Origin: a virus
Lineage: Duplodnaviria; Caudoviricetes
Direction: 5' to 3' (one strand)
DNA length: 64,000 bases
IMG/VR virus record: IMGVR_UViG_3300027917_000048
Location: 813-64,812 of that record
The first letter of the stretch is position 1. Each line of letters starts with the position of its first letter. Position numbers and translations under genes: made by a program. Below the pieces are notes generated by a model. It searched no databases. It saw only the letters and a list, made by a program, of their open reading frames with translations, and was not told the origin of the DNA. Positions 1 through 64,000 of the stretch are shown piece after piece.

Positions 1-251
1 GCTACTGTTGTGGTTAAATCACTTACACGAAACTCTACCCGTTCATCTCCGGGTGAGCCAGAAGAGCCTCCAAAAAACCTTAATAACCAGTGTTCTAATC
101 CACTAGAATCTTTATCGCCTAAAGACATTACTTCATTAGTATTTTGCCATTGCAGAAATTTGAACCAGCATGAAAAAGTAAAAGGTGCTGAAGTTACTGG
201 AGGAGAATCTGTATATACTGCTGAATTAACTGGACGAAAATCATATGCCAT
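1..251 (-). CDS. LamG/concanavalin A-like lectin-fold virion protein (5' part, runs off window)
   Basis: Read by hand: ATG at 251 overlaps the upstream TAA; MAYDFRPVNSAVYTDSPPVTSAPFTFSCWFKF... The FTFSCWFK segment resembles the first LamG strand (F-T-x-x-x-W-x-K). Confidence 0.6.
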   Translation of the reverse strand, partial: MAYDFRPVNSAVYTDSPPVTSAPFTFSCWFKFLQWQNTNEVMSLGDKDSSGLEHWLLRFFGGSSGSPGDERVEFRVSDLTTTV

Positions 252-757
252 TATTTACTCTCTACTATCTTTAGTTTTATAGATTCTGATAAGTCATCTG
301 GTGTTACCCATATATCATCTGTAGGTACTAAATCTACGCCAATATGTTTAAAGCAACTATCTGTAAAACTACTGCATATATGTGATGTTACACTTAAAGA
401 TTGTGGTTTAGGACCAGCAAATAAATATCTAAGTGCAACATAAATTAGCCGGAAAAAGTTATACATCTTTCCAACATTACCCCATGCAAAAGATATTAGT
501 TTCATCTTATCTGTCTTACTTAAACTCTCTATTGTTTCAAATACCTGATATTCATCTACTCCTTCTAAGAAACTTTCCCAATCTTTTTCTACAGTCCCGA
601 AAGCTGCTGTTTCAAACACACGCCATTCTCCTCCCTGCTTATATCTTATAGCTGCGTGTGTCCATTTAATACCCCACCATCTAACAAACCTATTAAAAAG
701 GTGATCTCTATAGGTCACTACTACCTGTGTTTTCATTACGTCCTCCTTTACTGGCAC
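251..757 (-). CDS. Permuted papain-like (YiiX/YaeF, NlpC/P60) enzyme
   Basis: N-terminal WTHAAI His motif, GKMYNF, C-terminal ICSSF Cys and VTPDDL ending, in the permuted NlpC/P60 order. Confidence 0.75.
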   Translation of the reverse strand: MPVKEDVMKTQVVVTYRDHLFNRFVRWWGIKWTHAAIRYKQGGEWRVFETAAFGTVEKDWESFLEGVDEYQVFETIESLSKTDKMKLISFAWGNVGKMYNFFRLIYVALRYLFAGPKPQSLSVTSHICSSFTDSCFKHIGVDLVPTDDIWVTPDDLSESIKLKIVESK

Positions 758-1782
758 AAAATATTCTTTAGCTGTAATAGCAATGTTTCTAAGGCAGATA
801 GTCTTGTCTCCAAATTCAGTATCTGTTGTTCTAGAGAGGTTACTCTACTACCCAGCCCTGTGACTTCTTCCCCAAGTTTTGCATGTATTTCTTTTGCTTG
901 CAAGTCAAACTGTTGCAAATTGTATACCTCCAACTTTAGAAAGTTTATTTCCTCTTCTAACCTTGCAAGTTCCTCATCACATGAACAATCTCCGTTTCCC
1001 GGCGGGGTTGTTGGGAATTTAAGTACTTCTTTTAGATATGCTAAATCGCCAAAGAAATAATTATGATCAACATTTCCACTTGCACCAACTACTGGTTCTA
1101 CCCAACTGTGGGCAGGATAAATACCATTCTGCCAGAATAAAGTTTTTTCTTTAGTCCACCCTAAAGGTAAAGTCGGATAAGATACAGAAGACCAATGTGC
1201 AACCCATTGCCAATAGTTAGTAATCCAGCTTACAGAACCTATCAATGAGTTCCAGTAATAAGGGGAAGAATAAACTCCACCTTGAAACCCTAAGCCCTCT
1301 ATTGTCTGTAAAGATGCTAGAAGTCTATTTCTTCTCTGATCTAAAGTAACTCCGTCACTACTTTCTACATCATCCCAAATAATGGGAACATATTCTATAG
1401 CATCTAGGAATCCTAAACTGCCTAGAGTATTTACACAATGTTTAGCTTGGTCTGCTCCACCATAGTTTCCTCTGAAGAAATGGTATGGCGTTACTATCAA
1501 CCCAGCTTCTAAAGCTGTTTTATATTTATATTCAAAAGTTGGGTCTACGAAACCAGTACCCTCTGTAGCTTTTAGAATGACAAAATCAATGCCATTTGCT
1601 TTTAGAGTTGGAAAATCTATTTTTTCATTTGCGTTCCAATGTGATAAATCCAGACCTCTTAGCGTAACTCCAGAGGGTGCTGTTAATGTCCTTACAAATC
1701 TGCTAAACGAACTAACAGGTATCTCAAATTTATCCGCATTTTCTATTAGGCGGGTATTTGGATTAAAATCCTGATAAACCAT
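748..1782 (-). CDS. Endolysin, GH25 muramidase with C-terminal coiled coil
   Basis: GLDLSHWN, FVILKATEG, YHFF, DDVE, WVAHW, WQ and VDHN GH25 motifs; heptad-rich C-terminal ~75 aa. Confidence 0.9.
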   Translation of the reverse strand: MVYQDFNPNTRLIENADKFEIPVSSFSRFVRTLTAPSGVTLRGLDLSHWNANEKIDFPTLKANGIDFVILKATEGTGFVDPTFEYKYKTALEAGLIVTPYHFFRGNYGGADQAKHCVNTLGSLGFLDAIEYVPIIWDDVESSDGVTLDQRRNRLLASLQTIEGLGFQGGVYSSPYYWNSLIGSVSWITNYWQWVAHWSSVSYPTLPLGWTKEKTLFWQNGIYPAHSWVEPVVGASGNVDHNYFFGDLAYLKEVLKFPTTPPGNGDCSCDEELARLEEEINFLKLEVYNLQQFDLQAKEIHAKLGEEVTGLGSRVTSLEQQILNLETRLSALETLLLQLKNILCQ

Positions 1783-1809
1783 TTTATATTCCTTCCTTTA
1801 TTTAATTTT

Positions 1810-2049
1810 CTAATAAACTGCTACAATATCTGTAGCTGTAGTATCTGTAGAATAAACTCTTCTAACCTGAAGAGGATGTACAATTCCAGCAGCTAAAGCA
1901 ACGAATGTCACCGTTTCCCCGCTGGCTAAGTCTACTTTAACATCTCCACTAGCACCAACATAAAGTCCTCTACTAACTTTGGCTAAATCTGCCGAATCGC
2001 TAGGCGTAACTGCTACAGCATAATCTGAAGGATCAATTAAACCACTCAT
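1810..2049 (-). CDS. Head spike base protein (RcGTA Rcc01079-like)
   Basis: 79 aa AVAVTPSDSADL...RGLYVGASGDV...G..HPLQVRRVYST.TTATDIVA matches my recollection of the family pattern. Confidence 0.7.
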   Translation of the reverse strand: MSGLIDPSDYAVAVTPSDSADLAKVSRGLYVGASGDVKVDLASGETVTFVALAAGIVHPLQVRRVYSTDTTATDIVAVY

Positions 2050-2207
2050 TATTTTTTCTCCTTTTTCTTTCTTAGTATGTATTTACAAAGAGCAATGGCA
2101 TCGGATTTACCCTTACCCTTATTCATTTGAGTTTTTACACATCTTTCCATAAAGGCTGTGTTTTCTTTATTATCCCCACCGAGCTTTTTATCAACACCGT
2201 AAGGCAT
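2049..2207 (-). CDS. Small basic protein (52 aa), not in ORF track
   Basis: MPYGVDKKLGGDNKENTAFMERCVKTQMNKGKGKSDAIALCKYILRKKKEKK; AAGGAG RBS upstream; TAATG coupling to the next gene. Confidence 0.7.
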   Translation of the reverse strand: MPYGVDKKLGGDNKENTAFMERCVKTQMNKGKGKSDAIALCKYILRKKKEKK

Positions 2208-2208
2208 A

Positions 2209-2586
2209 TTATTTCTCCTTTGGGTATTTAGGTTCTAAACCTAAGTCGATAATTTGTTTAGTTAATATTGTAATACCCTCTTTTAATTCCTCTATTTCTT
2301 TTTCTAATTCCTCTATTTTTGTCTCCATGCGAGTTACAAGGACCTTACACTCATCAAATTGATTTTTAACTTCTACCATTAATTCAGTATAGAAGTCTTG
2401 TAAATTTCCAGCTGCATCTACGTATTTAGAAACTATGTCTGCACTAATATCTTCAGCCTCTCGCATAGCTTTCTTTTTATCTAGTTCCTCCATCTTTATT
2501 TGCCTTCTTATAGCATACGCCCCAGGAATGGCAGCTAAAAATGCAGTTAGTATCGGTAAGTATGTCAAAATTTGTTCCCAAGTCAT
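2209..2586 (-). CDS. Single-TM coiled-coil protein, putative holin/lysis accessory
   Basis: N-terminal hydrophobic helix then a long coiled coil; TAATG overlap places the start at 2586; next to the endolysin. Confidence 0.55.
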   Translation of the reverse strand: MTWEQILTYLPILTAFLAAIPGAYAIRRQIKMEELDKKKAMREAEDISADIVSKYVDAAGNLQDFYTELMVEVKNQFDECKVLVTRMETKIEELEKEIEELKEGITILTKQIIDLGLEPKYPKEK

Positions 2587-2909
2587 TATGCACCGTTGCC
2601 CCTCCATCCAGAGCGATAGATGTAATATAGATATATGTACATTGTAATTAATCCCAAAAATTTAGAAAGGGATGCCCAATAAGAAAATACTCTTTCTGCT
2701 AATGATACTGGAATAAACAGATAATCATACCAATAGCCAAAAAAGAACAAATAAAAAAGGAGTGATTGAAATAACCATATTAATATTGGTATACCGAAGT
2801 AAAGACTATTCATTTTTCTAGATACTATGTGAGAAAAAAATATAGCACCTATAATTAGAAAAAAGTTAATCCATCTTACTGTAATTATATCAAATACTCC
2901 GTCAAACAT
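2586..2909 (-). CDS. Multi-TM membrane protein, putative holin
   Basis: 107 aa with ~3 hydrophobic segments; lies in the lysis region. Confidence 0.5.
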   Translation of the reverse strand: MFDGVFDIITVRWINFFLIIGAIFFSHIVSRKMNSLYFGIPILIWLFQSLLFYLFFFGYWYDYLFIPVSLAERVFSYWASLSKFLGLITMYIYLYYIYRSGWRGNGA

Positions 2910-2919
2910 TTTATATCTC

Positions 2920-3945
2920 CTATAAATTTACCCCTATTAATAATTTGGTTGCTAAAGGTTTTGATACAGAAGTGGTTACTACATTACTATATTGACTGTA
3001 ATCAGAACCATCATATGCTCTAACTCTATAGCTCCAAGTTCCAGCATCCTGTCCTGAAATATCCTGACTTGTTAAAGCACCGGAATATTTCAATGCCCAC
3101 TCTTCTTCCTCGTATTGTTCCCAAAGCTGGTAACTAGTAGCTCCACCAACAGTACTCCAACTAACTGTATAATCACTTTTACTTAAAGGATTATCAATAG
3201 CATAGAGCGTTGGAGCACCTATTCCACTAAAATCAGCATAATCCCAAAGAATAGTTAATGTAGGTTCTTTTCCATTAGTTAATTTTGAATAAGCACGACG
3301 ATAAGAACCAAAATTACTGCTACTGTCTTGAAAAAGAACAATTAAAGTGTTTCCTCTTTCCCAACCGACTCTATCTACTATTTCCTGCACAACCCAACGT
3401 ATGTCTACACTGTTATATTGATTTTCTGCTACCCAAGCACTTATATCACTCCATAAAGCATAAGCTGTAGTAGTTGGTGCTAAAATTAAATCTGCGTAGG
3501 TTTCTGGTACTTCTGGACTATCTTCATCTAATGCAACTATGTTAGCATTAACTGTAGTAGAGGAATCATTATCTGATGCTGTAAATGTTATATAAGCTTC
3601 TCTAATAATTGCTCCTTGAGGTACTTGTACATTTTCAAAAGCTAGGAGCGTTATTATAGAACCTTTGCTCCCACCAAGATGTCCACCTGGGTGTACTTTA
3701 TTGGGATTTTTCTCATCAGTCTCATCACCAGCAAAATAATTAACATTATCTCCAACATCTGGTAATTCTGTATAAAAAGATAATACAACTACTTCAGCAA
3801 CTATTTGGGCGTAACGTTGTTCTACTGTATCAGATTGTGGAGTAACAGCTACTTCAGCAACTATTTGAGCATACCGTTGTTCTACAATACTTGGGGAATA
3901 CACTACCTCTAATGGTACTTGTGCTACATAACCTGAAATTGTCAC
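2920..3945 (-). CDS. Tail fibre/tip accessory protein with C-terminal FN3-like domain
   Basis: VSW..V.GATSYQL...YRVRAY..S.YSN FN3 pattern; N-terminal repeat EQRYAQIVAEV x2. Confidence 0.6.
   Translation of the reverse strand: MTISGYVAQVPLEVVYSPSIVEQRYAQIVAEVAVTPQSDTVEQRYAQIVAEVVVLSFYTELPDVGDNVNYFAGDETDEKNPNKVHPGGHLGGSKGSIITLLAFENVQVPQGAIIREAYITFTASDNDSSTTVNANIVALDEDSPEVPETYADLILAPTTTAYALWSDISAWVAENQYNSVDIRWVVQEIVDRVGWERGNTLIVLFQDSSSNFGSYRRAYSKLTNGKEPTLTILWDYADFSGIGAPTLYAIDNPLSKSDYTVSWSTVGGATSYQLWEQYEEEEWALKYSGALTSQDISGQDAGTWSYRVRAYDGSDYSQYSNVVTTSVSKPLATKLLIGVNL
3789..3885. repeat. 37-bp direct repeat, 60-bp offset, coding VEQRYAQIVAEV
   Basis: 3789-3825 vs 3849-3885; 3 mismatches, all synonymous. 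Confidence 0.85.
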
Positions 3946-3946
3946 T

Positions 3947-4999
3947 CTAATCCTCCATCTTCATCCCAAATTCAGCGGAATTTATCTCATCGGATGTCCA
4001 CCCACTGGTTGTTGCTGGACTTACCTCATTTAATACAAACTTATAACCATATGTATCTGTAAGAGTCATTACAGAATTCATTGGGTAATTTACACCACCT
4101 ATTCTTGCAGCTGCTTTGAATGTCCTATCCCCACCAGTACCTCTATTACCATAAAAGGATTGTTGTATTCCATGTATAATGCCAGAAGGTATTGTTTCAA
4201 AAGAGTAGGTATCATATGCACCAGAAACAGTAGTATAAACATAATCAGATGTATTTGGTTCAATTTCGTCTACACAAGCATAATTATCTCCGGCAGAAGG
4301 TGTCCAATCGGTATTACTTCCAACCCCATTAGGCATTAATAATTTTACATTTACATCCCCAAGAAAATCATTATTTATAGTTCCCTCTGAATTACAAATA
4401 TAAATATCATCAAATCTAATATCCCCACTATAATATGGACAACCCCATAAACGGTAAAAATCAACATAATCTGTTGTACCGTTTTTAGTATTTAAACCAG
4501 TAACATCTAATATTTTCTTACCATCAATTCTTATTTCTACGCTACCATTAGTATCATGTATATATGCTTTTATTTCTAAATAAAACCATTTATATCTAGG
4601 AAGAACGCCGTTGGCTGTTTCTGTTAGGTAAGTTCCATTTACTTGACCTCTCACTACTCTTATACCGTGTTGTGGAGCTGCGAATTCAAACATTAAATAA
4701 TCAGTTTCTCCCTGTTTACCAAAACCAACCCCATTGCTATAATTATTATAAGCTTGTCCTATTAAGCTAAGATAAACAGCTGCACCAAAAATGATAGTTG
4801 AATCTGTATTAACTAGACATTGAGTTAAATGTCCTCTGTCCCAACCATCGCCTTCCCACATACGAAAGGCGGAACTACCATATCTTCCAGTAGCATTACC
4901 ATAGTTCATGCTTTGTTGCCAATAATAACTACAGTACTTATTCAGTAAAGCTGCATCAGAAGTTCTGTCATCAAATGATTCTGCCCAAAGTAGTGTCAT
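3947..4999 (-). CDS. Lectin-like (ConA/LamG fold) tail protein, paralog 2
   Basis: WFYLEIK...GSVEIRIDG, RFDDIYIC..G..NDFLGDV; clearly paralogous to 5001..6086. Confidence 0.65.
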   Translation of the reverse strand: MTLLWAESFDDRTSDAALLNKYCSYYWQQSMNYGNATGRYGSSAFRMWEGDGWDRGHLTQCLVNTDSTIIFGAAVYLSLIGQAYNNYSNGVGFGKQGETDYLMFEFAAPQHGIRVVRGQVNGTYLTETANGVLPRYKWFYLEIKAYIHDTNGSVEIRIDGKKILDVTGLNTKNGTTDYVDFYRLWGCPYYSGDIRFDDIYICNSEGTINNDFLGDVNVKLLMPNGVGSNTDWTPSAGDNYACVDEIEPNTSDYVYTTVSGAYDTYSFETIPSGIIHGIQQSFYGNRGTGGDRTFKAAARIGGVNYPMNSVMTLTDTYGYKFVLNEVSPATTSGWTSDEINSAEFGMKMED

Positions 5000-5000
5000 A

Positions 5001-6086
5001 TTATTGCTCCGATTTCATACCAAATTCAGCAGAGTTAACATCAGCAATTGTCCATTGAGAGCTTGTTTCTGGATTCAAACTGGAAACTTCTTGAACATAT
5101 GTACCAGAATCTTGCAGATAGTGTAATACATCCCCGTCATAAGTAGTAGATGTTGGTCTGAAAGCAAACCTGCTTTTCTTAAAACCAGCATTGGTTTTCC
5201 AAGTGTATGCAGACATTTGTATACCATGCACAGCACCGGAGACAACAGCTAAATTATCAAAAGAATATGTATCATAAACACCGGATGCTGTTGATTCAAC
5301 ATAATCTGCTGTATCTACATAAAGATCATTAACACATTCATAGTTACTTCCAGTAGATGGTGTCCAACCAGTATGAGCACCAGCACCATTTGGTTTTAGG
5401 TTTACTACAGCAACATCGCCTAGAAAATCATTAGCAACTGTTCCACTATCGTCACATACATATATATCATCAAAACGTTGATTTCCAGCACCAACTGGAA
5501 TATTATAACCAATTCCACCAATATGAAAAGTATTTGGTAAACTAGTTCCATTACGGGTATCTACATCTGTTAATTCTATTACTGGTTTTCCATTAATTCT
5601 TATTTCTACACTCCCAACAGTGTCATCGAAATGAATTTTACCTTCAATATAAAACCATGTAGATTGTGGGATAACAGCATCACCACTACTTCCTATAAGA
5701 GTACCATTTGGTGCTCCTCTTCTAACATTAATACTATTTGTGCCTCTAATAAAATTAATACTGATATGGGCTGTACTACTTCCCGTAGTAAACTTAAATC
5801 CCATATTATTAGTACCATCTAAAGATTCATTAGGGTCTAATTCATCGAAATAATAAGCTGAACCAAAAATCAAGGTATCGTATGATGCACCTAAATATTT
5901 ACCAATATTGGCTCTTTCATAACCATTGGTGTTCCAAAAGCGCATAGCACCAGAACCCCTTCTGCCTCCAGTAGTAAGTATTTGTGGCATACTAGCACTA
6001 CTAGTACCCCAATATGTCCATTTAGACCATATTAACGAACTTGCATCATCATCAGTATTAAAGCTTTCTGTAAATAAAAGTGTCAT
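5001..6086 (-). CDS. Lectin-like (ConA/LamG fold) tail protein, paralog 1
   Basis: WFYIEGK...GSVEIRING, RFDDIYVC..G..NDFLGDV, C-terminal NSAEFGMK shared with its neighbour. Confidence 0.65.
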   Translation of the reverse strand: MTLLFTESFNTDDDASSLIWSKWTYWGTSSASMPQILTTGGRRGSGAMRFWNTNGYERANIGKYLGASYDTLIFGSAYYFDELDPNESLDGTNNMGFKFTTGSSTAHISINFIRGTNSINVRRGAPNGTLIGSSGDAVIPQSTWFYIEGKIHFDDTVGSVEIRINGKPVIELTDVDTRNGTSLPNTFHIGGIGYNIPVGAGNQRFDDIYVCDDSGTVANDFLGDVAVVNLKPNGAGAHTGWTPSTGSNYECVNDLYVDTADYVESTASGVYDTYSFDNLAVVSGAVHGIQMSAYTWKTNAGFKKSRFAFRPTSTTYDGDVLHYLQDSGTYVQEVSSLNPETSSQWTIADVNSAEFGMKSEQ

Positions 6087-6099
6087 AATTTTTCTCCAT

Positions 6100-7245
6100 T
6101 TATCCTATAAATCCGTAGGAAGAATTTGCTTGTGTTCCACTACCAGCTCCTCCTCCTGTAGCAACTATATCAGTTATACTTAGACTAATCCAAGGATAAT
6201 GATCTGCTTTATATGTCCAACCGCTTGTAGGAGCAGGTCTTTCTATCCATCTCCAATTAGAGCCTCCCGGTAATAGATTTTTAGTGGCTTCATTAAACAT
6301 TATAAACCCAAAAGTATTAACTCCTGTTTCTCCGGGGATAATGGCTGAGGTTACAGGAGATATATACAATCTATAAGTAGTTCCAGTACTTAATACAGGA
6401 TCAGTTGCTGTATCCCAACCAAGATGTATGGTATCAGCATCGTAATGATCAATATAGGCGTTATCTAAAACAGTAATTGATGCTAACTCCCCATCACTAG
6501 AATCTGCTAATGTTATTTTAAAAGGACCGTCTTGAGTAAATGAGTCTGGATAAAAATTGAATACTCCACCAACAGCTGTAGCTTGGAATGGTAATTCAAA
6601 TTCTACTCCCCATTCCTCAGGATAAGATAATTCTCTATACGGTAATCCTATTAAACAAAATCCTTGAACTTCTCCATCACTATAAATAAGAGATGCTGGT
6701 GAATCCCAACTATATTTATTCCAGTATGAAGTTGACCACCAGAATTGTCCCGGATAAGAATTCCAAAAAGTACTTTCTGTGTTTATTTCAACAAAATTAG
6801 TTGATGTTGGTATACTAGAGCCACTTGGAGTTATTATTAAAGCTGCTATCTCTCCCTTTGTTACATTTAACGGAGTTTCTAAATCGATCCAATTCCAACC
6901 ACTAGATAAAGTGTGTGGCTGAAAAGTTTGCCATTGAGAATTACTATACATTGTAGTGTTAACATGTGTGTCTGGATTAAATGCTGGTTTAGCATCTTCA
7001 CTTAATCCTGGAGTTCCACTAATAGTAGTAAATCCAATAGCATAATCAGGGTTGCCCTGATATTCAATTATATAAAGCCCTATTCCACTAACTGTGCCAG
7101 TTTTATTAAATTGAAAACCAAGACCCATTGAATCATCTTCATCGTTTAATACATCACCATATTCTAAAGACGTTTCATTATAAAAATAAAAATAATTATA
7201 TGCGCCTCTGCCATGAGGTCCATAGTCTATAGTATTTAATCTCAT
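6100..7245 (-). CDS. Putative tail fibre/receptor-binding protein
   Basis: Beta-rich, Trp/Tyr/Gly-rich; in the tail module; overlaps the upstream gene by 4 nt. Confidence 0.5.
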   Translation of the reverse strand: MRLNTIDYGPHGRGAYNYFYFYNETSLEYGDVLNDEDDSMGLGFQFNKTGTVSGIGLYIIEYQGNPDYAIGFTTISGTPGLSEDAKPAFNPDTHVNTTMYSNSQWQTFQPHTLSSGWNWIDLETPLNVTKGEIAALIITPSGSSIPTSTNFVEINTESTFWNSYPGQFWWSTSYWNKYSWDSPASLIYSDGEVQGFCLIGLPYRELSYPEEWGVEFELPFQATAVGGVFNFYPDSFTQDGPFKITLADSSDGELASITVLDNAYIDHYDADTIHLGWDTATDPVLSTGTTYRLYISPVTSAIIPGETGVNTFGFIMFNEATKNLLPGGSNWRWIERPAPTSGWTYKADHYPWISLSITDIVATGGGAGSGTQANSSYGFIG

Positions 7246-8447
7246 AGTTTTACCCTCACCTGTACCACTAAACCTTCTCCACCAGTAACTGGTGCTTGAT
7301 CAATATAACAAGTAAATACATCATTTAATGAAAAACCAGAGACATCTACAGGAGAAGATAAATCATCTAAACTACCTGGATTTATTTGTGGTCTATTTGC
7401 TTGATTTGTAAAAACTGTTGTACCATTCTTATGAATATCTACAATTATTGCACTAGTTACCGGAGTAGTTGATACCGATGCAACAACATTTTCTATAGTA
7501 CCAGCCCAAGGAGTTAACATTCTAACTGGTATAGCTGCACCACCACTAGCTAACATTGTCCACCCACTAGTAATCTGTTGATAAAAACCAATGACTCTAA
7601 CTGCATCTGCACCAGCAGGTAGTGGAGTAGGTGTCCACTGAGAGCCATTATAAGTTAATACATCATCTGTAGTTGGTGCTAATGCTGAAATAGTAACTCC
7701 TTTAATTAAATCAGCATCATGTGATAAGTCTAATATATCACTCTCTGTGTGAGTATGAGAGCCTATCATTACCTGTACATCTTCATTTCCACCATCGTTT
7801 AAGGTAGAAACCAATATGCCACTTCCAGCTACTATCTTATCTTCTAGGAAACCCTCTGTGGTATCGTTTGAACTTACTCTTACTTTCCAGTCAGTACCTC
7901 CAGAAAAAACTACAGTACTAAATTCTAAAGCCGTTTCTATGTTATTAACTGTAACAAACTTATTAGCTTGGCTAGAATAAGAACTTGGAGTATCATCCAA
8001 ATCTACAAATTCTTTTTTACCACTGATAGTTATTTCTACTTCATTTCCCCCAACATCTACGGCTGAAATAAAATCACTTTTGAAATCCAATAAAGTAACG
8101 CCACTGGCTACTGGAGTATCGTTATTATAAACAATCACCCCGGCAACAGAACCACCCGGCTCTAATTCTTCTATTCTCCACCTAATATGATTTAAGTTAT
8201 CTAAGAGAGTAGCACTTACTAATACTCCGCTAGGATCGTAAGGATTTCCAGAAACAAATCCCGGTATTGCAGCTTCTGTTGTATCATAAGCTACTCTTGT
8301 TTGTGGAAGCATACCAGTAAAGCCACCGGGAGGTCCTCCCAACCCACCACTAGCTGATATTATTCCTCCCAAATTAATGGGAGCAGCTTTTAATTTTCTC
8401 TCTAAAGCATTAAAATATTCAAAGAAATTGTAATCGTATAAAGGCAT
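7242..8447 (-). CDS. Tail fibre protein
   Basis: HTHTESDI, DLDDTPSSY and DVLTYNGSQW motifs typical of phage fibres. Confidence 0.65.
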   Translation of the reverse strand: MPLYDYNFFEYFNALERKLKAAPINLGGIISASGGLGGPPGGFTGMLPQTRVAYDTTEAAIPGFVSGNPYDPSGVLVSATLLDNLNHIRWRIEELEPGGSVAGVIVYNNDTPVASGVTLLDFKSDFISAVDVGGNEVEITISGKKEFVDLDDTPSSYSSQANKFVTVNNIETALEFSTVVFSGGTDWKVRVSSNDTTEGFLEDKIVAGSGILVSTLNDGGNEDVQVMIGSHTHTESDILDLSHDADLIKGVTISALAPTTDDVLTYNGSQWTPTPLPAGADAVRVIGFYQQITSGWTMLASGGAAIPVRMLTPWAGTIENVVASVSTTPVTSAIIVDIHKNGTTVFTNQANRPQINPGSLDDLSSPVDVSGFSLNDVFTCYIDQAPVTGGEGLVVQVRVKL

Positions 8448-11400
8448 TATATATAATCATCCACTCTTATTATATTAATTTCGGAATCCGGTAAACCGAT
8501 TGAATAGTCTCTCCAGTAATTTTCATCTGGATTTTTTTGATAAAATGATTTTACCCCACTAACTGTATAAAAAAAGTAAGTACCTTCTGGAACATAATTA
8601 GTAGTCTCAAAGTGGGTTATTAATCCGCTAATAGCAACACCGCTGGCGACAGTAACCATATTAACCCAAGGAGTATCTAAATAGTATTCACTAGCTAATA
8701 TACCTTCTCTATTAGATATGCCTATATATCTTTCATAATCTTTTGGATTAAATTCTCCACTTACTGTTGGGAATGTACCGGGCTTAGGTAAATCAAACAC
8801 CCTAGCTTCAAATACTGGTTTTGGATCAGCATGGGTATAGAACGTATCTACTTCGTTTTGTATAGTAGCCCAAAAATCTAAGCTATCTGTACCATCATCG
8901 GGAGGTATATCATAAATAACTGTTGGAGAACCTTTAGATATATCTACTTTACATGGTTTTTGGGTAGTTTTTATTACCTCAAAAATTCCTATAGTTTGTT
9001 CTAATGATTCATCTGTAGCTGTTATTTTTGTTCCTAAATCTGTTGTAGACGTATGTTTTAATATAGTACCTTCAGGATAGTTATCAATTACTGTACCACT
9101 ACCCAACCTAGTAAAAGTATACGATCTAGTAACAATATACTGTCCAACAGGTCTTGGAGAATCTTCAAGAGATTGTTGTATTATAGTATTTGGTGGACAA
9201 ATTTGATCATATTTTGTAAAAGCTAAAATATATGAACTAGATGCTATTGTTGTATATAATTGTCCAGTTAAATCATCAGCAAACTCAGCCCCTAGAAACC
9301 CAGCCGTACTACAATCACTGAAGTCAGTAAATGTTCTATAACCAAAGGAAGCTCCCCAAGCTGGAGCGAGCCTAATTTGTCGCCAATGTCCTGCATCTGT
9401 ATCGTCTGGATCAATATAACCACTCCTTTCCCATCCGGGTGTTGTATATTTACCATGTATTTGACTAAATTGACCAACACCTACAAAAGATTTATTAGAG
9501 ATTATGTCAGGTTCTTTACCAATAGTTTCTGGACCTCCAGCTGCTGGATACCACCCCTCTGATTCGTGCCACCAATTACCACCATCAGATGCTGTAAAAT
9601 AAAATAAAGATAAATCTGGATAAGAAATGCCAAGGCTAAATCCTCTATAATAGTCATTTACATAAGCAAAACCATTAGACACCACATGATGTGATACAAA
9701 TCCAATAGCATATGATTTACCAATATTTGTATTGGATACCGGGTAGTATGTACACGCACTATTGCCTAAAACACTATCACTAAAACCGGAATAATAATCG
9801 GCATTAGCTGGCAAAGCATCTTCAAATTTATATAATGTATTAGGTCCTACTTTATAAGAAGCTCCGTATTCTGTTACAACCCAAGCAGCTGCTCTAATTT
9901 CGGTTGTTGTAGGTTCGGTGTGCCAACCAAAATAATAAAAATCCTCTAAATCTGTCCCAGCTAACCAACTAAGTCCATATACCAATGCCTTTCCTGTTGA
10001 AAAGAAATTTGCAGTACCTCCAGCCCCTTTATAACCAGAACCATCGCCATTCCATACCGTATTAGTAGTAAAAGAGCTGGAAATTAAATTTAATGTAGAC
10101 ATTCTTGTATGTCCGGCGGTATACCAAGCAATGGCAAGAGTATCTCCTATAATTCCACTACCATCTATCCTAAGATTTGTTCCAATTGACCTGCTACTTA
10201 TAGTATTTAATGAGGAATCTCCAAGAGTATATGTATAATGAAATAAAAAAGTTTCTGTAGGATAGGCATTATTTTCAAAAATCGCTATTATATCAAAAAC
10301 AGTACTTGTTCTTTGGTGAATATTCCAATTTATGTTATAAAGGTCTACTGAAGAACCTCCGTAGTTAGACCATTCTGGTTGCATTGCTATATCCCAAGTG
10401 GTTGTAGTAAGGGTATTCATGTCCACTTTAGATAAAACTCCTTTATATGTTGGATAAGTATCAATACAAAAATAATACCAAGTATTTCCTTCTTGATCAG
10501 TAATGGGATGAGTTTCATAATTTCCTTGAAAACCGCTTTGGTAAGATATTTCTGAACTAAGAATCGTTCCGTAACCGAATCCCATATTTACTGTTTTTGA
10601 ATCTGGAATAAATGGATCACCATTCCAACTAGTAGTTTTATTTATTGTTTTATAACCTCCCCCATTCTGTCTGAATTCACTTACAGCATCGGGTATGTAT
10701 CCAGGAGCTGGTGCATAACCAGAAACTGAAATTATATTATATTCGCCTGTAGACTCTAAATCATAAATACTGTATAGATTATCATAATCTCCAGCCCCAC
10801 CGCTCATTGTAACTTGCTCGGCTCTGATTAGAGTTTGTGCTCCAGTTAATTGTAATACCCAAGATAAACCAGATGGTACAACTCCAGAAGCCATTATTCC
10901 AGACACAGGTACATAATTATAGCCAACAACGATATTATCATTCATATCTGTACTACAAGCAACGGCTCTTAAGTCCATATTAGAATAAGTAGTACCATCC
11001 ACCCCTCTTAAATTTGGTGGTATGTATTTATTCCACGAACCTAGCTCAGAGCTTCTTGTATATAAATATCCGTCGTTAGATACAGCTGCAAAATTTCCAT
11101 TTCTTATCGCTAAATCTATTATATCTAAATCATCTAAGCCAGAGCTATCATTTCCCCAAGAAGATGAGTTTACATATTTTCTCCAAATACCATCACCAGC
11201 AGTACCTATATAAACGTAAAAGCCATCCTCAGTTGTTGGATAATTAGAGAAATAAGTAAACAATCTAGGACATTTCTTATTTATAGTTACTTTATAAACC
11301 AGTCCGTTTTGATCCATTGTAGCTGATAGTCCTGTAATCAATCCTCTTCCTGCCCAATATTTAGTAGTTACTTTTAGAATTTCGCCTAACTGAAGATTAT

Positions 11401-12226
11401 AATCATTTACTACTAATAAAGTTTTTTCATCCTTTATTTGAGTAAACTCTTTTAACATCATTTGTGCCAGCTCTAGTGCCTGATCATTGCTGAATATTGA
11501 ACTGTTAGATAATACTACAGCTCTTTTATCATTAGCATCGTAATTCCAAGGAGTGGGTACAGAAATATCTACAAAGACTTCCCCGTAAGTTGGGTTGGTA
11601 TTTCCCCAAACAACTGCTCTATTCCTAAGTCTTTCGTCATCAAGTTCTCTACCAATTTCTTGAATATCACCACTATCAATACTGTGATCTGGACTATTTA
11701 CATCTTTATTAAGATCACCTATTATGGCATCCCCATCGCTATCAAAGTACATATACCAACCAGATTGTTGCAATAAAGTAGTAATAGTATTGAAAGCAGA
11801 ATCAAACCCTAAAGAAGTGTTATTAGATAGTGGAGAACCATTCCCACTTACAGTAAAGGTATAAGATATTCCAGCTTCCGTAAGAAATTTCTCTATCCAA
11901 TATCTACCATACGATAAATAATCTATCGTATAACTATCAGTAATAAAATAATCTGATAATTTTTTAGAACCATCTGTAGCTCTTATATTTATAGTGCCTG
12001 TGTTAGCTGATTCTGCTGTAGAATCTATGTAGAACTTTCCTTTTTTATTTCCATTTTCCCAAATTTCAATTACATCCCAAGGTTTTAATGTTCTATTAAT
12101 ATTTAAAGGTACGATTAATTCCAAAGTTCCTATACCATTACAAATGTCATTCTCTCTATTATAGGAAATTGTAGAATTAGATATATCCGTTCCATCGTGT
12201 TTTACAACGACATTTAAAATACCCAT
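8447..12226 (-). CDS. Large tail tip/hub (central fibre) protein
   Basis: 1259 aa; N-terminal hub-like region (RLRNRAVVWG) followed by beta-propeller-like repeats (YIGTAGDGIW); downstream of TMP. Confidence 0.65.
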   Translation of the reverse strand: MGILNVVVKHDGTDISNSTISYNRENDICNGIGTLELIVPLNINRTLKPWDVIEIWENGNKKGKFYIDSTAESANTGTINIRATDGSKKLSDYFITDSYTIDYLSYGRYWIEKFLTEAGISYTFTVSGNGSPLSNNTSLGFDSAFNTITTLLQQSGWYMYFDSDGDAIIGDLNKDVNSPDHSIDSGDIQEIGRELDDERLRNRAVVWGNTNPTYGEVFVDISVPTPWNYDANDKRAVVLSNSSIFSNDQALELAQMMLKEFTQIKDEKTLLVVNDYNLQLGEILKVTTKYWAGRGLITGLSATMDQNGLVYKVTINKKCPRLFTYFSNYPTTEDGFYVYIGTAGDGIWRKYVNSSSWGNDSSGLDDLDIIDLAIRNGNFAAVSNDGYLYTRSSELGSWNKYIPPNLRGVDGTTYSNMDLRAVACSTDMNDNIVVGYNYVPVSGIMASGVVPSGLSWVLQLTGAQTLIRAEQVTMSGGAGDYDNLYSIYDLESTGEYNIISVSGYAPAPGYIPDAVSEFRQNGGGYKTINKTTSWNGDPFIPDSKTVNMGFGYGTILSSEISYQSGFQGNYETHPITDQEGNTWYYFCIDTYPTYKGVLSKVDMNTLTTTTWDIAMQPEWSNYGGSSVDLYNINWNIHQRTSTVFDIIAIFENNAYPTETFLFHYTYTLGDSSLNTISSRSIGTNLRIDGSGIIGDTLAIAWYTAGHTRMSTLNLISSSFTTNTVWNGDGSGYKGAGGTANFFSTGKALVYGLSWLAGTDLEDFYYFGWHTEPTTTEIRAAAWVVTEYGASYKVGPNTLYKFEDALPANADYYSGFSDSVLGNSACTYYPVSNTNIGKSYAIGFVSHHVVSNGFAYVNDYYRGFSLGISYPDLSLFYFTASDGGNWWHESEGWYPAAGGPETIGKEPDIISNKSFVGVGQFSQIHGKYTTPGWERSGYIDPDDTDAGHWRQIRLAPAWGASFGYRTFTDFSDCSTAGFLGAEFADDLTGQLYTTIASSSYILAFTKYDQICPPNTIIQQSLEDSPRPVGQYIVTRSYTFTRLGSGTVIDNYPEGTILKHTSTTDLGTKITATDESLEQTIGIFEVIKTTQKPCKVDISKGSPTVIYDIPPDDGTDSLDFWATIQNEVDTFYTHADPKPVFEARVFDLPKPGTFPTVSGEFNPKDYERYIGISNREGILASEYYLDTPWVNMVTVASGVAISGLITHFETTNYVPEGTYFFYTVSGVKSFYQKNPDENYWRDYSIGLPDSEINIIRVDDYI

Positions 12227-12227
12227 A

Positions 12228-13271
12228 TTAAATCCTTAATTCTAAGTTTGTAAAATAACCCTCTCTACCCCATTGGTGTTCAGCCATGTAAATATACCAA
12301 TTACCAGAAAGTCCTAAGAAATCCTCATCTACTGTAACTACTTTTCTAGCTAATAGTTTTGAATTTCCTTCTGTTTGGAATTGAGCTGATACTCCTAATC
12401 TATTATAGAGTGCTAGGTTATAACTAGCTGAATTGGTTGCCATGCTTTGATTATCAATAATGCTTGATACTAAAGCCATTGCTTTATAAAACTGTGTTGG
12501 AGTTGTTGGTAAAATATTTTCCATAGTATCTGTAAGAGGATTGTATGATGTCGCACTTTTAGCTTCTGCATAAATTCCTGTAGCTCCATGCACCACTACT
12601 CTATTTCTCAAATCTCTATCAGATTCAGTTTTTATTGAATTTAAAACTATACTATCATTTAATGTTACACCAGAAATTGGGGTATCAGCTTCATCGCCTA
12701 CTTGTCCAGAAGTACCATCCATAGGATAAGGTTTTCTATTTCTGAACTGTATAGCACCAGTTTCGTCTATCCACAATTGCCATGCTAAAAGGTCTGCTAT
12801 AGTTTTACAAAAGTCATAAGCTCCTACTAGTTTTACCTCTACATCGTTTCCTGATTTAGTTGCAAAGCTAAAGGCACTTCCACCAGAAGGAGTATTAACC
12901 GTCCCAGTTAATCCTGCTAAAGATAAAATATTATGAATCAAATCCTCTGCTTTAATGTTATGCCACTTATAAGAATCATCTGGATTAGTCGGTACAATGA
13001 AAAAATCTATCGCTCTTACCAGATCATCTTTAGCTATAATTGTATATAAATCATCTGGCACTTGTCTCACTATATTTTTAACATAGCCCTTGAAAACTCT
13101 ATTATAATCGCCAACATATCCTAAGTCTATAGTAATATTATCACCTATATTTACTGTTTTACTGGTTGCTACGATTTGTGCGGTGGCTGTACTACTATTA
13201 TGACTATTAGATACAGTAATACTTAATGGGTTTGTTATTCCAGTAACACTGGCATAGAGAGTTTTAGACAT
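12228..13271 (-). CDS. Baseplate hub (gp27/Tal-like) protein
   Basis: IDLGY..VFKGYV, DLRNRVVVHG, G.WYI...H hub pattern; second gene after TMP. Confidence 0.6.
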   Translation of the reverse strand: MSKTLYASVTGITNPLSITVSNSHNSSTATAQIVATSKTVNIGDNITIDLGYVGDYNRVFKGYVKNIVRQVPDDLYTIIAKDDLVRAIDFFIVPTNPDDSYKWHNIKAEDLIHNILSLAGLTGTVNTPSGGSAFSFATKSGNDVEVKLVGAYDFCKTIADLLAWQLWIDETGAIQFRNRKPYPMDGTSGQVGDEADTPISGVTLNDSIVLNSIKTESDRDLRNRVVVHGATGIYAEAKSATSYNPLTDTMENILPTTPTQFYKAMALVSSIIDNQSMATNSASYNLALYNRLGVSAQFQTEGNSKLLARKVVTVDEDFLGLSGNWYIYMAEHQWGREGYFTNLELRI

Positions 13272-13626
13272 CTTCCCACAGCTCCAAGTCTACAATAAAT
13301 ACTGGTGCATCTTCATCTAAATCTGGTCTAAGAGTTTGGCAAGAAACAAAGGGAACTTGATCAGAAGCTACTGATTTAATTAGATAATCTTTAGCTCCGT
13401 AAGGACCAGAAAGAGTATAAAAAATTCCAGATACAGTCATAGCAGCTAGAGCCGATTCGTCAGCTGTACCAACTATATAAGCATTTACATTTCTTATTTC
13501 TTCCTCATGTCCAAAATTATGAACTATAGTGCCTCCACCCAAGGGATTTAATCTTGCTGAAATTTGTTCCCAGCTTTTATTACTTGCTTGTGGAAAAATT
13601 CTTACACTACCTAAATACCAAGCCAT
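13264..13626 (-). CDS. Putative distal tail protein
   Basis: 120 aa immediately after TMP; call rests on synteny. Confidence 0.45.
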   Translation of the reverse strand: MAWYLGSVRIFPQASNKSWEQISARLNPLGGGTIVHNFGHEEEIRNVNAYIVGTADESALAAMTVSGIFYTLSGPYGAKDYLIKSVASDQVPFVSCQTLRPDLDEDAPVFIVDLELWEDV

Positions 13627-13634
13627 AAGTCCTC

Positions 13635-16600
13635 CTAGACTACTATACTCTTAGTTACGCTTGCAGCTGTATCTTCAAATCTAATCATATCTGTATATAA
13701 GTAAGGTTTAATTACTTGTGCTAATACCCTTCCATCTACTATTAAGTTCGCAGTATAGTTTGATGAAATTTTTAGATTAGTTGAAAATCCACTAAGATTT
13801 GAAATCTTTTGATTTAATAAATCTAACATACCACTAAAATCCGTTGCTAAATCAGATGTTGGTTGCTGTGGTCCGAGCATTTGGTACTGTGGTTGTAATG
13901 TCATTATATCAGCGAAATTAGAGAGCTTATCAGCTGCTGAATCTAATTTACTAAAATTAAATTGTGGTCCAATACCAGCACCCTGACCAATAGTAGAAAT
14001 ACCACCACCACTTATTAATTGTTGTAGAATTTCTGGAATACTTTCAAAATTAAATAGATTTTTTGCAAAGATACCAGTTACATTCTGTAACTCTCTTATA
14101 AAACCAGCTATTTGTTCTCCACCCGGTATAATGGAGAAAATATCTGGAGGAGGAGCCTCCGAACCCTGTCCAATTACTCTACCCGGTCTTTCTAGTCCAG
14201 TTTGAGAATATACCAATTCTTCTTCTAATTGCCCTATTAAGTTGCTAACTCCCTGATCAAATACTTCTACACTCTGTCCAAACTTATCTACAGATGTTTC
14301 CTGTTTATTAGCATAGTCCTGTAGATTCTTTTCTCCACCAATTAATGCTGGTCTTAGATAATCTTCTAAATTCTTTTCTCCACCAATTAATGCAGCTCCA
14401 TAATCCGGTGGTTTGTATTCTGGTCCGTATTCTGGAAGTTCAAATTTTGGATAAAAAGCCTCGAATTCTGTAGGTCTATCGGCTCTTTGTGCTCCAAAGT
14501 TTTCAAACATAAATTGTTCGAGAGTGCCTCCCCAATCTTCACCTGGGTCTAATGATTTTATTTCTCTAGCTGCGTCTGATAAATCATCAGCTGCACCAGA
14601 TAAAGCACCAGCAGCTCCTCCAAGTCCTCCACCACCCTCATCAAATCCAAGCTCATATCCTTGGAATGGTACATAGAAGCTGGCATCTGTTGGTAGGTTA
14701 TAAACACCTTGAAGTTGTTTTTCATTAACATCAATTAGATCATTCATTGCTAATTGCATAGCAAGGTTATCTAAGTGAAGTACATCTGTACCATCTTGGA
14801 AAATAATACCAATAGTTTCTAGTGTTGGTTGCCAATATGAACCAAAGGCATCCTTTAGAAATGCCAATTGTCTATTATAAGAAGCTTCAAAAGCTGCTTG
14901 GGTCATGTCTACGCTTTGTATTCTAAATCTACTAGGTTCTGGCGTAGGAGGAGCAATTGCCTCCTCTCCTCTTAATTTTTCTATGGCTTCTGGAAATAAT
15001 GAAAGTACTACATCAAATTCTGATTTAAGAGCTGCACCAGCAGCTTCAGCAAAAGCAACTCCCAATAAAGTACCGCTTTCAATTACTTCTTGTAAAGTAG
15101 TATTACCTGGAATCAGCCCTAATTCAACATATTCTCGAATTCTTTCTTCTAACATTCTTAGAGCTTCTTCTCTTACAATCTCAAACTCTTGTGGTTTAAT
15201 ATCAAGTACTTCTGGAGCTTCTGTAGCAAACTGAATTAATGGTTGTCGTTGTGCTTCCCTGATTTGATTGAAAACCTGTTCTAGTTCAAAAGCAGCTTGT
15301 TTTAATTCCTCTTCTTTTATTAAGACAAGTTCAGTATCGCCTTCAGCAGTTAAATCTCTAATTTGATCTTTTAGATCAGCTATGCCACTAGTAAGGTTTG
15401 TAATTATATTTATTTCTTCAGAACTGGTTCTTGAAACTACATCTAAAACTAATAAAAGAGAATCAGCACTATTACCAAGAACATCATCCATAGCAGTAAA
15501 TATCTGCATAATGGCTTCGCCCTCTTGCCCCATTCTTTCCATAGATTCATTATATTGTTTTATTGTAATATCGCCATTTATTAATTCTTCATTAAATTCT
15601 GTTTGAGCTACTTTTATTTCACTTTTTAGAAGATCGCCGTATTCTTTCATATTTTCTGTTAATTCTGATTTAAATACAGTACCTTCCGGTTCTACCCCTT
15701 TCCCCAAGTCTTCTAATGCTTTATTTGTTTCTAAAATTTCTGCTCTTAGTTCTTTATATCCTTCTATCTGCAATTTTATATCTTCATCAGAAACTAATAT
15801 ACCATATCCGGGTAAACCTAACTCACCTGCTCTTTCACGAACCCCACCAGTACCTCCTCTATCATAAGCTGTAATTAGTTGTTCCATAGCACCACCAGCA
15901 AATTGCGTTGCTGTTAGTTCATCTCCCCATCTAGTAGGAATACCAACTAATTCCCTAATAAAGTTTTCAGTACTTTTTTCCCAAAGAATGAGTCCTGTTG
16001 TCCACTCACTGCCTATTGTTCTTTGTAAATCTCTATTTAATTTTTCTTGTTTTTCAAGTAATCTTTCTTCTCTAGTTTGATCAGGCGTTTCAGGTTCTTC
16101 TATAGCTCCAGCAAATATTCCTTTAAAAGCATCTTTTAATTCACCGGAAGTACCAGCTTCGGCTAAACCATTAATTACAGCTTCAGCAATAGTAGAACCT
16201 ATAATAGCTCCCAACGGTCCTCCTATTATAGAAATCTTACCAATTAGAAATCCAGCAATACCTCCACCAATTTGTCCACCAAGACCGTCCCAATCATCGT
16301 CTGCTACATTCATAAAAGCTAGAACGCCCTGTCCCATTAACATTCCAATATTAGCTGCGTTGTTTGTTACCCACCCACCAAATGCCTGTCCCATAGTTTT
16401 ACCATATATGGAATAATTCTGATAATCACTTATTGGCATTGGTTGTGTGTTTGGTCTTAACTGTTGTCCAAAAGAAGTTCTTCCAAGTAACCCTCCAGCA
16501 AGACCACCAATTTGTCCCGGTAATTGCCTAAGTCTGCCAGTACTTGAACCGTAAGCTAATAAACCACCACCAGCTACTAAATAAGGGGCAGCTTTGCCCA

Positions 16601-19600
16601 TTACAGAAACAAAATCACCAATTTTATCAACTACAGAATCTAAAATATCAATAAAGAATTTTAATAAATCTAATACCCCACCTTCTGTACCCATAGTATT
16701 AGCCAGTTCTTGGAAGCTTGTAGCTAGGTTAGTTAGCGAAGTCTGTACTGTATCCATCTTTACGCCCAAAGCATCGTAAGCGTCAGCTTGTGCTTCAGCT
16801 GATACAGTAACTAATCCTTGTACTTCATCTAAGCTTTTTAGGAAAGTGGTGAACTGTGCTCCTCTTCTTGCTCCTCTACCTCCTAAAGCAGTACCAATTC
16901 TATTTAATTCAGCATCATCAATGAGTCCAGCATCCATTAATTCTTTTATGTCATACATAACTGACATAAAGTTCCTAGAATCGCCGTTCAAATCTTCGAC
17001 AGCAATTCCAAATTTGGCTAACTCCTCTCTAGCATTATCTGTTTGAAAACCAGATACAAATGCTCTTACAGCATTACCAGCCTGTGTAGCTGATAATTCT
17101 GTATTAGCTGCAACTACAGCAACAATAGCATTTAGCTCATCAAAGCTAAGTCCAACACCCTCAGCTGCTGTTGCCATAATAGCAAAAGAAGTTGCTAAAG
17201 TATCTACAGTAACATTAGCTGCTTTAGATACTGCAACCCATTTATTTAATAATTCAGCACCCTGATCTAAATTGTACCCAACTTGTAGCAAACCAGCAAC
17301 CAAAGTGTCCATAGCCTCGGCTTGATCTAAAGTTGATAGTTTAGATAATACCAAAGAATCTACTAATAATTGATTTGCTACAGCAGTTCTTTCAGTTTCT
17401 GTAGCTAAACTTCCTGTAGCACGGTAGGCTAGAGCATATCCCTCGATAACTCCATTTAAACTTTCTCCAGTAGCTTTAGCTGCTGAAACAGCATCTGAAA
17501 ATACTCCCTGTAATTCTGCTGTATTTTTTCCTAGTACTACGCCTATATCAGCAAGTTTAGATTCATTATCTATTGAAATTTGAATAAGGTCTTGCAATTT
17601 TCTTAGAGGACCGTATACAGCTGTAATGGCAACAGCCCACTTAAAGCTTTCTCCTACATTTCTAGCAATACCACCAGCAAAGGTTCTAAATCTTCTTTGT
17701 GTATCTGTAAGTACTTTTCCGAACTCAGTAACATGAAGAGTAAGTTTTTGTGTAGCTCCTCCCTGACTGTCCATCGCAAAGTCTAAACGAGTAATGCCAG
17801 TAGATGCCTCTGTGGTCATTTTCTTTAGCTGGGAAATTTCAAAACCATATTTCTCCAGCATTTTATTTACATTATCTATAGCACCAACTCTTCCAGCCAG
17901 TTGATCTGTAAAGTCTTGCATAGATACTTTTACTTCATCTACAGGCAACTGTTTCATTACGTTGCCCATCTGATCAAAGTAAACTACATATGCTTTTGTA
18001 GTGCCTCCAGCAGCTTTTATTGTACCAGTTAGTTGTGTTATTTCATCATTTATTTCTTTTATTCTAACAGAGGAGAGTCCTTTTCCTTCATCAAAAGTCT
18101 CTCCAGTAATAGATTCTATGGCACTTTCTGGTACTTGAAATGATTCTAAATCTTTTATAAAATCTTCTAATGGATTAGTTGCTGTAGCTTCGCTAAGACT
18201 TCTGAAGCTTTCTCCCAAATCATTTATTACAAAGACAAGCTTCTTAGATGCATCTTCTCCATATTGGACAGTAGTAGAATATTGTGTAAGGTTATCTGCA
18301 ACATCTGATATATTAATCTTACTGAAATCTGTAGCACCCTGATCAAAAGTCTCTCCTACTAGGTCATCTATTACATTTTGTGGTATTCCCTGTTGTGCTA
18401 ATACAGCTATAAATCTTTCTACTGGAGGAATAGTATCTTCTGTAGCTTCTTTAAAATTGATAAGTTTTCTTGTTACTTCATCTATTTCAAAAGAAAAATT
18501 TCTACCAAATCCAGCTAAATCTCTCGAAGTTACATTTAAAGCTTCGGCTCCTGCTTTTGATTTACTGTAAGTACCACTTAATCTATTTAATTCAGCATCT
18601 AGATGTATAAAGGTACTTATTACTTCTTCTATAGATTCTTTTGCTATTCCAAGATTTTCTAAATTATCTCTTAATCTTACTATCTGTTCAGAGTTTTTTC
18701 TTAGCACTACGAAGCTGTTTGCAAATTTTTCAATTTCTTCGTTTGGTAATCCTAATTCACTAAGTTCTTGAAATAATCTTGCTGGAGATTCAATTTTTCC
18801 AAGATCATCGAAATGTCTAAGTATTCTTTCTATAGATTCTTCTGGTAATCCGACCCCTCTAAGACCTTCCTCCAGAAACTGCATTTCTAAATTAAAGTTT
18901 GATAAAGCATACCCAGTACTACTTAATTGATCTTCAAATCCTTTTAGCTTTTCTGTAAAAGTTTCTGCTGAAATAGCATTAGTATTAATTTGGTTTGTTA
19001 ATTCTTCAAAAGGAAGGGCTTCTTCTGTTCTAATTGCATTAAAAGCATCGCTTAGAGCTTTTACCGTATTAATTTGTTGCTCAGATATTACTGTTCTATT
19101 TTCTAAATCTTTTATAAAAGCCACAAAAGCTTTTATATTCTCTATTGGGAAAGCATCAATTCCTGTCAGTCTTTTGAATTCTTCACCAATTCTTTGTATA
19201 TTTACATCTTCTAGATTACTTATAGATTCACCAAGTTTACGAATATCCCTAGTTGCTATAGAAGAGGTATCAGTTATTATATTAAAAGCTTTCTCTAATA
19301 CAGAAATAGTTTCTTGTGATTTACCAGCTGATATATCAAATTTAGATAAAGCTTCTGCAAAAGATTTTATATTTTCTACTGGAAAAGTCGATCCTGTTTT
19401 GCTTATTTCTTTGAATTCTTCTGATAATTTAGATAAATCAGTATCTGAAAGTTTTAGAATTTCTTCACCAAGAACAGAAATTAATCTTGGTATTTCTCCC
19501 AAGTCTCTTAAATTTTCTATAGCTTTTATAATATTTTCAAGTACTTCTACTCTGCTTGGGTCTTTACTTAATATTTCCTCAATATTTTCTGAAAAAGATT

Positions 19601-20513
19601 TTAAATTTTCTACTGGAAAGTCGCTAACACCAGTTAATTTTTCATACTCTTCAGCTACTTTTGATAAATCAACTCTACTTAAACGAGCAATACTATCCTG
19701 TAATTCAAGAATAATCTCTTTTGCTGTTTCTATTCTTTCTGGTTCAGCAATTTCAATTTCTATTTCGCCCTGTTTTCTTACATTTTCCAAAGCAGTTTGA
19801 AGAGTACTTAATTGAATATCAACACTATCAGCAGCTCTTTTTCCTACCTTTAGAAGATTTTCAATTTCTCTTAAACCTAAATCTGTATCAGAAAGCTTTT
19901 TATACTCTTGAGCTACTTTCCCTATATCCACTTTTGATAAAGAATTTAAAGTATCTATAGCTTTTGTCCAACCAATATCTATTTGAGCAGCTGCATCAGC
20001 CAAGTCATCAAGACGTAAAATCTGTTCTTGGCTAAGACCAGATATACTATCCAGTTCTTGCAGAACAGATACAAAAGCCCTAATATCTTCAATAGGGTAT
20101 GCTACTTTAGTTATTTTTTCCAGCTCTATTGATAAATCACGTAAATCAGCATCATTAAGATTTTGTATTTCATCAGCTAGCTGTTTAGTAGCTTCTGTTG
20201 TATCTTTTCCTACTGTTTCAGAGTATAGTTTCCATCCCCTAGTTGCTTCAGCAACGCCTCTATTTCTTCCAACAGATGGTCCTAAATCAACAACGCTCCC
20301 AACGCCGCTTTTTATTCTTTCAATTGCTTTTTCAATTTGTTCTAAACTTGGTACTACATCTAAAGCACCCGCTAGTGCATCCCCCAAAAGTTCAATCAAT
20401 GAAGAAGTACTTTCAGCTGCCTTACCAGCATTTGTTAGAGCTGACTCTGCTTTCTTTAAAACTTCAATAAGCTCTTCTAATTTTTGTTGTTGTGCATAAA
20501 TTGGCTCTGCCAT
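13635..20513 (-). CDS. Tape measure protein
   Basis: 2292 aa, helical; TP901-type core (ESKLADIG...VSKAANVTVDTLATSF...LAKFGI) and GG.IG repeats; follows the chaperone pair. Confidence 0.9.
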   Translation of the reverse strand: MAEPIYAQQQKLEELIEVLKKAESALTNAGKAAESTSSLIELLGDALAGALDVVPSLEQIEKAIERIKSGVGSVVDLGPSVGRNRGVAEATRGWKLYSETVGKDTTEATKQLADEIQNLNDADLRDLSIELEKITKVAYPIEDIRAFVSVLQELDSISGLSQEQILRLDDLADAAAQIDIGWTKAIDTLNSLSKVDIGKVAQEYKKLSDTDLGLREIENLLKVGKRAADSVDIQLSTLQTALENVRKQGEIEIEIAEPERIETAKEIILELQDSIARLSRVDLSKVAEEYEKLTGVSDFPVENLKSFSENIEEILSKDPSRVEVLENIIKAIENLRDLGEIPRLISVLGEEILKLSDTDLSKLSEEFKEISKTGSTFPVENIKSFAEALSKFDISAGKSQETISVLEKAFNIITDTSSIATRDIRKLGESISNLEDVNIQRIGEEFKRLTGIDAFPIENIKAFVAFIKDLENRTVISEQQINTVKALSDAFNAIRTEEALPFEELTNQINTNAISAETFTEKLKGFEDQLSSTGYALSNFNLEMQFLEEGLRGVGLPEESIERILRHFDDLGKIESPARLFQELSELGLPNEEIEKFANSFVVLRKNSEQIVRLRDNLENLGIAKESIEEVISTFIHLDAELNRLSGTYSKSKAGAEALNVTSRDLAGFGRNFSFEIDEVTRKLINFKEATEDTIPPVERFIAVLAQQGIPQNVIDDLVGETFDQGATDFSKINISDVADNLTQYSTTVQYGEDASKKLVFVINDLGESFRSLSEATATNPLEDFIKDLESFQVPESAIESITGETFDEGKGLSSVRIKEINDEITQLTGTIKAAGGTTKAYVVYFDQMGNVMKQLPVDEVKVSMQDFTDQLAGRVGAIDNVNKMLEKYGFEISQLKKMTTEASTGITRLDFAMDSQGGATQKLTLHVTEFGKVLTDTQRRFRTFAGGIARNVGESFKWAVAITAVYGPLRKLQDLIQISIDNESKLADIGVVLGKNTAELQGVFSDAVSAAKATGESLNGVIEGYALAYRATGSLATETERTAVANQLLVDSLVLSKLSTLDQAEAMDTLVAGLLQVGYNLDQGAELLNKWVAVSKAANVTVDTLATSFAIMATAAEGVGLSFDELNAIVAVVAANTELSATQAGNAVRAFVSGFQTDNAREELAKFGIAVEDLNGDSRNFMSVMYDIKELMDAGLIDDAELNRIGTALGGRGARRGAQFTTFLKSLDEVQGLVTVSAEAQADAYDALGVKMDTVQTSLTNLATSFQELANTMGTEGGVLDLLKFFIDILDSVVDKIGDFVSVMGKAAPYLVAGGGLLAYGSSTGRLRQLPGQIGGLAGGLLGRTSFGQQLRPNTQPMPISDYQNYSIYGKTMGQAFGGWVTNNAANIGMLMGQGVLAFMNVADDDWDGLGGQIGGGIAGFLIGKISIIGGPLGAIIGSTIAEAVINGLAEAGTSGELKDAFKGIFAGAIEEPETPDQTREERLLEKQEKLNRDLQRTIGSEWTTGLILWEKSTENFIRELVGIPTRWGDELTATQFAGGAMEQLITAYDRGGTGGVRERAGELGLPGYGILVSDEDIKLQIEGYKELRAEILETNKALEDLGKGVEPEGTVFKSELTENMKEYGDLLKSEIKVAQTEFNEELINGDITIKQYNESMERMGQEGEAIMQIFTAMDDVLGNSADSLLLVLDVVSRTSSEEINIITNLTSGIADLKDQIRDLTAEGDTELVLIKEEELKQAAFELEQVFNQIREAQRQPLIQFATEAPEVLDIKPQEFEIVREEALRMLEERIREYVELGLIPGNTTLQEVIESGTLLGVAFAEAAGAALKSEFDVVLSLFPEAIEKLRGEEAIAPPTPEPSRFRIQSVDMTQAAFEASYNRQLAFLKDAFGSYWQPTLETIGIIFQDGTDVLHLDNLAMQLAMNDLIDVNEKQLQGVYNLPTDASFYVPFQGYELGFDEGGGGLGGAAGALSGAADDLSDAAREIKSLDPGEDWGGTLEQFMFENFGAQRADRPTEFEAFYPKFELPEYGPEYKPPDYGAALIGGEKNLEDYLRPALIGGEKNLQDYANKQETSVDKFGQSVEVFDQGVSNLIGQLEEELVYSQTGLERPGRVIGQGSEAPPPDIFSIIPGGEQIAGFIRELQNVTGIFAKNLFNFESIPEILQQLISGGGISTIGQGAGIGPQFNFSKLDSAADKLSNFADIMTLQPQYQMLGPQQPTSDLATDFSGMLDLLNQKISNLSGFSTNLKISSNYTANLIVDGRVLAQVIKPYLYTDMIRFEDTAASVTKSIVV
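14325..14393. repeat. 24-bp perfect direct repeat in TMP (within ALIGGEKNL x2)
   Basis: ATTCTTTTCTCCACCAATTAATGC at 14325 and 14370. Confidence 0.85.
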
Positions 20514-20516
20514 ATA

Positions 20517-20819
20517 TTAGCCCTCTATATCATCAATAAGGAATTCAGTCCTATAAGGGTCTACAGCTTCCTTAGTACCATAAACTCTATCTATCCATTC
20601 CTCTATTTCTTCAGAAGTACCATCCCAAATAGTTAACTCTGGAGGTCTTTTATCTTTCGGCATTTCATGTAAACTAGAAACTTGTAATCTTTTTCTAATA
20701 ACATAAGAAATAGTGTATGGTAATTCTGTGAGAGTAGTTATTTTATTATCCAGTGGAATTTGTAATGCTTTAGCTATCTCCCACAAACTAGCTATTGCAT
20801 TACTTCTGGCAATTTTTTT
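20517..20819 (-). CDS. Tail assembly chaperone frameshift extension (gpT-like)
   Basis: Open -1 frame from the slippery site: KKIARSNAIASLWEIAKALQ...; no RBS before its TTG. Confidence 0.75.
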   Translation of the reverse strand, partial: KKIARSNAIASLWEIAKALQIPLDNKITTLTELPYTISYVIRKRLQVSSLHEMPKDKRPPELTIWDGTSEEIEEWIDRVYGTKEAVDPYRTEFLIDDIEG

Positions 20820-21523
20820 AAATTTTCTGTACTAATATTTATAGAATTATATGCTGTAAATAGTTGATCTTTGAAATCAGAAATAAGATTTTCAAATTCC
20901 TCTGCTGATTTGAAATACCTTATTTTATATTCTTGATCACGAAAAGTAGCTTGTGTTAAAACCATAGCCTGAAAAGCATCGTACATTCTTCTTTCACATA
21001 ATTCAGCTATAATTGCGTTCTCTGCTTCTAATGCTAATTCCCCTTTAGGTAAACTATGTAAATGTTTTCTTTCTTTCTTTACTTCTTCATCCAACCTTTC
21101 TTTAAGTTTACCTTCTCTAATAGTTGGATAATCATCAACTTCTTTTTGATATTTCTCATGTTGTTCAAGAGTAGCATCACTTTTTGGTTCTACAGGCAAT
21201 GGCATCATAAGTTCTTTAGTAACTCTTTGTACAATATCTCTTAATTTAAATTGAATTACCAGCTCTATTAAATTTGAATCTCTCATATTTTTCCAATCAG
21301 GTATATAAGCAACCCTTTCGTCACTATCTGGAGTTTTTAATAAATTACGTAATTTAGCACTCTCTCTAAGAGCGTAAGTTCTAGCTATGTTTGTTTCAGC
21401 ATCCCCAACTAATCTTACATATACTGTCTCTATAGTAGTACCAAAAGCATCTTTTATTGGTACTGGTGTACCCCATTTGAAAAGTATGGAAATATCTACA
21501 TCATTCTTATCTATTTCTTGCAT
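20792..21523 (-). CDS. Tail assembly chaperone (gpG-like)
   Basis: Between tail tube and TMP; ends with the slippery ENLKKL sequence. Confidence 0.75.
   Translation of the reverse strand: MQEIDKNDVDISILFKWGTPVPIKDAFGTTIETVYVRLVGDAETNIARTYALRESAKLRNLLKTPDSDERVAYIPDWKNMRDSNLIELVIQFKLRDIVQRVTKELMMPLPVEPKSDATLEQHEKYQKEVDDYPTIREGKLKERLDEEVKKERKHLHSLPKGELALEAENAIIAELCERRMYDAFQAMVLTQATFRDQEYKIRYFKSAEEFENLISDFKDQLFTAYNSINISTENLKKLPEVMQ
20813..20822 (-). other. Programmed -1 ribosomal frameshift site
   Basis: Minus strand AAT TTA AAA AAA TTG contains T TTA AAA and A AAA AAA heptamers; a -1 slip joins the next ORF in frame. Confidence 0.8.
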
Positions 21524-21545
21524 AATCCTCTCCTTATATTAAGAT

Positions 21546-21595
21546 AAAAGGAGCTATACATACAATGTTTTAATTGCTGTTGTATAGCTCCTTTT
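21546..21595 (-). terminator. Long inverted repeat/terminator after major tail gene
   Basis: 15-bp perfect stem AAAAGGAGCTATACA/TGTATAGCTCCTTTT with a 20-nt loop; ends in UUUU on both strands. Confidence 0.7.
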
Positions 21596-21634
21596 GTGTT
21601 TCTCCTTTACCGTATAGCTTTAATGTTATTCAGT

Positions 21635-22828
21635 TTATGCTGGCAGACCTTCATATACAATACACTGAGCTGTTTCGCTCTGCCAATTAAATACCTGTTG
21701 GGCATTTTCATTAACATTGATTGTATAGGAGTCTCCAGTAACTCTCAGGTTAGGAACTTTTATCGTCTTCATGGGAGTACCCGATACTGTAGTATCACAA
21801 GGATCATACAGAGTAATCTGAAGATCAAGTCCTGAAACTGCACAAGCAGCTGTCAGCTCGAATTCAGTATCACCAGAGGCAATACTTTGATTCAAGAACA
21901 GGTCAATTAATTCAGTATCTGTATCCAGTACAGTGATGCTCCCTTCAACAGTAGGAACTTGAGATTGGTATCCAACCACAACCCTATTACCCATTTCCCT
22001 AACGGGAACTGAATTTAGAGTACCATTGATCGTAACCGATTGTACTCTAGGAATGTCGTTAGCCAAAATGCTAATCTTAACATCCTGACCACGAATTGCA
22101 GCTGGGATCGTACTATCACCTACGTCGTTCCAATTAGTACCAGCAGGATTGGCATGATAAACTGCCAAGCCTTGAGAAGTTCTAGAATCAAAAGTAGTTA
22201 CCGTAGTACCAGAAACACTGTATTCACCAGTGGCTGGACCGGAAGCTACCTCTTCAAGATAAGAGCCGTCAAGGATAAAGGACAGTAACCAATTACCATT
22301 CTTTAGCTGAATTGGAGTTTCTGAAAGTGAGAATGAAGTAGTACCTGTGGTAAATCTGTCCACCTGTATATCATTCTTAAACCATCTTTTCTCAGAACCT
22401 ACACCAGTATAATCCTCTGTTGATTCTCCAGTAACTGAGTAAGAATATGTGAAGTCTCTGATTTGCAAACGTCGTGCATGTGCAGACTTTACGTAATCAG
22501 CTGCCGAGGCATCTTTAACATAAAGAATTGCATCAATCTCAGATAGACTTTCAATATCTACACCACCTGCTGGATAAGAACTATAATCAGTACCAGTCAG
22601 AATAGAGAATATTTTAACACTTACATCAAAGGCTGAAAATGTAAGAGTAATATTCGGTTGATCCGTAACAGTACCTGCGTGCTGTTGGCTACCAAGTTCA
22701 TCAACATTGGTAACAGGCACATCGGTATCCATACTGAATCTCTGTACTCTGGTGGCAAAGAAAGAATCAACTGGTCCGACAATTCGGAGAGCTAGTTCCT
22801 TTGAGGGAATTGCTAGTCGTTTCGCCAT
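21635..22828 (-). CDS. Major tail tube protein
   Basis: 397 aa, beta-rich, with two tube-like halves (RVQRFS..VDELG / RVQSVT..VREMG); lies upstream of the chaperones and TMP. Confidence 0.75.
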   Translation of the reverse strand: MAKRLAIPSKELALRIVGPVDSFFATRVQRFSMDTDVPVTNVDELGSQQHAGTVTDQPNITLTFSAFDVSVKIFSILTGTDYSSYPAGGVDIESLSEIDAILYVKDASAADYVKSAHARRLQIRDFTYSYSVTGESTEDYTGVGSEKRWFKNDIQVDRFTTGTTSFSLSETPIQLKNGNWLLSFILDGSYLEEVASGPATGEYSVSGTTVTTFDSRTSQGLAVYHANPAGTNWNDVGDSTIPAAIRGQDVKISILANDIPRVQSVTINGTLNSVPVREMGNRVVVGYQSQVPTVEGSITVLDTDTELIDLFLNQSIASGDTEFELTAACAVSGLDLQITLYDPCDTTVSGTPMKTIKVPNLRVTGDSYTINVNENAQQVFNWQSETAQCIVYEGLPA

Positions 22829-22841
22829 TAATTAAATCCTC

Positions 22842-23294
22842 CTAAATTTGTTCGTAAATTGCTACAAATGAAACTGTAGCACGCCAATATAAATCGCTAA
22901 CTAAGTTGGGATCAACTCTAATGATTTCCATCTTAATGCGATCTGGAATTAAAATCCCAATTTTGGTTGGAGTTACCGCAGGAGGAAAACCCTCATCATA
23001 ATCGTAAACTGGTATTTTATTTTCCACTTCATTTAAAATTCTATAACCGTATTCATCTCTTTGGGATTTATTTTCCCCAAAAATATCTATATCCCATATT
23101 CTATATTTTATTCCATATATATTTCCCAACTCAAATGGTCCTATATTAATATCACTACCTTCTACAGAAATTGAAGGTAATTGTAAATTACGTGTTGGAA
23201 AACCATCTGTAATATGTATAAAGGGTGCATCAGAAAAGATGTCATCCTTTAACCAATAATAAATTGATAAATCCTGTTTCCTCTCTAAATACAT
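22842..23294 (-). CDS. Tail terminator protein
   Basis: LP.ISV...IDIF....QRD pattern; directly upstream of the tail tube gene. Confidence 0.6.
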   Translation of the reverse strand: MYLERKQDLSIYYWLKDDIFSDAPFIHITDGFPTRNLQLPSISVEGSDINIGPFELGNIYGIKYRIWDIDIFGENKSQRDEYGYRILNEVENKIPVYDYDEGFPPAVTPTKIGILIPDRIKMEIIRVDPNLVSDLYWRATVSFVAIYEQI

Positions 23295-23305
23295 ATCCTA
23301 TTCCT

Positions 23306-24487
23306 CTAGTCCCAATTTGAAGGTAATTTTGCCCACTGTCCTGTTCTTGGATCACGCCTTGAAACTTGAGTACCCCACTCTCTTTGATAACCCTCAAATC
23401 TACCTATATCTGTTTCTGCTTGTGCTAACATACCTCTTCCTACTGGAGTACCCTCTTCTATGGCTTTAGCCACTATTAATACAGTTTCTTCAAAAACCTC
23501 CCTTTCCACTTTTTCATATACTGTTTCAATAGGAGTTTCGATCCAATCCCTTTCTTCCTCTTCTCTAATTTTTTCAGCAAGATCGTCTAAAAATTCTTGA
23601 GCTATTCTTGAATAAATTTCCCATAATTGCCTAAAAGCTTCTAGTATAGCTATTTCTGCATTTCTTCTAAAATGTGTAGGACCATAAACTGGATAAGGAA
23701 CTCCATCAGTATCAATACCCATATCTACATTAGCATTTCCATGTTCGATTAAATACCAAAAAGGAGCTTTTGATTGCCCACCGGGAATATTAGAAAGTCT
23801 ACCAAAAACAGTTTCTCTATACTTTCCTCTATATCTTTCAGTTACGTCCCGTCTTTGTTCTACTTTTTTAAAGTACTTACTTACACTTACACCCTCTCTT
23901 CCTACTCCATATATTTTCTCTTTCCATATTTTTGAAGAAACTTTCGCAGCTTTATCTTTATCAAGAGCAGTAGCTTTTATTTTTCCAAGACCAGATTGTG
24001 TTCTGTATGCTTCTATGGCTCTTCCCCAATCTTCCACTTTACCTAGAACATCTAAATTAATTTTCACCTGTACTTGCTTAGTACTTTCGTGCGGAATTAT
24101 GCCAATTATTTCTTCTTCATGTATCTCTAATGCTGTTAAAAAATGATCTACATAAAGGTCATAATTAAATTCTTCTGAAGCTACTATTGCTTTTACCGCC
24201 TCTGTTGAAAGAAATAATATAGCTTTTTCTTGTATATTTTCAACACAAGCAATGAAGGTTCTTTTCCAAACCCAATCATCTACCCATCTAGTATCAATTG
24301 CAAATGCTAAATCATAAGCAGTTATCCCCTCACTAAATGCTTCCGATTCTAAATCTCTCAAATATTCTTCAGCTTGTTCTATAGCTACAGACATATTGCG
24401 AGCCTGTTCTTTAAAGACATCTTCTAAAGAACGTGCATTTACTACTTCAAATACTCCTTTAATAAAATTAGGGGTTTCGTCAGGCAT
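23306..24487 (-). CDS. Neck/tail-completion protein (extended HK97 gp10-like)
   Basis: APFWYLIEHG...PTHF resembles the gp10-family motif; synteny agrees. Confidence 0.45.
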   Translation of the reverse strand: MPDETPNFIKGVFEVVNARSLEDVFKEQARNMSVAIEQAEEYLRDLESEAFSEGITAYDLAFAIDTRWVDDWVWKRTFIACVENIQEKAILFLSTEAVKAIVASEEFNYDLYVDHFLTALEIHEEEIIGIIPHESTKQVQVKINLDVLGKVEDWGRAIEAYRTQSGLGKIKATALDKDKAAKVSSKIWKEKIYGVGREGVSVSKYFKKVEQRRDVTERYRGKYRETVFGRLSNIPGGQSKAPFWYLIEHGNANVDMGIDTDGVPYPVYGPTHFRRNAEIAILEAFRQLWEIYSRIAQEFLDDLAEKIREEEERDWIETPIETVYEKVEREVFEETVLIVAKAIEEGTPVGRGMLAQAETDIGRFEGYQREWGTQVSRRDPRTGQWAKLPSNWD

Positions 24488-24489
24488 TT

Positions 24490-24771
24490 CTATCTATTTT
24501 TCTTCGGGTCTTCGTACCTCAAGTATTCTATATCTCCAAAAATTACTCTCAAAATGGAGCGTGTATATTCATTTACCAAGTCTAGGATTAATTTTCTAAC
24601 CAGTTGAAATTCTTCAGAATCCCTGTCCATTCCATGAGATTCAAAAATCTCCTCAAGATCATTAAGTCCTATTGCTAGAAACCTTAGTTTCTTTTTATCA
24701 ACAAACCTTAATACATCTAATACATCCAATCCTTGGATTACAACACCTTCCGTCCCTCTATTCTCGTCCAT
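24490..24771 (-). CDS. Hypothetical protein
   Basis: 93-aa ORF in operon with an RBS. Confidence 0.6.
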   Translation of the reverse strand: MDENRGTEGVVIQGLDVLDVLRFVDKKKLRFLAIGLNDLEEIFESHGMDRDSEEFQLVRKLILDLVNEYTRSILRVIFGDIEYLRYEDPKKNR

Positions 24772-24774
24772 TGT

Positions 24775-25215
24775 TTACTCCCTTTCTATTAAGTCTATTA
24801 GTACTCTATTTAATTCTGGTACTCCTCTATAAATTTTTGATTGTACTTCAAAGTTTTTTCCGTCTACAATTACGTGGTCTAGCCTTTCTATTGCTGTTAG
24901 AAGTTCATCAGTATACTTAACTTGAATTCTACAATCTCCTTCAAATATCTGACCTCCAGTAACCCAATTCATTTGATCCGCATTACCCCATGTAATGTGT
25001 GCCTTTACAGTGTAGGAAGAAAGATTTGGTATCCAATACAGTCCAGAACAAGTAGTGCAAAATGAATTCACACTAGTATTTGTTACCGGATCGAGTCCAC
25101 AACCAGATGCTGTACAAGCTATTGATGAAACCGTAACAAAGGTGACATTTCTTCCAATAGCATCTCTTATTGCATCTACCGTGTCTTCTGTATTGCTAGG
25201 GAAACTTATTGTCAT
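24775..25215 (-). CDS. Head closure (SPP1 gp16-like) protein with Cys cluster
   Basis: IGRNVTF, CxxxxC..CxxC, D.VIVDGK.F; synteny. Confidence 0.55.
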   Translation of the reverse strand: MTISFPSNTEDTVDAIRDAIGRNVTFVTVSSIACTASGCGLDPVTNTSVNSFCTTCSGLYWIPNLSSYTVKAHITWGNADQMNWVTGGQIFEGDCRIQVKYTDELLTAIERLDHVIVDGKNFEVQSKIYRGVPELNRVLIDLIERE

Positions 25216-25508
25216 TATCTTCCTACTTCATGGATACGCACTATCGCAGCTTCTCCGTGACCTGTCCAAACACCGCCAACATTTTCCAAGAAAGCTTGGA
25301 AAATCCACTCCCCAAACGGCTTTAGCCAATCAGTATCGGGAACTTGATAAGTGACGTATCTATTTCCTAGATTACTGGCAGTTACGTACCCGGAAGTAAC
25401 TTTATCGGGCTTCAGATAATAGATCATATATCCAGAAGCACCGCTAATATCATTAACACAATCAAGTTTAATTAGGGGGGTATCTCCTTCATAAAACTTA
25501 TTTGCCAT
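25215..25508 (-). CDS. Small Ig/BppU-like structural protein
   Basis: DISGA...KPD...Y...G.W..QA pattern. Confidence 0.5.
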   Translation of the reverse strand: MANKFYEGDTPLIKLDCVNDISGASGYMIYYLKPDKVTSGYVTASNLGNRYVTYQVPDTDWLKPFGEWIFQAFLENVGGVWTGHGEAAIVRIHEVGR

Positions 25509-25679
25509 TTAAACCTCTTCTAAATCCACCTGAGATATTAATCCTAATTCTGATCTTACAGTACTAACCAAAAGCATTTCCTCTATAATATTAGAGGACA
25601 GAGATATTTCAGTATTTATTGGAGAGAGTAACTCCATTACTTTATTTATCTCAGATGTTAATTCAATTTCTTCTATCAT
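25509..25679 (-). CDS. 56-aa protein of 10-residue repeats, not in ORF track
   Basis: MIEEIELTSEINKVMELLSPINTEISLSSNIIEEMLLVSTVRSELGLISQVDLEEV; ATGA overlap with the upstream gene. Confidence 0.65.
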   Translation of the reverse strand: MIEEIELTSEINKVMELLSPINTEISLSSNIIEEMLLVSTVRSELGLISQVDLEEV

Positions 25680-25861
25680 TTTCCGACCTTAGATATTAAT
25701 TCCATTACTGGATGAACGGCACTAATCAAAGAAATTATTTCTGTTTTAGCAGTTACAATTATTTCTTCTATTCCTTTTATTAGTCTTCCTAAAGAACCTA
25801 TACTAAGAGCTGAAACTTTTCCAGTCCTACCATGTGATGCAATTGAATCTGCTGTTGGCAT
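25676..25861 (-). CDS. Small structural protein
   Basis: 61 aa; SIASHG/SIGSLG repeat, and the C-terminus shares the 10-mer repeat of the downstream ORF. Confidence 0.6.
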   Translation of the reverse strand: MPTADSIASHGRTGKVSALSIGSLGRLIKGIEEIIVTAKTEIISLISAVHPVMELISKVGK

Positions 25862-25862
25862 T

Positions 25863-26546
25863 TTAATATTCCTTTAGCTGGTAGGCAGTTAGCCTACTAT
25901 TTAGATCATAAGTAGCAGTAAGTTGCCATTTCTTTCTTTCGACGGTAAGCGTATCATCAGTATATTGAGTTATAACTGCTGAAATCAAGTTGTCGTTTGA
26001 ATCAAATGCCATTCCACTCCACTTAGTATTCTCTCCAGATACTCCCAAAGAATCCCCAATGCTAACCAATAAATCACCCAAAGCTTTTCCTGTACTTCCA
26101 GCAACTGTATGATCAGCTGTCTGTGCATCCCAAACATTATCAGCAACGTTAAACAATTCATCATGTTCTTCTTGGGTAAGAGCACTACCACCAGTTGAAA
26201 CTATAGTGGCATTTGCAGATTGTACCAATACAACCTGTACATCATGGGTGTAGGCTATAGGATTACCAGCTGGTCCTCCTACTAGGTTTCCACCACCAAT
26301 ATTAGCGACATACGCTCCTTCCCAAAAATGTAATTGCCATCCGTTCTGCAACTCAACAGTAATACCTACAGTTACTCCCGGTCCGAGAGTTTCTTTCCCA
26401 GCTGCGTTAGCTATTTTTGAGAAAGCCATACCCTCATTAGATGCTTCAGCTGCTCTTATTTCATCTATCAATTCCTGAATATCTACATCTGTTTGTGGAC
26501 TGGTTATTTCTATGAGAGTATTCTGGAAGTCAAACACATAAGCCAT
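25863..26546 (-). CDS. Virion structural protein (neck/collar fibre candidate)
   Basis: N-terminus resembles that of 26571..28307; ADNVWD...GSTGKAL fibre-type motif. Confidence 0.55.
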   Translation of the reverse strand: MAYVFDFQNTLIEITSPQTDVDIQELIDEIRAAEASNEGMAFSKIANAAGKETLGPGVTVGITVELQNGWQLHFWEGAYVANIGGGNLVGGPAGNPIAYTHDVQVVLVQSANATIVSTGGSALTQEEHDELFNVADNVWDAQTADHTVAGSTGKALGDLLVSIGDSLGVSGENTKWSGMAFDSNDNLISAVITQYTDDTLTVERKKWQLTATYDLNSRLTAYQLKEY

Positions 26547-26570
26547 GTTTTGTCTCCCTTCTCTCTAATT

Positions 26571-28307
26571 TTATGATACGATTGTATCCGTAGTTCTGAT
26601 TGCCGTAATAGTGATACCACCTGATACCAGTTGAGCCGTAGTTTCAAATGGAATGATACCATACTGTCTTACTCTTGCAACCAAATATCTATTAGATGCG
26701 TAAGTCAATTGTTGTTGTATTTGTGTAGCACCAGAAATTGTCTCTTCATCTATATAAGGTACATAACAAGTATCTGTTGGTCCTACGTATTCTTTTGATG
26801 TAGTAGCATCTAAGAAAACTCTATTTGCTCCCCAAGATGAATAAGTGTATCTCTCTTCACTTATTCCTGTATCCACCACTCTAATTACACCAGATGCTGG
26901 AGTATCCGCAGGAAAAGCTGTGGTAATATAGATTTTATCTGCACCAGATGAAATAGTTCCAGAAACTACAAATTGAGATTTATCAATAGTTCGTGAACCC
27001 TGTCCAGTAGACTTAGCTACCAGAACTCTGTCTCCAACTCCAGCTTCCCATTCAAGTCCCCCAACAGTAATCGGTGCTTGTGTGGGTGGGTTTCTTGTAG
27101 TACCAGCACTATCAATAAGCTGATAGTTCTCTGAGTCATCTGCATCCATATTTTCGATCCAGATACCTCTAGCACCAAAGAAAGTACCACCAGCAAATGA
27201 ACCAAAGGGAGCTGCTTTAATTGGAGCATATGTACCTTCTTGTCCTACAACAGTGACGTATTGTTCACCATCCATACCATCAATTTCTGTAGTTTCTCCA
27301 TCCCTAGCTACGTATTTAAGTCTTTCGTATACTTCATCCAGAGGTCTTCCACCACAATTGATGCTATAATCATAGTTTTGAACACCCGCTCCGTCACCAA
27401 TATCCTTTGAATACGGACCTGCTGTACCAATTACAACGTCTGTCCAAGTTGTAACAGTTCCTTCAGCTGTTTGATTGTTTAGATCATTAGCTGTGGCTAA
27501 AGGCACAGCCTGTCTACCACCAGGACCTAAGTCAATCTCAAACCAGTCCCACAAGTGAGTCCAAGCTCTATCATAAACTTGAACATAACCTGTGTCACCA
27601 CCAGCTAGGGGTGTACCCAATTCTGTACCTGCTTCTTTGATAAGCACAAGAATATCAATATGTCCTGTATCCCACCAAGCAGATGTACCAGTACCCCATT
27701 GTGACATTCTAACATCATCTCTAACAATATATAAAGTAGGAGTACCATAAAGAGTACCCAATGTATATAGGTTAGTCCATAAATTCTCTCCGGTAGCTGA
27801 ATTACCATTAGCATCACCATCTGCTGAGCTACTTGAAATAGTCATTACAGATGGATCAGTAATAGAGCTTGTGGTTCTAATCCACCATTTAGCTTCTGAG
27901 GCATTAATTTCTTCCCAATATAATAGCTCCCCTATAGGTGTGGCATCATCGTTTACTGTTTTACCAATATCAGATGCTTGTGCCATAGTGGAAATTCCAT
28001 CCAAATATAGAACAGCAATCTCGCCATCCCATCCATTTGTTTGAATTGCACCACCCTTTAGAGTTTGTATCGTTTTCTCATCAATAAACCAACCATTAAT
28101 AAGTGTATAGTCAGTAGGAGTCTGTGCCGACATTGGTACAGGATTGTCCATCTGGTCTAGCTCATCAAAGGTATCTTGTAAAAACGAATACAGAGCGTTT
28201 ACAGAGAGCATATCAGCTTTCGGATGGGGAGGTGTCTCTGCCCCATCATATCTAATAATTTTATTTACATAGTCTATTGTAAAATCGCCAGTACTAATAG
28301 CTGCCAT
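26571..28307 (-). CDS. Virion structural protein (neck/collar fibre candidate)
   Basis: 578 aa, G/T/D-rich; between head-tail connector genes; C-terminal domain shared with 28325..30013. Confidence 0.55.
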   Translation of the reverse strand: MAAISTGDFTIDYVNKIIRYDGAETPPHPKADMLSVNALYSFLQDTFDELDQMDNPVPMSAQTPTDYTLINGWFIDEKTIQTLKGGAIQTNGWDGEIAVLYLDGISTMAQASDIGKTVNDDATPIGELLYWEEINASEAKWWIRTTSSITDPSVMTISSSSADGDANGNSATGENLWTNLYTLGTLYGTPTLYIVRDDVRMSQWGTGTSAWWDTGHIDILVLIKEAGTELGTPLAGGDTGYVQVYDRAWTHLWDWFEIDLGPGGRQAVPLATANDLNNQTAEGTVTTWTDVVIGTAGPYSKDIGDGAGVQNYDYSINCGGRPLDEVYERLKYVARDGETTEIDGMDGEQYVTVVGQEGTYAPIKAAPFGSFAGGTFFGARGIWIENMDADDSENYQLIDSAGTTRNPPTQAPITVGGLEWEAGVGDRVLVAKSTGQGSRTIDKSQFVVSGTISSGADKIYITTAFPADTPASGVIRVVDTGISEERYTYSSWGANRVFLDATTSKEYVGPTDTCYVPYIDEETISGATQIQQQLTYASNRYLVARVRQYGIIPFETTAQLVSGGITITAIRTTDTIVS

Positions 28308-28324
28308 TTAATTTTTTCTCCATA

Positions 28325-30013
28325 TTAAGCTGCTATAATGTCTTGCGTCATAACAGCTGTTAAAGTAAATCCACCAGAATCTATTTCTCCAACAGCATCT
28401 ATAGGATAATACCTAGTAGAACCAGTTGAGGATTTTCTAATTCTAATGTTAATGGGCATAGTTCCCAAATAATTATATGATTCCTGTGCCTGTCCTGCCG
28501 GAGTAGTATGCTCATTCATTAATTGAGTAACTTCTCCACTAGCTGTATAAATAGCTACAGCTACACCACTAATAGCATTACCAAAAACATCTTCTACATT
28601 TACTGTTAAATAAACTGCATTATCAATTGTATAGCCACTACCAACTAGAACGTGTACCGTACCCGGATCAGATGAATTTTCAATAGATTCGATTGTAAGC
28701 CAATCAGAAGAGCTAGCACCACTAAAAGCAATATCATAATCATTACCAGCAAATTTTAAATTATCATATTGATAAGTTCCAGAAAGGGTATGTAAGATAC
28801 CGTGTGGATTATAAGTTGCGTGAGTATTTGCAATAAAGAAACTGTTTTTAATATCTACGCCACTAGGAGTCCAAAAGAAAGAAAATCCAGTATAATCATT
28901 GTCTGTAGTATTTGAAAAAGTTGTGTTTCTGATTACAACTGGTCCGCCCGGATCAAACATTCCGCATTGATCTACAACACAACCATAAAGTTTATGATCC
29001 GAATCACCTAAAGCAGTTACTCCTCCAGCCATATATCTGAAAGTAGTTCCATAAAAATTGATTGCGTTAGCTGCGTTATTAGTATCGCCTAAACGTACTG
29101 TAGTATTATGTAATGCACTTCCTAGAAAAAGACTGGCATTTCGTCCTCTTGATGTATCTCCAGTACCTACCTGTACGCCATCAGTAAATGATGTAGCATT
29201 GGTGGAATTACTTACTATATCAAGTCTAAAGAAATCATCACCAATAGCATCTACCCAACCACCACTATAATAATATTCTTGACTTACCCAACGAACAATT
29301 CTTTCAGTATCTGTAAAAGTAGTTCCGTTAGTGCTTTGATTGTCTCCAACCTCTAAGCGACCATAGGCATAATAAATGCCATCCCTTTCTTGTAAAATAC
29401 CATAGACATTTGTTGAGGTATTCATATCAGCATCTACTACATCTTGCCAACCATCAGTGGATGTGCCATAAATTTTTAATCCCCACCCAACATCTATTCT
29501 ATCAATAAATAAGTTATCTGCACGGGAAGAGCCTGTTGTTTCTACGCCTACTCCAAACCTACTAATAGAACTTATATCTGCACCACCACCAATAGTAAAT
29601 GTTGGAGTCTTTCTTGGGTCTAGTACAAACCTTTTCCAACCACCATTGTACCTATCTAAAGCATCCCCACCACCTACAACATAACAATTGAAAGTTGTAT
29701 CGCTGTCACCAACTAGTAAGTATAAACCATTATTAGCAACTAAATCTAAAATACCGGGAGTAGTGACATTTGCCCAAATAAAAACATGCTGTCCCTCATG
29801 TGTGCCACTGGCAGAAAAATCAAAAGAACCTGTACCAGAATAATCATACCAACCATAGCCATCTTTATTGTTGGCTTGGTATCCTACAGAGCCATTATAT
29901 TGAATTTTGATTTCTGACCATGATTCGGGTGCAGAAATTGTATCACTGTCCCAATTAGTTGTATTTTCTGCTTCTGTTACATTAGTACCATTGAAAATTA
30001 CCGTAGCTGCCAA
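28325..30013 (-). CDS. Virion structural protein with beta-helix-like region
   Basis: 562 aa; beta-helix-like stretches (IRNTTFSN, IKNSFFIAN) and a C-terminal Ig-like LTVNVED..GNAISGV.V. Confidence 0.55.
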   Translation of the reverse strand: MAATVIFNGTNVTEAENTTNWDSDTISAPESWSEIKIQYNGSVGYQANNKDGYGWYDYSGTGSFDFSASGTHEGQHVFIWANVTTPGILDLVANNGLYLLVGDSDTTFNCYVVGGGDALDRYNGGWKRFVLDPRKTPTFTIGGGADISSISRFGVGVETTGSSRADNLFIDRIDVGWGLKIYGTSTDGWQDVVDADMNTSTNVYGILQERDGIYYAYGRLEVGDNQSTNGTTFTDTERIVRWVSQEYYYSGGWVDAIGDDFFRLDIVSNSTNATSFTDGVQVGTGDTSRGRNASLFLGSALHNTTVRLGDTNNAANAINFYGTTFRYMAGGVTALGDSDHKLYGCVVDQCGMFDPGGPVVIRNTTFSNTTDNDYTGFSFFWTPSGVDIKNSFFIANTHATYNPHGILHTLSGTYQYDNLKFAGNDYDIAFSGASSSDWLTIESIENSSDPGTVHVLVGSGYTIDNAVYLTVNVEDVFGNAISGVAVAIYTASGEVTQLMNEHTTPAGQAQESYNYLGTMPINIRIRKSSTGSTRYYPIDAVGEIDSGGFTLTAVMTQDIIAA

Positions 30014-30014
30014 T

Positions 30015-30218
30015 TTACGCCTCTAATTCAAAATCTGGATTGTTATCCATAAATTCAGATAAAAGCCACCACTCTGTCCAAGTGGACTGTTTTCCAATAA
30101 CTTCTACTTCAACATATTCCTCCATTACAGTACCTCCTGTAATATCTGGAGACTCGTGTTGAATTATTTTTATAGAATCTATTTTCTTTTTCTTACCATT
30201 CAATCCCATTACTTTCAT
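30015..30218 (-). CDS. Hypothetical protein
   Basis: ATGA overlap with the GT gene gives the start MKVMGL. Confidence 0.6.
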   Translation of the reverse strand: MKVMGLNGKKKKIDSIKIIQHESPDITGGTVMEEYVEVEVIGKQSTWTEWWLLSEFMDNNPDFELEA

Positions 30219-31399
30219 ATGTTCATTACTCTCTTGAATATTTCTGCCCATTGATCTGCTATATTCATCCAATTATATTCAGGTCTGGAAAACTTTTCTA
30301 TTCCTTTCACAGATAATTCTTCATATAATTCTTTATCTTCATATATTTTTTGTAATTGAGTAGCTACATCTTCTGGTCTAACCACAGTACCTACAGTCTC
30401 AATTCTCTCGAAAGTTTGGTGCATTGTAGTTGGAATTAATAAACCAATATCTGAATAAATTTCTCTACTAGCACTATTATCTGAAACTATTTGTGGTGCT
30501 CCAGTAATAGCGTGCTCCATACTAGGTAATCCCCAACCTTCCCCCATACTGGTATTTAAACCAACATCCGTACTATTATAAACTAAATTTAAACGATTCT
30601 CTGGTATCTTTTGTACTCCTTCTTCCATGCTGGTTAACAAAAGTCTGTGAGACATTCCGTATCTCTCTGCAAGTTTAGGAATATTCCAGCCAACGTCCCT
30701 TATTCCTGCATGGTGGTAGTATCTGATATTTGTTGGTTTATCTTCAGCAAATAGGGAAAATCCTTCTAAAGCTAGGTCTAATCTTTTTCTTGGTTGATTT
30801 CTATTTGCATTTAATACTATGAAAGAATCTTCGCTCCAAAGTTCTTCTACGTTTGGATAAGAGATTTTTCTAAGTTCTGTTTTTGGCATCATTAACTTGT
30901 AAAAAGTTTCTGTATCTATTCCGTGTGGAATTATTTCAAAATCTATATCTTTTGGTGCGGCTTCCTTGGCAACCTCATATCCAAACTTAGTATAAACAAC
31001 AGCTTGAGATACTATATCAAAATTTTCAAACCAACGTTTATCAAACTCTTCCCCATCTACTGGAAAATAAATAACTACTGGAGGTACGGGATCAAACTGT
31101 CTTTTGATTTCATTTAAGTATTCATTAATCATCCAAAGATCATTTAATATGAAAATCATATCTATCTTAGCTGTTTTAAATTCCCGTATTCTATCCATCC
31201 CATAAACGTTTCCTCTTATTGGTGCAGGAAACATCATCCAATTATAAGGATGAGGATCGCCCCAATAGTTTACCGCTAAGTGCATTACCTGAAAAATTTC
31301 AGAATCTAGGTTTTTAATGATCGAGTGTGCTACTCTAGAAAATCCTGTAGGTGTTACTCCATCGGAAATCCAGAGGATTCGTTTTCTTTCTTGTTCCAT
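30215..31399 (-). CDS. Glycosyltransferase family 4 (GT-B)
   Basis: TGFSRV, IPHGID, NRNQPRKR and EGWGLPSMEH (ExFGLxxxE-type) motifs. Confidence 0.9.
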   Translation of the reverse strand: MEQERKRILWISDGVTPTGFSRVAHSIIKNLDSEIFQVMHLAVNYWGDPHPYNWMMFPAPIRGNVYGMDRIREFKTAKIDMIFILNDLWMINEYLNEIKRQFDPVPPVVIYFPVDGEEFDKRWFENFDIVSQAVVYTKFGYEVAKEAAPKDIDFEIIPHGIDTETFYKLMMPKTELRKISYPNVEELWSEDSFIVLNANRNQPRKRLDLALEGFSLFAEDKPTNIRYYHHAGIRDVGWNIPKLAERYGMSHRLLLTSMEEGVQKIPENRLNLVYNSTDVGLNTSMGEGWGLPSMEHAITGAPQIVSDNSASREIYSDIGLLIPTTMHQTFERIETVGTVVRPEDVATQLQKIYEDKELYEELSVKGIEKFSRPEYNWMNIADQWAEIFKRVMNI

Positions 31400-31521
31400 T
31401 TTTCTCCATTCCTTTCTTTACAAATTTTATTTAAAATCCAAGCCAACAGTACTGTCAATACTGCTGGAGTTAGTATCCTTAGTATACAGAGTATACAAAT
31501 TCCAAACCATTCTAAGTGCAT
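31354..31521 (-). CDS. Small single-TM protein (55 aa), not in ORF track
   Basis: MHLEWFGICILCILRILTPAVLTVLLAWILNKICKE...; TAATG coupling with the upstream gene. Confidence 0.55.
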   Translation of the reverse strand: MHLEWFGICILCILRILTPAVLTVLLAWILNKICKERNGEKWNKKENESSGFPME

Positions 31522-32027
31522 TAAAATTTTCCCATATTCTCAAAAGTATTCTGCTTATATCCGGGTAAACTACCTTTTATAGCTTGGGCTAGTTTACTAG
31601 TTGGTGCAGAAAGAATCATACTCAATTCTTCCCAATCTTTCTGTAAAGATATTTGTTTAGAACGTGATCCTTCTAAGTTTGAAAAAGATATTTCAGCGTC
31701 TTTCCAAGAACTGGCGTTCCAAGAATTATTTTCTAAACTGCCCTCCTTTATAATAATAGATGCCATCAACAATATAGGTCTTTCATCTTGCATCTCTATT
31801 ACCGGAGGTTCTGATAAAACAAAAGTATGATTTGAATTTCTTGATACCAAATGTGTAGACATATCTATTAAATACTTTAAATTCCACCATCTTCCTAAAG
31901 ATTTAATAGCCATTTCGAGAGAAACTTCTAACCACTCACTAGCATACCTATAACTAGATGGGTCAATATCTCCTAAGTGTAATCTTAACTCTGGTAAAAG
32001 ATAATCAATCGTAGTAGTTTGTGCCAT
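31521..32027 (-). CDS. Head-tail adaptor (SPP1 gp15-like)
   Basis: ELRLHLGD N-terminal motif; second gene after MCP. Confidence 0.6.
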   Translation of the reverse strand: MAQTTTIDYLLPELRLHLGDIDPSSYRYASEWLEVSLEMAIKSLGRWWNLKYLIDMSTHLVSRNSNHTFVLSEPPVIEMQDERPILLMASIIIKEGSLENNSWNASSWKDAEISFSNLEGSRSKQISLQKDWEELSMILSAPTSKLAQAIKGSLPGYKQNTFENMGKF

Positions 32028-32543
32028 TTAGTTCACCATTTGTGGGGGTTCTGGTAATCCTTGTACTTCAGATAATCTTCCTTTTATTAGATTAACTATT
32101 TTCTCTGATTTTTCTTCTTTTTCTGCTAGAACTAACAGTCTATATAAAGGAGCTTCTGATGTCATTTTATTTACCCCAGCTTGTAGAGTAAAAAACTTAG
32201 AGGAAATTAATTTCTCAAGTTCTTTATCTGACATATTGTTTGCTTTTTCCTCTTCAGAAACTTCTTTATCTTCTGGTTTAGTGTACTCAATTAAGTACCC
32301 TCTTTCAAAGTGCTGTTTGTTAGCTGAACGTATATATTTATCTTCTTTTGCGTTCCAAACCTCTACAACAGCATTATCAGAGAAATTATCTTCCCCGCTT
32401 AAAACAATCCCTAATGACTCAAGGTTATTAAAGGGATTTAGAATTTTTACGTACACCTGACCGAGTACAGTTTTTCTATATGATTTGTATGGTTTCTCTG
32501 TCTGAGTAGAAGAGAAATCAGCCGCTTCCAAGTTAGTGTCCAT
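32028..32543 (-). CDS. Hypothetical protein downstream of MCP
   Basis: 171-aa ORF with AAGGAG RBS. Confidence 0.6.
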   Translation of the reverse strand: MDTNLEAADFSSTQTEKPYKSYRKTVLGQVYVKILNPFNNLESLGIVLSGEDNFSDNAVVEVWNAKEDKYIRSANKQHFERGYLIEYTKPEDKEVSEEEKANNMSDKELEKLISSKFFTLQAGVNKMTSEAPLYRLLVLAEKEEKSEKIVNLIKGRLSEVQGLPEPPQMVN

Positions 32544-32658
32544 TTATCAATCTCCTTTCCATCTTAAATTTTATGAAGGGAAGTTCCGTAATCAGTACGG
32601 ACACCTTTTTGCCTACCTTCCCATCTCGGCATCTCTTTGTGCAAGAGAGTAAAGTCAA

Positions 32659-33582
32659 TTAGCTAATCCCACCGATGACATAGATTCCGTCAGCTTTCCA
32701 GATCATAAGACCGAATCTCTGATAGAATTCTAAGTTCCATTGTGGAGGGGTAGGTCGCATATCTGTCCATTCTTTATAGTTTACATCACCATAAGTAATG
32801 AATTCTCCGACCTTCTCTCCAATAACGAGAACCTTGTCTTCAGGGATAAAGGCGTTATAGTCTTCAAAGTTGTCATAAATCTGATCGATGGCAACAATGG
32901 GAGCACCATACCAACTTCCAAGCCAACCAGTTCGCATGATTTCCTGTAGCTGAGGATCAAGTCCTCTCCACATAGCATCTGACCCGACGGTATTACCGTC
33001 ATTCCAGAATCCACCAAACTGAGTAATTGGAGTTAGTGCCGCACGAGAACCAACAACAGCTTTAGTTCCAGAAGTAGTGCGATTGACATAATCAATAGCG
33101 TTCTTCAAAAGAGTAGCTGTAAGCGATCCTCCAGCATCTATGAAGTTATTGGGGGTATTGGAAGCTGTCCAGATTGAAGTAAGAGCTGTAAATACTTTCT
33201 GTTGGAAAGTATCTTTCAGTTTAGCGAGCATTTCACCACGAATCTCTTCAACTGTTCCAATATCTCCGGCGTTCATCTCCCATTCATTAAACGTAACACC
33301 TACGTCTAATCCGTCAAGTAAGTAATTGGCTCTCTCGTACACAGTGATTTCACTTTTCAGATGAATTGATCCGGGTACTAACGTATAAACTTTAATACCT
33401 TTTCTCAATTTCTTAACAAGGGAATCACCCTCCTTGAGTGAACGAGAATCCAGTAACATACTAACAAAATCGACGGTAATGTGTCCGGGTTCTAGCCATT
33501 CAACAAACATTTGAGCCAAAGCTTCTCTGTTTTCCTTATCCTTTACAGCACTTGCTAAGGCTACCTTTAATTTTTCATCCAT
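32659..33582 (-). CDS. Major capsid protein (HK97 fold)
   Basis: 307 aa after protease and decoration genes; GWLGSWYGAPIV, D.VLVIG and Y.RFG C-terminal MCP pattern. Confidence 0.8.
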   Translation of the reverse strand: MDEKLKVALASAVKDKENREALAQMFVEWLEPGHITVDFVSMLLDSRSLKEGDSLVKKLRKGIKVYTLVPGSIHLKSEITVYERANYLLDGLDVGVTFNEWEMNAGDIGTVEEIRGEMLAKLKDTFQQKVFTALTSIWTASNTPNNFIDAGGSLTATLLKNAIDYVNRTTSGTKAVVGSRAALTPITQFGGFWNDGNTVGSDAMWRGLDPQLQEIMRTGWLGSWYGAPIVAIDQIYDNFEDYNAFIPEDKVLVIGEKVGEFITYGDVNYKEWTDMRPTPPQWNLEFYQRFGLMIWKADGIYVIGGIS

Positions 33583-33606
33583 TTTTAGCGTATTCCTCCT
33601 AAAATT

Positions 33607-34170
33607 TTAGTAATTAATTCGGAAGGTTAAGTTTAGATCACTATCTACTTCCATAACCTGTGCGAAAGTAGCAGAAGCAGAGTACTTCAGCTTACCAGCA
33701 TCGGCTTCACTATCTGAACTGGTATCAGCAACAGCCAGAAATGCTCCCGGTACAACGTCAGCACTATAAACATATTCACCAGACCAAACAGTAAACACAC
33801 CCGGACCAAAGGCTAATGCCAAATAACCGGATGGAATAGTTAGTCCTTTCTTATTGCTTAGTGGCGTAAGATGTACGTCAGCATTAAATGGTACATTTGC
33901 CGCACCATCAAATCCATACCTCAATGAGGTATTGGCAACTGTGGGCATAGGAATAAAGATTGGAGGTTCAGTATTGTCCACAGCAAAGGTCAAACAAAAG
34001 CGAGCTGCCGCAGCTTCTGTAGAATCATCGGGTAACTTCACACCCGGCAAGTCCTCTCTACTACCGTAGTCGTGACTTTGTGAATGAGAAGTCAAGAGAA
34101 CCATTCTACCTTCTGGAATGGCTTCTGTAGTTAATACACCCGTAATATCGGTATATTTATTGATTTCCAT
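33607..34170 (-). CDS. Capsid decoration/cement protein
   Basis: 187 aa between scaffold and MCP genes; beta-rich. Confidence 0.55.
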   Translation of the reverse strand: MEINKYTDITGVLTTEAIPEGRMVLLTSHSQSHDYGSREDLPGVKLPDDSTEAAAARFCLTFAVDNTEPPIFIPMPTVANTSLRYGFDGAANVPFNADVHLTPLSNKKGLTIPSGYLALAFGPGVFTVWSGEYVYSADVVPGAFLAVADTSSDSEADAGKLKYSASATFAQVMEVDSDLNLTFRINY

Positions 34171-34186
34171 TATTTATATCTCCTCT

Positions 34187-35191
34187 CTATTGAGAAACCG
34201 TTTGTTCTTTGAGTGCCTTTCCAAGCTCTCTCCCTACAAGACGTTTCTCCTGTTTATTTCTAGCATTAGGAATTTGTAGTCCAGCTTCATCGTCTTCCTC
34301 TTCTTCTTCATCTTCTTCCTTAGCAGAAAAAGCGACAATTTCTTGCAACATGAATTCTAGGTCTTCCTGAGCCATAGCGAGTAGACGTTCTTTATTTTCA
34401 TAGAAATATTCTTCGTCTTTCTCTACTCCAGCCTCAGTAAACTGTGCCTTGATAGCTTCCAAAGCCTTCTCTTCTTCGATTTCTCGATCAATTTCTGCTT
34501 TGAATTCTCTCAATTCCTCAAGTTCTGAAGCCTGTCCTTCAAGTCCTTTCAATTGTTCTTTAAGAGTTTCAATTTCTTCCTGAGCTTTAGACAATAATTC
34601 TTTGGTGTCTTCCAATTCCTTTTGTGTTTTCTCTAACTCGTCCAAGTCAGTATCCTCCTTTTTTTCGCTAGCTACTTGTATCACTGGAGTTCTACCCTTA
34701 TAAGCTGGTAAATCAACAAGTGTTGCAGCTCTTAGAGTAACTCCATGAAGATTCTCAGTACCGTCATCCTCATAAGAAGATGCCGTATATCCTAATTCCC
34801 AACTAATGTTTAAAGGACGCTTATTAATATAAGCTTCTTTAATTATTTTTACATCATCGGGTCTTTCTTCCGACCATAGAGCAGCTAGTCCTCTTATTTG
34901 ATTGTCATTTTCTTGCAGATGAGTGATGACTCCTAGAGGTTCAGAGAGTTCGTGTCCCTGCTTAATTCCTCCACGAGCCATTTTTAACGGAGTGAAGAAC
35001 CCCGTTCTGATAACATTTTCAAATTCTTCTTTAGGAATTCTTTGCCTGTTAGCATTTGGTTCATCATCTGTTAGTATAAATTTTAAGTAATTGAATGAGT
35101 GGTTTGCAGCTATAGCAGCTTCAGCTAGCTGCTCATCGTCTTCATCTACAAAATCCACAGTATATTTTTTGATAATAGTTTTTTCATCCAT
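34187..35191 (-). CDS. Prohead protease fused to scaffold coiled coil
   Basis: PNANRQ, GH..PLG, ISWE and LVDLPAY protease motifs; acidic coiled-coil C-terminal half. Confidence 0.75.
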   Translation of the reverse strand: MDEKTIIKKYTVDFVDEDDEQLAEAAIAANHSFNYLKFILTDDEPNANRQRIPKEEFENVIRTGFFTPLKMARGGIKQGHELSEPLGVITHLQENDNQIRGLAALWSEERPDDVKIIKEAYINKRPLNISWELGYTASSYEDDGTENLHGVTLRAATLVDLPAYKGRTPVIQVASEKKEDTDLDELEKTQKELEDTKELLSKAQEEIETLKEQLKGLEGQASELEELREFKAEIDREIEEEKALEAIKAQFTEAGVEKDEEYFYENKERLLAMAQEDLEFMLQEIVAFSAKEEDEEEEEDDEAGLQIPNARNKQEKRLVGRELGKALKEQTVSQ

Positions 35192-35236
35192 TAGTAACTC
35201 CTAAATAGGTAAAATTTTACCTATTCTCTCATTAAT

Positions 35237-35272
35237 ATTATACCACATTTTGATTAAAAGTGGCTAAAATTG
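35237..35272 (-). promoter_or_regulatory. Putative late promoter CAATTTTA-N13-AAAATGTGGTATAAT
   Basis: Extended -10 upstream of the protease-MCP operon; same layout at 45911-45946. Confidence 0.65.
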
Positions 35273-35299
35273 ATTTATTTTCTGAAATTTTTGCAAAAT

Positions 35300-36763
35300 T
35301 TATTGCTTTTCTTCAGTATTTGTTTCATTTTCTTCAGTATTTCCCACCATACCCGGTGCGTTACTATGGGGTTGTGGTGCAAATTCTTCTAATCCCATCT
35401 CTTCCATAGTATCATTTTCTTTCTCTTTTAGTCTAAACTCCTCATCTATATCATATCCAAATGCTTTTGCATGATGTGTTCTGGACAGATTTCCAGATTC
35501 GTATAAACTTGTTAATCCATCTACCAAATCTCTAAAGGAAACTAAATTAATAGGTTCAAACTTTAATGTTGGCATTTCGTTTCTGAATTTATTTTTCTCC
35601 CATACGTTATAAACAATATCAGATAAAATTAATAAAATCTTTTCTCTAATATTTTCCATAGTACGTACTGGTGACATTGTTGCATATTCAGCATTTGAAG
35701 TACCACTTCTAGACGTTTCTCCTGTAATAAGAATTCTAGGGAATCCTAAACCAAAGATAATATCATCATTAACTTCCCTATATTTACTTTCATCCAATAG
35801 AGCTTCTACTGGAGGCATAACCCAATCTATTTGTAAAGTATGGTTAGCAAATAGTTGAAAAATTCTTTCAATATCTTCTTGGGTAGAGTAACGATGGTAC
35901 ATTTGACTTCTTAATTCTTCAAAGGTTTCTTCTTGATCTTCTGTAACAGGAAACTCATCACTCCCTAAACGGAACAATTGAATAGCACTAATTACTCTGG
36001 ATGCTATTGAATAGTCCATTCTTCTTAGGTTTCTCTTATGTTTTAGAGGCTCTAGTACTGGAGTTAGATATGGAGTAGGATAGGGGGAATCCGTAACCAC
36101 CCTTCTTCGTATTACTAGATCATTTTCTAATAAAACATATTGTTTATTATCTTCTACTGCTTTTACAAATTCAGGATAATAAGTTGTTAATTCTCTATAT
36201 AATTCAGGGTCTTCTGTACCATCTTTATATTTTCCCTTATTTTGTATAAAGAAAATTAAATCTCTTGGAATTTTATAGAAATAAGACGGCTCTGTCATAC
36301 CAAGTGCATCGTTAATTTTTATCGTGGTGGGATCACGTAACCACATATACACGGGTAAAGTAAGAGTATCATATCTCTTTATTTTCCACTCTTGTAGTTC
36401 TTTCTTTGTAACTGGTGCGTACTTAATTTCTGGAACAACTAGTCCAGAAAGAAGGTATTCTAAAGAAATTTGTTCTGCGAATTCTTTTAGTTTTGGAACT
36501 AAATTGTCCATTATTTTCTTTTCATTCTCATTTAGTTTGGACGTATCGTATTCGATATTATTAATTCCTATTTCAGTCATTTTATCAACAACAGTATTCA
36601 CCAAAGAATCGTATCTATAGAAAAACCTACAAGCATTTACCAGCTCTTCAAATGTATCTAAATCTAATACTTCCATCTTATCAATCACGGAGCTGCTCCA
36701 AGGATTGGTAAAAGAAATATTTTGATTAGGTAAAAAAGTTGCTTTAGCTAAAGTATCAGTCAT
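35300..36763 (-). CDS. Portal protein
   Basis: ~490 aa between terL and protease; LRDPTTI and II.GLG.P..L.G portal-like motifs; ATGA-coupled to terL. Confidence 0.8.
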   Translation of the reverse strand: MTDTLAKATFLPNQNISFTNPWSSSVIDKMEVLDLDTFEELVNACRFFYRYDSLVNTVVDKMTEIGINNIEYDTSKLNENEKKIMDNLVPKLKEFAEQISLEYLLSGLVVPEIKYAPVTKKELQEWKIKRYDTLTLPVYMWLRDPTTIKINDALGMTEPSYFYKIPRDLIFFIQNKGKYKDGTEDPELYRELTTYYPEFVKAVEDNKQYVLLENDLVIRRRVVTDSPYPTPYLTPVLEPLKHKRNLRRMDYSIASRVISAIQLFRLGSDEFPVTEDQEETFEELRSQMYHRYSTQEDIERIFQLFANHTLQIDWVMPPVEALLDESKYREVNDDIIFGLGFPRILITGETSRSGTSNAEYATMSPVRTMENIREKILLILSDIVYNVWEKNKFRNEMPTLKFEPINLVSFRDLVDGLTSLYESGNLSRTHHAKAFGYDIDEEFRLKEKENDTMEEMGLEEFAPQPHSNAPGMVGNTEENETNTEEKQ

Positions 36764-38316
36764 GTTGTTAACCACCTACTTTTGAACAATTTCGTTTGAT
36801 TTTTAGCAGGAAGAAAGTACTCATGCTCTAGGTAGTACGCCATACTCCCACACAACAAAGCTGCTGTAAAGTGGTCTTCTCCTCTCTGTCCTCCTCTTGG
36901 AGTTAAAGTTTTATATACTAAATCTCCTGTTGGTGTTTTAGAGTAGGTCATTCTCTCTAATTCAGAAACTAATTCTAAATCAGTGGAAGAATAAATGAAC
37001 TTATGGTTATTAGAGTACTCCTGTAAAATAGAAACTGAAAAAGGTTTTGTTTTAGATTTTATTTCTTCTCCGTCAGAATCAAACCCTAGTGAAATCTGTG
37101 AAGAAAAATTAATTGGTACTACTCTTTTCTTGTAGTCTTTATGTAAGTATTCTTTTGAATCTTGCAAGCGTTGAATAACGCTTATTCCTGCTGAACCCCA
37201 ATCAACTCCTATAGCTATGGGGTTATATATTGTATCTAATTTATCTATTATCTTATCTTGAAGAGCATAAGATACCTTATTCATTTGCACCCGACAATGA
37301 AATTTTAATTGACCAGATGCTATTGAATAGAAAATAATTATTGCTGTTGGGTCTGTGTATCCTAAATCTATTCCAAAATAAACTTTTTTAGCACTAGATG
37401 GTAATGCTGGAAGTCCAGCTAATTTAGGGATATAATCACCAAAATTCTCTTTTAACTTAATTCCATCAAGCACTAGTTTATATACTGGATAAGAATCTAT
37501 TTGCATTGTATTTCTGTCAAAAATAGAGAATATCGGAGAACCATGCTCCCCTAATACCAAATGAATATAGTCCTCATTATCTTCGCCACCATATTTCTCT
37601 ATTGCATCTTGGTGATCTTTTTCAGTAAATCTAGGATTATCAAATGCAGACACCATATGTTTAGTATAAGATGAATCTTCTTGATCATTTACCCAAAGTA
37701 CATTCTTTTCTCTAATTCCAGTAGGCACTCCAGAACTTAATAACCTGTGTCCTTTAGTAAAAGTATTAAGAATTGGTTGTAATTCTACCCAAGTACCCCA
37801 AGGATAGTAACCAGATTCATCCAACATTACAAAAGGTACGTGTAAACCAATAACGTTTGCACCTGTTCCAGTAGTACCAGCAATACGACAAGTTAATGTA
37901 CTTTGATTTAATAAAGTTACTTCAAACGTAGAGCTATTAAATCCAGATGTTGGAGAAACAAAATTCCTAAGAAAAGAATTCGATCTAAAAATTCTTATCA
38001 ATCCTCTCCATACTGGTTGTAAATGTACTCTACTAGGTACGGTGTAAACAATATCATAGCCGGGAAATACTTTAAATATAAGTATCCAAGTTATAATAGA
38101 AACTAGGGAAACTGTTTTACCAACACTTCTTGCTGTAGCTATGGAAACGTGGTAATGAAAATCACAAAGAATTTGTTTCTGATACCAAGAGAATTCAAAT
38201 TCTTCTTCCCATTCCCGTCTATCATAATTATTAATAAATTCGTTGCATAATACCGGGTTACGTAAAATTTCGTAAAGTATTAAATCTTCGTTAGTTACTT
38301 TTTCAATTATTGCCAT
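36760..38316 (-). CDS. terL: Terminase large subunit
   Basis: Walker A ARSVGKT, Walker B VMLDE, nuclease GIDLG, C-terminal DH. Confidence 0.9.
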   Translation of the reverse strand: MAIIEKVTNEDLILYEILRNPVLCNEFINNYDRREWEEEFEFSWYQKQILCDFHYHVSIATARSVGKTVSLVSIITWILIFKVFPGYDIVYTVPSRVHLQPVWRGLIRIFRSNSFLRNFVSPTSGFNSSTFEVTLLNQSTLTCRIAGTTGTGANVIGLHVPFVMLDESGYYPWGTWVELQPILNTFTKGHRLLSSGVPTGIREKNVLWVNDQEDSSYTKHMVSAFDNPRFTEKDHQDAIEKYGGEDNEDYIHLVLGEHGSPIFSIFDRNTMQIDSYPVYKLVLDGIKLKENFGDYIPKLAGLPALPSSAKKVYFGIDLGYTDPTAIIIFYSIASGQLKFHCRVQMNKVSYALQDKIIDKLDTIYNPIAIGVDWGSAGISVIQRLQDSKEYLHKDYKKRVVPINFSSQISLGFDSDGEEIKSKTKPFSVSILQEYSNNHKFIYSSTDLELVSELERMTYSKTPTGDLVYKTLTPRGGQRGEDHFTAALLCGSMAYYLEHEYFLPAKNQTKLFKSRWLTT

Positions 38317-38978
38317 AAACTATTAAAATCAATTCTTGGAATTATATCCTCACTTAGTTTTGTTTTAGAACTTGCGTTATACAGTTTTCTTCCAGAACCC
38401 TCATAGTACTCTCTTGCTAATTTGTAACCAAGCTCTACTCTCTCTAAATTTTGATGATTATATTTTACTTTACCTGAAAAATAATTGGGATCAAAATGAT
38501 TTGGATCGCCTCCCTTATTTATAAATTTCCCCCTATCAACTCTTTCTGTATTAGAATAATCTATAAAATGATCCATACCTATAATATATACTGGATCAAG
38601 TCCCATATAAAATGCTACCTGTAAAGCTACATTTGTAACTGAATGTCCCTGCCAAATTGGTACTGCTATACTAGGACTGAACTTGGGTACATCATTTGTC
38701 CAACGAAGTTTATAAGTATTTTCTCCCCTAAGACTGTGGGTGAATTTAGCTTCACACTCAAAAGATTCCATCTCTTCTCTAAATTGATCTTCAACTAAAT
38801 TATCTATTGTTACTAGATATGTTATGGATAAATCTTTTTTTATATACCCTCTATTTAGACCAAAAACTATTTCCCCCTTTAATTTAGAAACATCTATATT
38901 ATTGAGGCTCGGACCATTGCACGCAATAAATCCTCGTCTACCTTTGTGGATGTTTTTGAATCGTGTAATCCCTTCCAA
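38307..38978 (-). CDS. Maf/DUF115 (MptE-like) family putative nonulosonate glycosyltransferase
   Basis: FKNIHKG.R.FIACNGPSL, FGLNR, SV...ALQVAFYMG...YIIGMDH, NHF.PNYF and YNAS motifs. Confidence 0.8.
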   Translation of the reverse strand: MEGITRFKNIHKGRRGFIACNGPSLNNIDVSKLKGEIVFGLNRGYIKKDLSITYLVTIDNLVEDQFREEMESFECEAKFTHSLRGENTYKLRWTNDVPKFSPSIAVPIWQGHSVTNVALQVAFYMGLDPVYIIGMDHFIDYSNTERVDRGKFINKGGDPNHFDPNYFSGKVKYNHQNLERVELGYKLAREYYEGSGRKLYNASSKTKLSEDIIPRIDFNSLWQ

Positions 38979-39628
38979 ATTACCTCCGCAATCTCGAAAT
39001 CACTTTCATAATTAATATCTACAGCCTCTATATAATTTATTGGTACTCCTCTAAAATTATTTGGATCAATTCTTTTTTTATTCTCAAAAGCATATTTAGT
39101 TTTAAAAGCATACAGTCCGGTATGTTCTACAAAAGTATAAGGCAGTTCTTTTGAATTTAAAAGTTTTCCGTCTTTATAATAATCTGGAGTTAAACTTTCA
39201 GTTGGATGTTTTTTACTCCAAGTATATAACTTTTCTGATGTAGCTGTAAAACTAGAATTATAGCCAGTTACTACATTTCCAATACATTCATCAATAGTTT
39301 TTGGTTTTATGAAAGGAGATGTTGGTACTACTTGTACTATAATATCATATTGAGGTAAACTTTGTGCTTGCCAATAAGCTAAATCATCTCCTGTTATAAA
39401 ATTATTGGCTAAATATTGGGGACGTTTTAATGGCTTAGCTCCACAAGCTATACCAACTTTTAGAATTATATCGTCTTCGCTATCTATATAAACATCATTT
39501 ACTAATTTAGCATCACAGGCATTTTTTATAGCATGACAAATTAATGGTTTACCTCCAAGTTTTCTTAAATTCTTGTTTGGTAATCTTTCGCTTTTACCTT
39601 TTGCATGTACTACAGCAGCTACTCTCAT
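38894..39628 (-). CDS. neuA: CMP-nonulosonate (acylneuraminate) cytidylyltransferase
   Basis: AKGKSERLPNKN..LGGKPL, RP..LA, PTSPF and DIN..DF motifs; ATGA-coupled start at 39628. Confidence 0.9.
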   Translation of the reverse strand: MRVAAVVHAKGKSERLPNKNLRKLGGKPLICHAIKNACDAKLVNDVYIDSEDDIILKVGIACGAKPLKRPQYLANNFITGDDLAYWQAQSLPQYDIIVQVVPTSPFIKPKTIDECIGNVVTGYNSSFTATSEKLYTWSKKHPTESLTPDYYKDGKLLNSKELPYTFVEHTGLYAFKTKYAFENKKRIDPNNFRGVPINYIEAVDINYESDFEIAEVIWKGLHDSKTSTKVDEDLLRAMVRASII

Positions 39629-40200
39629 GTATACTCCCTTTCCAATATTGCTATTGCGTCTGATATATGTACTATTCTCCAAGGTTCTTCATAATCCATT
39701 GCATATCTAACAGCAGTTACAACCCCTTCCTCTGTTTTATCATAGTCATCAAAAATAATATATTTAGTTACTCTATTTTTTAACATATTCCAATCTAACA
39801 GAGGATTTGGGTCACGATGATCTCCGTCTATAAAACCACAACTAAATCTATAATTCCCCCAAACCATTTCTTCAGAGGGTATTTGATAAACTCGTATTTT
39901 GTTTTCCACTCCCCAAATACTGGCATTATCATAAATATCTCTAGGATTTGGTTCAATACACCATATATCCCCATCCAATTTAAATTCTTTTTTAGTAAGA
40001 GCTGCTGTAATAGCAGAGCCTCCGTGTAAAGAACCTATCTCTACATAATCACCGTGTCCAGCATTTCTTATTGCCTGACATAATAAACCAGTAGCATGTG
40101 AACTTTGTACTAACTTGTTTCCTAGTTTATCCTTTATCTCCTTATGCAAACGTCTACCATAATAGTATCCGTCATTTAGGGGGAAGAAAAATTTATCCAT
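39625..40200 (-). CDS. Class I SAM methyltransferase (Methyltransf_24-like)
   Basis: VEIGSLHGGS, FIDGDH, IIFDDY. Confidence 0.85.
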   Translation of the reverse strand: MDKFFFPLNDGYYYGRRLHKEIKDKLGNKLVQSSHATGLLCQAIRNAGHGDYVEIGSLHGGSAITAALTKKEFKLDGDIWCIEPNPRDIYDNASIWGVENKIRVYQIPSEEMVWGNYRFSCGFIDGDHRDPNPLLDWNMLKNRVTKYIIFDDYDKTEEGVVTAVRYAMDYEEPWRIVHISDAIAILEREYT

Positions 40201-40741
40201 TATCTATCACCTTGAAAGCAAAACTTGAATAAGAATCCTCTAACCAATAATAGCTTATCAGTTCAACTGGTATACCGAATTCTATAAAAGCCCTGAACTC
40301 GTCTGAGTAACTTTTAGAAATAAATTCATCAAAATATAAAACCGTACCCGGCACTATTCTTTCAAAGAGATTTAAAGTCCATAGTACATTACGTGTTGAG
40401 TAATAAAGGTCTGCATCGAAATTTATAAAAGCTGCTTTCTCTTTGTGCTCTATTAAGAAATGACCAATCGTAATATCAAAGTTACCCTTTACTGTTACTA
40501 CATTTTTTGGCAAGTCTGGAACAATTCCTCTTAAATCAAATGTACCCTTTTTATATTTACCATACCAATCTTCAGGTAAACCAGCAAAACTATCAAAGCC
40601 GTAAATAGTTCTATCTGGTAATAGTTTAGAAAGTATTTTAGTAGTAGCTCCTTTATACACACCAAACTCTAGAATAAGCCCATCTAAAGTTATGCTTCTT
40701 ATAGCTCTCCTAAATACATCTAATCTATTTTGTCCAATCAC
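40193..40741 (-). CDS. TylF/MycF-like sugar O-methyltransferase
   Basis: LEFGVYKG, GFDSFAGLPE, DADLY.ST, G.VLYFDE. Confidence 0.85.
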   Translation of the reverse strand: MIGQNRLDVFRRAIRSITLDGLILEFGVYKGATTKILSKLLPDRTIYGFDSFAGLPEDWYGKYKKGTFDLRGIVPDLPKNVVTVKGNFDITIGHFLIEHKEKAAFINFDADLYYSTRNVLWTLNLFERIVPGTVLYFDEFISKSYSDEFRAFIEFGIPVELISYYWLEDSYSSFAFKVIDNG

Positions 40742-41618
40742 TAGAGCTTCCTAAGTAAGTATTTCCATAAGTTTGTTTCTGTAAAAATTCCTCTTCCACT
40801 TTACTCATACCAAATTCTGTCTTGAAAACAACATCTGGTAAGTTATATTCAACAGAAGAATCCTTACTCTCTTCAATCATTTGTTTGAATTCTTTTGGCT
40901 CTAGACTACATTCTATATGATGTACAAAAGAATGTCTAGATAAACAAAAATGTCTTTCTATTAAATATGGATCATATTTTTTAGCAACAACTACAGAGGG
41001 TACTATCCCCTCTTCATGTCCAGAGTACCCTATCTTTACTTTGGAAGTTTCAAATTCATCTTTTAATTTCTGAATATTTCCTAATCTTAATTTACTAATT
41101 GGGCAGGGATATTCAGCCACGCAATGTTGTAAAACTACTCTTCTATCTCCCAAAGTTTCTAAGAGATTGTCTATCTCTTTTAGGGTAGAGCCTCCCACTG
41201 AAACTACTAGTTGTTTGGTCTTGGGTACTTGTTTCCCTAATTCTTGTATAAAAGCATAGTCCCTTGCACTTGAAGATGCTATCTTATATTTGGGAAGTTT
41301 ATATTCTAACATAAATTCCAAAGATGGAATATCCTGTACAGTAGCAAACCACTTTATTTTTAATCGCTTACACAGTGAATCAAATCTATCAAAGTCCTCT
41401 TTGCCAAATTCAAATATTTTCCTGTAATCCCAATACGTTTTTCCATAGGGGGATAGGTAAAATCTATCCAACTTTTCCTTAGAGTAATAAGTTTCAACGT
41501 CCTTCTTCTGCATCTTAATGAAGTCTGCACCCGCAATTCTTGCTTCTCTAACCATTTCTTCAAGTACATTATAATTTCCCATATGGTTTGTTGTAAATTC
41601 TGCTACAAACTGTGTCAT
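40725..41618 (-). CDS. neuB: N-acetylneuraminate/nonulosonate synthase (NeuB family), apparently lacking SAF domain
   Basis: AE...NHMG, GAD.IK.QK, KIAS, HCV.EYP, GYSGHE.G and IERHF motifs. Confidence 0.9.
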   Translation of the reverse strand: MTQFVAEFTTNHMGNYNVLEEMVREARIAGADFIKMQKKDVETYYSKEKLDRFYLSPYGKTYWDYRKIFEFGKEDFDRFDSLCKRLKIKWFATVQDIPSLEFMLEYKLPKYKIASSSARDYAFIQELGKQVPKTKQLVVSVGGSTLKEIDNLLETLGDRRVVLQHCVAEYPCPISKLRLGNIQKLKDEFETSKVKIGYSGHEEGIVPSVVVAKKYDPYLIERHFCLSRHSFVHHIECSLEPKEFKQMIEESKDSSVEYNLPDVVFKTEFGMSKVEEEFLQKQTYGNTYLGSSSDWTK

Positions 41619-41836
41619 ATAACCTCCTCTTCATAATCACACTTATCGCACTTAAGCCAAATATCAGTCCAACCCCTACCATCTTCATCATCATAACAAA
41701 CTAACGTCCTGTGTACTAAACCATAACCACAAACACACGGTTTAGGATAACCATTTTCTTCACTACACATAAAACATTTTTTATCACCCTTATCGTGGTC
41801 ATAAAAATAATATTCCCATTCTCCCGGCTCTACCAT
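41615..41836 (-). CDS. Small Cys-rich zinc-binding protein
   Basis: CxxC, CxC and CxxC in 73 aa. Confidence 0.55.
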   Translation of the reverse strand: MVEPGEWEYYFYDHDKGDKKCFMCSEENGYPKPCVCGYGLVHRTLVCYDDEDGRGWTDIWLKCDKCDYEEEVI

Positions 41837-42486
41837 CTCCCAAACTCCTTATAAACTTTTTTCCCTATTCCAACACTATCATTTTCAATAATTGCATCTC
41901 TTATCTCTTGTTCATAGTCTAATTTTATTGGCAACAAGTTAATTACGTCTTCTAATAGCTCCCATCGTATTACTAAAATAGCATCTTCATCCGCAAAAAT
42001 ATAATCGTAGGGAGTAATAAAAATATTTCCTATAACTATTTCCTCCAGATAGTTAGTAATACCCCACCTATCAGCAGAGTCTTGTGGCTGTACACCTTTA
42101 GCCCAAATAGGAAAACCATAGCTTTCTATTCTTCTAATATCTCTAGTCCAACCCTGTATTACTGCACCGACAGCACCTTTCTTTTTTAGAAATAGTGACA
42201 TTATATCTCCAAAATGAGCACGACTATTATCATTAGCTTGTAAAATATAAACATCCCCCGGCATTATTTCATCTATCATCTCTGCTACTCTTTCGTGATT
42301 AGGCGAAGATGTTTTATCTCCTCTGGCTGTAAAAGCTTTCCCAAATATAAATCCATTTGCACTAGAAAATCTTGGCTTTACTAGAGGTTTTATATCATTA
42401 GGAAGTACAAAATTCTCTTTATACTTTAAATCAAACTTTATAATGTCGTATATAGCACCGCTGTATGCCCTTGAATCAATCTTCAT
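41830..42486 (-). CDS. RraA family / HMG aldolase-like protein
   Basis: G.AFT, AHFGDIM, GAVGAVI.G..RD, I.P.DYIFADED motifs; start MKIDS after a GGAG RBS. Confidence 0.85.
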   Translation of the reverse strand: MKIDSRAYSGAIYDIIKFDLKYKENFVLPNDIKPLVKPRFSSANGFIFGKAFTARGDKTSSPNHERVAEMIDEIMPGDVYILQANDNSRAHFGDIMSLFLKKKGAVGAVIQGWTRDIRRIESYGFPIWAKGVQPQDSADRWGITNYLEEIVIGNIFITPYDYIFADEDAILVIRWELLEDVINLLPIKLDYEQEIRDAIIENDSVGIGKKVYKEFGRW

Positions 42487-42637
42487 GTTTTTCTCCTTTC
42501 CAGTTTTCCCACATTTCATCTGCTATTCTGCCTATGTCCTGTGCCGTCATTCCTTCTATCTTATATTCTTTTGGTCGCCTGAATAATCTCCATAAAGTAA
42601 AAATAATTACAATCCCTAGTACAACCAACCATTCCAT
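42476..42637 (-). CDS. Small single-TM protein (53 aa), not in ORF track
   Basis: MEWLVVLGIVIIFTLWRLFRRPKE...; AGGAG RBS. Confidence 0.55.
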   Translation of the reverse strand: MEWLVVLGIVIIFTLWRLFRRPKEYKIEGMTAQDIGRIADEMWENWKGEKHED

Positions 42638-42646
42638 TTTCATCTC

Positions 42647-42823
42647 CTATAGTCCTGATAAGAATAACACAGCAATTGCTAGTACAACTGCTGTTGCCAT
42701 TACGCCCTTAAAAAAGTCAAATTTATTTTGAGCTGAATAATAAAGTCCTACCCAAACAAGAATTGCTAAGAACAAAGGAAGTACCTTATTCAATACTATA
42801 TCTTGAATATTGTCTGTTATCAT
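42647..42823 (-). CDS. Small 2-TM protein (58 aa), not in ORF track
   Basis: MITDNIQDIVLNKVLPLFLAILVWVGL...AVLFLSGL; ATGA overlap. Confidence 0.55.
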   Translation of the reverse strand: MITDNIQDIVLNKVLPLFLAILVWVGLYYSAQNKFDFFKGVMATAVVLAIAVLFLSGL

Positions 42824-43053
42824 TTAGCATCTCCATGAAACCCGTAATCTTCAATCACTCTGAAAATATCAGATATTGGGTATTTGTAAATCTTTTCACC
42901 ATTCACAAATACACATAGAAAGCTTCCTTTTTCATAAAGATTTATAGTATTTGCGTGTATTATCGGCTGTGATTGCAATTTCAAGTGTATTGTTACACCG
43001 TGCGTGTTTATATCCACCGCATCAAAGCCGTCGTTTAGCAACAGTTCACTCAT
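42820..43053 (-). CDS. Hypothetical protein
   Basis: 77-aa coupled ORF. Confidence 0.55.
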   Translation of the reverse strand: MSELLLNDGFDAVDINTHGVTIHLKLQSQPIIHANTINLYEKGSFLCVFVNGEKIYKYPISDIFRVIEDYGFHGDAK

Positions 43054-43496
43054 TACTTAACTCCTTTCACAATGTTAAATATTTCTTTCATAGTAAATTG
43101 TTTAGTATCCAGTAACCAATTAGCACCAGTTATAAAAGCACCCCACTCTTCAGCTTCTGCTAATTTAGTTAGTGCGATTATGTCAGCATTGTGTTCATTG
43201 TTTACACAATTTTTACCTTGTAATACGTGCCCCCACTCGTGGGCTAAAGTATATTTCCATAAAGCAGACTTCTCTGTTTTCCATTTAGGGGAAAGATAAA
43301 CGGTGCTGGTACACACTAATGGATCACCAACAGCGAGTGTGGCACTCCACCAAGTACCTATATCCCTAAACTGCCAGTTGGTAGCAACACCAAAGTATGG
43401 TTGCATCTTCTCAGCAAAATCATCAGCAGACTCCACAGAAAAGGGAGATACTATTGAAATACTTAGAAGAATTAAACTAATGAACAGTTGGCTCAT
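43053..43496 (-). CDS. Exported HEXXH zinc metallopeptidase-like protein
   Basis: N-terminal signal-like hydrophobic stretch; LAHEWGH plus a downstream E..AD. Confidence 0.6.
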   Translation of the reverse strand: MSQLFISLILLSISIVSPFSVESADDFAEKMQPYFGVATNWQFRDIGTWWSATLAVGDPLVCTSTVYLSPKWKTEKSALWKYTLAHEWGHVLQGKNCVNNEHNADIIALTKLAEAEEWGAFITGANWLLDTKQFTMKEIFNIVKGVK

Positions 43497-43686
43497 TAAA
43501 AGTTACCCTGTAGTATGAAGTCTCTTCTAAATCCATTTTTTCCAATTGAGGGTCTTTATCCAAATATCTCATAAAACCAATATAGTCTAATTCAGCTTGG
43601 TTGTCACAATACTTATAAATAAAGTACCCTATTAGCATAATAAACTCTTTTTCTAATCTCTCTACCTGCCTAGCCTCTTCTGTCAT
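43477..43686 (-). CDS. Hypothetical protein
   Basis: 69-aa coupled ORF. Confidence 0.5.
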   Translation of the reverse strand: MTEEARQVERLEKEFIMLIGYFIYKYCDNQAELDYIGFMRYLDKDPQLEKMDLEETSYYRVTFNEPTVH

Positions 43687-43910
43687 TCACGCATCTCCTC
43701 GTTAAATTTATTTATGGTATTAGCATGTGCTCTAATTTCTCCTATATAATTATCATTTGCTTCGTTTAACATTTCTCTATAGTTTGCTATTATATTTTTG
43801 TAAGTAGAAATTATTGAATCCCATTGAGCTATTGTAGCTGCTGTTCCAACAAGATACCCTATCATAAAAACAAGTATTCCTCCTAAAATTACAAATCCGT
43901 CTTCCATCAC
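43683..43910 (-). CDS. Small TM + coiled-coil protein
   Basis: N-terminal hydrophobic helix. Confidence 0.5.
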   Translation of the reverse strand: MMEDGFVILGGILVFMIGYLVGTAATIAQWDSIISTYKNIIANYREMLNEANDNYIGEIRAHANTINKFNEEMRE

Positions 43911-44848
43911 TTACTCCTTTCCTCTAAATCTTTTATTAGTTTATCTACTCCAGCATTTTCTCTAAAAAAATTTCTTTTGTATTTAATTCTATCTATTGTC
44001 CTGTCTGCATAAGCTTGTTCACAAGTATTTAATACTTGTGATAAATTAATTGGATAAGTAGTTAAAGAATATTCTGGAAAAAGAACATCCGTAGCTCCAT
44101 AGGTGTTTGTACCAACAAAAAAAGTTCCGCTAAAAGCTGCGTCATAAACTGCACGACCAGTGGTTAATCTATAAGATAAATCCACAAATATCTTACTCCT
44201 ATCCATTAAGTGATCAAAGCGTTGAATAGATGCTCTTGTAAATTTTTTAGTATTAGTAATTATAGGGTAATCTAGTTTATCCTTATAAAATTCGTAAAGT
44301 TCTGTATTTAGAATCATTACACAAATAGAATACTTTCTTCTCTTTAATTCTGTAAATAATTCTAAGGTTTCTACTACATTTCTATTTGTATCTAAACAAG
44401 TAAAAAAATCTATATCTTTTATCTTAGATATTGGTTTTTCAAATTCTGTATGATAACAGCGTAATGGTAATCTTTCAACTGGTTTTGAAAAAGGATTATA
44501 CCAAACTGGTTGTTCCCAAATGAATTTATCACAAGGCTCGAAAGTTTTATGAAAAAACCTTGATGTATTTTTAGGTCCATCTAGCTTATATAGTTTACCT
44601 AGATGGTTATCAGCATCAAACTCTATCCAAAAGTTTCGAGCCTCTTTTTTTAATTTATTTGGTAAATCCTTCCAAGCATTATATTGATCTAATTTCCAAA
44701 CGCAATGTAGAATTACATTATCGCCTGTAAAATCAGTATCTTTAGCTTCTAAGTAGTTTAAATACTTAGCACCCATATGCTTTTGTATTACGTAGATAGG
44801 ATAAAACGCTTTTGTATCTACCCCAATCCTTGAAATTATATACCACAT
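43907..44848 (-). CDS. Divergent GT-B glycosyltransferase-like protein
   Basis: C-terminal SKIFVDLS..LTTGRAVYDAAFSG...VG resembles the GT4 nucleotide-binding segment. Confidence 0.55.
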   Translation of the reverse strand: MWYIISRIGVDTKAFYPIYVIQKHMGAKYLNYLEAKDTDFTGDNVILHCVWKLDQYNAWKDLPNKLKKEARNFWIEFDADNHLGKLYKLDGPKNTSRFFHKTFEPCDKFIWEQPVWYNPFSKPVERLPLRCYHTEFEKPISKIKDIDFFTCLDTNRNVVETLELFTELKRRKYSICVMILNTELYEFYKDKLDYPIITNTKKFTRASIQRFDHLMDRSKIFVDLSYRLTTGRAVYDAAFSGTFFVGTNTYGATDVLFPEYSLTTYPINLSQVLNTCEQAYADRTIDRIKYKRNFFRENAGVDKLIKDLEERSK

Positions 44849-45552
44849 TATATTATGCTTTCTGGAAGAACCTCTGGTTTATTAGATGCTAAACTAGTAG
44901 CCCATAAGCCTCTAGTATCCACACTAAACTTATGATTACACAAAACCTCAGGCTCTTTTCCTCCTTTCCTTCTATTACAAGTAAAAGTTAATACATTATC
45001 TACTTCTGGATATTGTACCCAAATAGTAGCCAAGAGCATATCACACTTAGGGCAAATAATGTACCTCATTTTTTGATCAGCAAATCTCTGTGCTTTCTCT
45101 TTTAGGGTTTCAACAGTTTGAATAACATCTTCTCTATCATCTGATTTTCTTACTTTACGACTAATTTTTAAATCAGTTTGCTGATTAGATATATCTCTTC
45201 TTAAATCTGAAATGATCTTCTGTATCTTATCAACAGTCATAATATTATCTGCTCCAATATTCTGACGTTCTTCATAAGCCATTAATTCAAAGTCTTCTAA
45301 TGAAATTAAGCCTTGTGCCAAAGCTCTTAGTATTAAAAGATCATTTGACTTCATATCAGAAAGATCATAGTCTTCGGTTAATTCATTTATTTTTTGTTGT
45401 ATCCGTTCCTCAAAATCTTCACCAAGAGGTTCAGCCTTATACTCTTCTTTTCTTTCTTCTATAATTTCTAAGAATTCTTCTTCACTCAAGTCTTTGTATT
45501 GAGGAAGATTTCTAAGGCTTTTCGGACTTATTGCTCTCTTGTGTTTCGACAA
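44848..45552 (-). CDS. Putative terminase small subunit with C-terminal zinc ribbon
   Basis: N-terminal SLRNL motif, helical middle, CPKC...C...C; near the head of the operon leading to terL. Confidence 0.4.
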   Translation of the reverse strand: MSKHKRAISPKSLRNLPQYKDLSEEEFLEIIEERKEEYKAEPLGEDFEERIQQKINELTEDYDLSDMKSNDLLILRALAQGLISLEDFELMAYEERQNIGADNIMTVDKIQKIISDLRRDISNQQTDLKISRKVRKSDDREDVIQTVETLKEKAQRFADQKMRYIICPKCDMLLATIWVQYPEVDNVLTFTCNRRKGGKEPEVLCNHKFSVDTRGLWATSLASNKPEVLPESII

Positions 45553-45694
45553 ACTGTTCTCCTTTTAAGAAATCTAAAACTTCTTTATTAGCATTTTCGA
45601 TTTTTTTCATGCTAGAGTGTAACTTACTTCCACTACTCCAATCTGTTTTCATACCTCTTCCCCACCAATTCCTTCCCTTAATTTTAGGTTTCAT
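45512..45694 (-). CDS. Hypothetical protein
   Basis: 60-aa ORF with AAGGAGG RBS. Confidence 0.5.
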   Translation of the reverse strand: MKPKIKGRNWWGRGMKTDWSSGSKLHSSMKKIENANKEVLDFLKGEQFVETQESNKSEKP

Positions 45695-45703
45695 TGTACC
45701 TCC

Positions 45704-45886
45704 TTATAAGCTACAACTGCTCCAACCACAGCTAGGACAAGTTTCGCACCTTCCTACTCTAATGAGTAGGGAATAGCAAATGGGACATTCGTAAAACTTA
45801 TCTAGCATTGTATCCGTTCTTTCTATCTCCTCAAATTGATCTGTAAATCTATATAACTGTTCATTGACTTTAGGTTCTTCTTGCAT
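45704..45886 (-). CDS. Small zinc-ribbon protein
   Basis: CPIC...CETCPSCGWSSC; GAGGAG RBS. Confidence 0.6.
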   Translation of the reverse strand: MQEEPKVNEQLYRFTDQFEEIERTDTMLDKFYECPICYSLLIRVGRCETCPSCGWSSCSL

Positions 45887-45910
45887 TTAATATATACTCC
45901 TCTATAGTTA

Positions 45911-45946
45911 ATTATACCACATTTTCTTATTTTAGGTATAAAATTG
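45911..45946 (-). promoter_or_regulatory. Putative late promoter CAATTTTA-N13-AAAATGTGGTATAAT
   Basis: Same layout as 35237-35272; heads the terS-sugar cluster-terL operon. Confidence 0.65.
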
Positions 45947-45948
45947 GG

Positions 45949-46143
45949 TTATTTTTTATGTAATTCTAATACAAATTCATTTAGTTTATCATAATTTGAC
46001 AATAGGTATTCCTCCGTAGTATCTTCTATTTCTTTGAAACATTCTTTATGAAACCACAAATTCACGTATGGTATATCTATCGCATACATGAATATTGGTT
46101 CTTCTTCCTTTATTACTTTTTCGCATTTGAAACATATTTTCAT
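45949..46143 (-). CDS. Small zinc-finger protein
   Basis: CxxC...HxxC. Confidence 0.55.
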   Translation of the reverse strand: MKICFKCEKVIKEEEPIFMYAIDIPYVNLWFHKECFKEIEDTTEEYLLSNYDKLNEFVLELHKK

Positions 46144-46367
46144 ACTACCTTCCCCAAAAATCTTTGCAGACTTTGGTACATTGTATTTGTAATTAGCTTC
46201 TCGTCTTTGGTTGCCATAAATTGCAACAACCTGTTAACATCAGAACGTAGCATGGGTACATAAACTATATCGTGTTTATCTCTACAAGTATCGGCTTTTG
46301 TAGGATCGGGATATATTTTATTACACCAGCTACATTTATATCTACCGTTTGGTAATTTTATAGCCAC
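46140..46367 (-). CDS. Small C2H2-like zinc-finger protein
   Basis: YKCSWCNK.Y......C...H. Confidence 0.55.
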   Translation of the reverse strand: MAIKLPNGRYKCSWCNKIYPDPTKADTCRDKHDIVYVPMLRSDVNRLLQFMATKDEKLITNTMYQSLQRFLGKVV

Positions 46368-46370
46368 TAT

Positions 46371-46571
46371 TTAATTATCCTTTCTAAGTTGTCGTCTTAG
46401 TAGTTTACCAAAACCAACTACATAAGTTATATTAATTGCGTAAATAAAACACCATAACATTATTGTTGCCATAATAACTTCTGCTAATGGTGGAAAGTAA
46501 TCTATATAGAAAAAGAACATCAGAATAAAACTAAATACAATATAAATTAAATATAAAATAAAAGTTTTCAT
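46371..46571 (-). CDS. Small 2-TM membrane protein
   Basis: Two hydrophobic helices and a basic tail. Confidence 0.5.
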   Translation of the reverse strand: MKTFILYLIYIVFSFILMFFFYIDYFPPLAEVIMATIMLWCFIYAINITYVVGFGKLLRRQLRKDN

Positions 46572-46572
46572 T

Positions 46573-46845
46573 TTATCCGAATGGACCTAATTTTGTTTGA
46601 GAAACTTTTTTATATTCTTTTGTTCTCTTTTTTGTATAAGAAATCATATTCTCAACTTCTTCCCAAATATCCCAATATTCTCCTCCTTCTTGTAGTTCAG
46701 GAAAAGTCTTACCGCACCATTTTAGTATCTCAGACATTTGTTCTACTGTAGATGATAAAAGAACTACTCTTTTATTTAATTCTATGTCCTTTTGTTTTTG
46801 TTTTTCTTTCATTGTTTCAAAATCTTCATATCTCATACTTGACAT
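46573..46845 (-). CDS. Hypothetical protein
   Basis: 90-aa ORF with AAAGG RBS. Confidence 0.55.
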   Translation of the reverse strand: MSSMRYEDFETMKEKQKQKDIELNKRVVLLSSTVEQMSEILKWCGKTFPELQEGGEYWDIWEEVENMISYTKKRTKEYKKVSQTKLGPFG

Positions 46846-46869
46846 CCTTTCAAATTTATGTTATACTTA

Positions 46870-46943
46870 CAGACGGGATAGGACTCGAACCTACAACCAC
46901 TTGTTTTGGAGACAAGCACTTTACCAAATTAAGCTACCCATCT
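46870..46943 (-). tRNA. tRNA-Trp (CCA)
   Basis: Cloverleaf: acceptor AGATGGG/CCCGTCT, anticodon arm CTTGT-CTCCAAA-ACAAG, T-arm GGTTCGAGTCC; no encoded CCA end. Confidence 0.92.
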
Positions 46944-46949
46944 ATTTTA

Positions 46950-46978
46950 ATTATACCATATTTCTGCATTTATTGTAA
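46950..46978 (-). promoter_or_regulatory. Sigma70-type promoter for tRNA-Trp unit
   Basis: TTACAA-17-TATAAT with TG extension. Confidence 0.6.
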
Positions 46979-46984
46979 CATATT

Positions 46985-47013
46985 AACATTAATAGAATAT
47001 TAATAGAACATTA
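46985..47013. repeat. Three 7-bp direct repeats at 11-bp period (AACATTA/AATATTA/AACATTA)
   Basis: At 46985, 46996 and 47007; the same motif (as TAATGTT) recurs at 59284-59312. Confidence 0.6.
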
Positions 47014-47047
47014 GAGTTTCCAGAAACATGATCACGAAATTACATTT

Positions 47048-47058
47048 TGTGGTATAAT
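47048..47058 (+). promoter_or_regulatory. Extended -10 promoter for the replication arm
   Basis: TGTGGTATAAT in the divergent intergenic region upstream of polA. Confidence 0.6.
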
Positions 47059-47218
47059 ATAAGTAGAAGGTAAAAAAACAAAAAATTGAATACCCTTAAG
47101 CTTGCGAAGACAAGACTTGAATAAAAAAGATAATCAGTAACCCTGATTAATAAAAATAAGGAAAGGTTTTAATAAAAAAGAAGTTCTTAATTGGGGTACG
47201 TTGTACAAAAGGAGAGGT

Positions 47219-49117
47219 ATGGGTTACATTCTAGTGAGTACTCAAAAACATTTAGCTGATCTTCAAATTGATCTTTCTCTAGCTGATGTTATTTATTTAG
47301 ATACTGAAACTACAGGACTTGATACTTTAACAGATAAAATTATTTTATTACAAATTAGAGCTAATGAAAAAACTTATATAGTTAATTGTAAAGAGGTAGC
47401 TTCTAATTATGTAAAATATATTATAGAGCTGATTAAAGATTCTAATAAGACCTGTGTTATACAGAACGCTAAATTTGATATTAAGATTATTAAGTCTAAT
47501 ACTGGTATCTTATTAGATAATGTTTATTGTACCTTTATATCTGAAATAATAGCTACAAATAGCTGGACATGCAATAGATACCCCGGATTAAAATATCTTG
47601 TTAAAAAATATTTAGATATAAATATAGAGAAAGACATTAGATTAGATTTTACCGATCCTAATTTAGTCCTTACAGAAGAACATTTTGAATATGCAGCTAA
47701 TGACCTAGCTTATCTTAGTACTATTCGTAATAGACAGCTGGAAGAAATTATAAGATCAAAACAAGAAAAAATTTTAGAATTGGAAATGAAATTCTTACCA
47801 GTTCTAGCTCAAATGGAATTAAATGGTGTCTATTTTAATGTAGATAAATGGAATAAAATTGCAAATAGTTATCAAGAAAAAGCAAATGAACAAGAAAAAA
47901 TAGTTAAAGACTTTTTCATGGATAAAGTAGACTTTTCTAAATACCCAAATTTATTAGAAGCTACTAGAGCAATAGGTATCTATAAAGATAAAGATGGTAA
48001 AAACCTAAGAGCTAAATTTAGAAAAGAAGAATTAGAAAAAATAAAAGATGTTAGCTTTGCTAAGAAATATATTTATGAGAATTTAAATATAGATTCTAAT
48101 TCTCAAATGAAAAATATTTTGTGGCTTGCTGGTATTCAAGTACAAGATACATTAGCAGCTACGTTGAAGAAACAATATACAAAGTTTCCTGTTACAGAAA
48201 ATATTGTAAAATATAGAGAATTTGCAAAAAGAGTTACAACATACGGTGAGGAATTTACCTCCAGAGTTCATCCAAGAACGGGTCGTATTCACGCCGAATA
48301 TCACCAATACGGAACAGCATCTGGCAGATTGGCTTGTAAGAACCCCAATATGCAAAATATTCCTGCTGAAGATGAATATCGTGCTTGTTTCGAGGCTGAA
48401 TCTGGAAATAAATTCCTCACTATAGACTACTCACAACAAGAGTATAGAATTATAGGTGAGTTTACTGGAGAACAAGCAATTATAGATGCGTATAATGCTG
48501 GCAAAGATATGCACGTTGTTACAGCAGCTCTAGTAAATAATATCTCCATAGAGGAAGTTACTAAAGAACAGAGGCGAGGAGCTAAAGCTGTTAACTTTGG
48601 TTTATTTTATGGTGCTAATGAGTACGGTTTGAAATATAGACTTGGCATAACACTGAAAGAATCTATTAGAATAATGACTTCTGTTTTCGGTGGGATGCCA
48701 AGATTCGTTTCTTTTAGAGCTGCCTTTGAAAATAAAGTAATTGATATGGGCTATTCTGTAACAATGGCTGGAAGAAGAAGGTACTTTGAAACAAAGTCTG
48801 ATTTTATAGATGGTGGAGAATATTTAAAATATATTGGAAAAATAAAAAGAGAAGGGTTCAACCATCCAATTCAGGGTACTGGTGCTGATATGACAAAGCT
48901 AGCTATGTGCTATTGTCATTATAATAATCCATTTGGAGAAAAATTTAAATTAGTTACACAAGGGCATGATGAAATTGGGTTTGAAGTTTCTGAAGATATT
49001 GCAAAAGAAGCTGATGAATTCGCTAAAGGTGAGATGATAAAAGCTGGAGAAAAATTCATTAAGTCGATGCCCGTAGAAGTAGAAGGAGTAATAAAAAATC
49101 ATTGGAGTAAGGGATAA
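47219..49117 (+). CDS. polA: DNA polymerase family A with 3'-5' exonuclease
   Basis: DTETTG exo I, NAKFD, YAA.D, DYSQQEYR, RRGAKAVNFG..YG (Phe at the E. coli 762 position), HDE; AGGAGAGG RBS before ATG 47219. Confidence 0.95.
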   Translation: MGYILVSTQKHLADLQIDLSLADVIYLDTETTGLDTLTDKIILLQIRANEKTYIVNCKEVASNYVKYIIELIKDSNKTCVIQNAKFDIKIIKSNTGILLDNVYCTFISEIIATNSWTCNRYPGLKYLVKKYLDINIEKDIRLDFTDPNLVLTEEHFEYAANDLAYLSTIRNRQLEEIIRSKQEKILELEMKFLPVLAQMELNGVYFNVDKWNKIANSYQEKANEQEKIVKDFFMDKVDFSKYPNLLEATRAIGIYKDKDGKNLRAKFRKEELEKIKDVSFAKKYIYENLNIDSNSQMKNILWLAGIQVQDTLAATLKKQYTKFPVTENIVKYREFAKRVTTYGEEFTSRVHPRTGRIHAEYHQYGTASGRLACKNPNMQNIPAEDEYRACFEAESGNKFLTIDYSQQEYRIIGEFTGEQAIIDAYNAGKDMHVVTAALVNNISIEEVTKEQRRGAKAVNFGLFYGANEYGLKYRLGITLKESIRIMTSVFGGMPRFVSFRAAFENKVIDMGYSVTMAGRRRYFETKSDFIDGGEYLKYIGKIKREGFNHPIQGTGADMTKLAMCYCHYNNPFGEKFKLVTQGHDEIGFEVSEDIAKEADEFAKGEMIKAGEKFIKSMPVEVEGVIKNHWSKG

Positions 49118-49129
49118 AAGGAGAGAGCT

Positions 49130-49330
49130 ATGAAAAAGGCGTGTGTAGTAAGACATATAGATACAAAAGAATATTATAAATTTACTTTGGGTAAGAAAAA
49201 AGAAATAGTAGTTATTGATGAAAGAGATTATACTCTTAAAGATTTAATAGTTTCTTTATTGCCATTAGAGGAGGTACAGCATTTGGATAACGATTACTAT
49301 GTAGTATTACAAGGTGAGTATGACGACTAG
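49130..49330 (+). CDS. Hypothetical protein
   Basis: 66-aa ORF with RBS. Confidence 0.55.
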   Translation: MKKACVVRHIDTKEYYKFTLGKKKEIVVIDERDYTLKDLIVSLLPLEEVQHLDNDYYVVLQGEYDD

Positions 49331-50336
49331 TATTGTTGATAAATTAAAAAAGAAATATGAGCACATTTTGTTAGATAGAGAAATTGATGATACCGTTGAG
49401 ACTATATCAACAGGCTCTCCTTCGCTGGATGTGTCTACTGGTGTTGGAGGTATTCCTAAAAGAAGAGTCACAACGGTTTATGGTGCTGAGAGTTCTGGAA
49501 AAACAACATTGTGTTTAGAAATTGCTAGAAATGCTATTGAGGGAGGAGATAATGTAGCATATATTGATGTAGAACAGGGGTTGGATTATAATTATGTAGA
49601 AACTTTAGTGGGCAAATTTGATATGGATAAGCTACTTATTGCTCAACCAGAGACATCAGAGGAGGCTCTTGGTTTAGTTGAAGTACTTATCAAGGGGGAT
49701 AGAAAATTAGGAATAGAACCCGGACAATATAAACTTATAATTATAGATTCAGTAGCTGCTTTAGCACCAGAGGTAGAGAAAGAAAAAGAATTAACAGACC
49801 ATAATGTAGCACTAACAGCACGCATTTTAACATCTTTCTTTAGAAGAAATGTATACGATCTAAGAGAGAATGATGTAGCACTTTTATTTGTTAATCAGGT
49901 AAGAGCAAAAATAGGTGGTTATGTCAAAGGCTACGAATTACCCGGAGGACATGCCCTAAAGCATTATTCATCAATGATTATCTTTTTGTCAGCTGGACAG
50001 AAAATTAAACAAGGAGATGAAATAATAGGGATGCAATGCAAATTCACTGTCAAGAAAAATAAACTTTCCCCACCTTTTAGAAGCTTTGATTTTCCTCTTA
50101 TATTTGGAGAGGGAATAGATTATTATAGGGATTTAGTTTTCTTTGCAGAAGAGATGGGAGTATTGAGAAAACGAGCAGCTTATTATTATTATAATGATAC
50201 CCAATTAGGACAGGGTATTGAAAAATCAATAGTGTACCTAAAAGAACATAAGGAGGTAGAAAAAGAGATCAAAGAAAAATGTTTGAGTAATGTTAATAAA
50301 ACAAAAGAAAAGCTTGACAATGATGATGAAGTGTGA
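49320..50336 (+). CDS. recA: RecA/UvsX recombinase
   Basis: GAESSGKTT, IIDSVAAL, NQVR, GGHALK, KNK..PP. Confidence 0.95.
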   Translation: MTTSIVDKLKKKYEHILLDREIDDTVETISTGSPSLDVSTGVGGIPKRRVTTVYGAESSGKTTLCLEIARNAIEGGDNVAYIDVEQGLDYNYVETLVGKFDMDKLLIAQPETSEEALGLVEVLIKGDRKLGIEPGQYKLIIIDSVAALAPEVEKEKELTDHNVALTARILTSFFRRNVYDLRENDVALLFVNQVRAKIGGYVKGYELPGGHALKHYSSMIIFLSAGQKIKQGDEIIGMQCKFTVKKNKLSPPFRSFDFPLIFGEGIDYYRDLVFFAEEMGVLRKRAAYYYYNDTQLGQGIEKSIVYLKEHKEVEKEIKEKCLSNVNKTKEKLDNDDEV

Positions 50337-50342
50337 TATAAT
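50314..50342 (+). promoter_or_regulatory. Consensus sigma70 promoter
   Basis: TTGACA-17-TATAAT with TG extension, at the 3' end of recA. Confidence 0.8.
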
Positions 50343-50370
50343 ACAGGAAATTTGAGGAAAGGAGTAAAAA

Positions 50371-50697
50371 ATGGCAAAAGAGCACTTTACTTGGGACACG
50401 AGATACGATGAATTGAGTATAGGTGATTTATTTAAAATGATAGAATATATAGCAGAGGAAGATTGGGACGGTCACTACACTATATTTAAGTTCACTACTA
50501 ATTTTAGAGGTTGTTTTGGGAGTGTAAATACAATCAACGATATTAATAAATTTCCACCCTTTGATGATTTACGCACATTACTTTTATATATGATTACAAA
50601 ACAACCAAGGTTCGATGATCTTTTGTACAATAATATAAATGATGATCATTTTATTAGAGAGTTAAATCCTGATGTAATAGGAGTTTGGATAGATTAA
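50371..50697 (+). CDS. Hypothetical protein
   Basis: 108-aa ORF with AAGGAG RBS. Confidence 0.6.
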   Translation: MAKEHFTWDTRYDELSIGDLFKMIEYIAEEDWDGHYTIFKFTTNFRGCFGSVNTINDINKFPPFDDLRTLLLYMITKQPRFDDLLYNNINDDHFIRELNPDVIGVWID

Positions 50698-50708
50698 AGG
50701 AGTAAAAT

Positions 50709-50996
50709 ATGAAACGTACTGTAGGTGTGGAACGGACATTTTATATTAGCGATTACAATGTAATCAAGCCTATGGAAATCTTAACAGATATTCCTGAGGA
50801 ATTGGCAACGGACGAGAAATTTATTGGTAAGGTAAGGTTCATACAGTTGCTAAACTTAGAGCTTACTTTCAAGAAATATCTTATCCTAAAAGAAAAAACA
50901 GATCAATTAAGTCCAATGGATGCAATAGCTTATTTAGAAGAGCTAAAAGCAAAAGCAATGGACGAATTAAATCAAATACTAAATAAGGAGAATTAA
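50709..50996 (+). CDS. Hypothetical protein
   Basis: 95-aa ORF with AAGGAG RBS. Confidence 0.6.
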   Translation: MKRTVGVERTFYISDYNVIKPMEILTDIPEELATDEKFIGKVRFIQLLNLELTFKKYLILKEKTDQLSPMDAIAYLEELKAKAMDELNQILNKEN

Positions 50997-50997
50997 C

Positions 50998-51789
50998 ATG
51001 TCATTTTTTGAGAGAACATCTGGTGCAGGTAACTTTAAGAAGACGGAGTACTTAAAGCTAACTCCCGGAACACATATAATTAGAATAATTGAAGAGGCTG
51101 GTAGAAAGTATTACCAGCATTGGATGGGGGCTGGTGTCGAATGTCTAGGAGAAGATTGTCCACAGTGTAAATTGAATCGTCAGATTATTGATGATATTGG
51201 TGGCGAATATGAATCAGCATATAAGGAGGCAAGAAAAGTAGAAGGATTTGTTCCTCGTCAGCCTCGAGGTGCTGTGAATGTATTAGATCGTACTCCAATT
51301 AAAATTTGTACTAATTGTGGGCATGAAAATAGACCAATAAGTAATGTACATCCAGCTGTATGTTCTGAGTGCGGACAATCAATATTGAGCATAGAGCCTC
51401 ACGTTACAAATAAAGTTAAAGTTTTTAGTAGAGCTGCAACTGTTTTTGAACAAATTGATGATTTAGATAAGTCAGTACTTGATGAAAACAAAGAACCAGT
51501 TGGTGTTAGAAATTTTGATATTGCTCTACACGTTGTCGGTAATCAAACCGTACCAGTACCTACAGAGAATAGGGACGTAGTTGAGTTTGAAGAAGAATCT
51601 CTATTTGATCTAGATCGTGTAGCTGTTAGCTTAACGGTTGAAGAAATGGAAAAAAGAATGAGGGGAGTTTCTTTATCAGAGATTTTTAAGACAAGAAGTA
51701 GTGCATCTGAATCTGCGACAGAATCTGTTATACAGCCAAGTGAGGAAAAGGTCGCAGAAATTCAATCTGAGATAAGCGATTTATTCTAG
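50998..51789 (+). CDS. Single-stranded DNA-binding protein (gp32-like) with zinc-ribbon insertion
   Basis: YLKL..G...IRI, H..C....CPQC, an additional CxxC..CxxC, acidic tail ending DLF; upstream of the helicase. Confidence 0.65.
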   Translation: MSFFERTSGAGNFKKTEYLKLTPGTHIIRIIEEAGRKYYQHWMGAGVECLGEDCPQCKLNRQIIDDIGGEYESAYKEARKVEGFVPRQPRGAVNVLDRTPIKICTNCGHENRPISNVHPAVCSECGQSILSIEPHVTNKVKVFSRAATVFEQIDDLDKSVLDENKEPVGVRNFDIALHVVGNQTVPVPTENRDVVEFEEESLFDLDRVAVSLTVEEMEKRMRGVSLSEIFKTRSSASESATESVIQPSEEKVAEIQSEISDLF

Positions 51790-51824
51790 ATTATCCTGCT
51801 TATCTCAATATATAGCCCGGTGTT

Positions 51825-51854
51825 TGTGGGGTTGCACCTAAAATAAACCCCACA
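51825..51854 (+). terminator. Hairpin between SSB and helicase genes
   Basis: 9-bp stem TGTGGGGTT/AACCCCACA, 12-nt loop, T-rich downstream. Confidence 0.45.
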
Positions 51855-51877
51855 TCAATTTATATTTAGGAGATTGG

Positions 51878-53269
51878 ATGTTACATAATTTTAACTCAGA
51901 AGAACAAGAAGAGGCTATTTTAAATATTTTAGTAAATTTTCCAGATAAATATTTTTCATTATCTTCTTTAAAATCCTATATGTTTAGTAGTTTACCAAGA
52001 GTTAGAATATTTGAATTCATAGAACAATCACATACTAATCAAACACCAGTTAATTTTCACATATTAACACAGTCAATTTCTTATCAAAATAATGAAGATG
52101 CTGTTGGTGGAAAAGAATACTTGGAAAAACTAAAAGGATTGAAGGATATTAATCCAGATAATATTAGAGATTATGAAAAAATAGTAGTAGATGCTTGGAA
52201 GAGCAGAAGTGTTATAAAAATTTGTTCAACAGCACCAACAACTGTACAGAGTGTTTCTGAAATACAAAGCGTAATAAGTTATATAAGAAAGGGATTAGAT
52301 AAATTAGATTTAGGATCATCTAATGATGGTATTTTTTCTATGGAAGAAATAGCACCATTAGTTTTAGAGGGAATAATAGAAAGACACGGTACTCCCGGAA
52401 TACCGGGAATAAGCACAGGACTGAGGGGTTTAGATAAAATTACTGCTGGCAAAATGGGTGGAGATTTTTGGTTAGTTGCTGGTCGTCCGGGTATGGGGAA
52501 AACAGCATTAATGTGTAACATGCTATTATCGGATGCTAAACAAAATAAAAAGGGAATTCTTTTTTCTTTAGAAATGAATAAACAACTTATTGTAGAAAGA
52601 ATGTTATCAATAACTACCGGAATTCCATTATACCCTAATATTAGAATGGGCGATTTAAATGAAGAAGAGCTTGATTTAATAAAAGAATATTTAAATTTGT
52701 TTCAACTATATCCAATTTATTTAGATACTAATTTCATAGCAAGTATGGAATATTTAGAAACAATGATAAGAAAGTATAAACATCTACACGATATAGATAC
52801 TGTTTATATTGATTATATTCAATTACTGGCAGAAAGAGAAGCTGATCAAACTCATGCAATTGGTAAGATTTCTAGAAAATGTAAATTATTAGCCGAGGAA
52901 CTTGATATTACCATAATAGCTGCATCGCAATTAAATCGGTTACTAGAAGGGCGTAGCGATAAACGTCCTATTCTTCCAGACTTGAGACAATCCGGCAATC
53001 TTGAGGAGGATGGTGATATAATTATAGCTCTCTATAGGGATAAGAAATATAATTTAAAGACTCCTGATCCTAATTTAATGGAAGCTATTGTGTTGAAACA
53101 ACGTAACGGTCCTACAAAAACTGTTTTATTGGACTTTAAAGAAGAGACAAATAAAGTAAAAGATAGGGAAGGTATACATGATGACAAACAAACAAAAGAG
53201 GAAGGGGAGCAGGTGGGAGAAACAGCTAGAGCAGCTGTTGAACCGAGGGTTGGAGAATTCTTCCAGTGA
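51878..53269 (+). CDS. dnaB: Replicative helicase DnaB
   Basis: GRPGMGKT, FSLEM, IDYIQL, SQLNR, DLRQSG.LE.D.D, KQRNG. Confidence 0.95.
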   Translation: MLHNFNSEEQEEAILNILVNFPDKYFSLSSLKSYMFSSLPRVRIFEFIEQSHTNQTPVNFHILTQSISYQNNEDAVGGKEYLEKLKGLKDINPDNIRDYEKIVVDAWKSRSVIKICSTAPTTVQSVSEIQSVISYIRKGLDKLDLGSSNDGIFSMEEIAPLVLEGIIERHGTPGIPGISTGLRGLDKITAGKMGGDFWLVAGRPGMGKTALMCNMLLSDAKQNKKGILFSLEMNKQLIVERMLSITTGIPLYPNIRMGDLNEEELDLIKEYLNLFQLYPIYLDTNFIASMEYLETMIRKYKHLHDIDTVYIDYIQLLAEREADQTHAIGKISRKCKLLAEELDITIIAASQLNRLLEGRSDKRPILPDLRQSGNLEEDGDIIIALYRDKKYNLKTPDPNLMEAIVLKQRNGPTKTVLLDFKEETNKVKDREGIHDDKQTKEEGEQVGETARAAVEPRVGEFFQ

Positions 53270-53618
53270 GTTTAAAAAGACCCCTTCTTCTGGTGCTTTA
53301 GGCACTATAGTTGGTGAACCAAATTTTACCGGAGATGTTAGAGGTAGGGTACACGGCATACCTCAAAAAATAAAAATAGAAGCTAAAGTCGGTTATGGTG
53401 GAGCTAAACAAATGACCGTCTATAAGGAGTGGTTTGATAAGATTGCTGAGGAAGCTGCACAAGATTATTCTATACCTCTAGTAGCTTGTAGGTTTTCTGG
53501 TTCTAGAGGAGGCGTACAAAATTTTATAGCTATGGATATAGATATATTTATACAGCTGATGAATTTGATTTCACAAATGCAAGAAGATTTAGATACTGCT
53601 TATGAAGGAGAGGAATAA
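53178..53618 (+). CDS. Holliday junction resolvase (PD-(D/E)XK)
   Basis: KRKG..WE, P.SGA, GDV, IEAK. Confidence 0.75.
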   Translation: MMTNKQKRKGSRWEKQLEQLLNRGLENSSSEFKKTPSSGALGTIVGEPNFTGDVRGRVHGIPQKIKIEAKVGYGGAKQMTVYKEWFDKIAEEAAQDYSIPLVACRFSGSRGGVQNFIAMDIDIFIQLMNLISQMQEDLDTAYEGEE

Positions 53619-53619
53619 T

Positions 53620-53958
53620 ATGGATTTAGATGAAAAGTTTTTTGAATATTTAACAGAAAAAGGATTCAATGAACGTTGGTTTTATCTGGCAAGTTTGCAA
53701 AATTTATTGCTATTCGTTGTATCTGGTTTTCCAAATAATATAGTAGCCAGTATGACGGGACTTGGAGAAGAATATGTAGAAATAGCCTGTCAAAACTTTT
53801 TAGGTTTTAGTGGTTGGGAAGTTGATTTAAACTATAGTCCTTGGTATAAGTATAAGAATAATCTCTTGACAAAAGAAGAAGATTCTGATATAATAGAGAT
53901 ATGCGAGAAGTACAGCAAATACCGAAAGGAGCTAGAAGAGTACTATGACAACGAATAA
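53620..53958 (+). CDS. Hypothetical protein (possible HTH)
   Basis: MDLDEK start after a GAGG RBS; SG.....VA...G....YV HTH-like segment. Confidence 0.5.
   Translation: MDLDEKFFEYLTEKGFNERWFYLASLQNLLLFVVSGFPNNIVASMTGLGEEYVEIACQNFLGFSGWEVDLNYSPWYKYKNNLLTKEEDSDIIEICEKYSKYRKELEEYYDNE
53866..53894 (+). promoter_or_regulatory. Consensus sigma70 promoter
   Basis: TTGACA-17-TATAAT with TG extension, inside the 3' end of the upstream ORF. Confidence 0.75.
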
Positions 53959-54295
53959 TCTACCAGATTTTGATGAAATGTTTGCAGTTACTGTTCAGAT
54001 TAAAGACTTGACTTATAGAAAATTAATTTTAGAGAATGAAATTTCTGAAGGAGAATCAAAAGCAATTGAATATAATATGGAACATAAAGAAGTAAATGGT
54101 AAACCAGCTTCTATGGAGTATGCTAAACTGGTATGGAAACCAGTTGGCTTGAAAGGTGAGCTGGTAGGAAAGAGAGCTGAATTAGCTCTAGTAGAGTCTA
54201 AATTAGCCGAAGCTAAGGCATTATTTGATGTCTATAAGTCTATGATTGCCGTATGGCAAACAGATTCAGCAAATAAAAGAGCAGTTTCATTATGA
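53945..54295 (+). CDS. Helical protein, possible recombination mediator
   Basis: Coiled coil ending WQT.SAN.R; recombination-gene context. Confidence 0.4.
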   Translation: MTTNNLPDFDEMFAVTVQIKDLTYRKLILENEISEGESKAIEYNMEHKEVNGKPASMEYAKLVWKPVGLKGELVGKRAELALVESKLAEAKALFDVYKSMIAVWQTDSANKRAVSL

Positions 54296-55026
54296 TTTTA
54301 TTATCAGCTTCCTCCATTAAAGACTTCATTGCTTGCGAAAGGAAGTATTGGTATCGTAGGTTTGCAAGTGATCTTGCAGAACCAAGTGAAGCTCTTATTA
54401 GGGGAAAAATTGTACACGAAATTATTGAAAAATATTGGGATAATGAAGAAGCTGGGTTTCTTTATTTATCAAGTCTAGTTGATAATACGTTTGATTCAGT
54501 AAAAGCACACAGGCATTTAGATTCTTTTTATAATAATTTTAGAAATCTTTGTGGGAAAGACGATTCTATAGAAGAAAGATTTAAAATAAATTATATTAAT
54601 GAGACAAATGAAAAAGTAAATGATGTAAAAATAATTGGAATGTTTGATAGAGTACTTCCAACTGGAGTTATATTTGATTGGAAAACTAATAGAAGTACTC
54701 CAAAGAGTTTAGACAATGATCCACAATTTCTTTTATACTATCATGCTTACCATACGTTGCACAATAAACCACCAGCATCTCTTTATTTTGCATCTCTTAC
54801 ATCTTCTAGGCTAGTGAGATTTAACTTCGATCCTTATAAACTAGATTTATTATTATATGAAATTATTCCAAATATGTTAAGAAATATTAGAGAGAAAATT
54901 TTTCCACCTTCTGGAATATTTAAATATAATACTTGTAGTTTTTGTCCATTTAAGGAACACTGTCATAAATATTTAAAATTGGAGAAACCAAATGAGTTGG
55001 ATAGTACGGAATTTAATTTTAGATAG
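54292..55026 (+). CDS. Cas4/AddB-like PD-(D/E)XK exonuclease with Fe-S Cys motif
   Basis: LSASSI...C, G..VH, G.FD, DWKT, Q...Y, CSFCPFKEHC. Confidence 0.85.
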   Translation: MILLSASSIKDFIACERKYWYRRFASDLAEPSEALIRGKIVHEIIEKYWDNEEAGFLYLSSLVDNTFDSVKAHRHLDSFYNNFRNLCGKDDSIEERFKINYINETNEKVNDVKIIGMFDRVLPTGVIFDWKTNRSTPKSLDNDPQFLLYYHAYHTLHNKPPASLYFASLTSSRLVRFNFDPYKLDLLLYEIIPNMLRNIREKIFPPSGIFKYNTCSFCPFKEHCHKYLKLEKPNELDSTEFNFR

Positions 55027-55507
55027 ATGGATAATAAACTCAAGATTACATGAGACTGTATATGATCCATATATGAAACTTCCTCTTATTTCTGAAGAAG
55101 CTGATGTAGATGATGCGTACCTTTTATATACAGATAATGATGATAAAGTAGGCGACGATATTGTATATACTTTTATGAACATAGAAGATGATGAATATAC
55201 TTTACTTAAACAGGTAGAAGAAAAAATAGAAGAATTAGTTAATAGCGGACAAATTTCCGAATTAGAATTAAAAGTTATACAAAAAGTATCAGATGGAAAC
55301 TCATATAAGGAGGTAGCTGAAATATTAAATATTAGCAGAATTTCTGTAAGAAAAATTTTTAGCACATCATGTAATAAAATTGCTTTTGCTTTGGGAGGAG
55401 TGTTTACAAATGAAGGATATGCAGAATATATAGCAGATAAACACGGTCTTTCAGACCAAAAGATAGAGGAAATGATGGAGCTATTGGAATCAAATAGGAG
55501 ATTATAA
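54992..55507 (+). CDS. Sigma70 region 4-like HTH transcription regulator
   Basis: ISELELKVI....G.SYKEVAEILNISRISV. Confidence 0.7.
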   Translation: MSWIVRNLILDRWIINSRLHETVYDPYMKLPLISEEADVDDAYLLYTDNDDKVGDDIVYTFMNIEDDEYTLLKQVEEKIEELVNSGQISELELKVIQKVSDGNSYKEVAEILNISRISVRKIFSTSCNKIAFALGGVFTNEGYAEYIADKHGLSDQKIEEMMELLESNRRL

Positions 55508-55513
55508 AATTTT

Positions 55514-56203
55514 ATGGCTAAAGAAAAATTAGTACTTCGTTGTATACATAGACACACTATAGAAGAACACCCAAAATGTTTTAAAAAAGGTCTGGTAAAA
55601 TACGATTTTAAAAGTGATAGAGATTGGGAAAAGAAAACAGGAGTACCTTGGTATCAATTTCCCGGTTATAAAATAGGATATTTTGATATTGAAACAGACA
55701 ACTTATTTGCTGATTTTGGTATTATGTTAACTTGGTGTTTGAAAGAAAAAGACGGAAAAATTTACCACGATCAAGTAACTAAAAAAGAATTGTTTAATGG
55801 AGAAAGTGATAAAAGAATTGTTAAAAGTTTATTAGATAAAATGAAAGAATATAAAATAGTTGTAGGATATAATTCAGATAGGTTTGATATTCCATTCCTA
55901 CGTGCAAGAGCAATGAGACATGGATTTGAATTTCCCGGTTATGGAGAATTATATACTTGGGATTTATATTGGACAGCTCGTTCCAAGTTACGACTAACTA
56001 GAAAAACTTTAGATAATGTATGCGATTTCTTAGGTATCGTTGGTAAAACCCCAATTAGTAAAGATGATTGGAGAGCTGCTAAATACGGAGATGAAAAGGC
56101 ACTAAAAACTGTGCTAGAACATAACAAAGGAGATGTTGAAATTTTAGAAGAATTACATAATAAAATAGAATTTACTAGAAAGTGGATAAGGAGAAGTGTA
56201 TAA
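55514..56203 (+). CDS. Stand-alone DEDD 3'-5' exonuclease (RNase_H_2/PolB-exo-like)
   Basis: FDIET, GYNSDRFDIPFL, HN..DV. Confidence 0.85.
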   Translation: MAKEKLVLRCIHRHTIEEHPKCFKKGLVKYDFKSDRDWEKKTGVPWYQFPGYKIGYFDIETDNLFADFGIMLTWCLKEKDGKIYHDQVTKKELFNGESDKRIVKSLLDKMKEYKIVVGYNSDRFDIPFLRARAMRHGFEFPGYGELYTWDLYWTARSKLRLTRKTLDNVCDFLGIVGKTPISKDDWRAAKYGDEKALKTVLEHNKGDVEILEELHNKIEFTRKWIRRSV

Positions 56204-56502
56204 TGTCAAATAGCCTAGAAAAAGAATTTGAAAGTCATAACGCTTTTACTTATATCACAGAAATGTCTCTAAAAAAAGAAGAGAATGGAAAATGGTACGT
56301 AAAACAAATAATCACACAAAGTTACAGTGATGATTTAAAGTCTTGGGAGAAAGTCAGTACCGAATTCGAGGCTAAAAGTTTTAGTTTAGAAAAAGCAATT
56401 GCAGAAGTATCCGTACTTTCTACTCTTTATTTACAGGCTGTTGATTATAATTTATTTTCAGAATCCGATTTAGAACTTGAGGAAGGAGATTATCTACAGT
56501 AA
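56203..56502 (+). CDS. Hypothetical protein
   Basis: TAATG-coupled ORF (MSNSLEK). Confidence 0.55.
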   Translation: MSNSLEKEFESHNAFTYITEMSLKKEENGKWYVKQIITQSYSDDLKSWEKVSTEFEAKSFSLEKAIAEVSVLSTLYLQAVDYNLFSESDLELEEGDYLQ

Positions 56503-57098
56503 TGGCTATAATCCGTACTGATAAACAGCTCAGAGAAAGACCAGAACATGATTTTTATCCTACACCACATGGTCTTGCTAGGGAAGCTCTTAAATTAATT
56601 TACCCTTGGGGTATAGGAGAAATAGTAGTAGACCCCGGAGCTGGTGAAGGTAATTGGGGTAAGGTACTTAGAGAATTTACTAGCAAACCATATTTAGTTG
56701 GCATTGATTTAGATTTTAAAGAAAAACCTTACGGATATGATGATTGGCGTTTTGAGGATTTCTCAGATACAAACTTGTTTTATGCTGATACTATTATTGG
56801 AAATCCTCCGTATAAACAGGCTGAGATGTTTGTCAGGAAAGGTTTGAATATGCTTAAGCCCGGAGGTTATCAACTCTTTCTACTTAGAATTGCTTTTCTT
56901 GCTGGACAAAAAAGAGGAGATGGTTTATGGAAAGAACATCCACCTTGGAAAGTTTGGACTTGTTCTAGACGACCAAGTTTTACACCGGGAGATAGAAGAA
57001 CAGGAGATACAGATTTTGCTATCTTTCTGTGGAAGAAAGGACATCAAGGAACATTTGAGGGAGATTGGTTATCTTGGGAGTATGATGAAGATGAATAA
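56502..57098 (+). CDS. DNA amino (N6-adenine-type) methyltransferase
   Basis: DFYPTP, DPGAGEG SAM motif, IGNPPY catalytic motif. Confidence 0.85.
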   Translation: MAIIRTDKQLRERPEHDFYPTPHGLAREALKLIYPWGIGEIVVDPGAGEGNWGKVLREFTSKPYLVGIDLDFKEKPYGYDDWRFEDFSDTNLFYADTIIGNPPYKQAEMFVRKGLNMLKPGGYQLFLLRIAFLAGQKRGDGLWKEHPPWKVWTCSRRPSFTPGDRRTGDTDFAIFLWKKGHQGTFEGDWLSWEYDEDE

Positions 57099-57294
57099 AA
57101 TAATCATTTCTAGAATACCTAATTTAAATGTTTTAATTATAAAATTAGTACCGGGAAGTAGATTTTTTATTTCAACTAAAGACAGCTTTATTATTAGTAT
57201 TCCCAATTTATCTGCTCTAATAAAGCACTTAATAAAAGGAGGCTTTATAAGTATAAAAGTTTTAGAAGGAATAATATCTGAATTAAAGGAGTAA
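57091..57294 (+). CDS. Hypothetical protein (67 aa)
   Basis: MNKIIISRIPNL...; 3' part of track ORF 56890..57294. Confidence 0.5.
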   Translation: MNKIIISRIPNLNVLIIKLVPGSRFFISTKDSFIISIPNLSALIKHLIKGGFISIKVLEGIISELKE

Positions 57295-57296
57295 GT

Positions 57297-57929
57297 ATGC
57301 TAAAAAGGATAAAGTTTAAGAAACAAAAACCAGAAATAAATGAATGGCTTTTTCCTAAAACTACTACTATATTAGTTTCTGGAAAAGCTGGGGTAGGTAA
57401 GACAACAGTAGCTAATAATCTACGTAATTATTTAGATGCTGAACAAATAACTCCATACGCTTTAGTAGTTCCTTTTGCTTTGGGAGTAAAAGAAGTAGCT
57501 AAATCTATGGGTTGGGATTCAAAAAAAGATACAAGAGGAAGAAAATTATTACAAGATATTGGAAACTTAGGAAGAGAATATAATGAAAATGCTTGGGTAG
57601 ATTATCTTATGGATTATATAGGAAACAATCTACCACAAGAAATGATTGATATAATAATAATTGATGATTGGAGGTTTCCAAATGAATCTGATTATTTTTT
57701 GAATAGACCTGAATTATATACAACATTTATGATTAATGTTCAATCTCCCAAAAGGGAGGTATTAAAGGGTACTAGCTATTACAAGGATGTTTCTGAAACT
57801 TCTTTAGACGGCTATAATAAGTTTAATTATATTATAGAAAATCACGGAACATTAGAAGATTTAGAAACAAAATCGGTCAATGTCTTATATGACATTATAG
57901 AAGAATCTAAGAAAGGAGGTAAACCATGA
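57297..57929 (+). CDS. Deoxynucleoside monophosphate kinase
   Basis: SGKAGVGKTT, FA..VK, R.LLQ.IG..GR, IDDWRFPNE, SE..LD. Confidence 0.8.
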   Translation: MLKRIKFKKQKPEINEWLFPKTTTILVSGKAGVGKTTVANNLRNYLDAEQITPYALVVPFALGVKEVAKSMGWDSKKDTRGRKLLQDIGNLGREYNENAWVDYLMDYIGNNLPQEMIDIIIIDDWRFPNESDYFLNRPELYTTFMINVQSPKREVLKGTSYYKDVSETSLDGYNKFNYIIENHGTLEDLETKSVNVLYDIIEESKKGGKP

Positions 57930-58234
57930 CACCAGAACAATTAGTACAACTGGTTGCAGTACTTTTGTCCCTGTTAGTAGCATACATTCCCGGCTTTTCT
58001 AAGTGGTTTGATGGACTATCTTTGTCAAAGAAACTACTTTTACAGGCTGGACTTTTGGCTCTAACGGTGGCTGTAATGTACGGTCTATCTTGTTTAGGTC
58101 TATATGCTGTCTTTGCTTGTACTTGGGCAGGAGTTTGGGCAGCTGTAGTTCTTTGGGCAAAAGCATTGTTACTAAATCAGGGTATTTATCAGACATTGGT
58201 ACGTTTGCCAAAGAAAGCTTTAGGAAGAGAATAA
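57926..58234 (+). CDS. Holin-like 3-TM membrane protein
   Basis: LLSLLVAYIPGFSKWF, further TM helices, NQGIY. Confidence 0.55.
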   Translation: MTPEQLVQLVAVLLSLLVAYIPGFSKWFDGLSLSKKLLLQAGLLALTVAVMYGLSCLGLYAVFACTWAGVWAAVVLWAKALLLNQGIYQTLVRLPKKALGRE

Positions 58235-58243
58235 CTTATAGTA

Positions 58244-58305
58244 TTGGGGGTAGTACAAGCCGCATTCCTGTATGATGGAAGTGACCCTTATTAGACTACC
58301 CCCAA
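58244..58305 (+). ncRNA. Candidate structured leader RNA upstream of GMP reductase-like gene
   Basis: 11-bp perfect stem TTGGGGGTAGT/ACTACCCCCAA enclosing an inner TTCC/GGAA hairpin; no U-tract; abuts the RBS. Confidence 0.35.
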
Positions 58306-58317
58306 GAAAGGATTAAT

Positions 58318-59286
58318 ATGAAAGGATTGGATTTTGATGATATTCTACTATTACCAAGAGGATCAACAGTAAACTCTAGAGATAGTGCAGATATATCGGT
58401 ACAATTGGGAGAGGATTTAACTTTAGATATACCCATCATAGCATCGCCAATGAAGGGAATAGTTAGTGTTGGCTTAATAAAAGAAATGGATAAATTGGGT
58501 GGAATAGGAATTTTACATAAATTTTATGATGATTGGGAACAGTGGAATGAGGATTTAGTCTCATTAAAGAATGTAAAATTTGGAGCAGCTATTGGATTAA
58601 ATGAGGGTTCTAAATCTCAAGTTGCTATTAATCATGGTGCTAAAATTCTATGTATAGATGTAGCTAATGGTTATTTAGAAACTGTTTTGAGATTTACGGA
58701 AAAAGTATCTGCTTATATTGCTAATGGTAACTTTGATACTTTACTTATGGTTGGAAATATAGTAACAGCAGACGGAGCTAGAAACCTATCTTTAGCTGGT
58801 GCTGATCTAATTAGGGTTGGTATAGGCTCTGGAAACCTATGTACTACTAGAAATGTAACCGGAGTTGGTATGCCACAATTGACAGCTATAAAAAATACCA
58901 GCTCTATAAATGATAAATATAATACCCTTCCTAGATTTATAGCAGATGGAGGTATCCGCAATTCGGGAGATGCTGTGAAAGCACTTGTCTTTGGTGCTGA
59001 TGCAGTTATGCTTGGCTCTCTATTAGCTACTACCTATGAGTCAGCTAACAACGGCATCATATATGGCATGGCTAGTAGACGTATGCAGGATGAATACTAT
59101 CACGGTATCAAGTCAGTTGAGGGGATAGAACAATCGGTTACACCTGTTCGCCCTCTTGCAGAATTTATTGATGAATTCACTTATGGTATCAAATCAGCTT
59201 GCACATACCTCAATGCACCCAATCTTAGAAGATTAAGAAATGCCAATTATGTAGAGGTTAGTCATAATTCAATCAAGAAACTTTAA
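58318..59286 (+). CDS. guaC: GMP reductase / IMP dehydrogenase family (no CBS domain)
   Basis: LDFDDILLLP, IDVANG, GIGSGNLCTTR, ADGGI, YGMAS, VEG; lacks the IMPDH flap Arg-Tyr dyad. Confidence 0.75.
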   Translation: MKGLDFDDILLLPRGSTVNSRDSADISVQLGEDLTLDIPIIASPMKGIVSVGLIKEMDKLGGIGILHKFYDDWEQWNEDLVSLKNVKFGAAIGLNEGSKSQVAINHGAKILCIDVANGYLETVLRFTEKVSAYIANGNFDTLLMVGNIVTADGARNLSLAGADLIRVGIGSGNLCTTRNVTGVGMPQLTAIKNTSSINDKYNTLPRFIADGGIRNSGDAVKALVFGADAVMLGSLLATTYESANNGIIYGMASRRMQDEYYHGIKSVEGIEQSVTPVRPLAEFIDEFTYGIKSACTYLNAPNLRRLRNANYVEVSHNSIKKL

Positions 59287-59325
59287 TGTTATATTAATCT
59301 TATTTTAATGTTTATGTGGTATATT
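59284..59325 (+). promoter_or_regulatory. 11-bp-period direct repeats plus extended -10
   Basis: TAATGTT/TAATCTT/TAATGTT at 59284, 59295 and 59306, then TGTGGTATATT. Confidence 0.5.
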
Positions 59326-59331
59326 TAACAC

Positions 59332-59892
59332 ATGAAGGTACTAGTTGCTTGTGAATTTAGCGGAATAGTGAGGGATGCCTTTAGCAAAAAGGGACATTAT
59401 TCTATGTCCTGTGATTTTCTAGACACTGAGAGAGAAGGCAATCATTATAAAGGAGATGTCCGAGACATTATAAACGATGGTTGGGACATGATGATTGCCT
59501 TCCCTCCCTGTACCCATTTAGCTTCAAGTGGTGCTAGATGGTTCAAATACAAACAGAAAGAACAAAAAGAAGCTCTTGATTTTGTAAGACTATTGTTAGA
59601 TGCACCTATCAAGAAAATAGCACTAGAAAATCCAGTAGGAGTGATCAGTACTAAGATAAGGAAACCAGATCAGATTATTCAGCCTTGGCAGTTTGGACAT
59701 GACGCAAGTAAGCGTACTTGTTTGTGGCTAAAGAACCTACCGCTATTAGCTCCCACAAATATTATTATAAAAGAAAGGTATGCTAATCAGACTCCTAGCG
59801 GACAGAATAAATTAGGACCTTCACCAGATAGAAGTAAACTTAGAAGTATTACTTATCAAGGAATAGCTGATGCAATGGCAGAACAATGGTAA
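59332..59892 (+). CDS. Phage DNA cytosine-C5 methyltransferase-like protein
   Basis: VLVACEFSG, AFPPCT, ENPVG, QPWQFG, K.TCLWL, RS.T..GIA.AMA.QW. Confidence 0.85.
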   Translation: MKVLVACEFSGIVRDAFSKKGHYSMSCDFLDTEREGNHYKGDVRDIINDGWDMMIAFPPCTHLASSGARWFKYKQKEQKEALDFVRLLLDAPIKKIALENPVGVISTKIRKPDQIIQPWQFGHDASKRTCLWLKNLPLLAPTNIIIKERYANQTPSGQNKLGPSPDRSKLRSITYQGIADAMAEQW

Positions 59893-59894
59893 TT

Positions 59895-59967
59895 GTCCTA
59901 GTAGCTTAATGGATAAAGCAACGGTCTTCTAAACCGTAGACTATAGGTTCGAGTCCTATCTAGGACG
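59895..59967 (+). tRNA. tRNA-Arg (TCT)
   Basis: Acceptor GTCCTAG/CTAGGAC, anticodon arm ACGGT-CTTCTAA-ACCGT, T-arm ATAGG-TTCGAGT-CCTAT. Confidence 0.92.
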
Positions 59968-59981
59968 CAAAGGAAAGGAAA

Positions 59982-60302
59982 ATGAAACCACTAAAAGAAA
60001 TAAAGAACAAGAAAAGGTTTGTTATCAGAACCATTAGAAATGGAAAAGTAAAAATTTTTGGGTATTGGTTTAAACCAAGAGAGGAGTATAATGGAGAATT
60101 AGACGGACAAAGATGGGCATTTGGGATTTATCGTTCTGGAAATTTAATGTTAGGTATTGTTTATCTTTGGGGTACAGAAGAATTATATAATTCTATAGAC
60201 GATTTAGATCAGTACACAGCATTATATAAATCGTTACCAAATTTAAAAAATGGATTTTTTCATTGGAGTTGGTGGGATGTTATTGAACAGGAGATAGAAT
60301 GA
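59982..60302 (+). CDS. Hypothetical protein
   Basis: 106-aa ORF with RBS. Confidence 0.55.
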   Translation: MKPLKEIKNKKRFVIRTIRNGKVKIFGYWFKPREEYNGELDGQRWAFGIYRSGNLMLGIVYLWGTEELYNSIDDLDQYTALYKSLPNLKNGFFHWSWWDVIEQEIE

Positions 60303-60430
60303 AAATCGTGGAATACCTTATTATAGGAATATTAATACTTACTTTACCTGCACAATGGTTAGCTTTGAAAATTTCAGATTTTATTTTATGGATACAATTA
60401 TTAATTAAAAGGAGATGGAATGGAAGCTAA
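60299..60430 (+). CDS. Small hydrophobic protein (43 aa)
   Basis: MKIVEYLIIGILILTLPAQWL...; ATGA overlap. Confidence 0.4.
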   Translation: MKIVEYLIIGILILTLPAQWLALKISDFILWIQLLIKRRWNGS

Positions 60431-60608
60431 GGATGAAATTTTAGCAGAGGAAATAAGAACAAAGATAGACGAATTAAACCATCTTATACACGAGTCTATT
60501 AGAGATAGAGGGTTACGAGTTGATATGGAAATAAATGAGTTTTTTATAGCAGGATATAGAGAAAGATTAACACAAATAGATTGTAGAATTTATAAGGAGG
60601 TGCTATAA
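60420..60608 (+). CDS. Hypothetical protein
   Basis: 62-aa ORF with AAGGAG RBS. Confidence 0.55.
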   Translation: MEAKDEILAEEIRTKIDELNHLIHESIRDRGLRVDMEINEFFIAGYRERLTQIDCRIYKEVL

Positions 60609-61609
60609 TGTACAAAGAAGTTTTAAATGCTAAGAATTTTGGTAAAGAAGAGTTATTAGAAAGACCAAATGTAGTTGGCGTAGCTGTTGGTAAAAAAGTC
60701 ACAGATGGGGAAACTACAGATGATCTTAGCGTGGTTGTATTAGTAGAAAAGAAATTAACTCCCAATGCTTTAACAGAATTAGATTTAGTTCCTCAGTCTG
60801 TTTTGGGAGTGCCCACTGATGTTGTTGAAGTAGGTAAGTTAGAAGCTTTAGTTGATCGTAAAGCACGACATAGACCAGCACCCGGAGGAGTAAGCATAGG
60901 TCACTTTGCTATTACTGCTGGTACTTTAGGAGCTGTTGTATTGGATGCCATTACTGGAGAAAGGGTTATTCTTTCTAATAACCATGTGCTTGCTAATAGT
61001 AATGATGCCATGATAGGAGATACCATTATTCAGCCGGGTTATTATGACGGTGGTAGAACAAGTACAGACACTATTGGTTATTTATTGAGATTTAAAGAAA
61101 TTGATTTTGGCGAAGAACCTGCTGACTGTCCTATTGCAGAAGGTAGTGCTAAAGTATTAAATTCAGTAGCTAAGTTTGTAGGCTCTAAGCATCGTTTGAG
61201 TGCAGCTAGGATTCAAGCAGGTGCTGTAAACTATGTTGATGCCGCATTAGCACAGCCAATTAATGATGGTGCTATATCAAATGAGATTTTGGACATTGGT
61301 GTAATTGATGGTACAGTCTCTCCATATATTGGTATGTTTATTCGCAAGTCGGGCAGGACTACCGGATATACTCATGGTAGCGTATTAATGTTACATGGTA
61401 CAGTTAATGTTAGTTATGGTGGAGATAGGATGGCTAGATTTGAAGAACAAATTATTGCCGGAGCTATGTCTGCTGGTGGAGACTCTGGATCGTTAGGAGT
61501 TGCTGAAGAAGAAAATAAAGCTTTTGGTTTGTTATATGCAGGTTCATCTCAAGCTACTATTTTTAATCCTATTGATAAAGTTATTGAAGCTCTAACAATT
61601 AAATTCTAA
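60608..61609 (+). CDS. Trypsin-like serine protease (Nal1-like)
   Basis: NVVGVAVG prodomain, GTLG, SNNHV (His), VDAA (Asp), K.GRTTG.T.G, GDSGS (Ser). Confidence 0.85.
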   Translation: MYKEVLNAKNFGKEELLERPNVVGVAVGKKVTDGETTDDLSVVVLVEKKLTPNALTELDLVPQSVLGVPTDVVEVGKLEALVDRKARHRPAPGGVSIGHFAITAGTLGAVVLDAITGERVILSNNHVLANSNDAMIGDTIIQPGYYDGGRTSTDTIGYLLRFKEIDFGEEPADCPIAEGSAKVLNSVAKFVGSKHRLSAARIQAGAVNYVDAALAQPINDGAISNEILDIGVIDGTVSPYIGMFIRKSGRTTGYTHGSVLMLHGTVNVSYGGDRMARFEEQIIAGAMSAGGDSGSLGVAEEENKAFGLLYAGSSQATIFNPIDKVIEALTIKF

Positions 61610-61617
61610 AAGGAGAA

Positions 61618-61845
61618 ATGAAAATGGATACATGGATTGGAGATTGGATAGAGGATAAAAATAAATTAAAAGATTTGACAGAACAGCGTGCTGTAGAAGA
61701 TGTTTGGGCTATGCACTATAGCCCTGATTATACAGATAGAGAAATGAAATATGCTATGAAAGTAGCATCTAAACATCTTGGTTTAGATTCAATAGAGTTT
61801 ATCGCATTACTACAAGTTAATTACAATGCCTATAAAGTGTCCTAG
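61618..61845 (+). CDS. Hypothetical protein
   Basis: 75-aa ORF. Confidence 0.5.
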   Translation: MKMDTWIGDWIEDKNKLKDLTEQRAVEDVWAMHYSPDYTDREMKYAMKVASKHLGLDSIEFIALLQVNYNAYKVS

Positions 61846-62014
61846 ATGTAAAGGCTGTGGTGTCTATAAAACAATAGACAATAAGATATATATAGCTTGT
61901 GGTTTTTGTCAAAAATATTATCATATAAAACCCGGAGGAAATTATGAAGTGTCCGATAGATCGTGGGATACTAAAAGAGATAACAGTGTACGGAGAAACG
62001 TACCTGATGTGTAG
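61826..62014 (+). CDS. Small zinc-ribbon protein
   Basis: CPRC...CGFC. Confidence 0.5.
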   Translation: MPIKCPRCKGCGVYKTIDNKIYIACGFCQKYYHIKPGGNYEVSDRSWDTKRDNSVRRNVPDV

Positions 62015-62180
62015 GGACTGTCAAGAATCTGGAGAGAATACTTATTGGAAATTTCCAGAAGATAGTGAGAGTTATTTTGCAATAGAGAGAATAGAAGATA
62101 TTGTAGAATATAAAAATGAAATAAGGAGAAAGTCTTTAAAGAAATACTATAATGTTACTGATGTAGAAGATGAAGATTAA
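61944..62180 (+). CDS. Small zinc-ribbon protein
   Basis: CPxD...CRDC; GGAGG RBS. Confidence 0.5.
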   Translation: MKCPIDRGILKEITVYGETYLMCRDCQESGENTYWKFPEDSESYFAIERIEDIVEYKNEIRRKSLKKYYNVTDVEDED

Positions 62181-62349
62181 GAATAGAAATAGAAATAAAA
62201 GAAAAAATCCAAGAGACAGGATGCAAGTTGATAATAGAAACATCTTTCAACTTGAACGTATCAAAAGAAAAAGAATAGATCAGATAAGGAAAAAACAAAG
62301 GAAACAAAAAGATGAAAGAGTCTCTGCTGGAGAAATTGATTGGGAATGA
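62170..62349 (+). CDS. Small basic protein (59 aa), not in ORF track
   Basis: MKIKNRNRNKRKNPRDRM...; fills the gap before the primase. Confidence 0.45.
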   Translation: MKIKNRNRNKRKNPRDRMQVDNRNIFQLERIKRKRIDQIRKKQRKQKDERVSAGEIDWE

Positions 62350-63190
62350 GTTTCATGTTGTTGGGGACGGCAGATGGGCAACTACAGAGGAACACGACTC
62401 CCTTGTAATTGACAGGGAGCGTGACCTTTTTTTCTGGAATAGCAAATCTATTTATGGTAATGCCATTGATTGGCTTACTAGAATAAAGGGATATTCTTAT
62501 TCTAAAGCTATTAGCTCTCTAGATAATGTGGATAGAATAGTATTATCATCTATGATAGAAGAAAGAATTTCTGAGGAAGATATACCTATTCATCCAGAGT
62601 TGGTAGAATTATTCTGGCAGGATGGTAAAAAAGAAAGAGAATATTGGTATAGTAGAAAACTAACAGATGAAACTATCGATCTATATAAATTAGGATACCA
62701 CAATGGGTGGTACACTTTGCCAATTTTTATTAATGGTTATTTCAAAAATTTTCAAATGCGTAAAGATAAACCAACCAAAAGAATTTTACCCTACTATAGA
62801 GGAGTAGGTCCGCTATTAGTCAATGCCGATATTTTAAATTATGTGGAATGTGTAGCAATAACTGAAGGACCAGTAGATGCTCTTTTACTTACACAAGAGG
62901 GTTTTCCAGCCATCAGTCATACAGGAGGTTCTCATGGTTGGAAGAAAGAATGGTATAAGTATTTTATATATCAAAAAGATATTTTTGTAATTGCAGATAA
63001 TGATGCAGCTGGAAAGAATGGTGCAAAGAAAATTGCAGAACAATTGGGCGTATATAAAGTAAAGATACTTATGTTTGATGACAAACCAGAAAGATATGAT
63101 ACAGTAGACTTCTTTAAAGATGGAAACACTATTGACAAATTTAAAGAAATGTTGTATAATAACTCTAAGTATGTATTTGAATTAGGATAA
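62312..63190 (+). CDS. DNA primase (TOPRIM)
   Basis: G.AIDW, ITEGPVDAL, ADND.AG..GA, D..D. Confidence 0.85.
   Translation: MKESLLEKLIGNEFHVVGDGRWATTEEHDSLVIDRERDLFFWNSKSIYGNAIDWLTRIKGYSYSKAISSLDNVDRIVLSSMIEERISEEDIPIHPELVELFWQDGKKEREYWYSRKLTDETIDLYKLGYHNGWYTLPIFINGYFKNFQMRKDKPTKRILPYYRGVGPLLVNADILNYVECVAITEGPVDALLLTQEGFPAISHTGGSHGWKKEWYKYFIYQKDIFVIADNDAAGKNGAKKIAEQLGVYKVKILMFDDKPERYDTVDFFKDGNTIDKFKEMLYNNSKYVFELG
63132..63160 (+). promoter_or_regulatory. Consensus sigma70 promoter
   Basis: TTGACA-17-TATAAT inside the 3' end of the primase gene. Confidence 0.75.
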
Positions 63191-63203
63191 AGAATGGTGA
63201 GTA

Positions 63204-63449
63204 ATGAGCAAACCAAACAATAGAGACAGACGATGGTATCAGTACCGTATAATTCAACTGGAAGAGGACAACCAGCGGTTGCGTGGGCTGTTGAGGGAAA
63301 TAAATCAGACCGTGAAGATATGCCCCATTTGTGGAGCGGAAAGATGGTACTGGGATATATCGGGAGCTGATAAGAAGGTACGGAGGGGTAGCAAAATAGC
63401 ACACCACGATTACTGCGAGTTGGCAAAGGAGTTGAGTGATGAAACTTGA
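63204..63449 (+). CDS. Small coiled-coil/zinc-finger protein
   Basis: DNQRLR, CPIC...H..YC. Confidence 0.55.
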   Translation: MSKPNNRDRRWYQYRIIQLEEDNQRLRGLLREINQTVKICPICGAERWYWDISGADKKVRRGSKIAHHDYCELAKELSDET

Positions 63450-63910
63450 AACGTATTTGGATGCGATGGTGCAGATTTATGCCGACATAATCCATCTTGA
63501 AGGTGCTAGATTATCTTATGAAACAGAAGTATGGAAACATTTATTTGGGAAACGTAAACGCCAATACCGTGCCTTCCGCGACCGCATACTGCGGATGGAT
63601 GTGGAGAAGGATATTGAGATTGCATCTCTCGCTGATTGTGTGGAAGAAGGTGATGCTGCTATCGAGATGTACGAAAAGGAACTAGCCGAGAAGGATGCCG
63701 AAAACCAGCGATTGAGGGAGGCATTAGAGGTATATGCCAACCATGACAATTGGGATACAGAAGCAGTTGCTCATGACATGGAGACTGGTGATTTTCCTGA
63801 CGTGAATGGCAATACTCCAACCGTAGATATTCGCATTGAGCTTGGTATTCCAATAGTCTGGAATTGGTCGGATGAGGGATATAGTCTTGCGGAGAAGGAG
63901 TTGAGTGATG
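63426..63910 (+). repeat. 16-bp gene-junction direct repeat AAGGAGTTGAGTGATG
   Basis: Exact copies at 63426-63441 and 63895-63910. Confidence 0.85.
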
Positions 63911-63915
63911 GGTGA
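63439..63915 (+). CDS. Hypothetical coiled-coil protein
   Basis: ENQRLREALEVYA; ends KELSDG, like the upstream gene (KELSDET). Confidence 0.55.
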   Translation: MKLETYLDAMVQIYADIIHLEGARLSYETEVWKHLFGKRKRQYRAFRDRILRMDVEKDIEIASLADCVEEGDAAIEMYEKELAEKDAENQRLREALEVYANHDNWDTEAVAHDMETGDFPDVNGNTPTVDIRIELGIPIVWNWSDEGYSLAEKELSDG

Positions 63916-64000
63916 CTTATCTAGAGCGTGGAAATATTCCGCAAAGATTTACAGAGATTTCTATAATTTGACAATGACACAAGCTAAAGAGTGGAAAGGT
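63908..64000 (+). CDS. Hypothetical protein (partial, runs off window)
   Basis: ATG in the junction repeat; open to the window end (MGDLSRAWKYSAKIY...). Confidence 0.5.
   Translation, partial: MGDLSRAWKYSAKIYRDFYNLTMTQAKEWKG

Follow-up and report, generated by a model that had tools for sequence, protein, structure and literature searches.

A sialic-like sugar cassette in the late operon of an uncultured marine-sediment phage

Excerpts of PMC9614988 describe two gene fusions in the giant virus CroV, one joining a CMP-synthetase domain to a 'demethylmenaquinone methyltransferase' domain and one joining a Kdo-8-P synthase to a sugar O-methyltransferase. Prophage enzymes that alter the nonulosonic acids of Acinetobacter capsules have been published (excerpts of PMC12053666 and PMC6586298), glycosyltransferases that attach diverse glycans to DNA are known from phages and are sometimes encoded beside the terminase (excerpt of bioRxiv 10.1101/2023.12.21.572611), and a marine-phage review has pseI among the abbreviations explained in a table legend (excerpt of PMC6359870). 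No characterised phage case of a cassette such as the one described here was found in the literature searched. Since NeuB relatives are common among viruses (at least 506 IMG/VR stretches), the novelty of this locus lies in its arrangement and inferred use, not in a viral NeuB.

Genome setting and layout of the cassette

The window, the whole stretch of 64,000 nucleotides that was analysed (from IMG/VR record IMGVR_UViG_3300027917_000048), belongs to an uncultured marine-sediment phage and covers about 72% of the genome. A preliminary description had read it as a tailed-phage genome, and this holds: one arm carries terminase, portal, a 2292-aa tape measure and endolysin, the other PolA, RecA, DnaB and primase. 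The phage is a virulent-looking siphovirus type, and a tyrosine integrase was absent in 4/4 related records. The assembly is not chimeric here: a single contig of run X1, possibly the source sample itself, spans 34176-47277 with 3 differences, and near-identical pieces also occur in X3, a run from another sample and study. Every gene that had been listed was found on the minus strand where it had been placed, including the upstream GT-B and the GT4 among the head/neck genes, and Pfam confirmed the RraA, NeuB, TylF, Methyltransf_24 and CTP_transf_3 families, with Methyltransf_24 just above the Pfam gathering cut-off (GA). The features are as follows.

44848..45552, minus strand: conserved 234-aa protein with a C-terminal Cys cluster, heading the block
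43907..44848, minus strand: glycosyltransferase of compact GT-B fold, 313 aa, belonging to the cassette core
42476..43910, minus strand: six small ORFs interrupting the cassette
41830..42486 (ORF to 42519), minus strand: RraA-like (HMG/CHA-aldolase-like) protein; Pfam E 4e-26, 92.5 bits
41615..41836, minus strand: 73-aa Cys-rich ORF (CxxC...CxC...CxxC), without Pfam or PHROG family
40725..41618, minus strand: NeuB-family ulosonic-acid synthase, 297 aa; Pfam E 3.5e-48, 164.6 bits
40193..40741, minus strand: TylF-type SAM-dependent (sugar O-)methyltransferase; Pfam E 1.6e-12, phrog_6608 E 5e-27
39625..40200, minus strand: Methyltransf_24 class I methyltransferase; Pfam E 8.6e-6, 27.0 bits (GA 26.3)
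38894..39628 (ORF to 39682), minus strand: NeuA-like CMP-ulosonate synthetase; CTP_transf_3 E 2.3e-16, 60.7 bits (GA 22.6)
38307..38978, minus strand: DUF115/Maf-core/GT42-like transferase, 223 aa; MptE-like/DUF115 E 5e-7, 30.0 bits, below GA 34.6
36760..38316, minus strand: large terminase subunit, terL; phrog_2 E 2.4e-14, Terminase_6C E 3.7e-4
30215..31399, minus strand: GT4-type glycosyltransferase in the head/neck block; phrog_2170 E 6e-43, Pfam Glycos_transf_1

The overlaps between adjacent cassette genes measure 4-17 nt. The DUF115 gene, with its TTG start, reaches 85 nt into the NeuA gene and at its stop shares 10 nt with the start of terL. As had been claimed, the cassette overlaps terL and shares its orientation; its genes are translationally coupled and co-oriented with the packaging genes. 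The TTG start is backed by homologues aligning over 98-100% of the 223 aa. For RraA, homologues aligning to 95% of the query point to the ATG at 42486 as the likely start, and for NeuA the ATG at 39628 is likely. All seven enzymes and the GT4 are soluble, with Kyte-Doolittle values below 1.6 in every run of 19 residues.

The 73-aa ORF, earlier listed as a zinc protein of the set, is not a conserved part of it: the closest relative, L006, lacks the ORF and has RraA and NeuB side by side. The six small ORFs are probably not part of the pathway. Two contain a transmembrane-like segment; the others are a 77-aa ORF (phrog_10299), a 147-aa ORF with a signal-like N-terminus and a HEWGH motif, a 69-aa ORF and a membrane-like 75-aa ORF. 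Of the six, L006 keeps only those of 147 aa and 69 aa. The 234-aa protein is a possible small terminase. It has no Pfam or PHROG family, and in the Atlas it gave viral hypothetical proteins, a weak YonG lead at 0.82 and nothing else. In relatives it lies upstream of the sugar slot (38-83% identity), and directly upstream of terL in L021.

Enzymes of sugar synthesis, activation and transfer

Sequence and predicted fold together establish the family identities of NeuB, the RraA-like protein, NeuA, the two methyltransferases, the DUF115 protein and the GT-B. The Pfam match of NeuB spans residues 22-253 and the SAF domain is absent, which suggests that the substrate may be unusual or the activity low. 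The protein can be aligned with PseI 8h2c and the 290-aa 6ncs, and E7, N11, H12, K35, Y111, K112, S199-G-H201 and E221-R-H223 are invariant in 5 sequences. Where PseI 8h2c has the Glu of 'ASFEA', a site that we take to correspond to Glu134 in N. meningitidis NeuB, these five have Ser, Ser, Asn, Asp and Ser. NeuB scores below the NeuB and PseI equivalog cut-offs, the best NCBIfam model for NeuA is PseF (77 bits against a cut-off of 205.7), and none of the cassette's proteins reached the cut-off of an equivalog model. The sugar thus cannot be called as Neu, Pse or Leg.

The RraA-like protein is, by sequence and gene order, a conserved partner of this NeuB clade. Its gene immediately precedes NeuB, or is separated from it by a single TylF gene (L116), in the window and in 6/6 viral contigs whose NeuB is at least 45% identical to that of the window or which belong to the same phage lineage (L114=L006, L115, L116, L117, L118=L023 and L025). 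The family profile matches RraA-like chains in the PDB (E 1e-29 to 1e-17), including chains titled 'demethylmenaquinone methyltransferase', and R115 and D116 are invariant in 21 sequences. The 52 matches of the clade are only metagenomic or viral-looking; the named ones carry generic RraA/aldolase labels and one an archaeal-MAG label. The RraA-NeuB-NeuA grouping echoes the CroV gene fusions described above.

The preliminary description had proposed a full pathway. A set of synthase, CMP-activation, transferase and two methyltransferase genes does exist, looks intact and is kept in relatives, but no NeuC-type 2-epimerase or DegT aminotransferase was found in the covered 72% of the genome. The aldose must therefore come from the host, and since the amino-sugar steps are not encoded, the product may be deaminated and KDN-like. 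No phosphatase was recognised in the window, whereas L025 and L116 each have one. Orthologues of the Methyltransf_24 gene adjoin the DUF115 gene in L006, L018 and L025.

The GT-B matches Pfam Glycos_transf_1 weakly (E 1.5e-3), but its AlphaFold model (pLDDT 93) has a top match at Z 19.3 and many other GT-B enzymes at Z 17-19 over 275-293 aligned residues. The family is rare (29 representatives at E <= 1e-3 among 1.84 billion), and its gene adjoins RraA-NeuB in L006 and L025. The head-module GT4 has orthologues of 41-88% identity in L005, L006, L007, L010, L019 and L021, and is kept across the lineage whatever the cassette.

The DUF115 protein is best described, from sequence and its model (pLDDT 96.7), as a soluble sialyltransferase-fold (Maf-core/GT42-like) transferase. 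It had been named a Maf transferase, and a Maf-like or sialyltransferase-like profile and fold stand, but at 223 aa it is the catalytic domain only and not Maf proper; its Pfam DUF115 match scores under GA. The name of that Pfam family raises the alternative of a pterin/thiamin-type diphosphokinase instead of a glycosyltransferase, and the archaeal pterin kinase MptE (8sd5) is indeed the second-best fold match (Z 12.7, 146 aligned), with thiamin pyrophosphokinases at Z 6-8. However, Maf 5mu5 ranks highest (Z 15.4, 182 aligned), Cst-I 2p56 reaches Z 11.3, the top 11 Foldseek matches are all Cst-I/II (probability 1.0), and the family profile favours Cst-II (E 7e-5, nearly full length) over MptE (E 0.41, 23 residues). 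Together with the neighbouring NeuA, NeuB and glycosyltransferase genes in phages and cells, and with no folate genes seen in the window, this makes a diphosphokinase very improbable. The closest cellular DUF115 relatives lie in polysaccharide-type clusters of Chloroflexota, not in flagellar loci, which makes a non-protein acceptor plausible. A NeuA homologue is present in 51/80 and a NeuB homologue in 11/80 of such loci (for example the Leptolinea cluster), and HMM searches found DUF115-like genes in 16/80 viral NeuB loci.

Relatives and the slot upstream of terL

The same colinear cassette is found in L006/L017/L114 (terL 89% identical), L018 has the order MT24-NeuA-DUF115-terL, and divergent versions (33-51% identity) occur in L023 and L025. 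In 4/4 Pfam-scanned relatives whose sequence extends upstream of terL (L003, L007, L012, L015) the slot holds other glyco-genes, namely GT2, GT10, GT11, GT25, FkbM methyltransferase, cytidylyltransferase-like, SIS and epimerase genes. In sequence comparisons, unrelated phages also carry RraA-NeuB-NeuA together with a gene of sialyltransferase fold, in one case between terL and portal: L116, with a different terL/portal/HK97 capsid type, has HAD, sulfotransferase, GT29-like, RraA, TylF, NeuB and NeuA genes there. L117 has NeuA, GT29-like, RraA and NeuB, and L031 carries a GT61 and a DUF115-GT2 fusion between capsid and adaptor genes. In the T4-like L115 the set stands after regA, in the replication block, and L021 has its cassette on the upstream side of the 234-aa gene, not between that gene and terL; adjacency to terL may therefore mark only a permissive insertion site.

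Candidate acceptors of the sugar

The pattern T-x-S-G occurs 25 times in 31 late-arm proteins, against about 5.7-5.8 expected (shuffles 5.7 +/- 2.4, z 8.2), and ranks 1 of 24,000 three-residue patterns (Poisson P 2.9e-9, Bonferroni 7e-5). The other 33 proteins of the window show no excess (2 against 1.5 expected), and observed/expected ratios in backgrounds were 1.17, 1.24, 0.60 and 0.68. Because the Ser comes from both TCN (14) and AGY (11) codons, the signal is at the protein level. The structural region of the relative G002 has 13 against 4.1 (rank 5 of 8000), with 3 against 2.0 in its remaining genome, and G004 has 6 against 1.8; these were counted in homologous proteins, so the replication is not fully independent. 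Over-representation in virion proteins and not in others makes T-x-S-G a candidate glycosylation sequon. A beta-turn motif peculiar to the lineage is another possible reading, and at two of the 25 sites the context is a Cys knuckle.

We propose, with about even confidence, that this is a late-operon glycan cassette whose sialic-like sugar is put on the phage's own virion proteins. NeuB would condense PEP with a host-supplied aldose or aldose phosphate to a 3-deoxy-2-ulosonic (nonulosonic-type) acid, NeuA would convert it to the CMP-sugar, and the methyltransferases would methylate the sugar before or after transfer. The DUF115 enzyme would then add it as the terminal residue to a glycan begun by the GT-B and/or the head-module GT4, on virion proteins as these assemble in the cytoplasm, with T-x-S-G as possible sites of attachment. 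The preliminary interpretation, that the phage coats its virion, is thus partly supported: the T-x-S-G enrichment, the conserved head-module GT4 and the recurrent insertion in head/packaging modules favour the virion as acceptor, which we infer and hold to be as probable as the proposal itself.

The CMP-sugar might instead be added during infection to wall polysaccharide, capsule, S-layer or flagellin glycan precursor of the host, which would mask receptors, block superinfection or keep progeny from sticking to debris. This would fit the envelope-polysaccharide-type clusters, containing Capsule_synth, GT2 and PMT_2 genes, in which the nearest DUF115 relatives from cells lie, the NKWYS 'capsular polysaccharide synthesis' and sulfotransferase genes of related viral cassettes, and the Acinetobacter precedent excerpted above. 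We consider it unlikely, since searches of the window gave no flippase, polymerase, ligase or membrane-anchored transferase, an integrase occurs in 0/4 records and the cassette is located in the late virion arm; it would also leave unexplained a T-x-S-G excess confined to virion proteins. Hypermodification of DNA, in which a modified base would bear an ulosonic-acid-capped glycan and protect the phage DNA from nucleases, appears improbable. Known acceptors of sialyltransferase-fold enzymes are sugars and proteins, and a Thymidylat_synt-type hydroxymethylase was absent in 5/5 records, including the 87%-complete G002, in a search positive in 10 control genomes; a search for Tet_JBP, run without a positive control, gave no match. 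The TET-associated glycosyltransferase (TAGT) family, predicted to act on DNA, is present in the slot of L011/L012 (E 1e-45) but absent from the window. DNA as acceptor would agree with the terminase-adjacent DNA-glycosylating enzymes noted above, weak dNMP-kinase-like matches in the window and L025, and T4 alpha-glucosyltransferase among the GT-B fold matches (Z 15.2, rank 42), but 'sialic', 'nonulosonic' and 'NeuB' each had 0 occurrences in term searches of two DNA-glycan papers. Auxiliary metabolism, boosting or re-routing the host nonulosonic-acid supply with no phage-specific acceptor, or recent low-function cargo, seems just as doubtful as DNA modification. The frequency of viral NeuB relatives, the pseI entry in the review legend and the missing upstream steps, by which the pathway depends on the host, speak for it; against it, the cassette's own transferase and GT-B are retained through 33-50% sequence divergence, the overlapping genes form a coupled array, and the RraA clade was found only in metagenomic or viral-looking sequences.

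That relatives fill the slot with other sugar chemistries suggests diversifying selection on a particle-surface glycan. If glycosylation of the phage's own particle is true, the cassette would give the phage a means of self-coating that has not been described before.

Gene content and setting of the cassette

The window covers 64,000 bases of a linear IMG/VR virus record that is 64,812 bases long and estimated to be 72% complete. Its genes are read from the minus strand between about 47 kb and position 1, and from the plus strand beyond 47.2 kb. The minus arm encodes the large terminase, the portal, head genes, a 2292-aa tape measure, tail and fibre proteins and a GH25 endolysin, and the plus arm encodes PolA, RecA, DnaB, nucleases, a primase-like protein and an IMPDH/GMP-reductase-like gene. 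Every gene that the preliminary description had listed for the sugar cassette beside the large terminase gene (terL) was found in the window by ORF calling and Pfam searches.

Features of the cassette and of the two genome arms (coordinates, strand, description)
36760-38316, minus: terL
38307-38978, minus: DUF115 transferase
38894-39628, minus: CTP_transf_3 cytidylyltransferase
39625-40200, minus: Methyltransf_24 methyltransferase
40193-40741, minus: TylF methyltransferase
40725-41618, minus: NeuB
between NeuB and the RraA-like gene, minus: 73-aa Cys-rich ORF
41830-42486, minus: RraA-like protein
between the RraA-like gene and GT-B, minus: six small ORFs
43907-44848, minus: GT-B glycosyltransferase
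44848-45552, minus: conserved 234-aa protein, at the head of the block
46869-46944, minus: tRNA-Trp(CCA), at the divergence point of both arms
57297-57929, plus: dNMP-kinase-like gene, weak match
58318-59286, plus: IMPDH/GMP-reductase-family gene (E 4e-66), replication arm
59895-59968, plus: tRNA-Arg(TCT), replication arm

Neighbouring genes of the cassette share 4-17 nt, and DUF115 and terL overlap by 10 nt. The 73-aa Cys-rich ORF is missing from L006, the closest relative with the cassette (L-numbers denote related IMG/VR viral loci). The 234-aa protein is possibly the small terminase; it has no Pfam or PHROG family, and the Atlas returned viral hypotheticals and a lead to YonG at 0.82 only. 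Inside the cassette region, a 147-aa ORF (43053-43496, minus) has a signal-like N-terminus and a HEWGH zincin-like motif; it is kept in L006 and has no family match. A membrane-like segment was found in none of the cassette enzymes. As in phage virion-glycosylation systems, glycosyltransferase genes lie within or beside the structural genes, with a GT4 gene (30215-31399, minus) in the head block and the cassette abutting terL.

The TIM-barrel domain of NeuB (PF03102, residues 22-253) scored 164.6 bits against a gathering threshold of 22.1 and the CTP_transf_3 domain of the cytidylyltransferase scored 60.7 bits against 22.6; DUF115 stayed under its Pfam threshold (30.0 against 34.6 bits). The NeuB motifs AE..NH, K.Q, YKI.S, SxH and ExH align with those of PseI 8h2c and other solved NeuB enzymes, and the catalytic and metal-binding motif residues are invariant across five sequences. 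The window enzyme has Ser where PseI 8h2c has the Glu of 'ASFEA', a position that we take to be Glu134 of N. meningitidis NeuB. The enzyme is 297 aa long, and no match to the SAF (antifreeze-like) domain was found with Pfam; a 290-aa example without SAF is 6ncs. In the parts of PMC8208679 that deal with environmental NeuB enzymes, SAF-less forms are a known class, and Asp replaces Glu134 in 29%. Against the NCBIfam equivalogs, the window NeuB scored 143 bits for NeuB/NnaB (cut-off 399.65) and 129 bits for PseI (cut-off 340.25), and thus its product cannot be named. Similarly, the cytidylyltransferase fell under the equivalog cut-offs for PseF (77 against 205.7) and KdsB.

Neither a NeuC-type epimerase nor a DegT aminotransferase was found in three records (that of the window and two relatives) in searches with positive controls, which indicates that the host must supply the aldose. 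The product may reasonably be guessed to be KDN-like, with mannose or Man-6-P as its source. Two related cassettes contain a phosphatase (His_Phos_1 in L025 and HAD in L116), which hints at a 9-phosphate route at least in these two; none was recognised in the window. The GT-B family is rare, with 29 representatives at E <= 1e-3 among 1.84 billion, and the model of the window protein matched many other GT-B enzymes at Z 17-19, the top match being Z 19.3. We consider it very probable that the enzymes of the cassette produce a CMP-activated ulosonic acid and transfer it.

Window DNA was found in sequencing runs labelled marine sediment metagenomes (four runs listed, none of them RNA). One contig covers 34176-47277, and near-identical pieces are present in a second sample and study. 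Among GenBank phages, the terL query gave a single distant match (27% identity) and the NeuB query gave two unannotated records. The probable capsid protein is 21-28% identical to those of ~80-kb Bacillus and Clostridium siphophages (15 listed of 23 matches), and a SpoIID domain is present in L025; these matches may be taken as a weak lead to a Bacillota host. No tyrosine integrase was found in four records (that of the window and three relatives), with positive control searches. A promoter scan of the window gave 66 sites against 71 +/- 8.5 in shuffles and is uninformative since the count is within the shuffle range, and terminator-like sites numbered 13 against 7.4 +/- 2.9.

The DUF115 transferase and the RraA-like partner of NeuB

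The public gene call for DUF115 is 154 aa long and starts at an internal Met. The protein has 299 database relatives, and the listed ones of near-equal length span 98-100% of the 223-aa form that starts at TTG, which supports the longer reading; the NGPSL motif lies within this form. For 119 of the 120 relatives listed, the precomputed Pfam annotation includes PF01973. Among 47 aligned family members, 13 columns are invariant (G22, L25, N42, Y45, F100, G111, M125, G134, D158, H161, Y166, A188 and L208), of which D158, H161 and Y166 lie in the segment aligned to the C-terminal catalytic region of Cst-II, where the HMMER register is of low confidence. The family profile matched Campylobacter Cst-II at E 7e-5 over nearly its full length (13-186 against 4-208) and archaeal MptE at E 0.41 across 23 residues only. 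With the AlphaFold model (pLDDT 96.7), Foldseek placed Cst-II and Cst-I on top (probability 1.0, TM ~0.5), and a fold search independent of Foldseek placed Magnetospirillum Maf 5mu5 first (Z 15.4, 182 aligned), followed by MptE (Z 12.7, 146 aligned), Cst-I 2p56 (Z 11.3) and SteA (Z 10.7), with animal GT29 sialyltransferases at Z ~8.5.

The Cst-II profile match and the rankings of the two structure searches suggest that the DUF115 protein is the bare catalytic core common to Maf and GT42 enzymes. It has the same predicted catalytic fold as Maf, Cst-I and Cst-II, its N-terminal xNGPSL motif lines up with the one in Cst-II, and its gene adjoins NeuA/NeuB-type genes. However, it is not a full Maf, since it aligns to residues 259-511 of the 632-residue Maf chain, lacks the flanking domains and is encoded in a phage late operon without flagellar genes, and its closest cellular kin are Chloroflexota proteins in polysaccharide-type clusters. 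The Maf assignment, as first proposed, holds for the central DUF115/MAF_flag10 catalytic domain and not for a multidomain Maf in a flagellar context. The MptE fold match would also be expected of an MptE-like 6-hydroxymethylpterin diphosphokinase, but such an enzyme is unlikely here given how short the sequence match to MptE is and given that the neighbours of DUF115 are sugar genes and not folate genes. A copy of DUF115 (protein match P0002, 83% identical) and a copy of the RraA-like protein (P0167, 57%) are labelled as belonging to a Thorarchaeota MAG; both are probably phage DNA binned into the MAG.

Cellular relatives of DUF115 were collected from species genomes with one N-terminal pattern, a biased scan that gave 586 confirmed stretches. 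The best 80 of these are 34-42% identical, with 79 titled as Anaerolineae/Chloroflexota-type and one as Bacteroidetes. Among these best 80 loci, many of them short, a NeuA homologue is present in 51 and a NeuB homologue in 11. The cluster of Leptolinea sp. HRD-7 contains two SDR genes, a CTP_transf_3-HAD fusion, a 291-aa SAF-less NeuB, Capsule_synth, three GT2, a second CTP_transf_3, a 2-hydroxyacid dehydrogenase and two PMT_2 genes. These neighbour genes suggest that the DUF115 subfamily is tied to CMP-sugars, and, to judge from the Leptolinea cluster, its acceptor is not necessarily a protein.

The RraA-like protein scored 92.5 bits with Pfam, and its family profile matched 5ir2 (E 1e-29), 3k4i (E 1e-24) and the HMG/CHA aldolase 3noj (E 1e-17) in the PDB. 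R115 and D116 are invariant, and we take them to be the catalytic Arg and Asp of the aldolases. Its close relatives are 52 metagenomic proteins whose names, where given, are generic (RraA, HMG aldolase, RraA family protein of an archaeal MAG), and a weak search of longer proteins found no fused forms. By family, our guess is aldolase/decarboxylase chemistry on a 2-oxo acid.

Several of the PDB chains that match the RraA-like profile bear the title 'demethylmenaquinone methyltransferase'. In the predicted Kdo cluster of the giant virus CroV (crov265-267), as described in the relevant part of PMC9614988, a domain of this name is fused to a NeuA-like cytidylyltransferase, and a second fusion joins Kdo-8-P synthase to a sugar O-methyltransferase. 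The phage has the same functions (ulosonic-acid synthase, NeuA-like CMP-synthetase, sugar O-methyltransferase and this module) encoded by adjacent genes, whereas those of CroV are fused; both sets are predicted in silico, and the CroV sequences are likened by description. The CroV synthase is a KdsA-type Kdo-8-P synthase accompanied by an isomerase and a phosphatase, whereas that of the phage is NeuB-type; in addition, the phage has a transferase of sialyltransferase fold, and its genes sit in a tailed-phage late operon. Taken together, the CroV fusions as described there and the PDB titles link the four functions both ways, by fusion in a giant virus and by adjacency in phages.

A variable slot and a mobile module in viral relatives

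A terL search returned 15 related viral loci with 57-90% identity. Among these 15 loci, the cassette is present in the same colinear arrangement only in L006 (89%). Of the ten loci that extend 2 kb or more beyond terL on its upstream side, four distinct ones (L003, L007, L012 and L015) were scanned with Pfam, and the remaining ones are near-duplicates of these four by BLAST tables. In all four, other sugar genes fill the interval between the 234-aa gene and terL (L003:2182-7243, L007:2484-8385, L012:308-6791 and L015:139-7174). These include GT11, GT10, GT25 and two GT2 genes, FkbM methyltransferases, a cytidylyltransferase-like gene, SIS (GmhA-like) and an epimerase. In L012 (4656-5534), and likewise in L011 (1114-1992), the slot contains a TET-associated glycosyltransferase (PF20691, E 1e-45); no TET or ThyA-like gene was found in the pieces examined. 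In L014, a GDP-mannose dehydratase immediately precedes terL. The GT4 gene of the head module is retained across the terL-related lineages. By gene content, the interval upstream of terL has the appearance of a glycan slot that is hypervariable.

Seventeen viral loci matched the DUF115 profile, and eight of them (L017-L024) have a terL of the window lineage downstream. The order in L018 is Methyltransf_24, NeuA, DUF115 and terL. L023 has an NTP-transferase, NeuA, RraA, NeuB, an unnamed gene, DUF115, two unnamed genes, a second DUF115, FkbM, a sulfotransferase, NKWYS and terL, and L025 has GT-B, RraA, NeuB, NeuA, a phosphatase, Methyltransf_24 and DUF115. In L019-L022, DUF115 is accompanied by GT2 and NTP-transferase genes without NeuB. 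In another phage type (L031:6701-9557), GT61 and a 522-aa DUF115-GT2 fusion lie between GP7-type capsid and SU10-type adaptor genes.

At least 506 viral stretches matched the NeuB profile. In the top 80, NeuA is near NeuB in 37 by tblastn, DUF115 in five by tblastn and in 16 by HMM, and RraA in five by both methods; these five RraA-linked loci are exactly those of the five NeuB closest to that of the window. Three of them are in unrelated phage backgrounds, and in these a GT29-like gene replaces DUF115. In L116 (5066-9561), HAD, a sulfotransferase, the GT29-like gene, RraA, TylF, NeuB and NeuA lie between a different terL and portal, in the T4-like L115 (3758-10546) the RraA-NeuB-NeuA set follows regA, and L117 (5575-8918) has NeuA, the GT29-like gene, RraA and NeuB. 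This recurrence in unrelated phages suggests that RraA-NeuB-NeuA with a gene of sialyltransferase fold is a mobile module.

T-x-S-G sites and the acceptor of the sugar

Since the preliminary description had mentioned TxSG peptides, T-x-S-G was counted. The 31 late-arm proteins (11,321 aa; 251-36775, minus) contain 25 sites compared to 5.7 +/- 2.4 in per-protein shuffles, and eleven control patterns stayed within |z| 2.6. Virion proteins rich in such sites include a 381-aa fibre-like protein (6100-7245), which has three, and the capsid candidate (32659-33582). The other 33 proteins (7,906 aa) show no excess (2 against 1.5). In an unbiased scan of 24,000 three-residue patterns, T-x-S-G came first, with 25 sites where 5.8 were expected (Poisson P 2.9e-9, Bonferroni 7e-5). 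The sites often read T-V/I-S-G, and their Ser codons are TCN in 14 and AGY in 11; the use of both codon families rules out an origin at the DNA level and places the signal at the protein level. Background counts, observed over expected, were 86/73.6 in Chloroflexota loci and 88/71.0 in other viral loci. Fibre-like proteins might be enriched in the motif in general, but S/T-rich large viral proteins (6/8.9) and the lambda structural region (2/3.4) ruled this out.

Two related phage genomes show a weaker excess in proteins homologous to those of the window. In G002, whose terL is 50% identical and whose different cassette has DUF115 without NeuB, the structural region has 13 sites against 4.1 (rank 5 of 8000) and the rest of the genome 3 against 2.0; the head region of G004 has 6 against 1.8. 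The motif may instead be a fold-specific turn, and two of the 25 window sites are Cys-knuckle contexts. The 146-aa neck-region protein (24775-25215, minus) has CTASGC and CTTCSG Cys motifs, and its homologues in G002 and G004 also carry T-x-S-G sites (3 and 2). Directly after GT4 lie two S/T/N-rich proteins of 578 and 562 aa (26571-30013, minus). They have no family and no PDB sequence match at E <= 1, and the Atlas gave viral hypotheticals only; a role as head fibres or decorations may be suggested. G002 has no detected homologue of either, and the homologues of the neighbouring genes are only ~1.2 kb apart there.

We put the virion being the acceptor of the sugar at about an even chance. Because the T-x-S-G enrichment persists when the cassette changes, and GT4 is retained in the head module, the simplest model would have GT4 and/or GT-B start the glycan and the cassette finish it. 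Remodelling of the host surface fits the cellular gene context of the DUF115 family and the published prophage examples cited below, but the cassette lacks an export or membrane component, and the T-x-S-G excess would be left unexplained. Hypermodification of DNA is suggested by the TET-associated glycosyltransferase (TAGT) gene of L011 and L012 and by the literature on DNA glycans. In that literature (Pyle et al.; glycosylated 5-hydroxycytosine), clusters of glycosyltransferases and sugar-modifying enzymes sometimes lie near the terminase. However, no base-hydroxymethylating enzyme was found in five incomplete records, one of them 87% complete (Thymidylat_synt in none, with positive controls; Tet_JBP in none, in a search without a positive control), and term searches of those papers returned no mention of ulosonic acids.

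Giant viruses and, as established more recently, mycobacteriophages carry virus-made glycans on their particles. In the mycobacteriophages, nonulosonic-acid synthesis and CMP activation are not known to be involved. Their glycosyltransferases put glycans on capsid and tail-tube proteins, according to PMC12619734 (citing Freeman et al. 2023). Glycosyltransferase genes near structural genes are common to both; the mycobacteriophages belong to another host clade, and the cassette described here is known from its genes alone. The prophage-encoded modifiers of Acinetobacter baumannii capsules (epaA/epaB, O-acetyltransferases) likewise act on nonulosonic acids (PMC12053666 and PMC6586298). What they modify is the sugar that the lysogenic host itself makes and bears on its capsule; they are not known to include a set of synthase, CMP-synthetase and transferase or to be part of a morphogenesis operon. 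In a marine-phage review, pseI appears in the abbreviation legend of a table (PMC6359870). In agreement with the preliminary description, a full-text literature search, supplements excluded, found no characterised tailed phage with a nonulosonic synthase, CMP-synthetase and transferase set. The cassette genes are common in metagenomic viruses and their arrangement is a variant of something known; the added interest is the swappable slot, the mobile RraA-NeuB module and the candidate sequon.

As a tentative and, on balance, doubtful whole, this sediment-phage lineage would O-glycosylate its own head, tail and fibre proteins at T-x-S-G through GT4, the swappable slot beside terL would diversify the outer glycan, and the window phage would cap it with a methylated nonulosonic acid made by a virus-specific RraA-like/NeuB route that moves between unrelated phages and parallels the CroV fusions. 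If true, acidic methylated nonulosonic caps would join the known phage-surface repertoire, with bearing on adsorption, stability in sediment and evasion of lectin-like or protease defences. T-x-S-G would be a simple candidate sequon and the 223-aa protein a minimal enzyme of sialyltransferase fold for glyco-engineering, and the function of the RraA-like protein that accompanies ulosonate synthases in phages and CroV would become approachable for the first time. The swappable slot is a natural experiment on viral glycan diversification.
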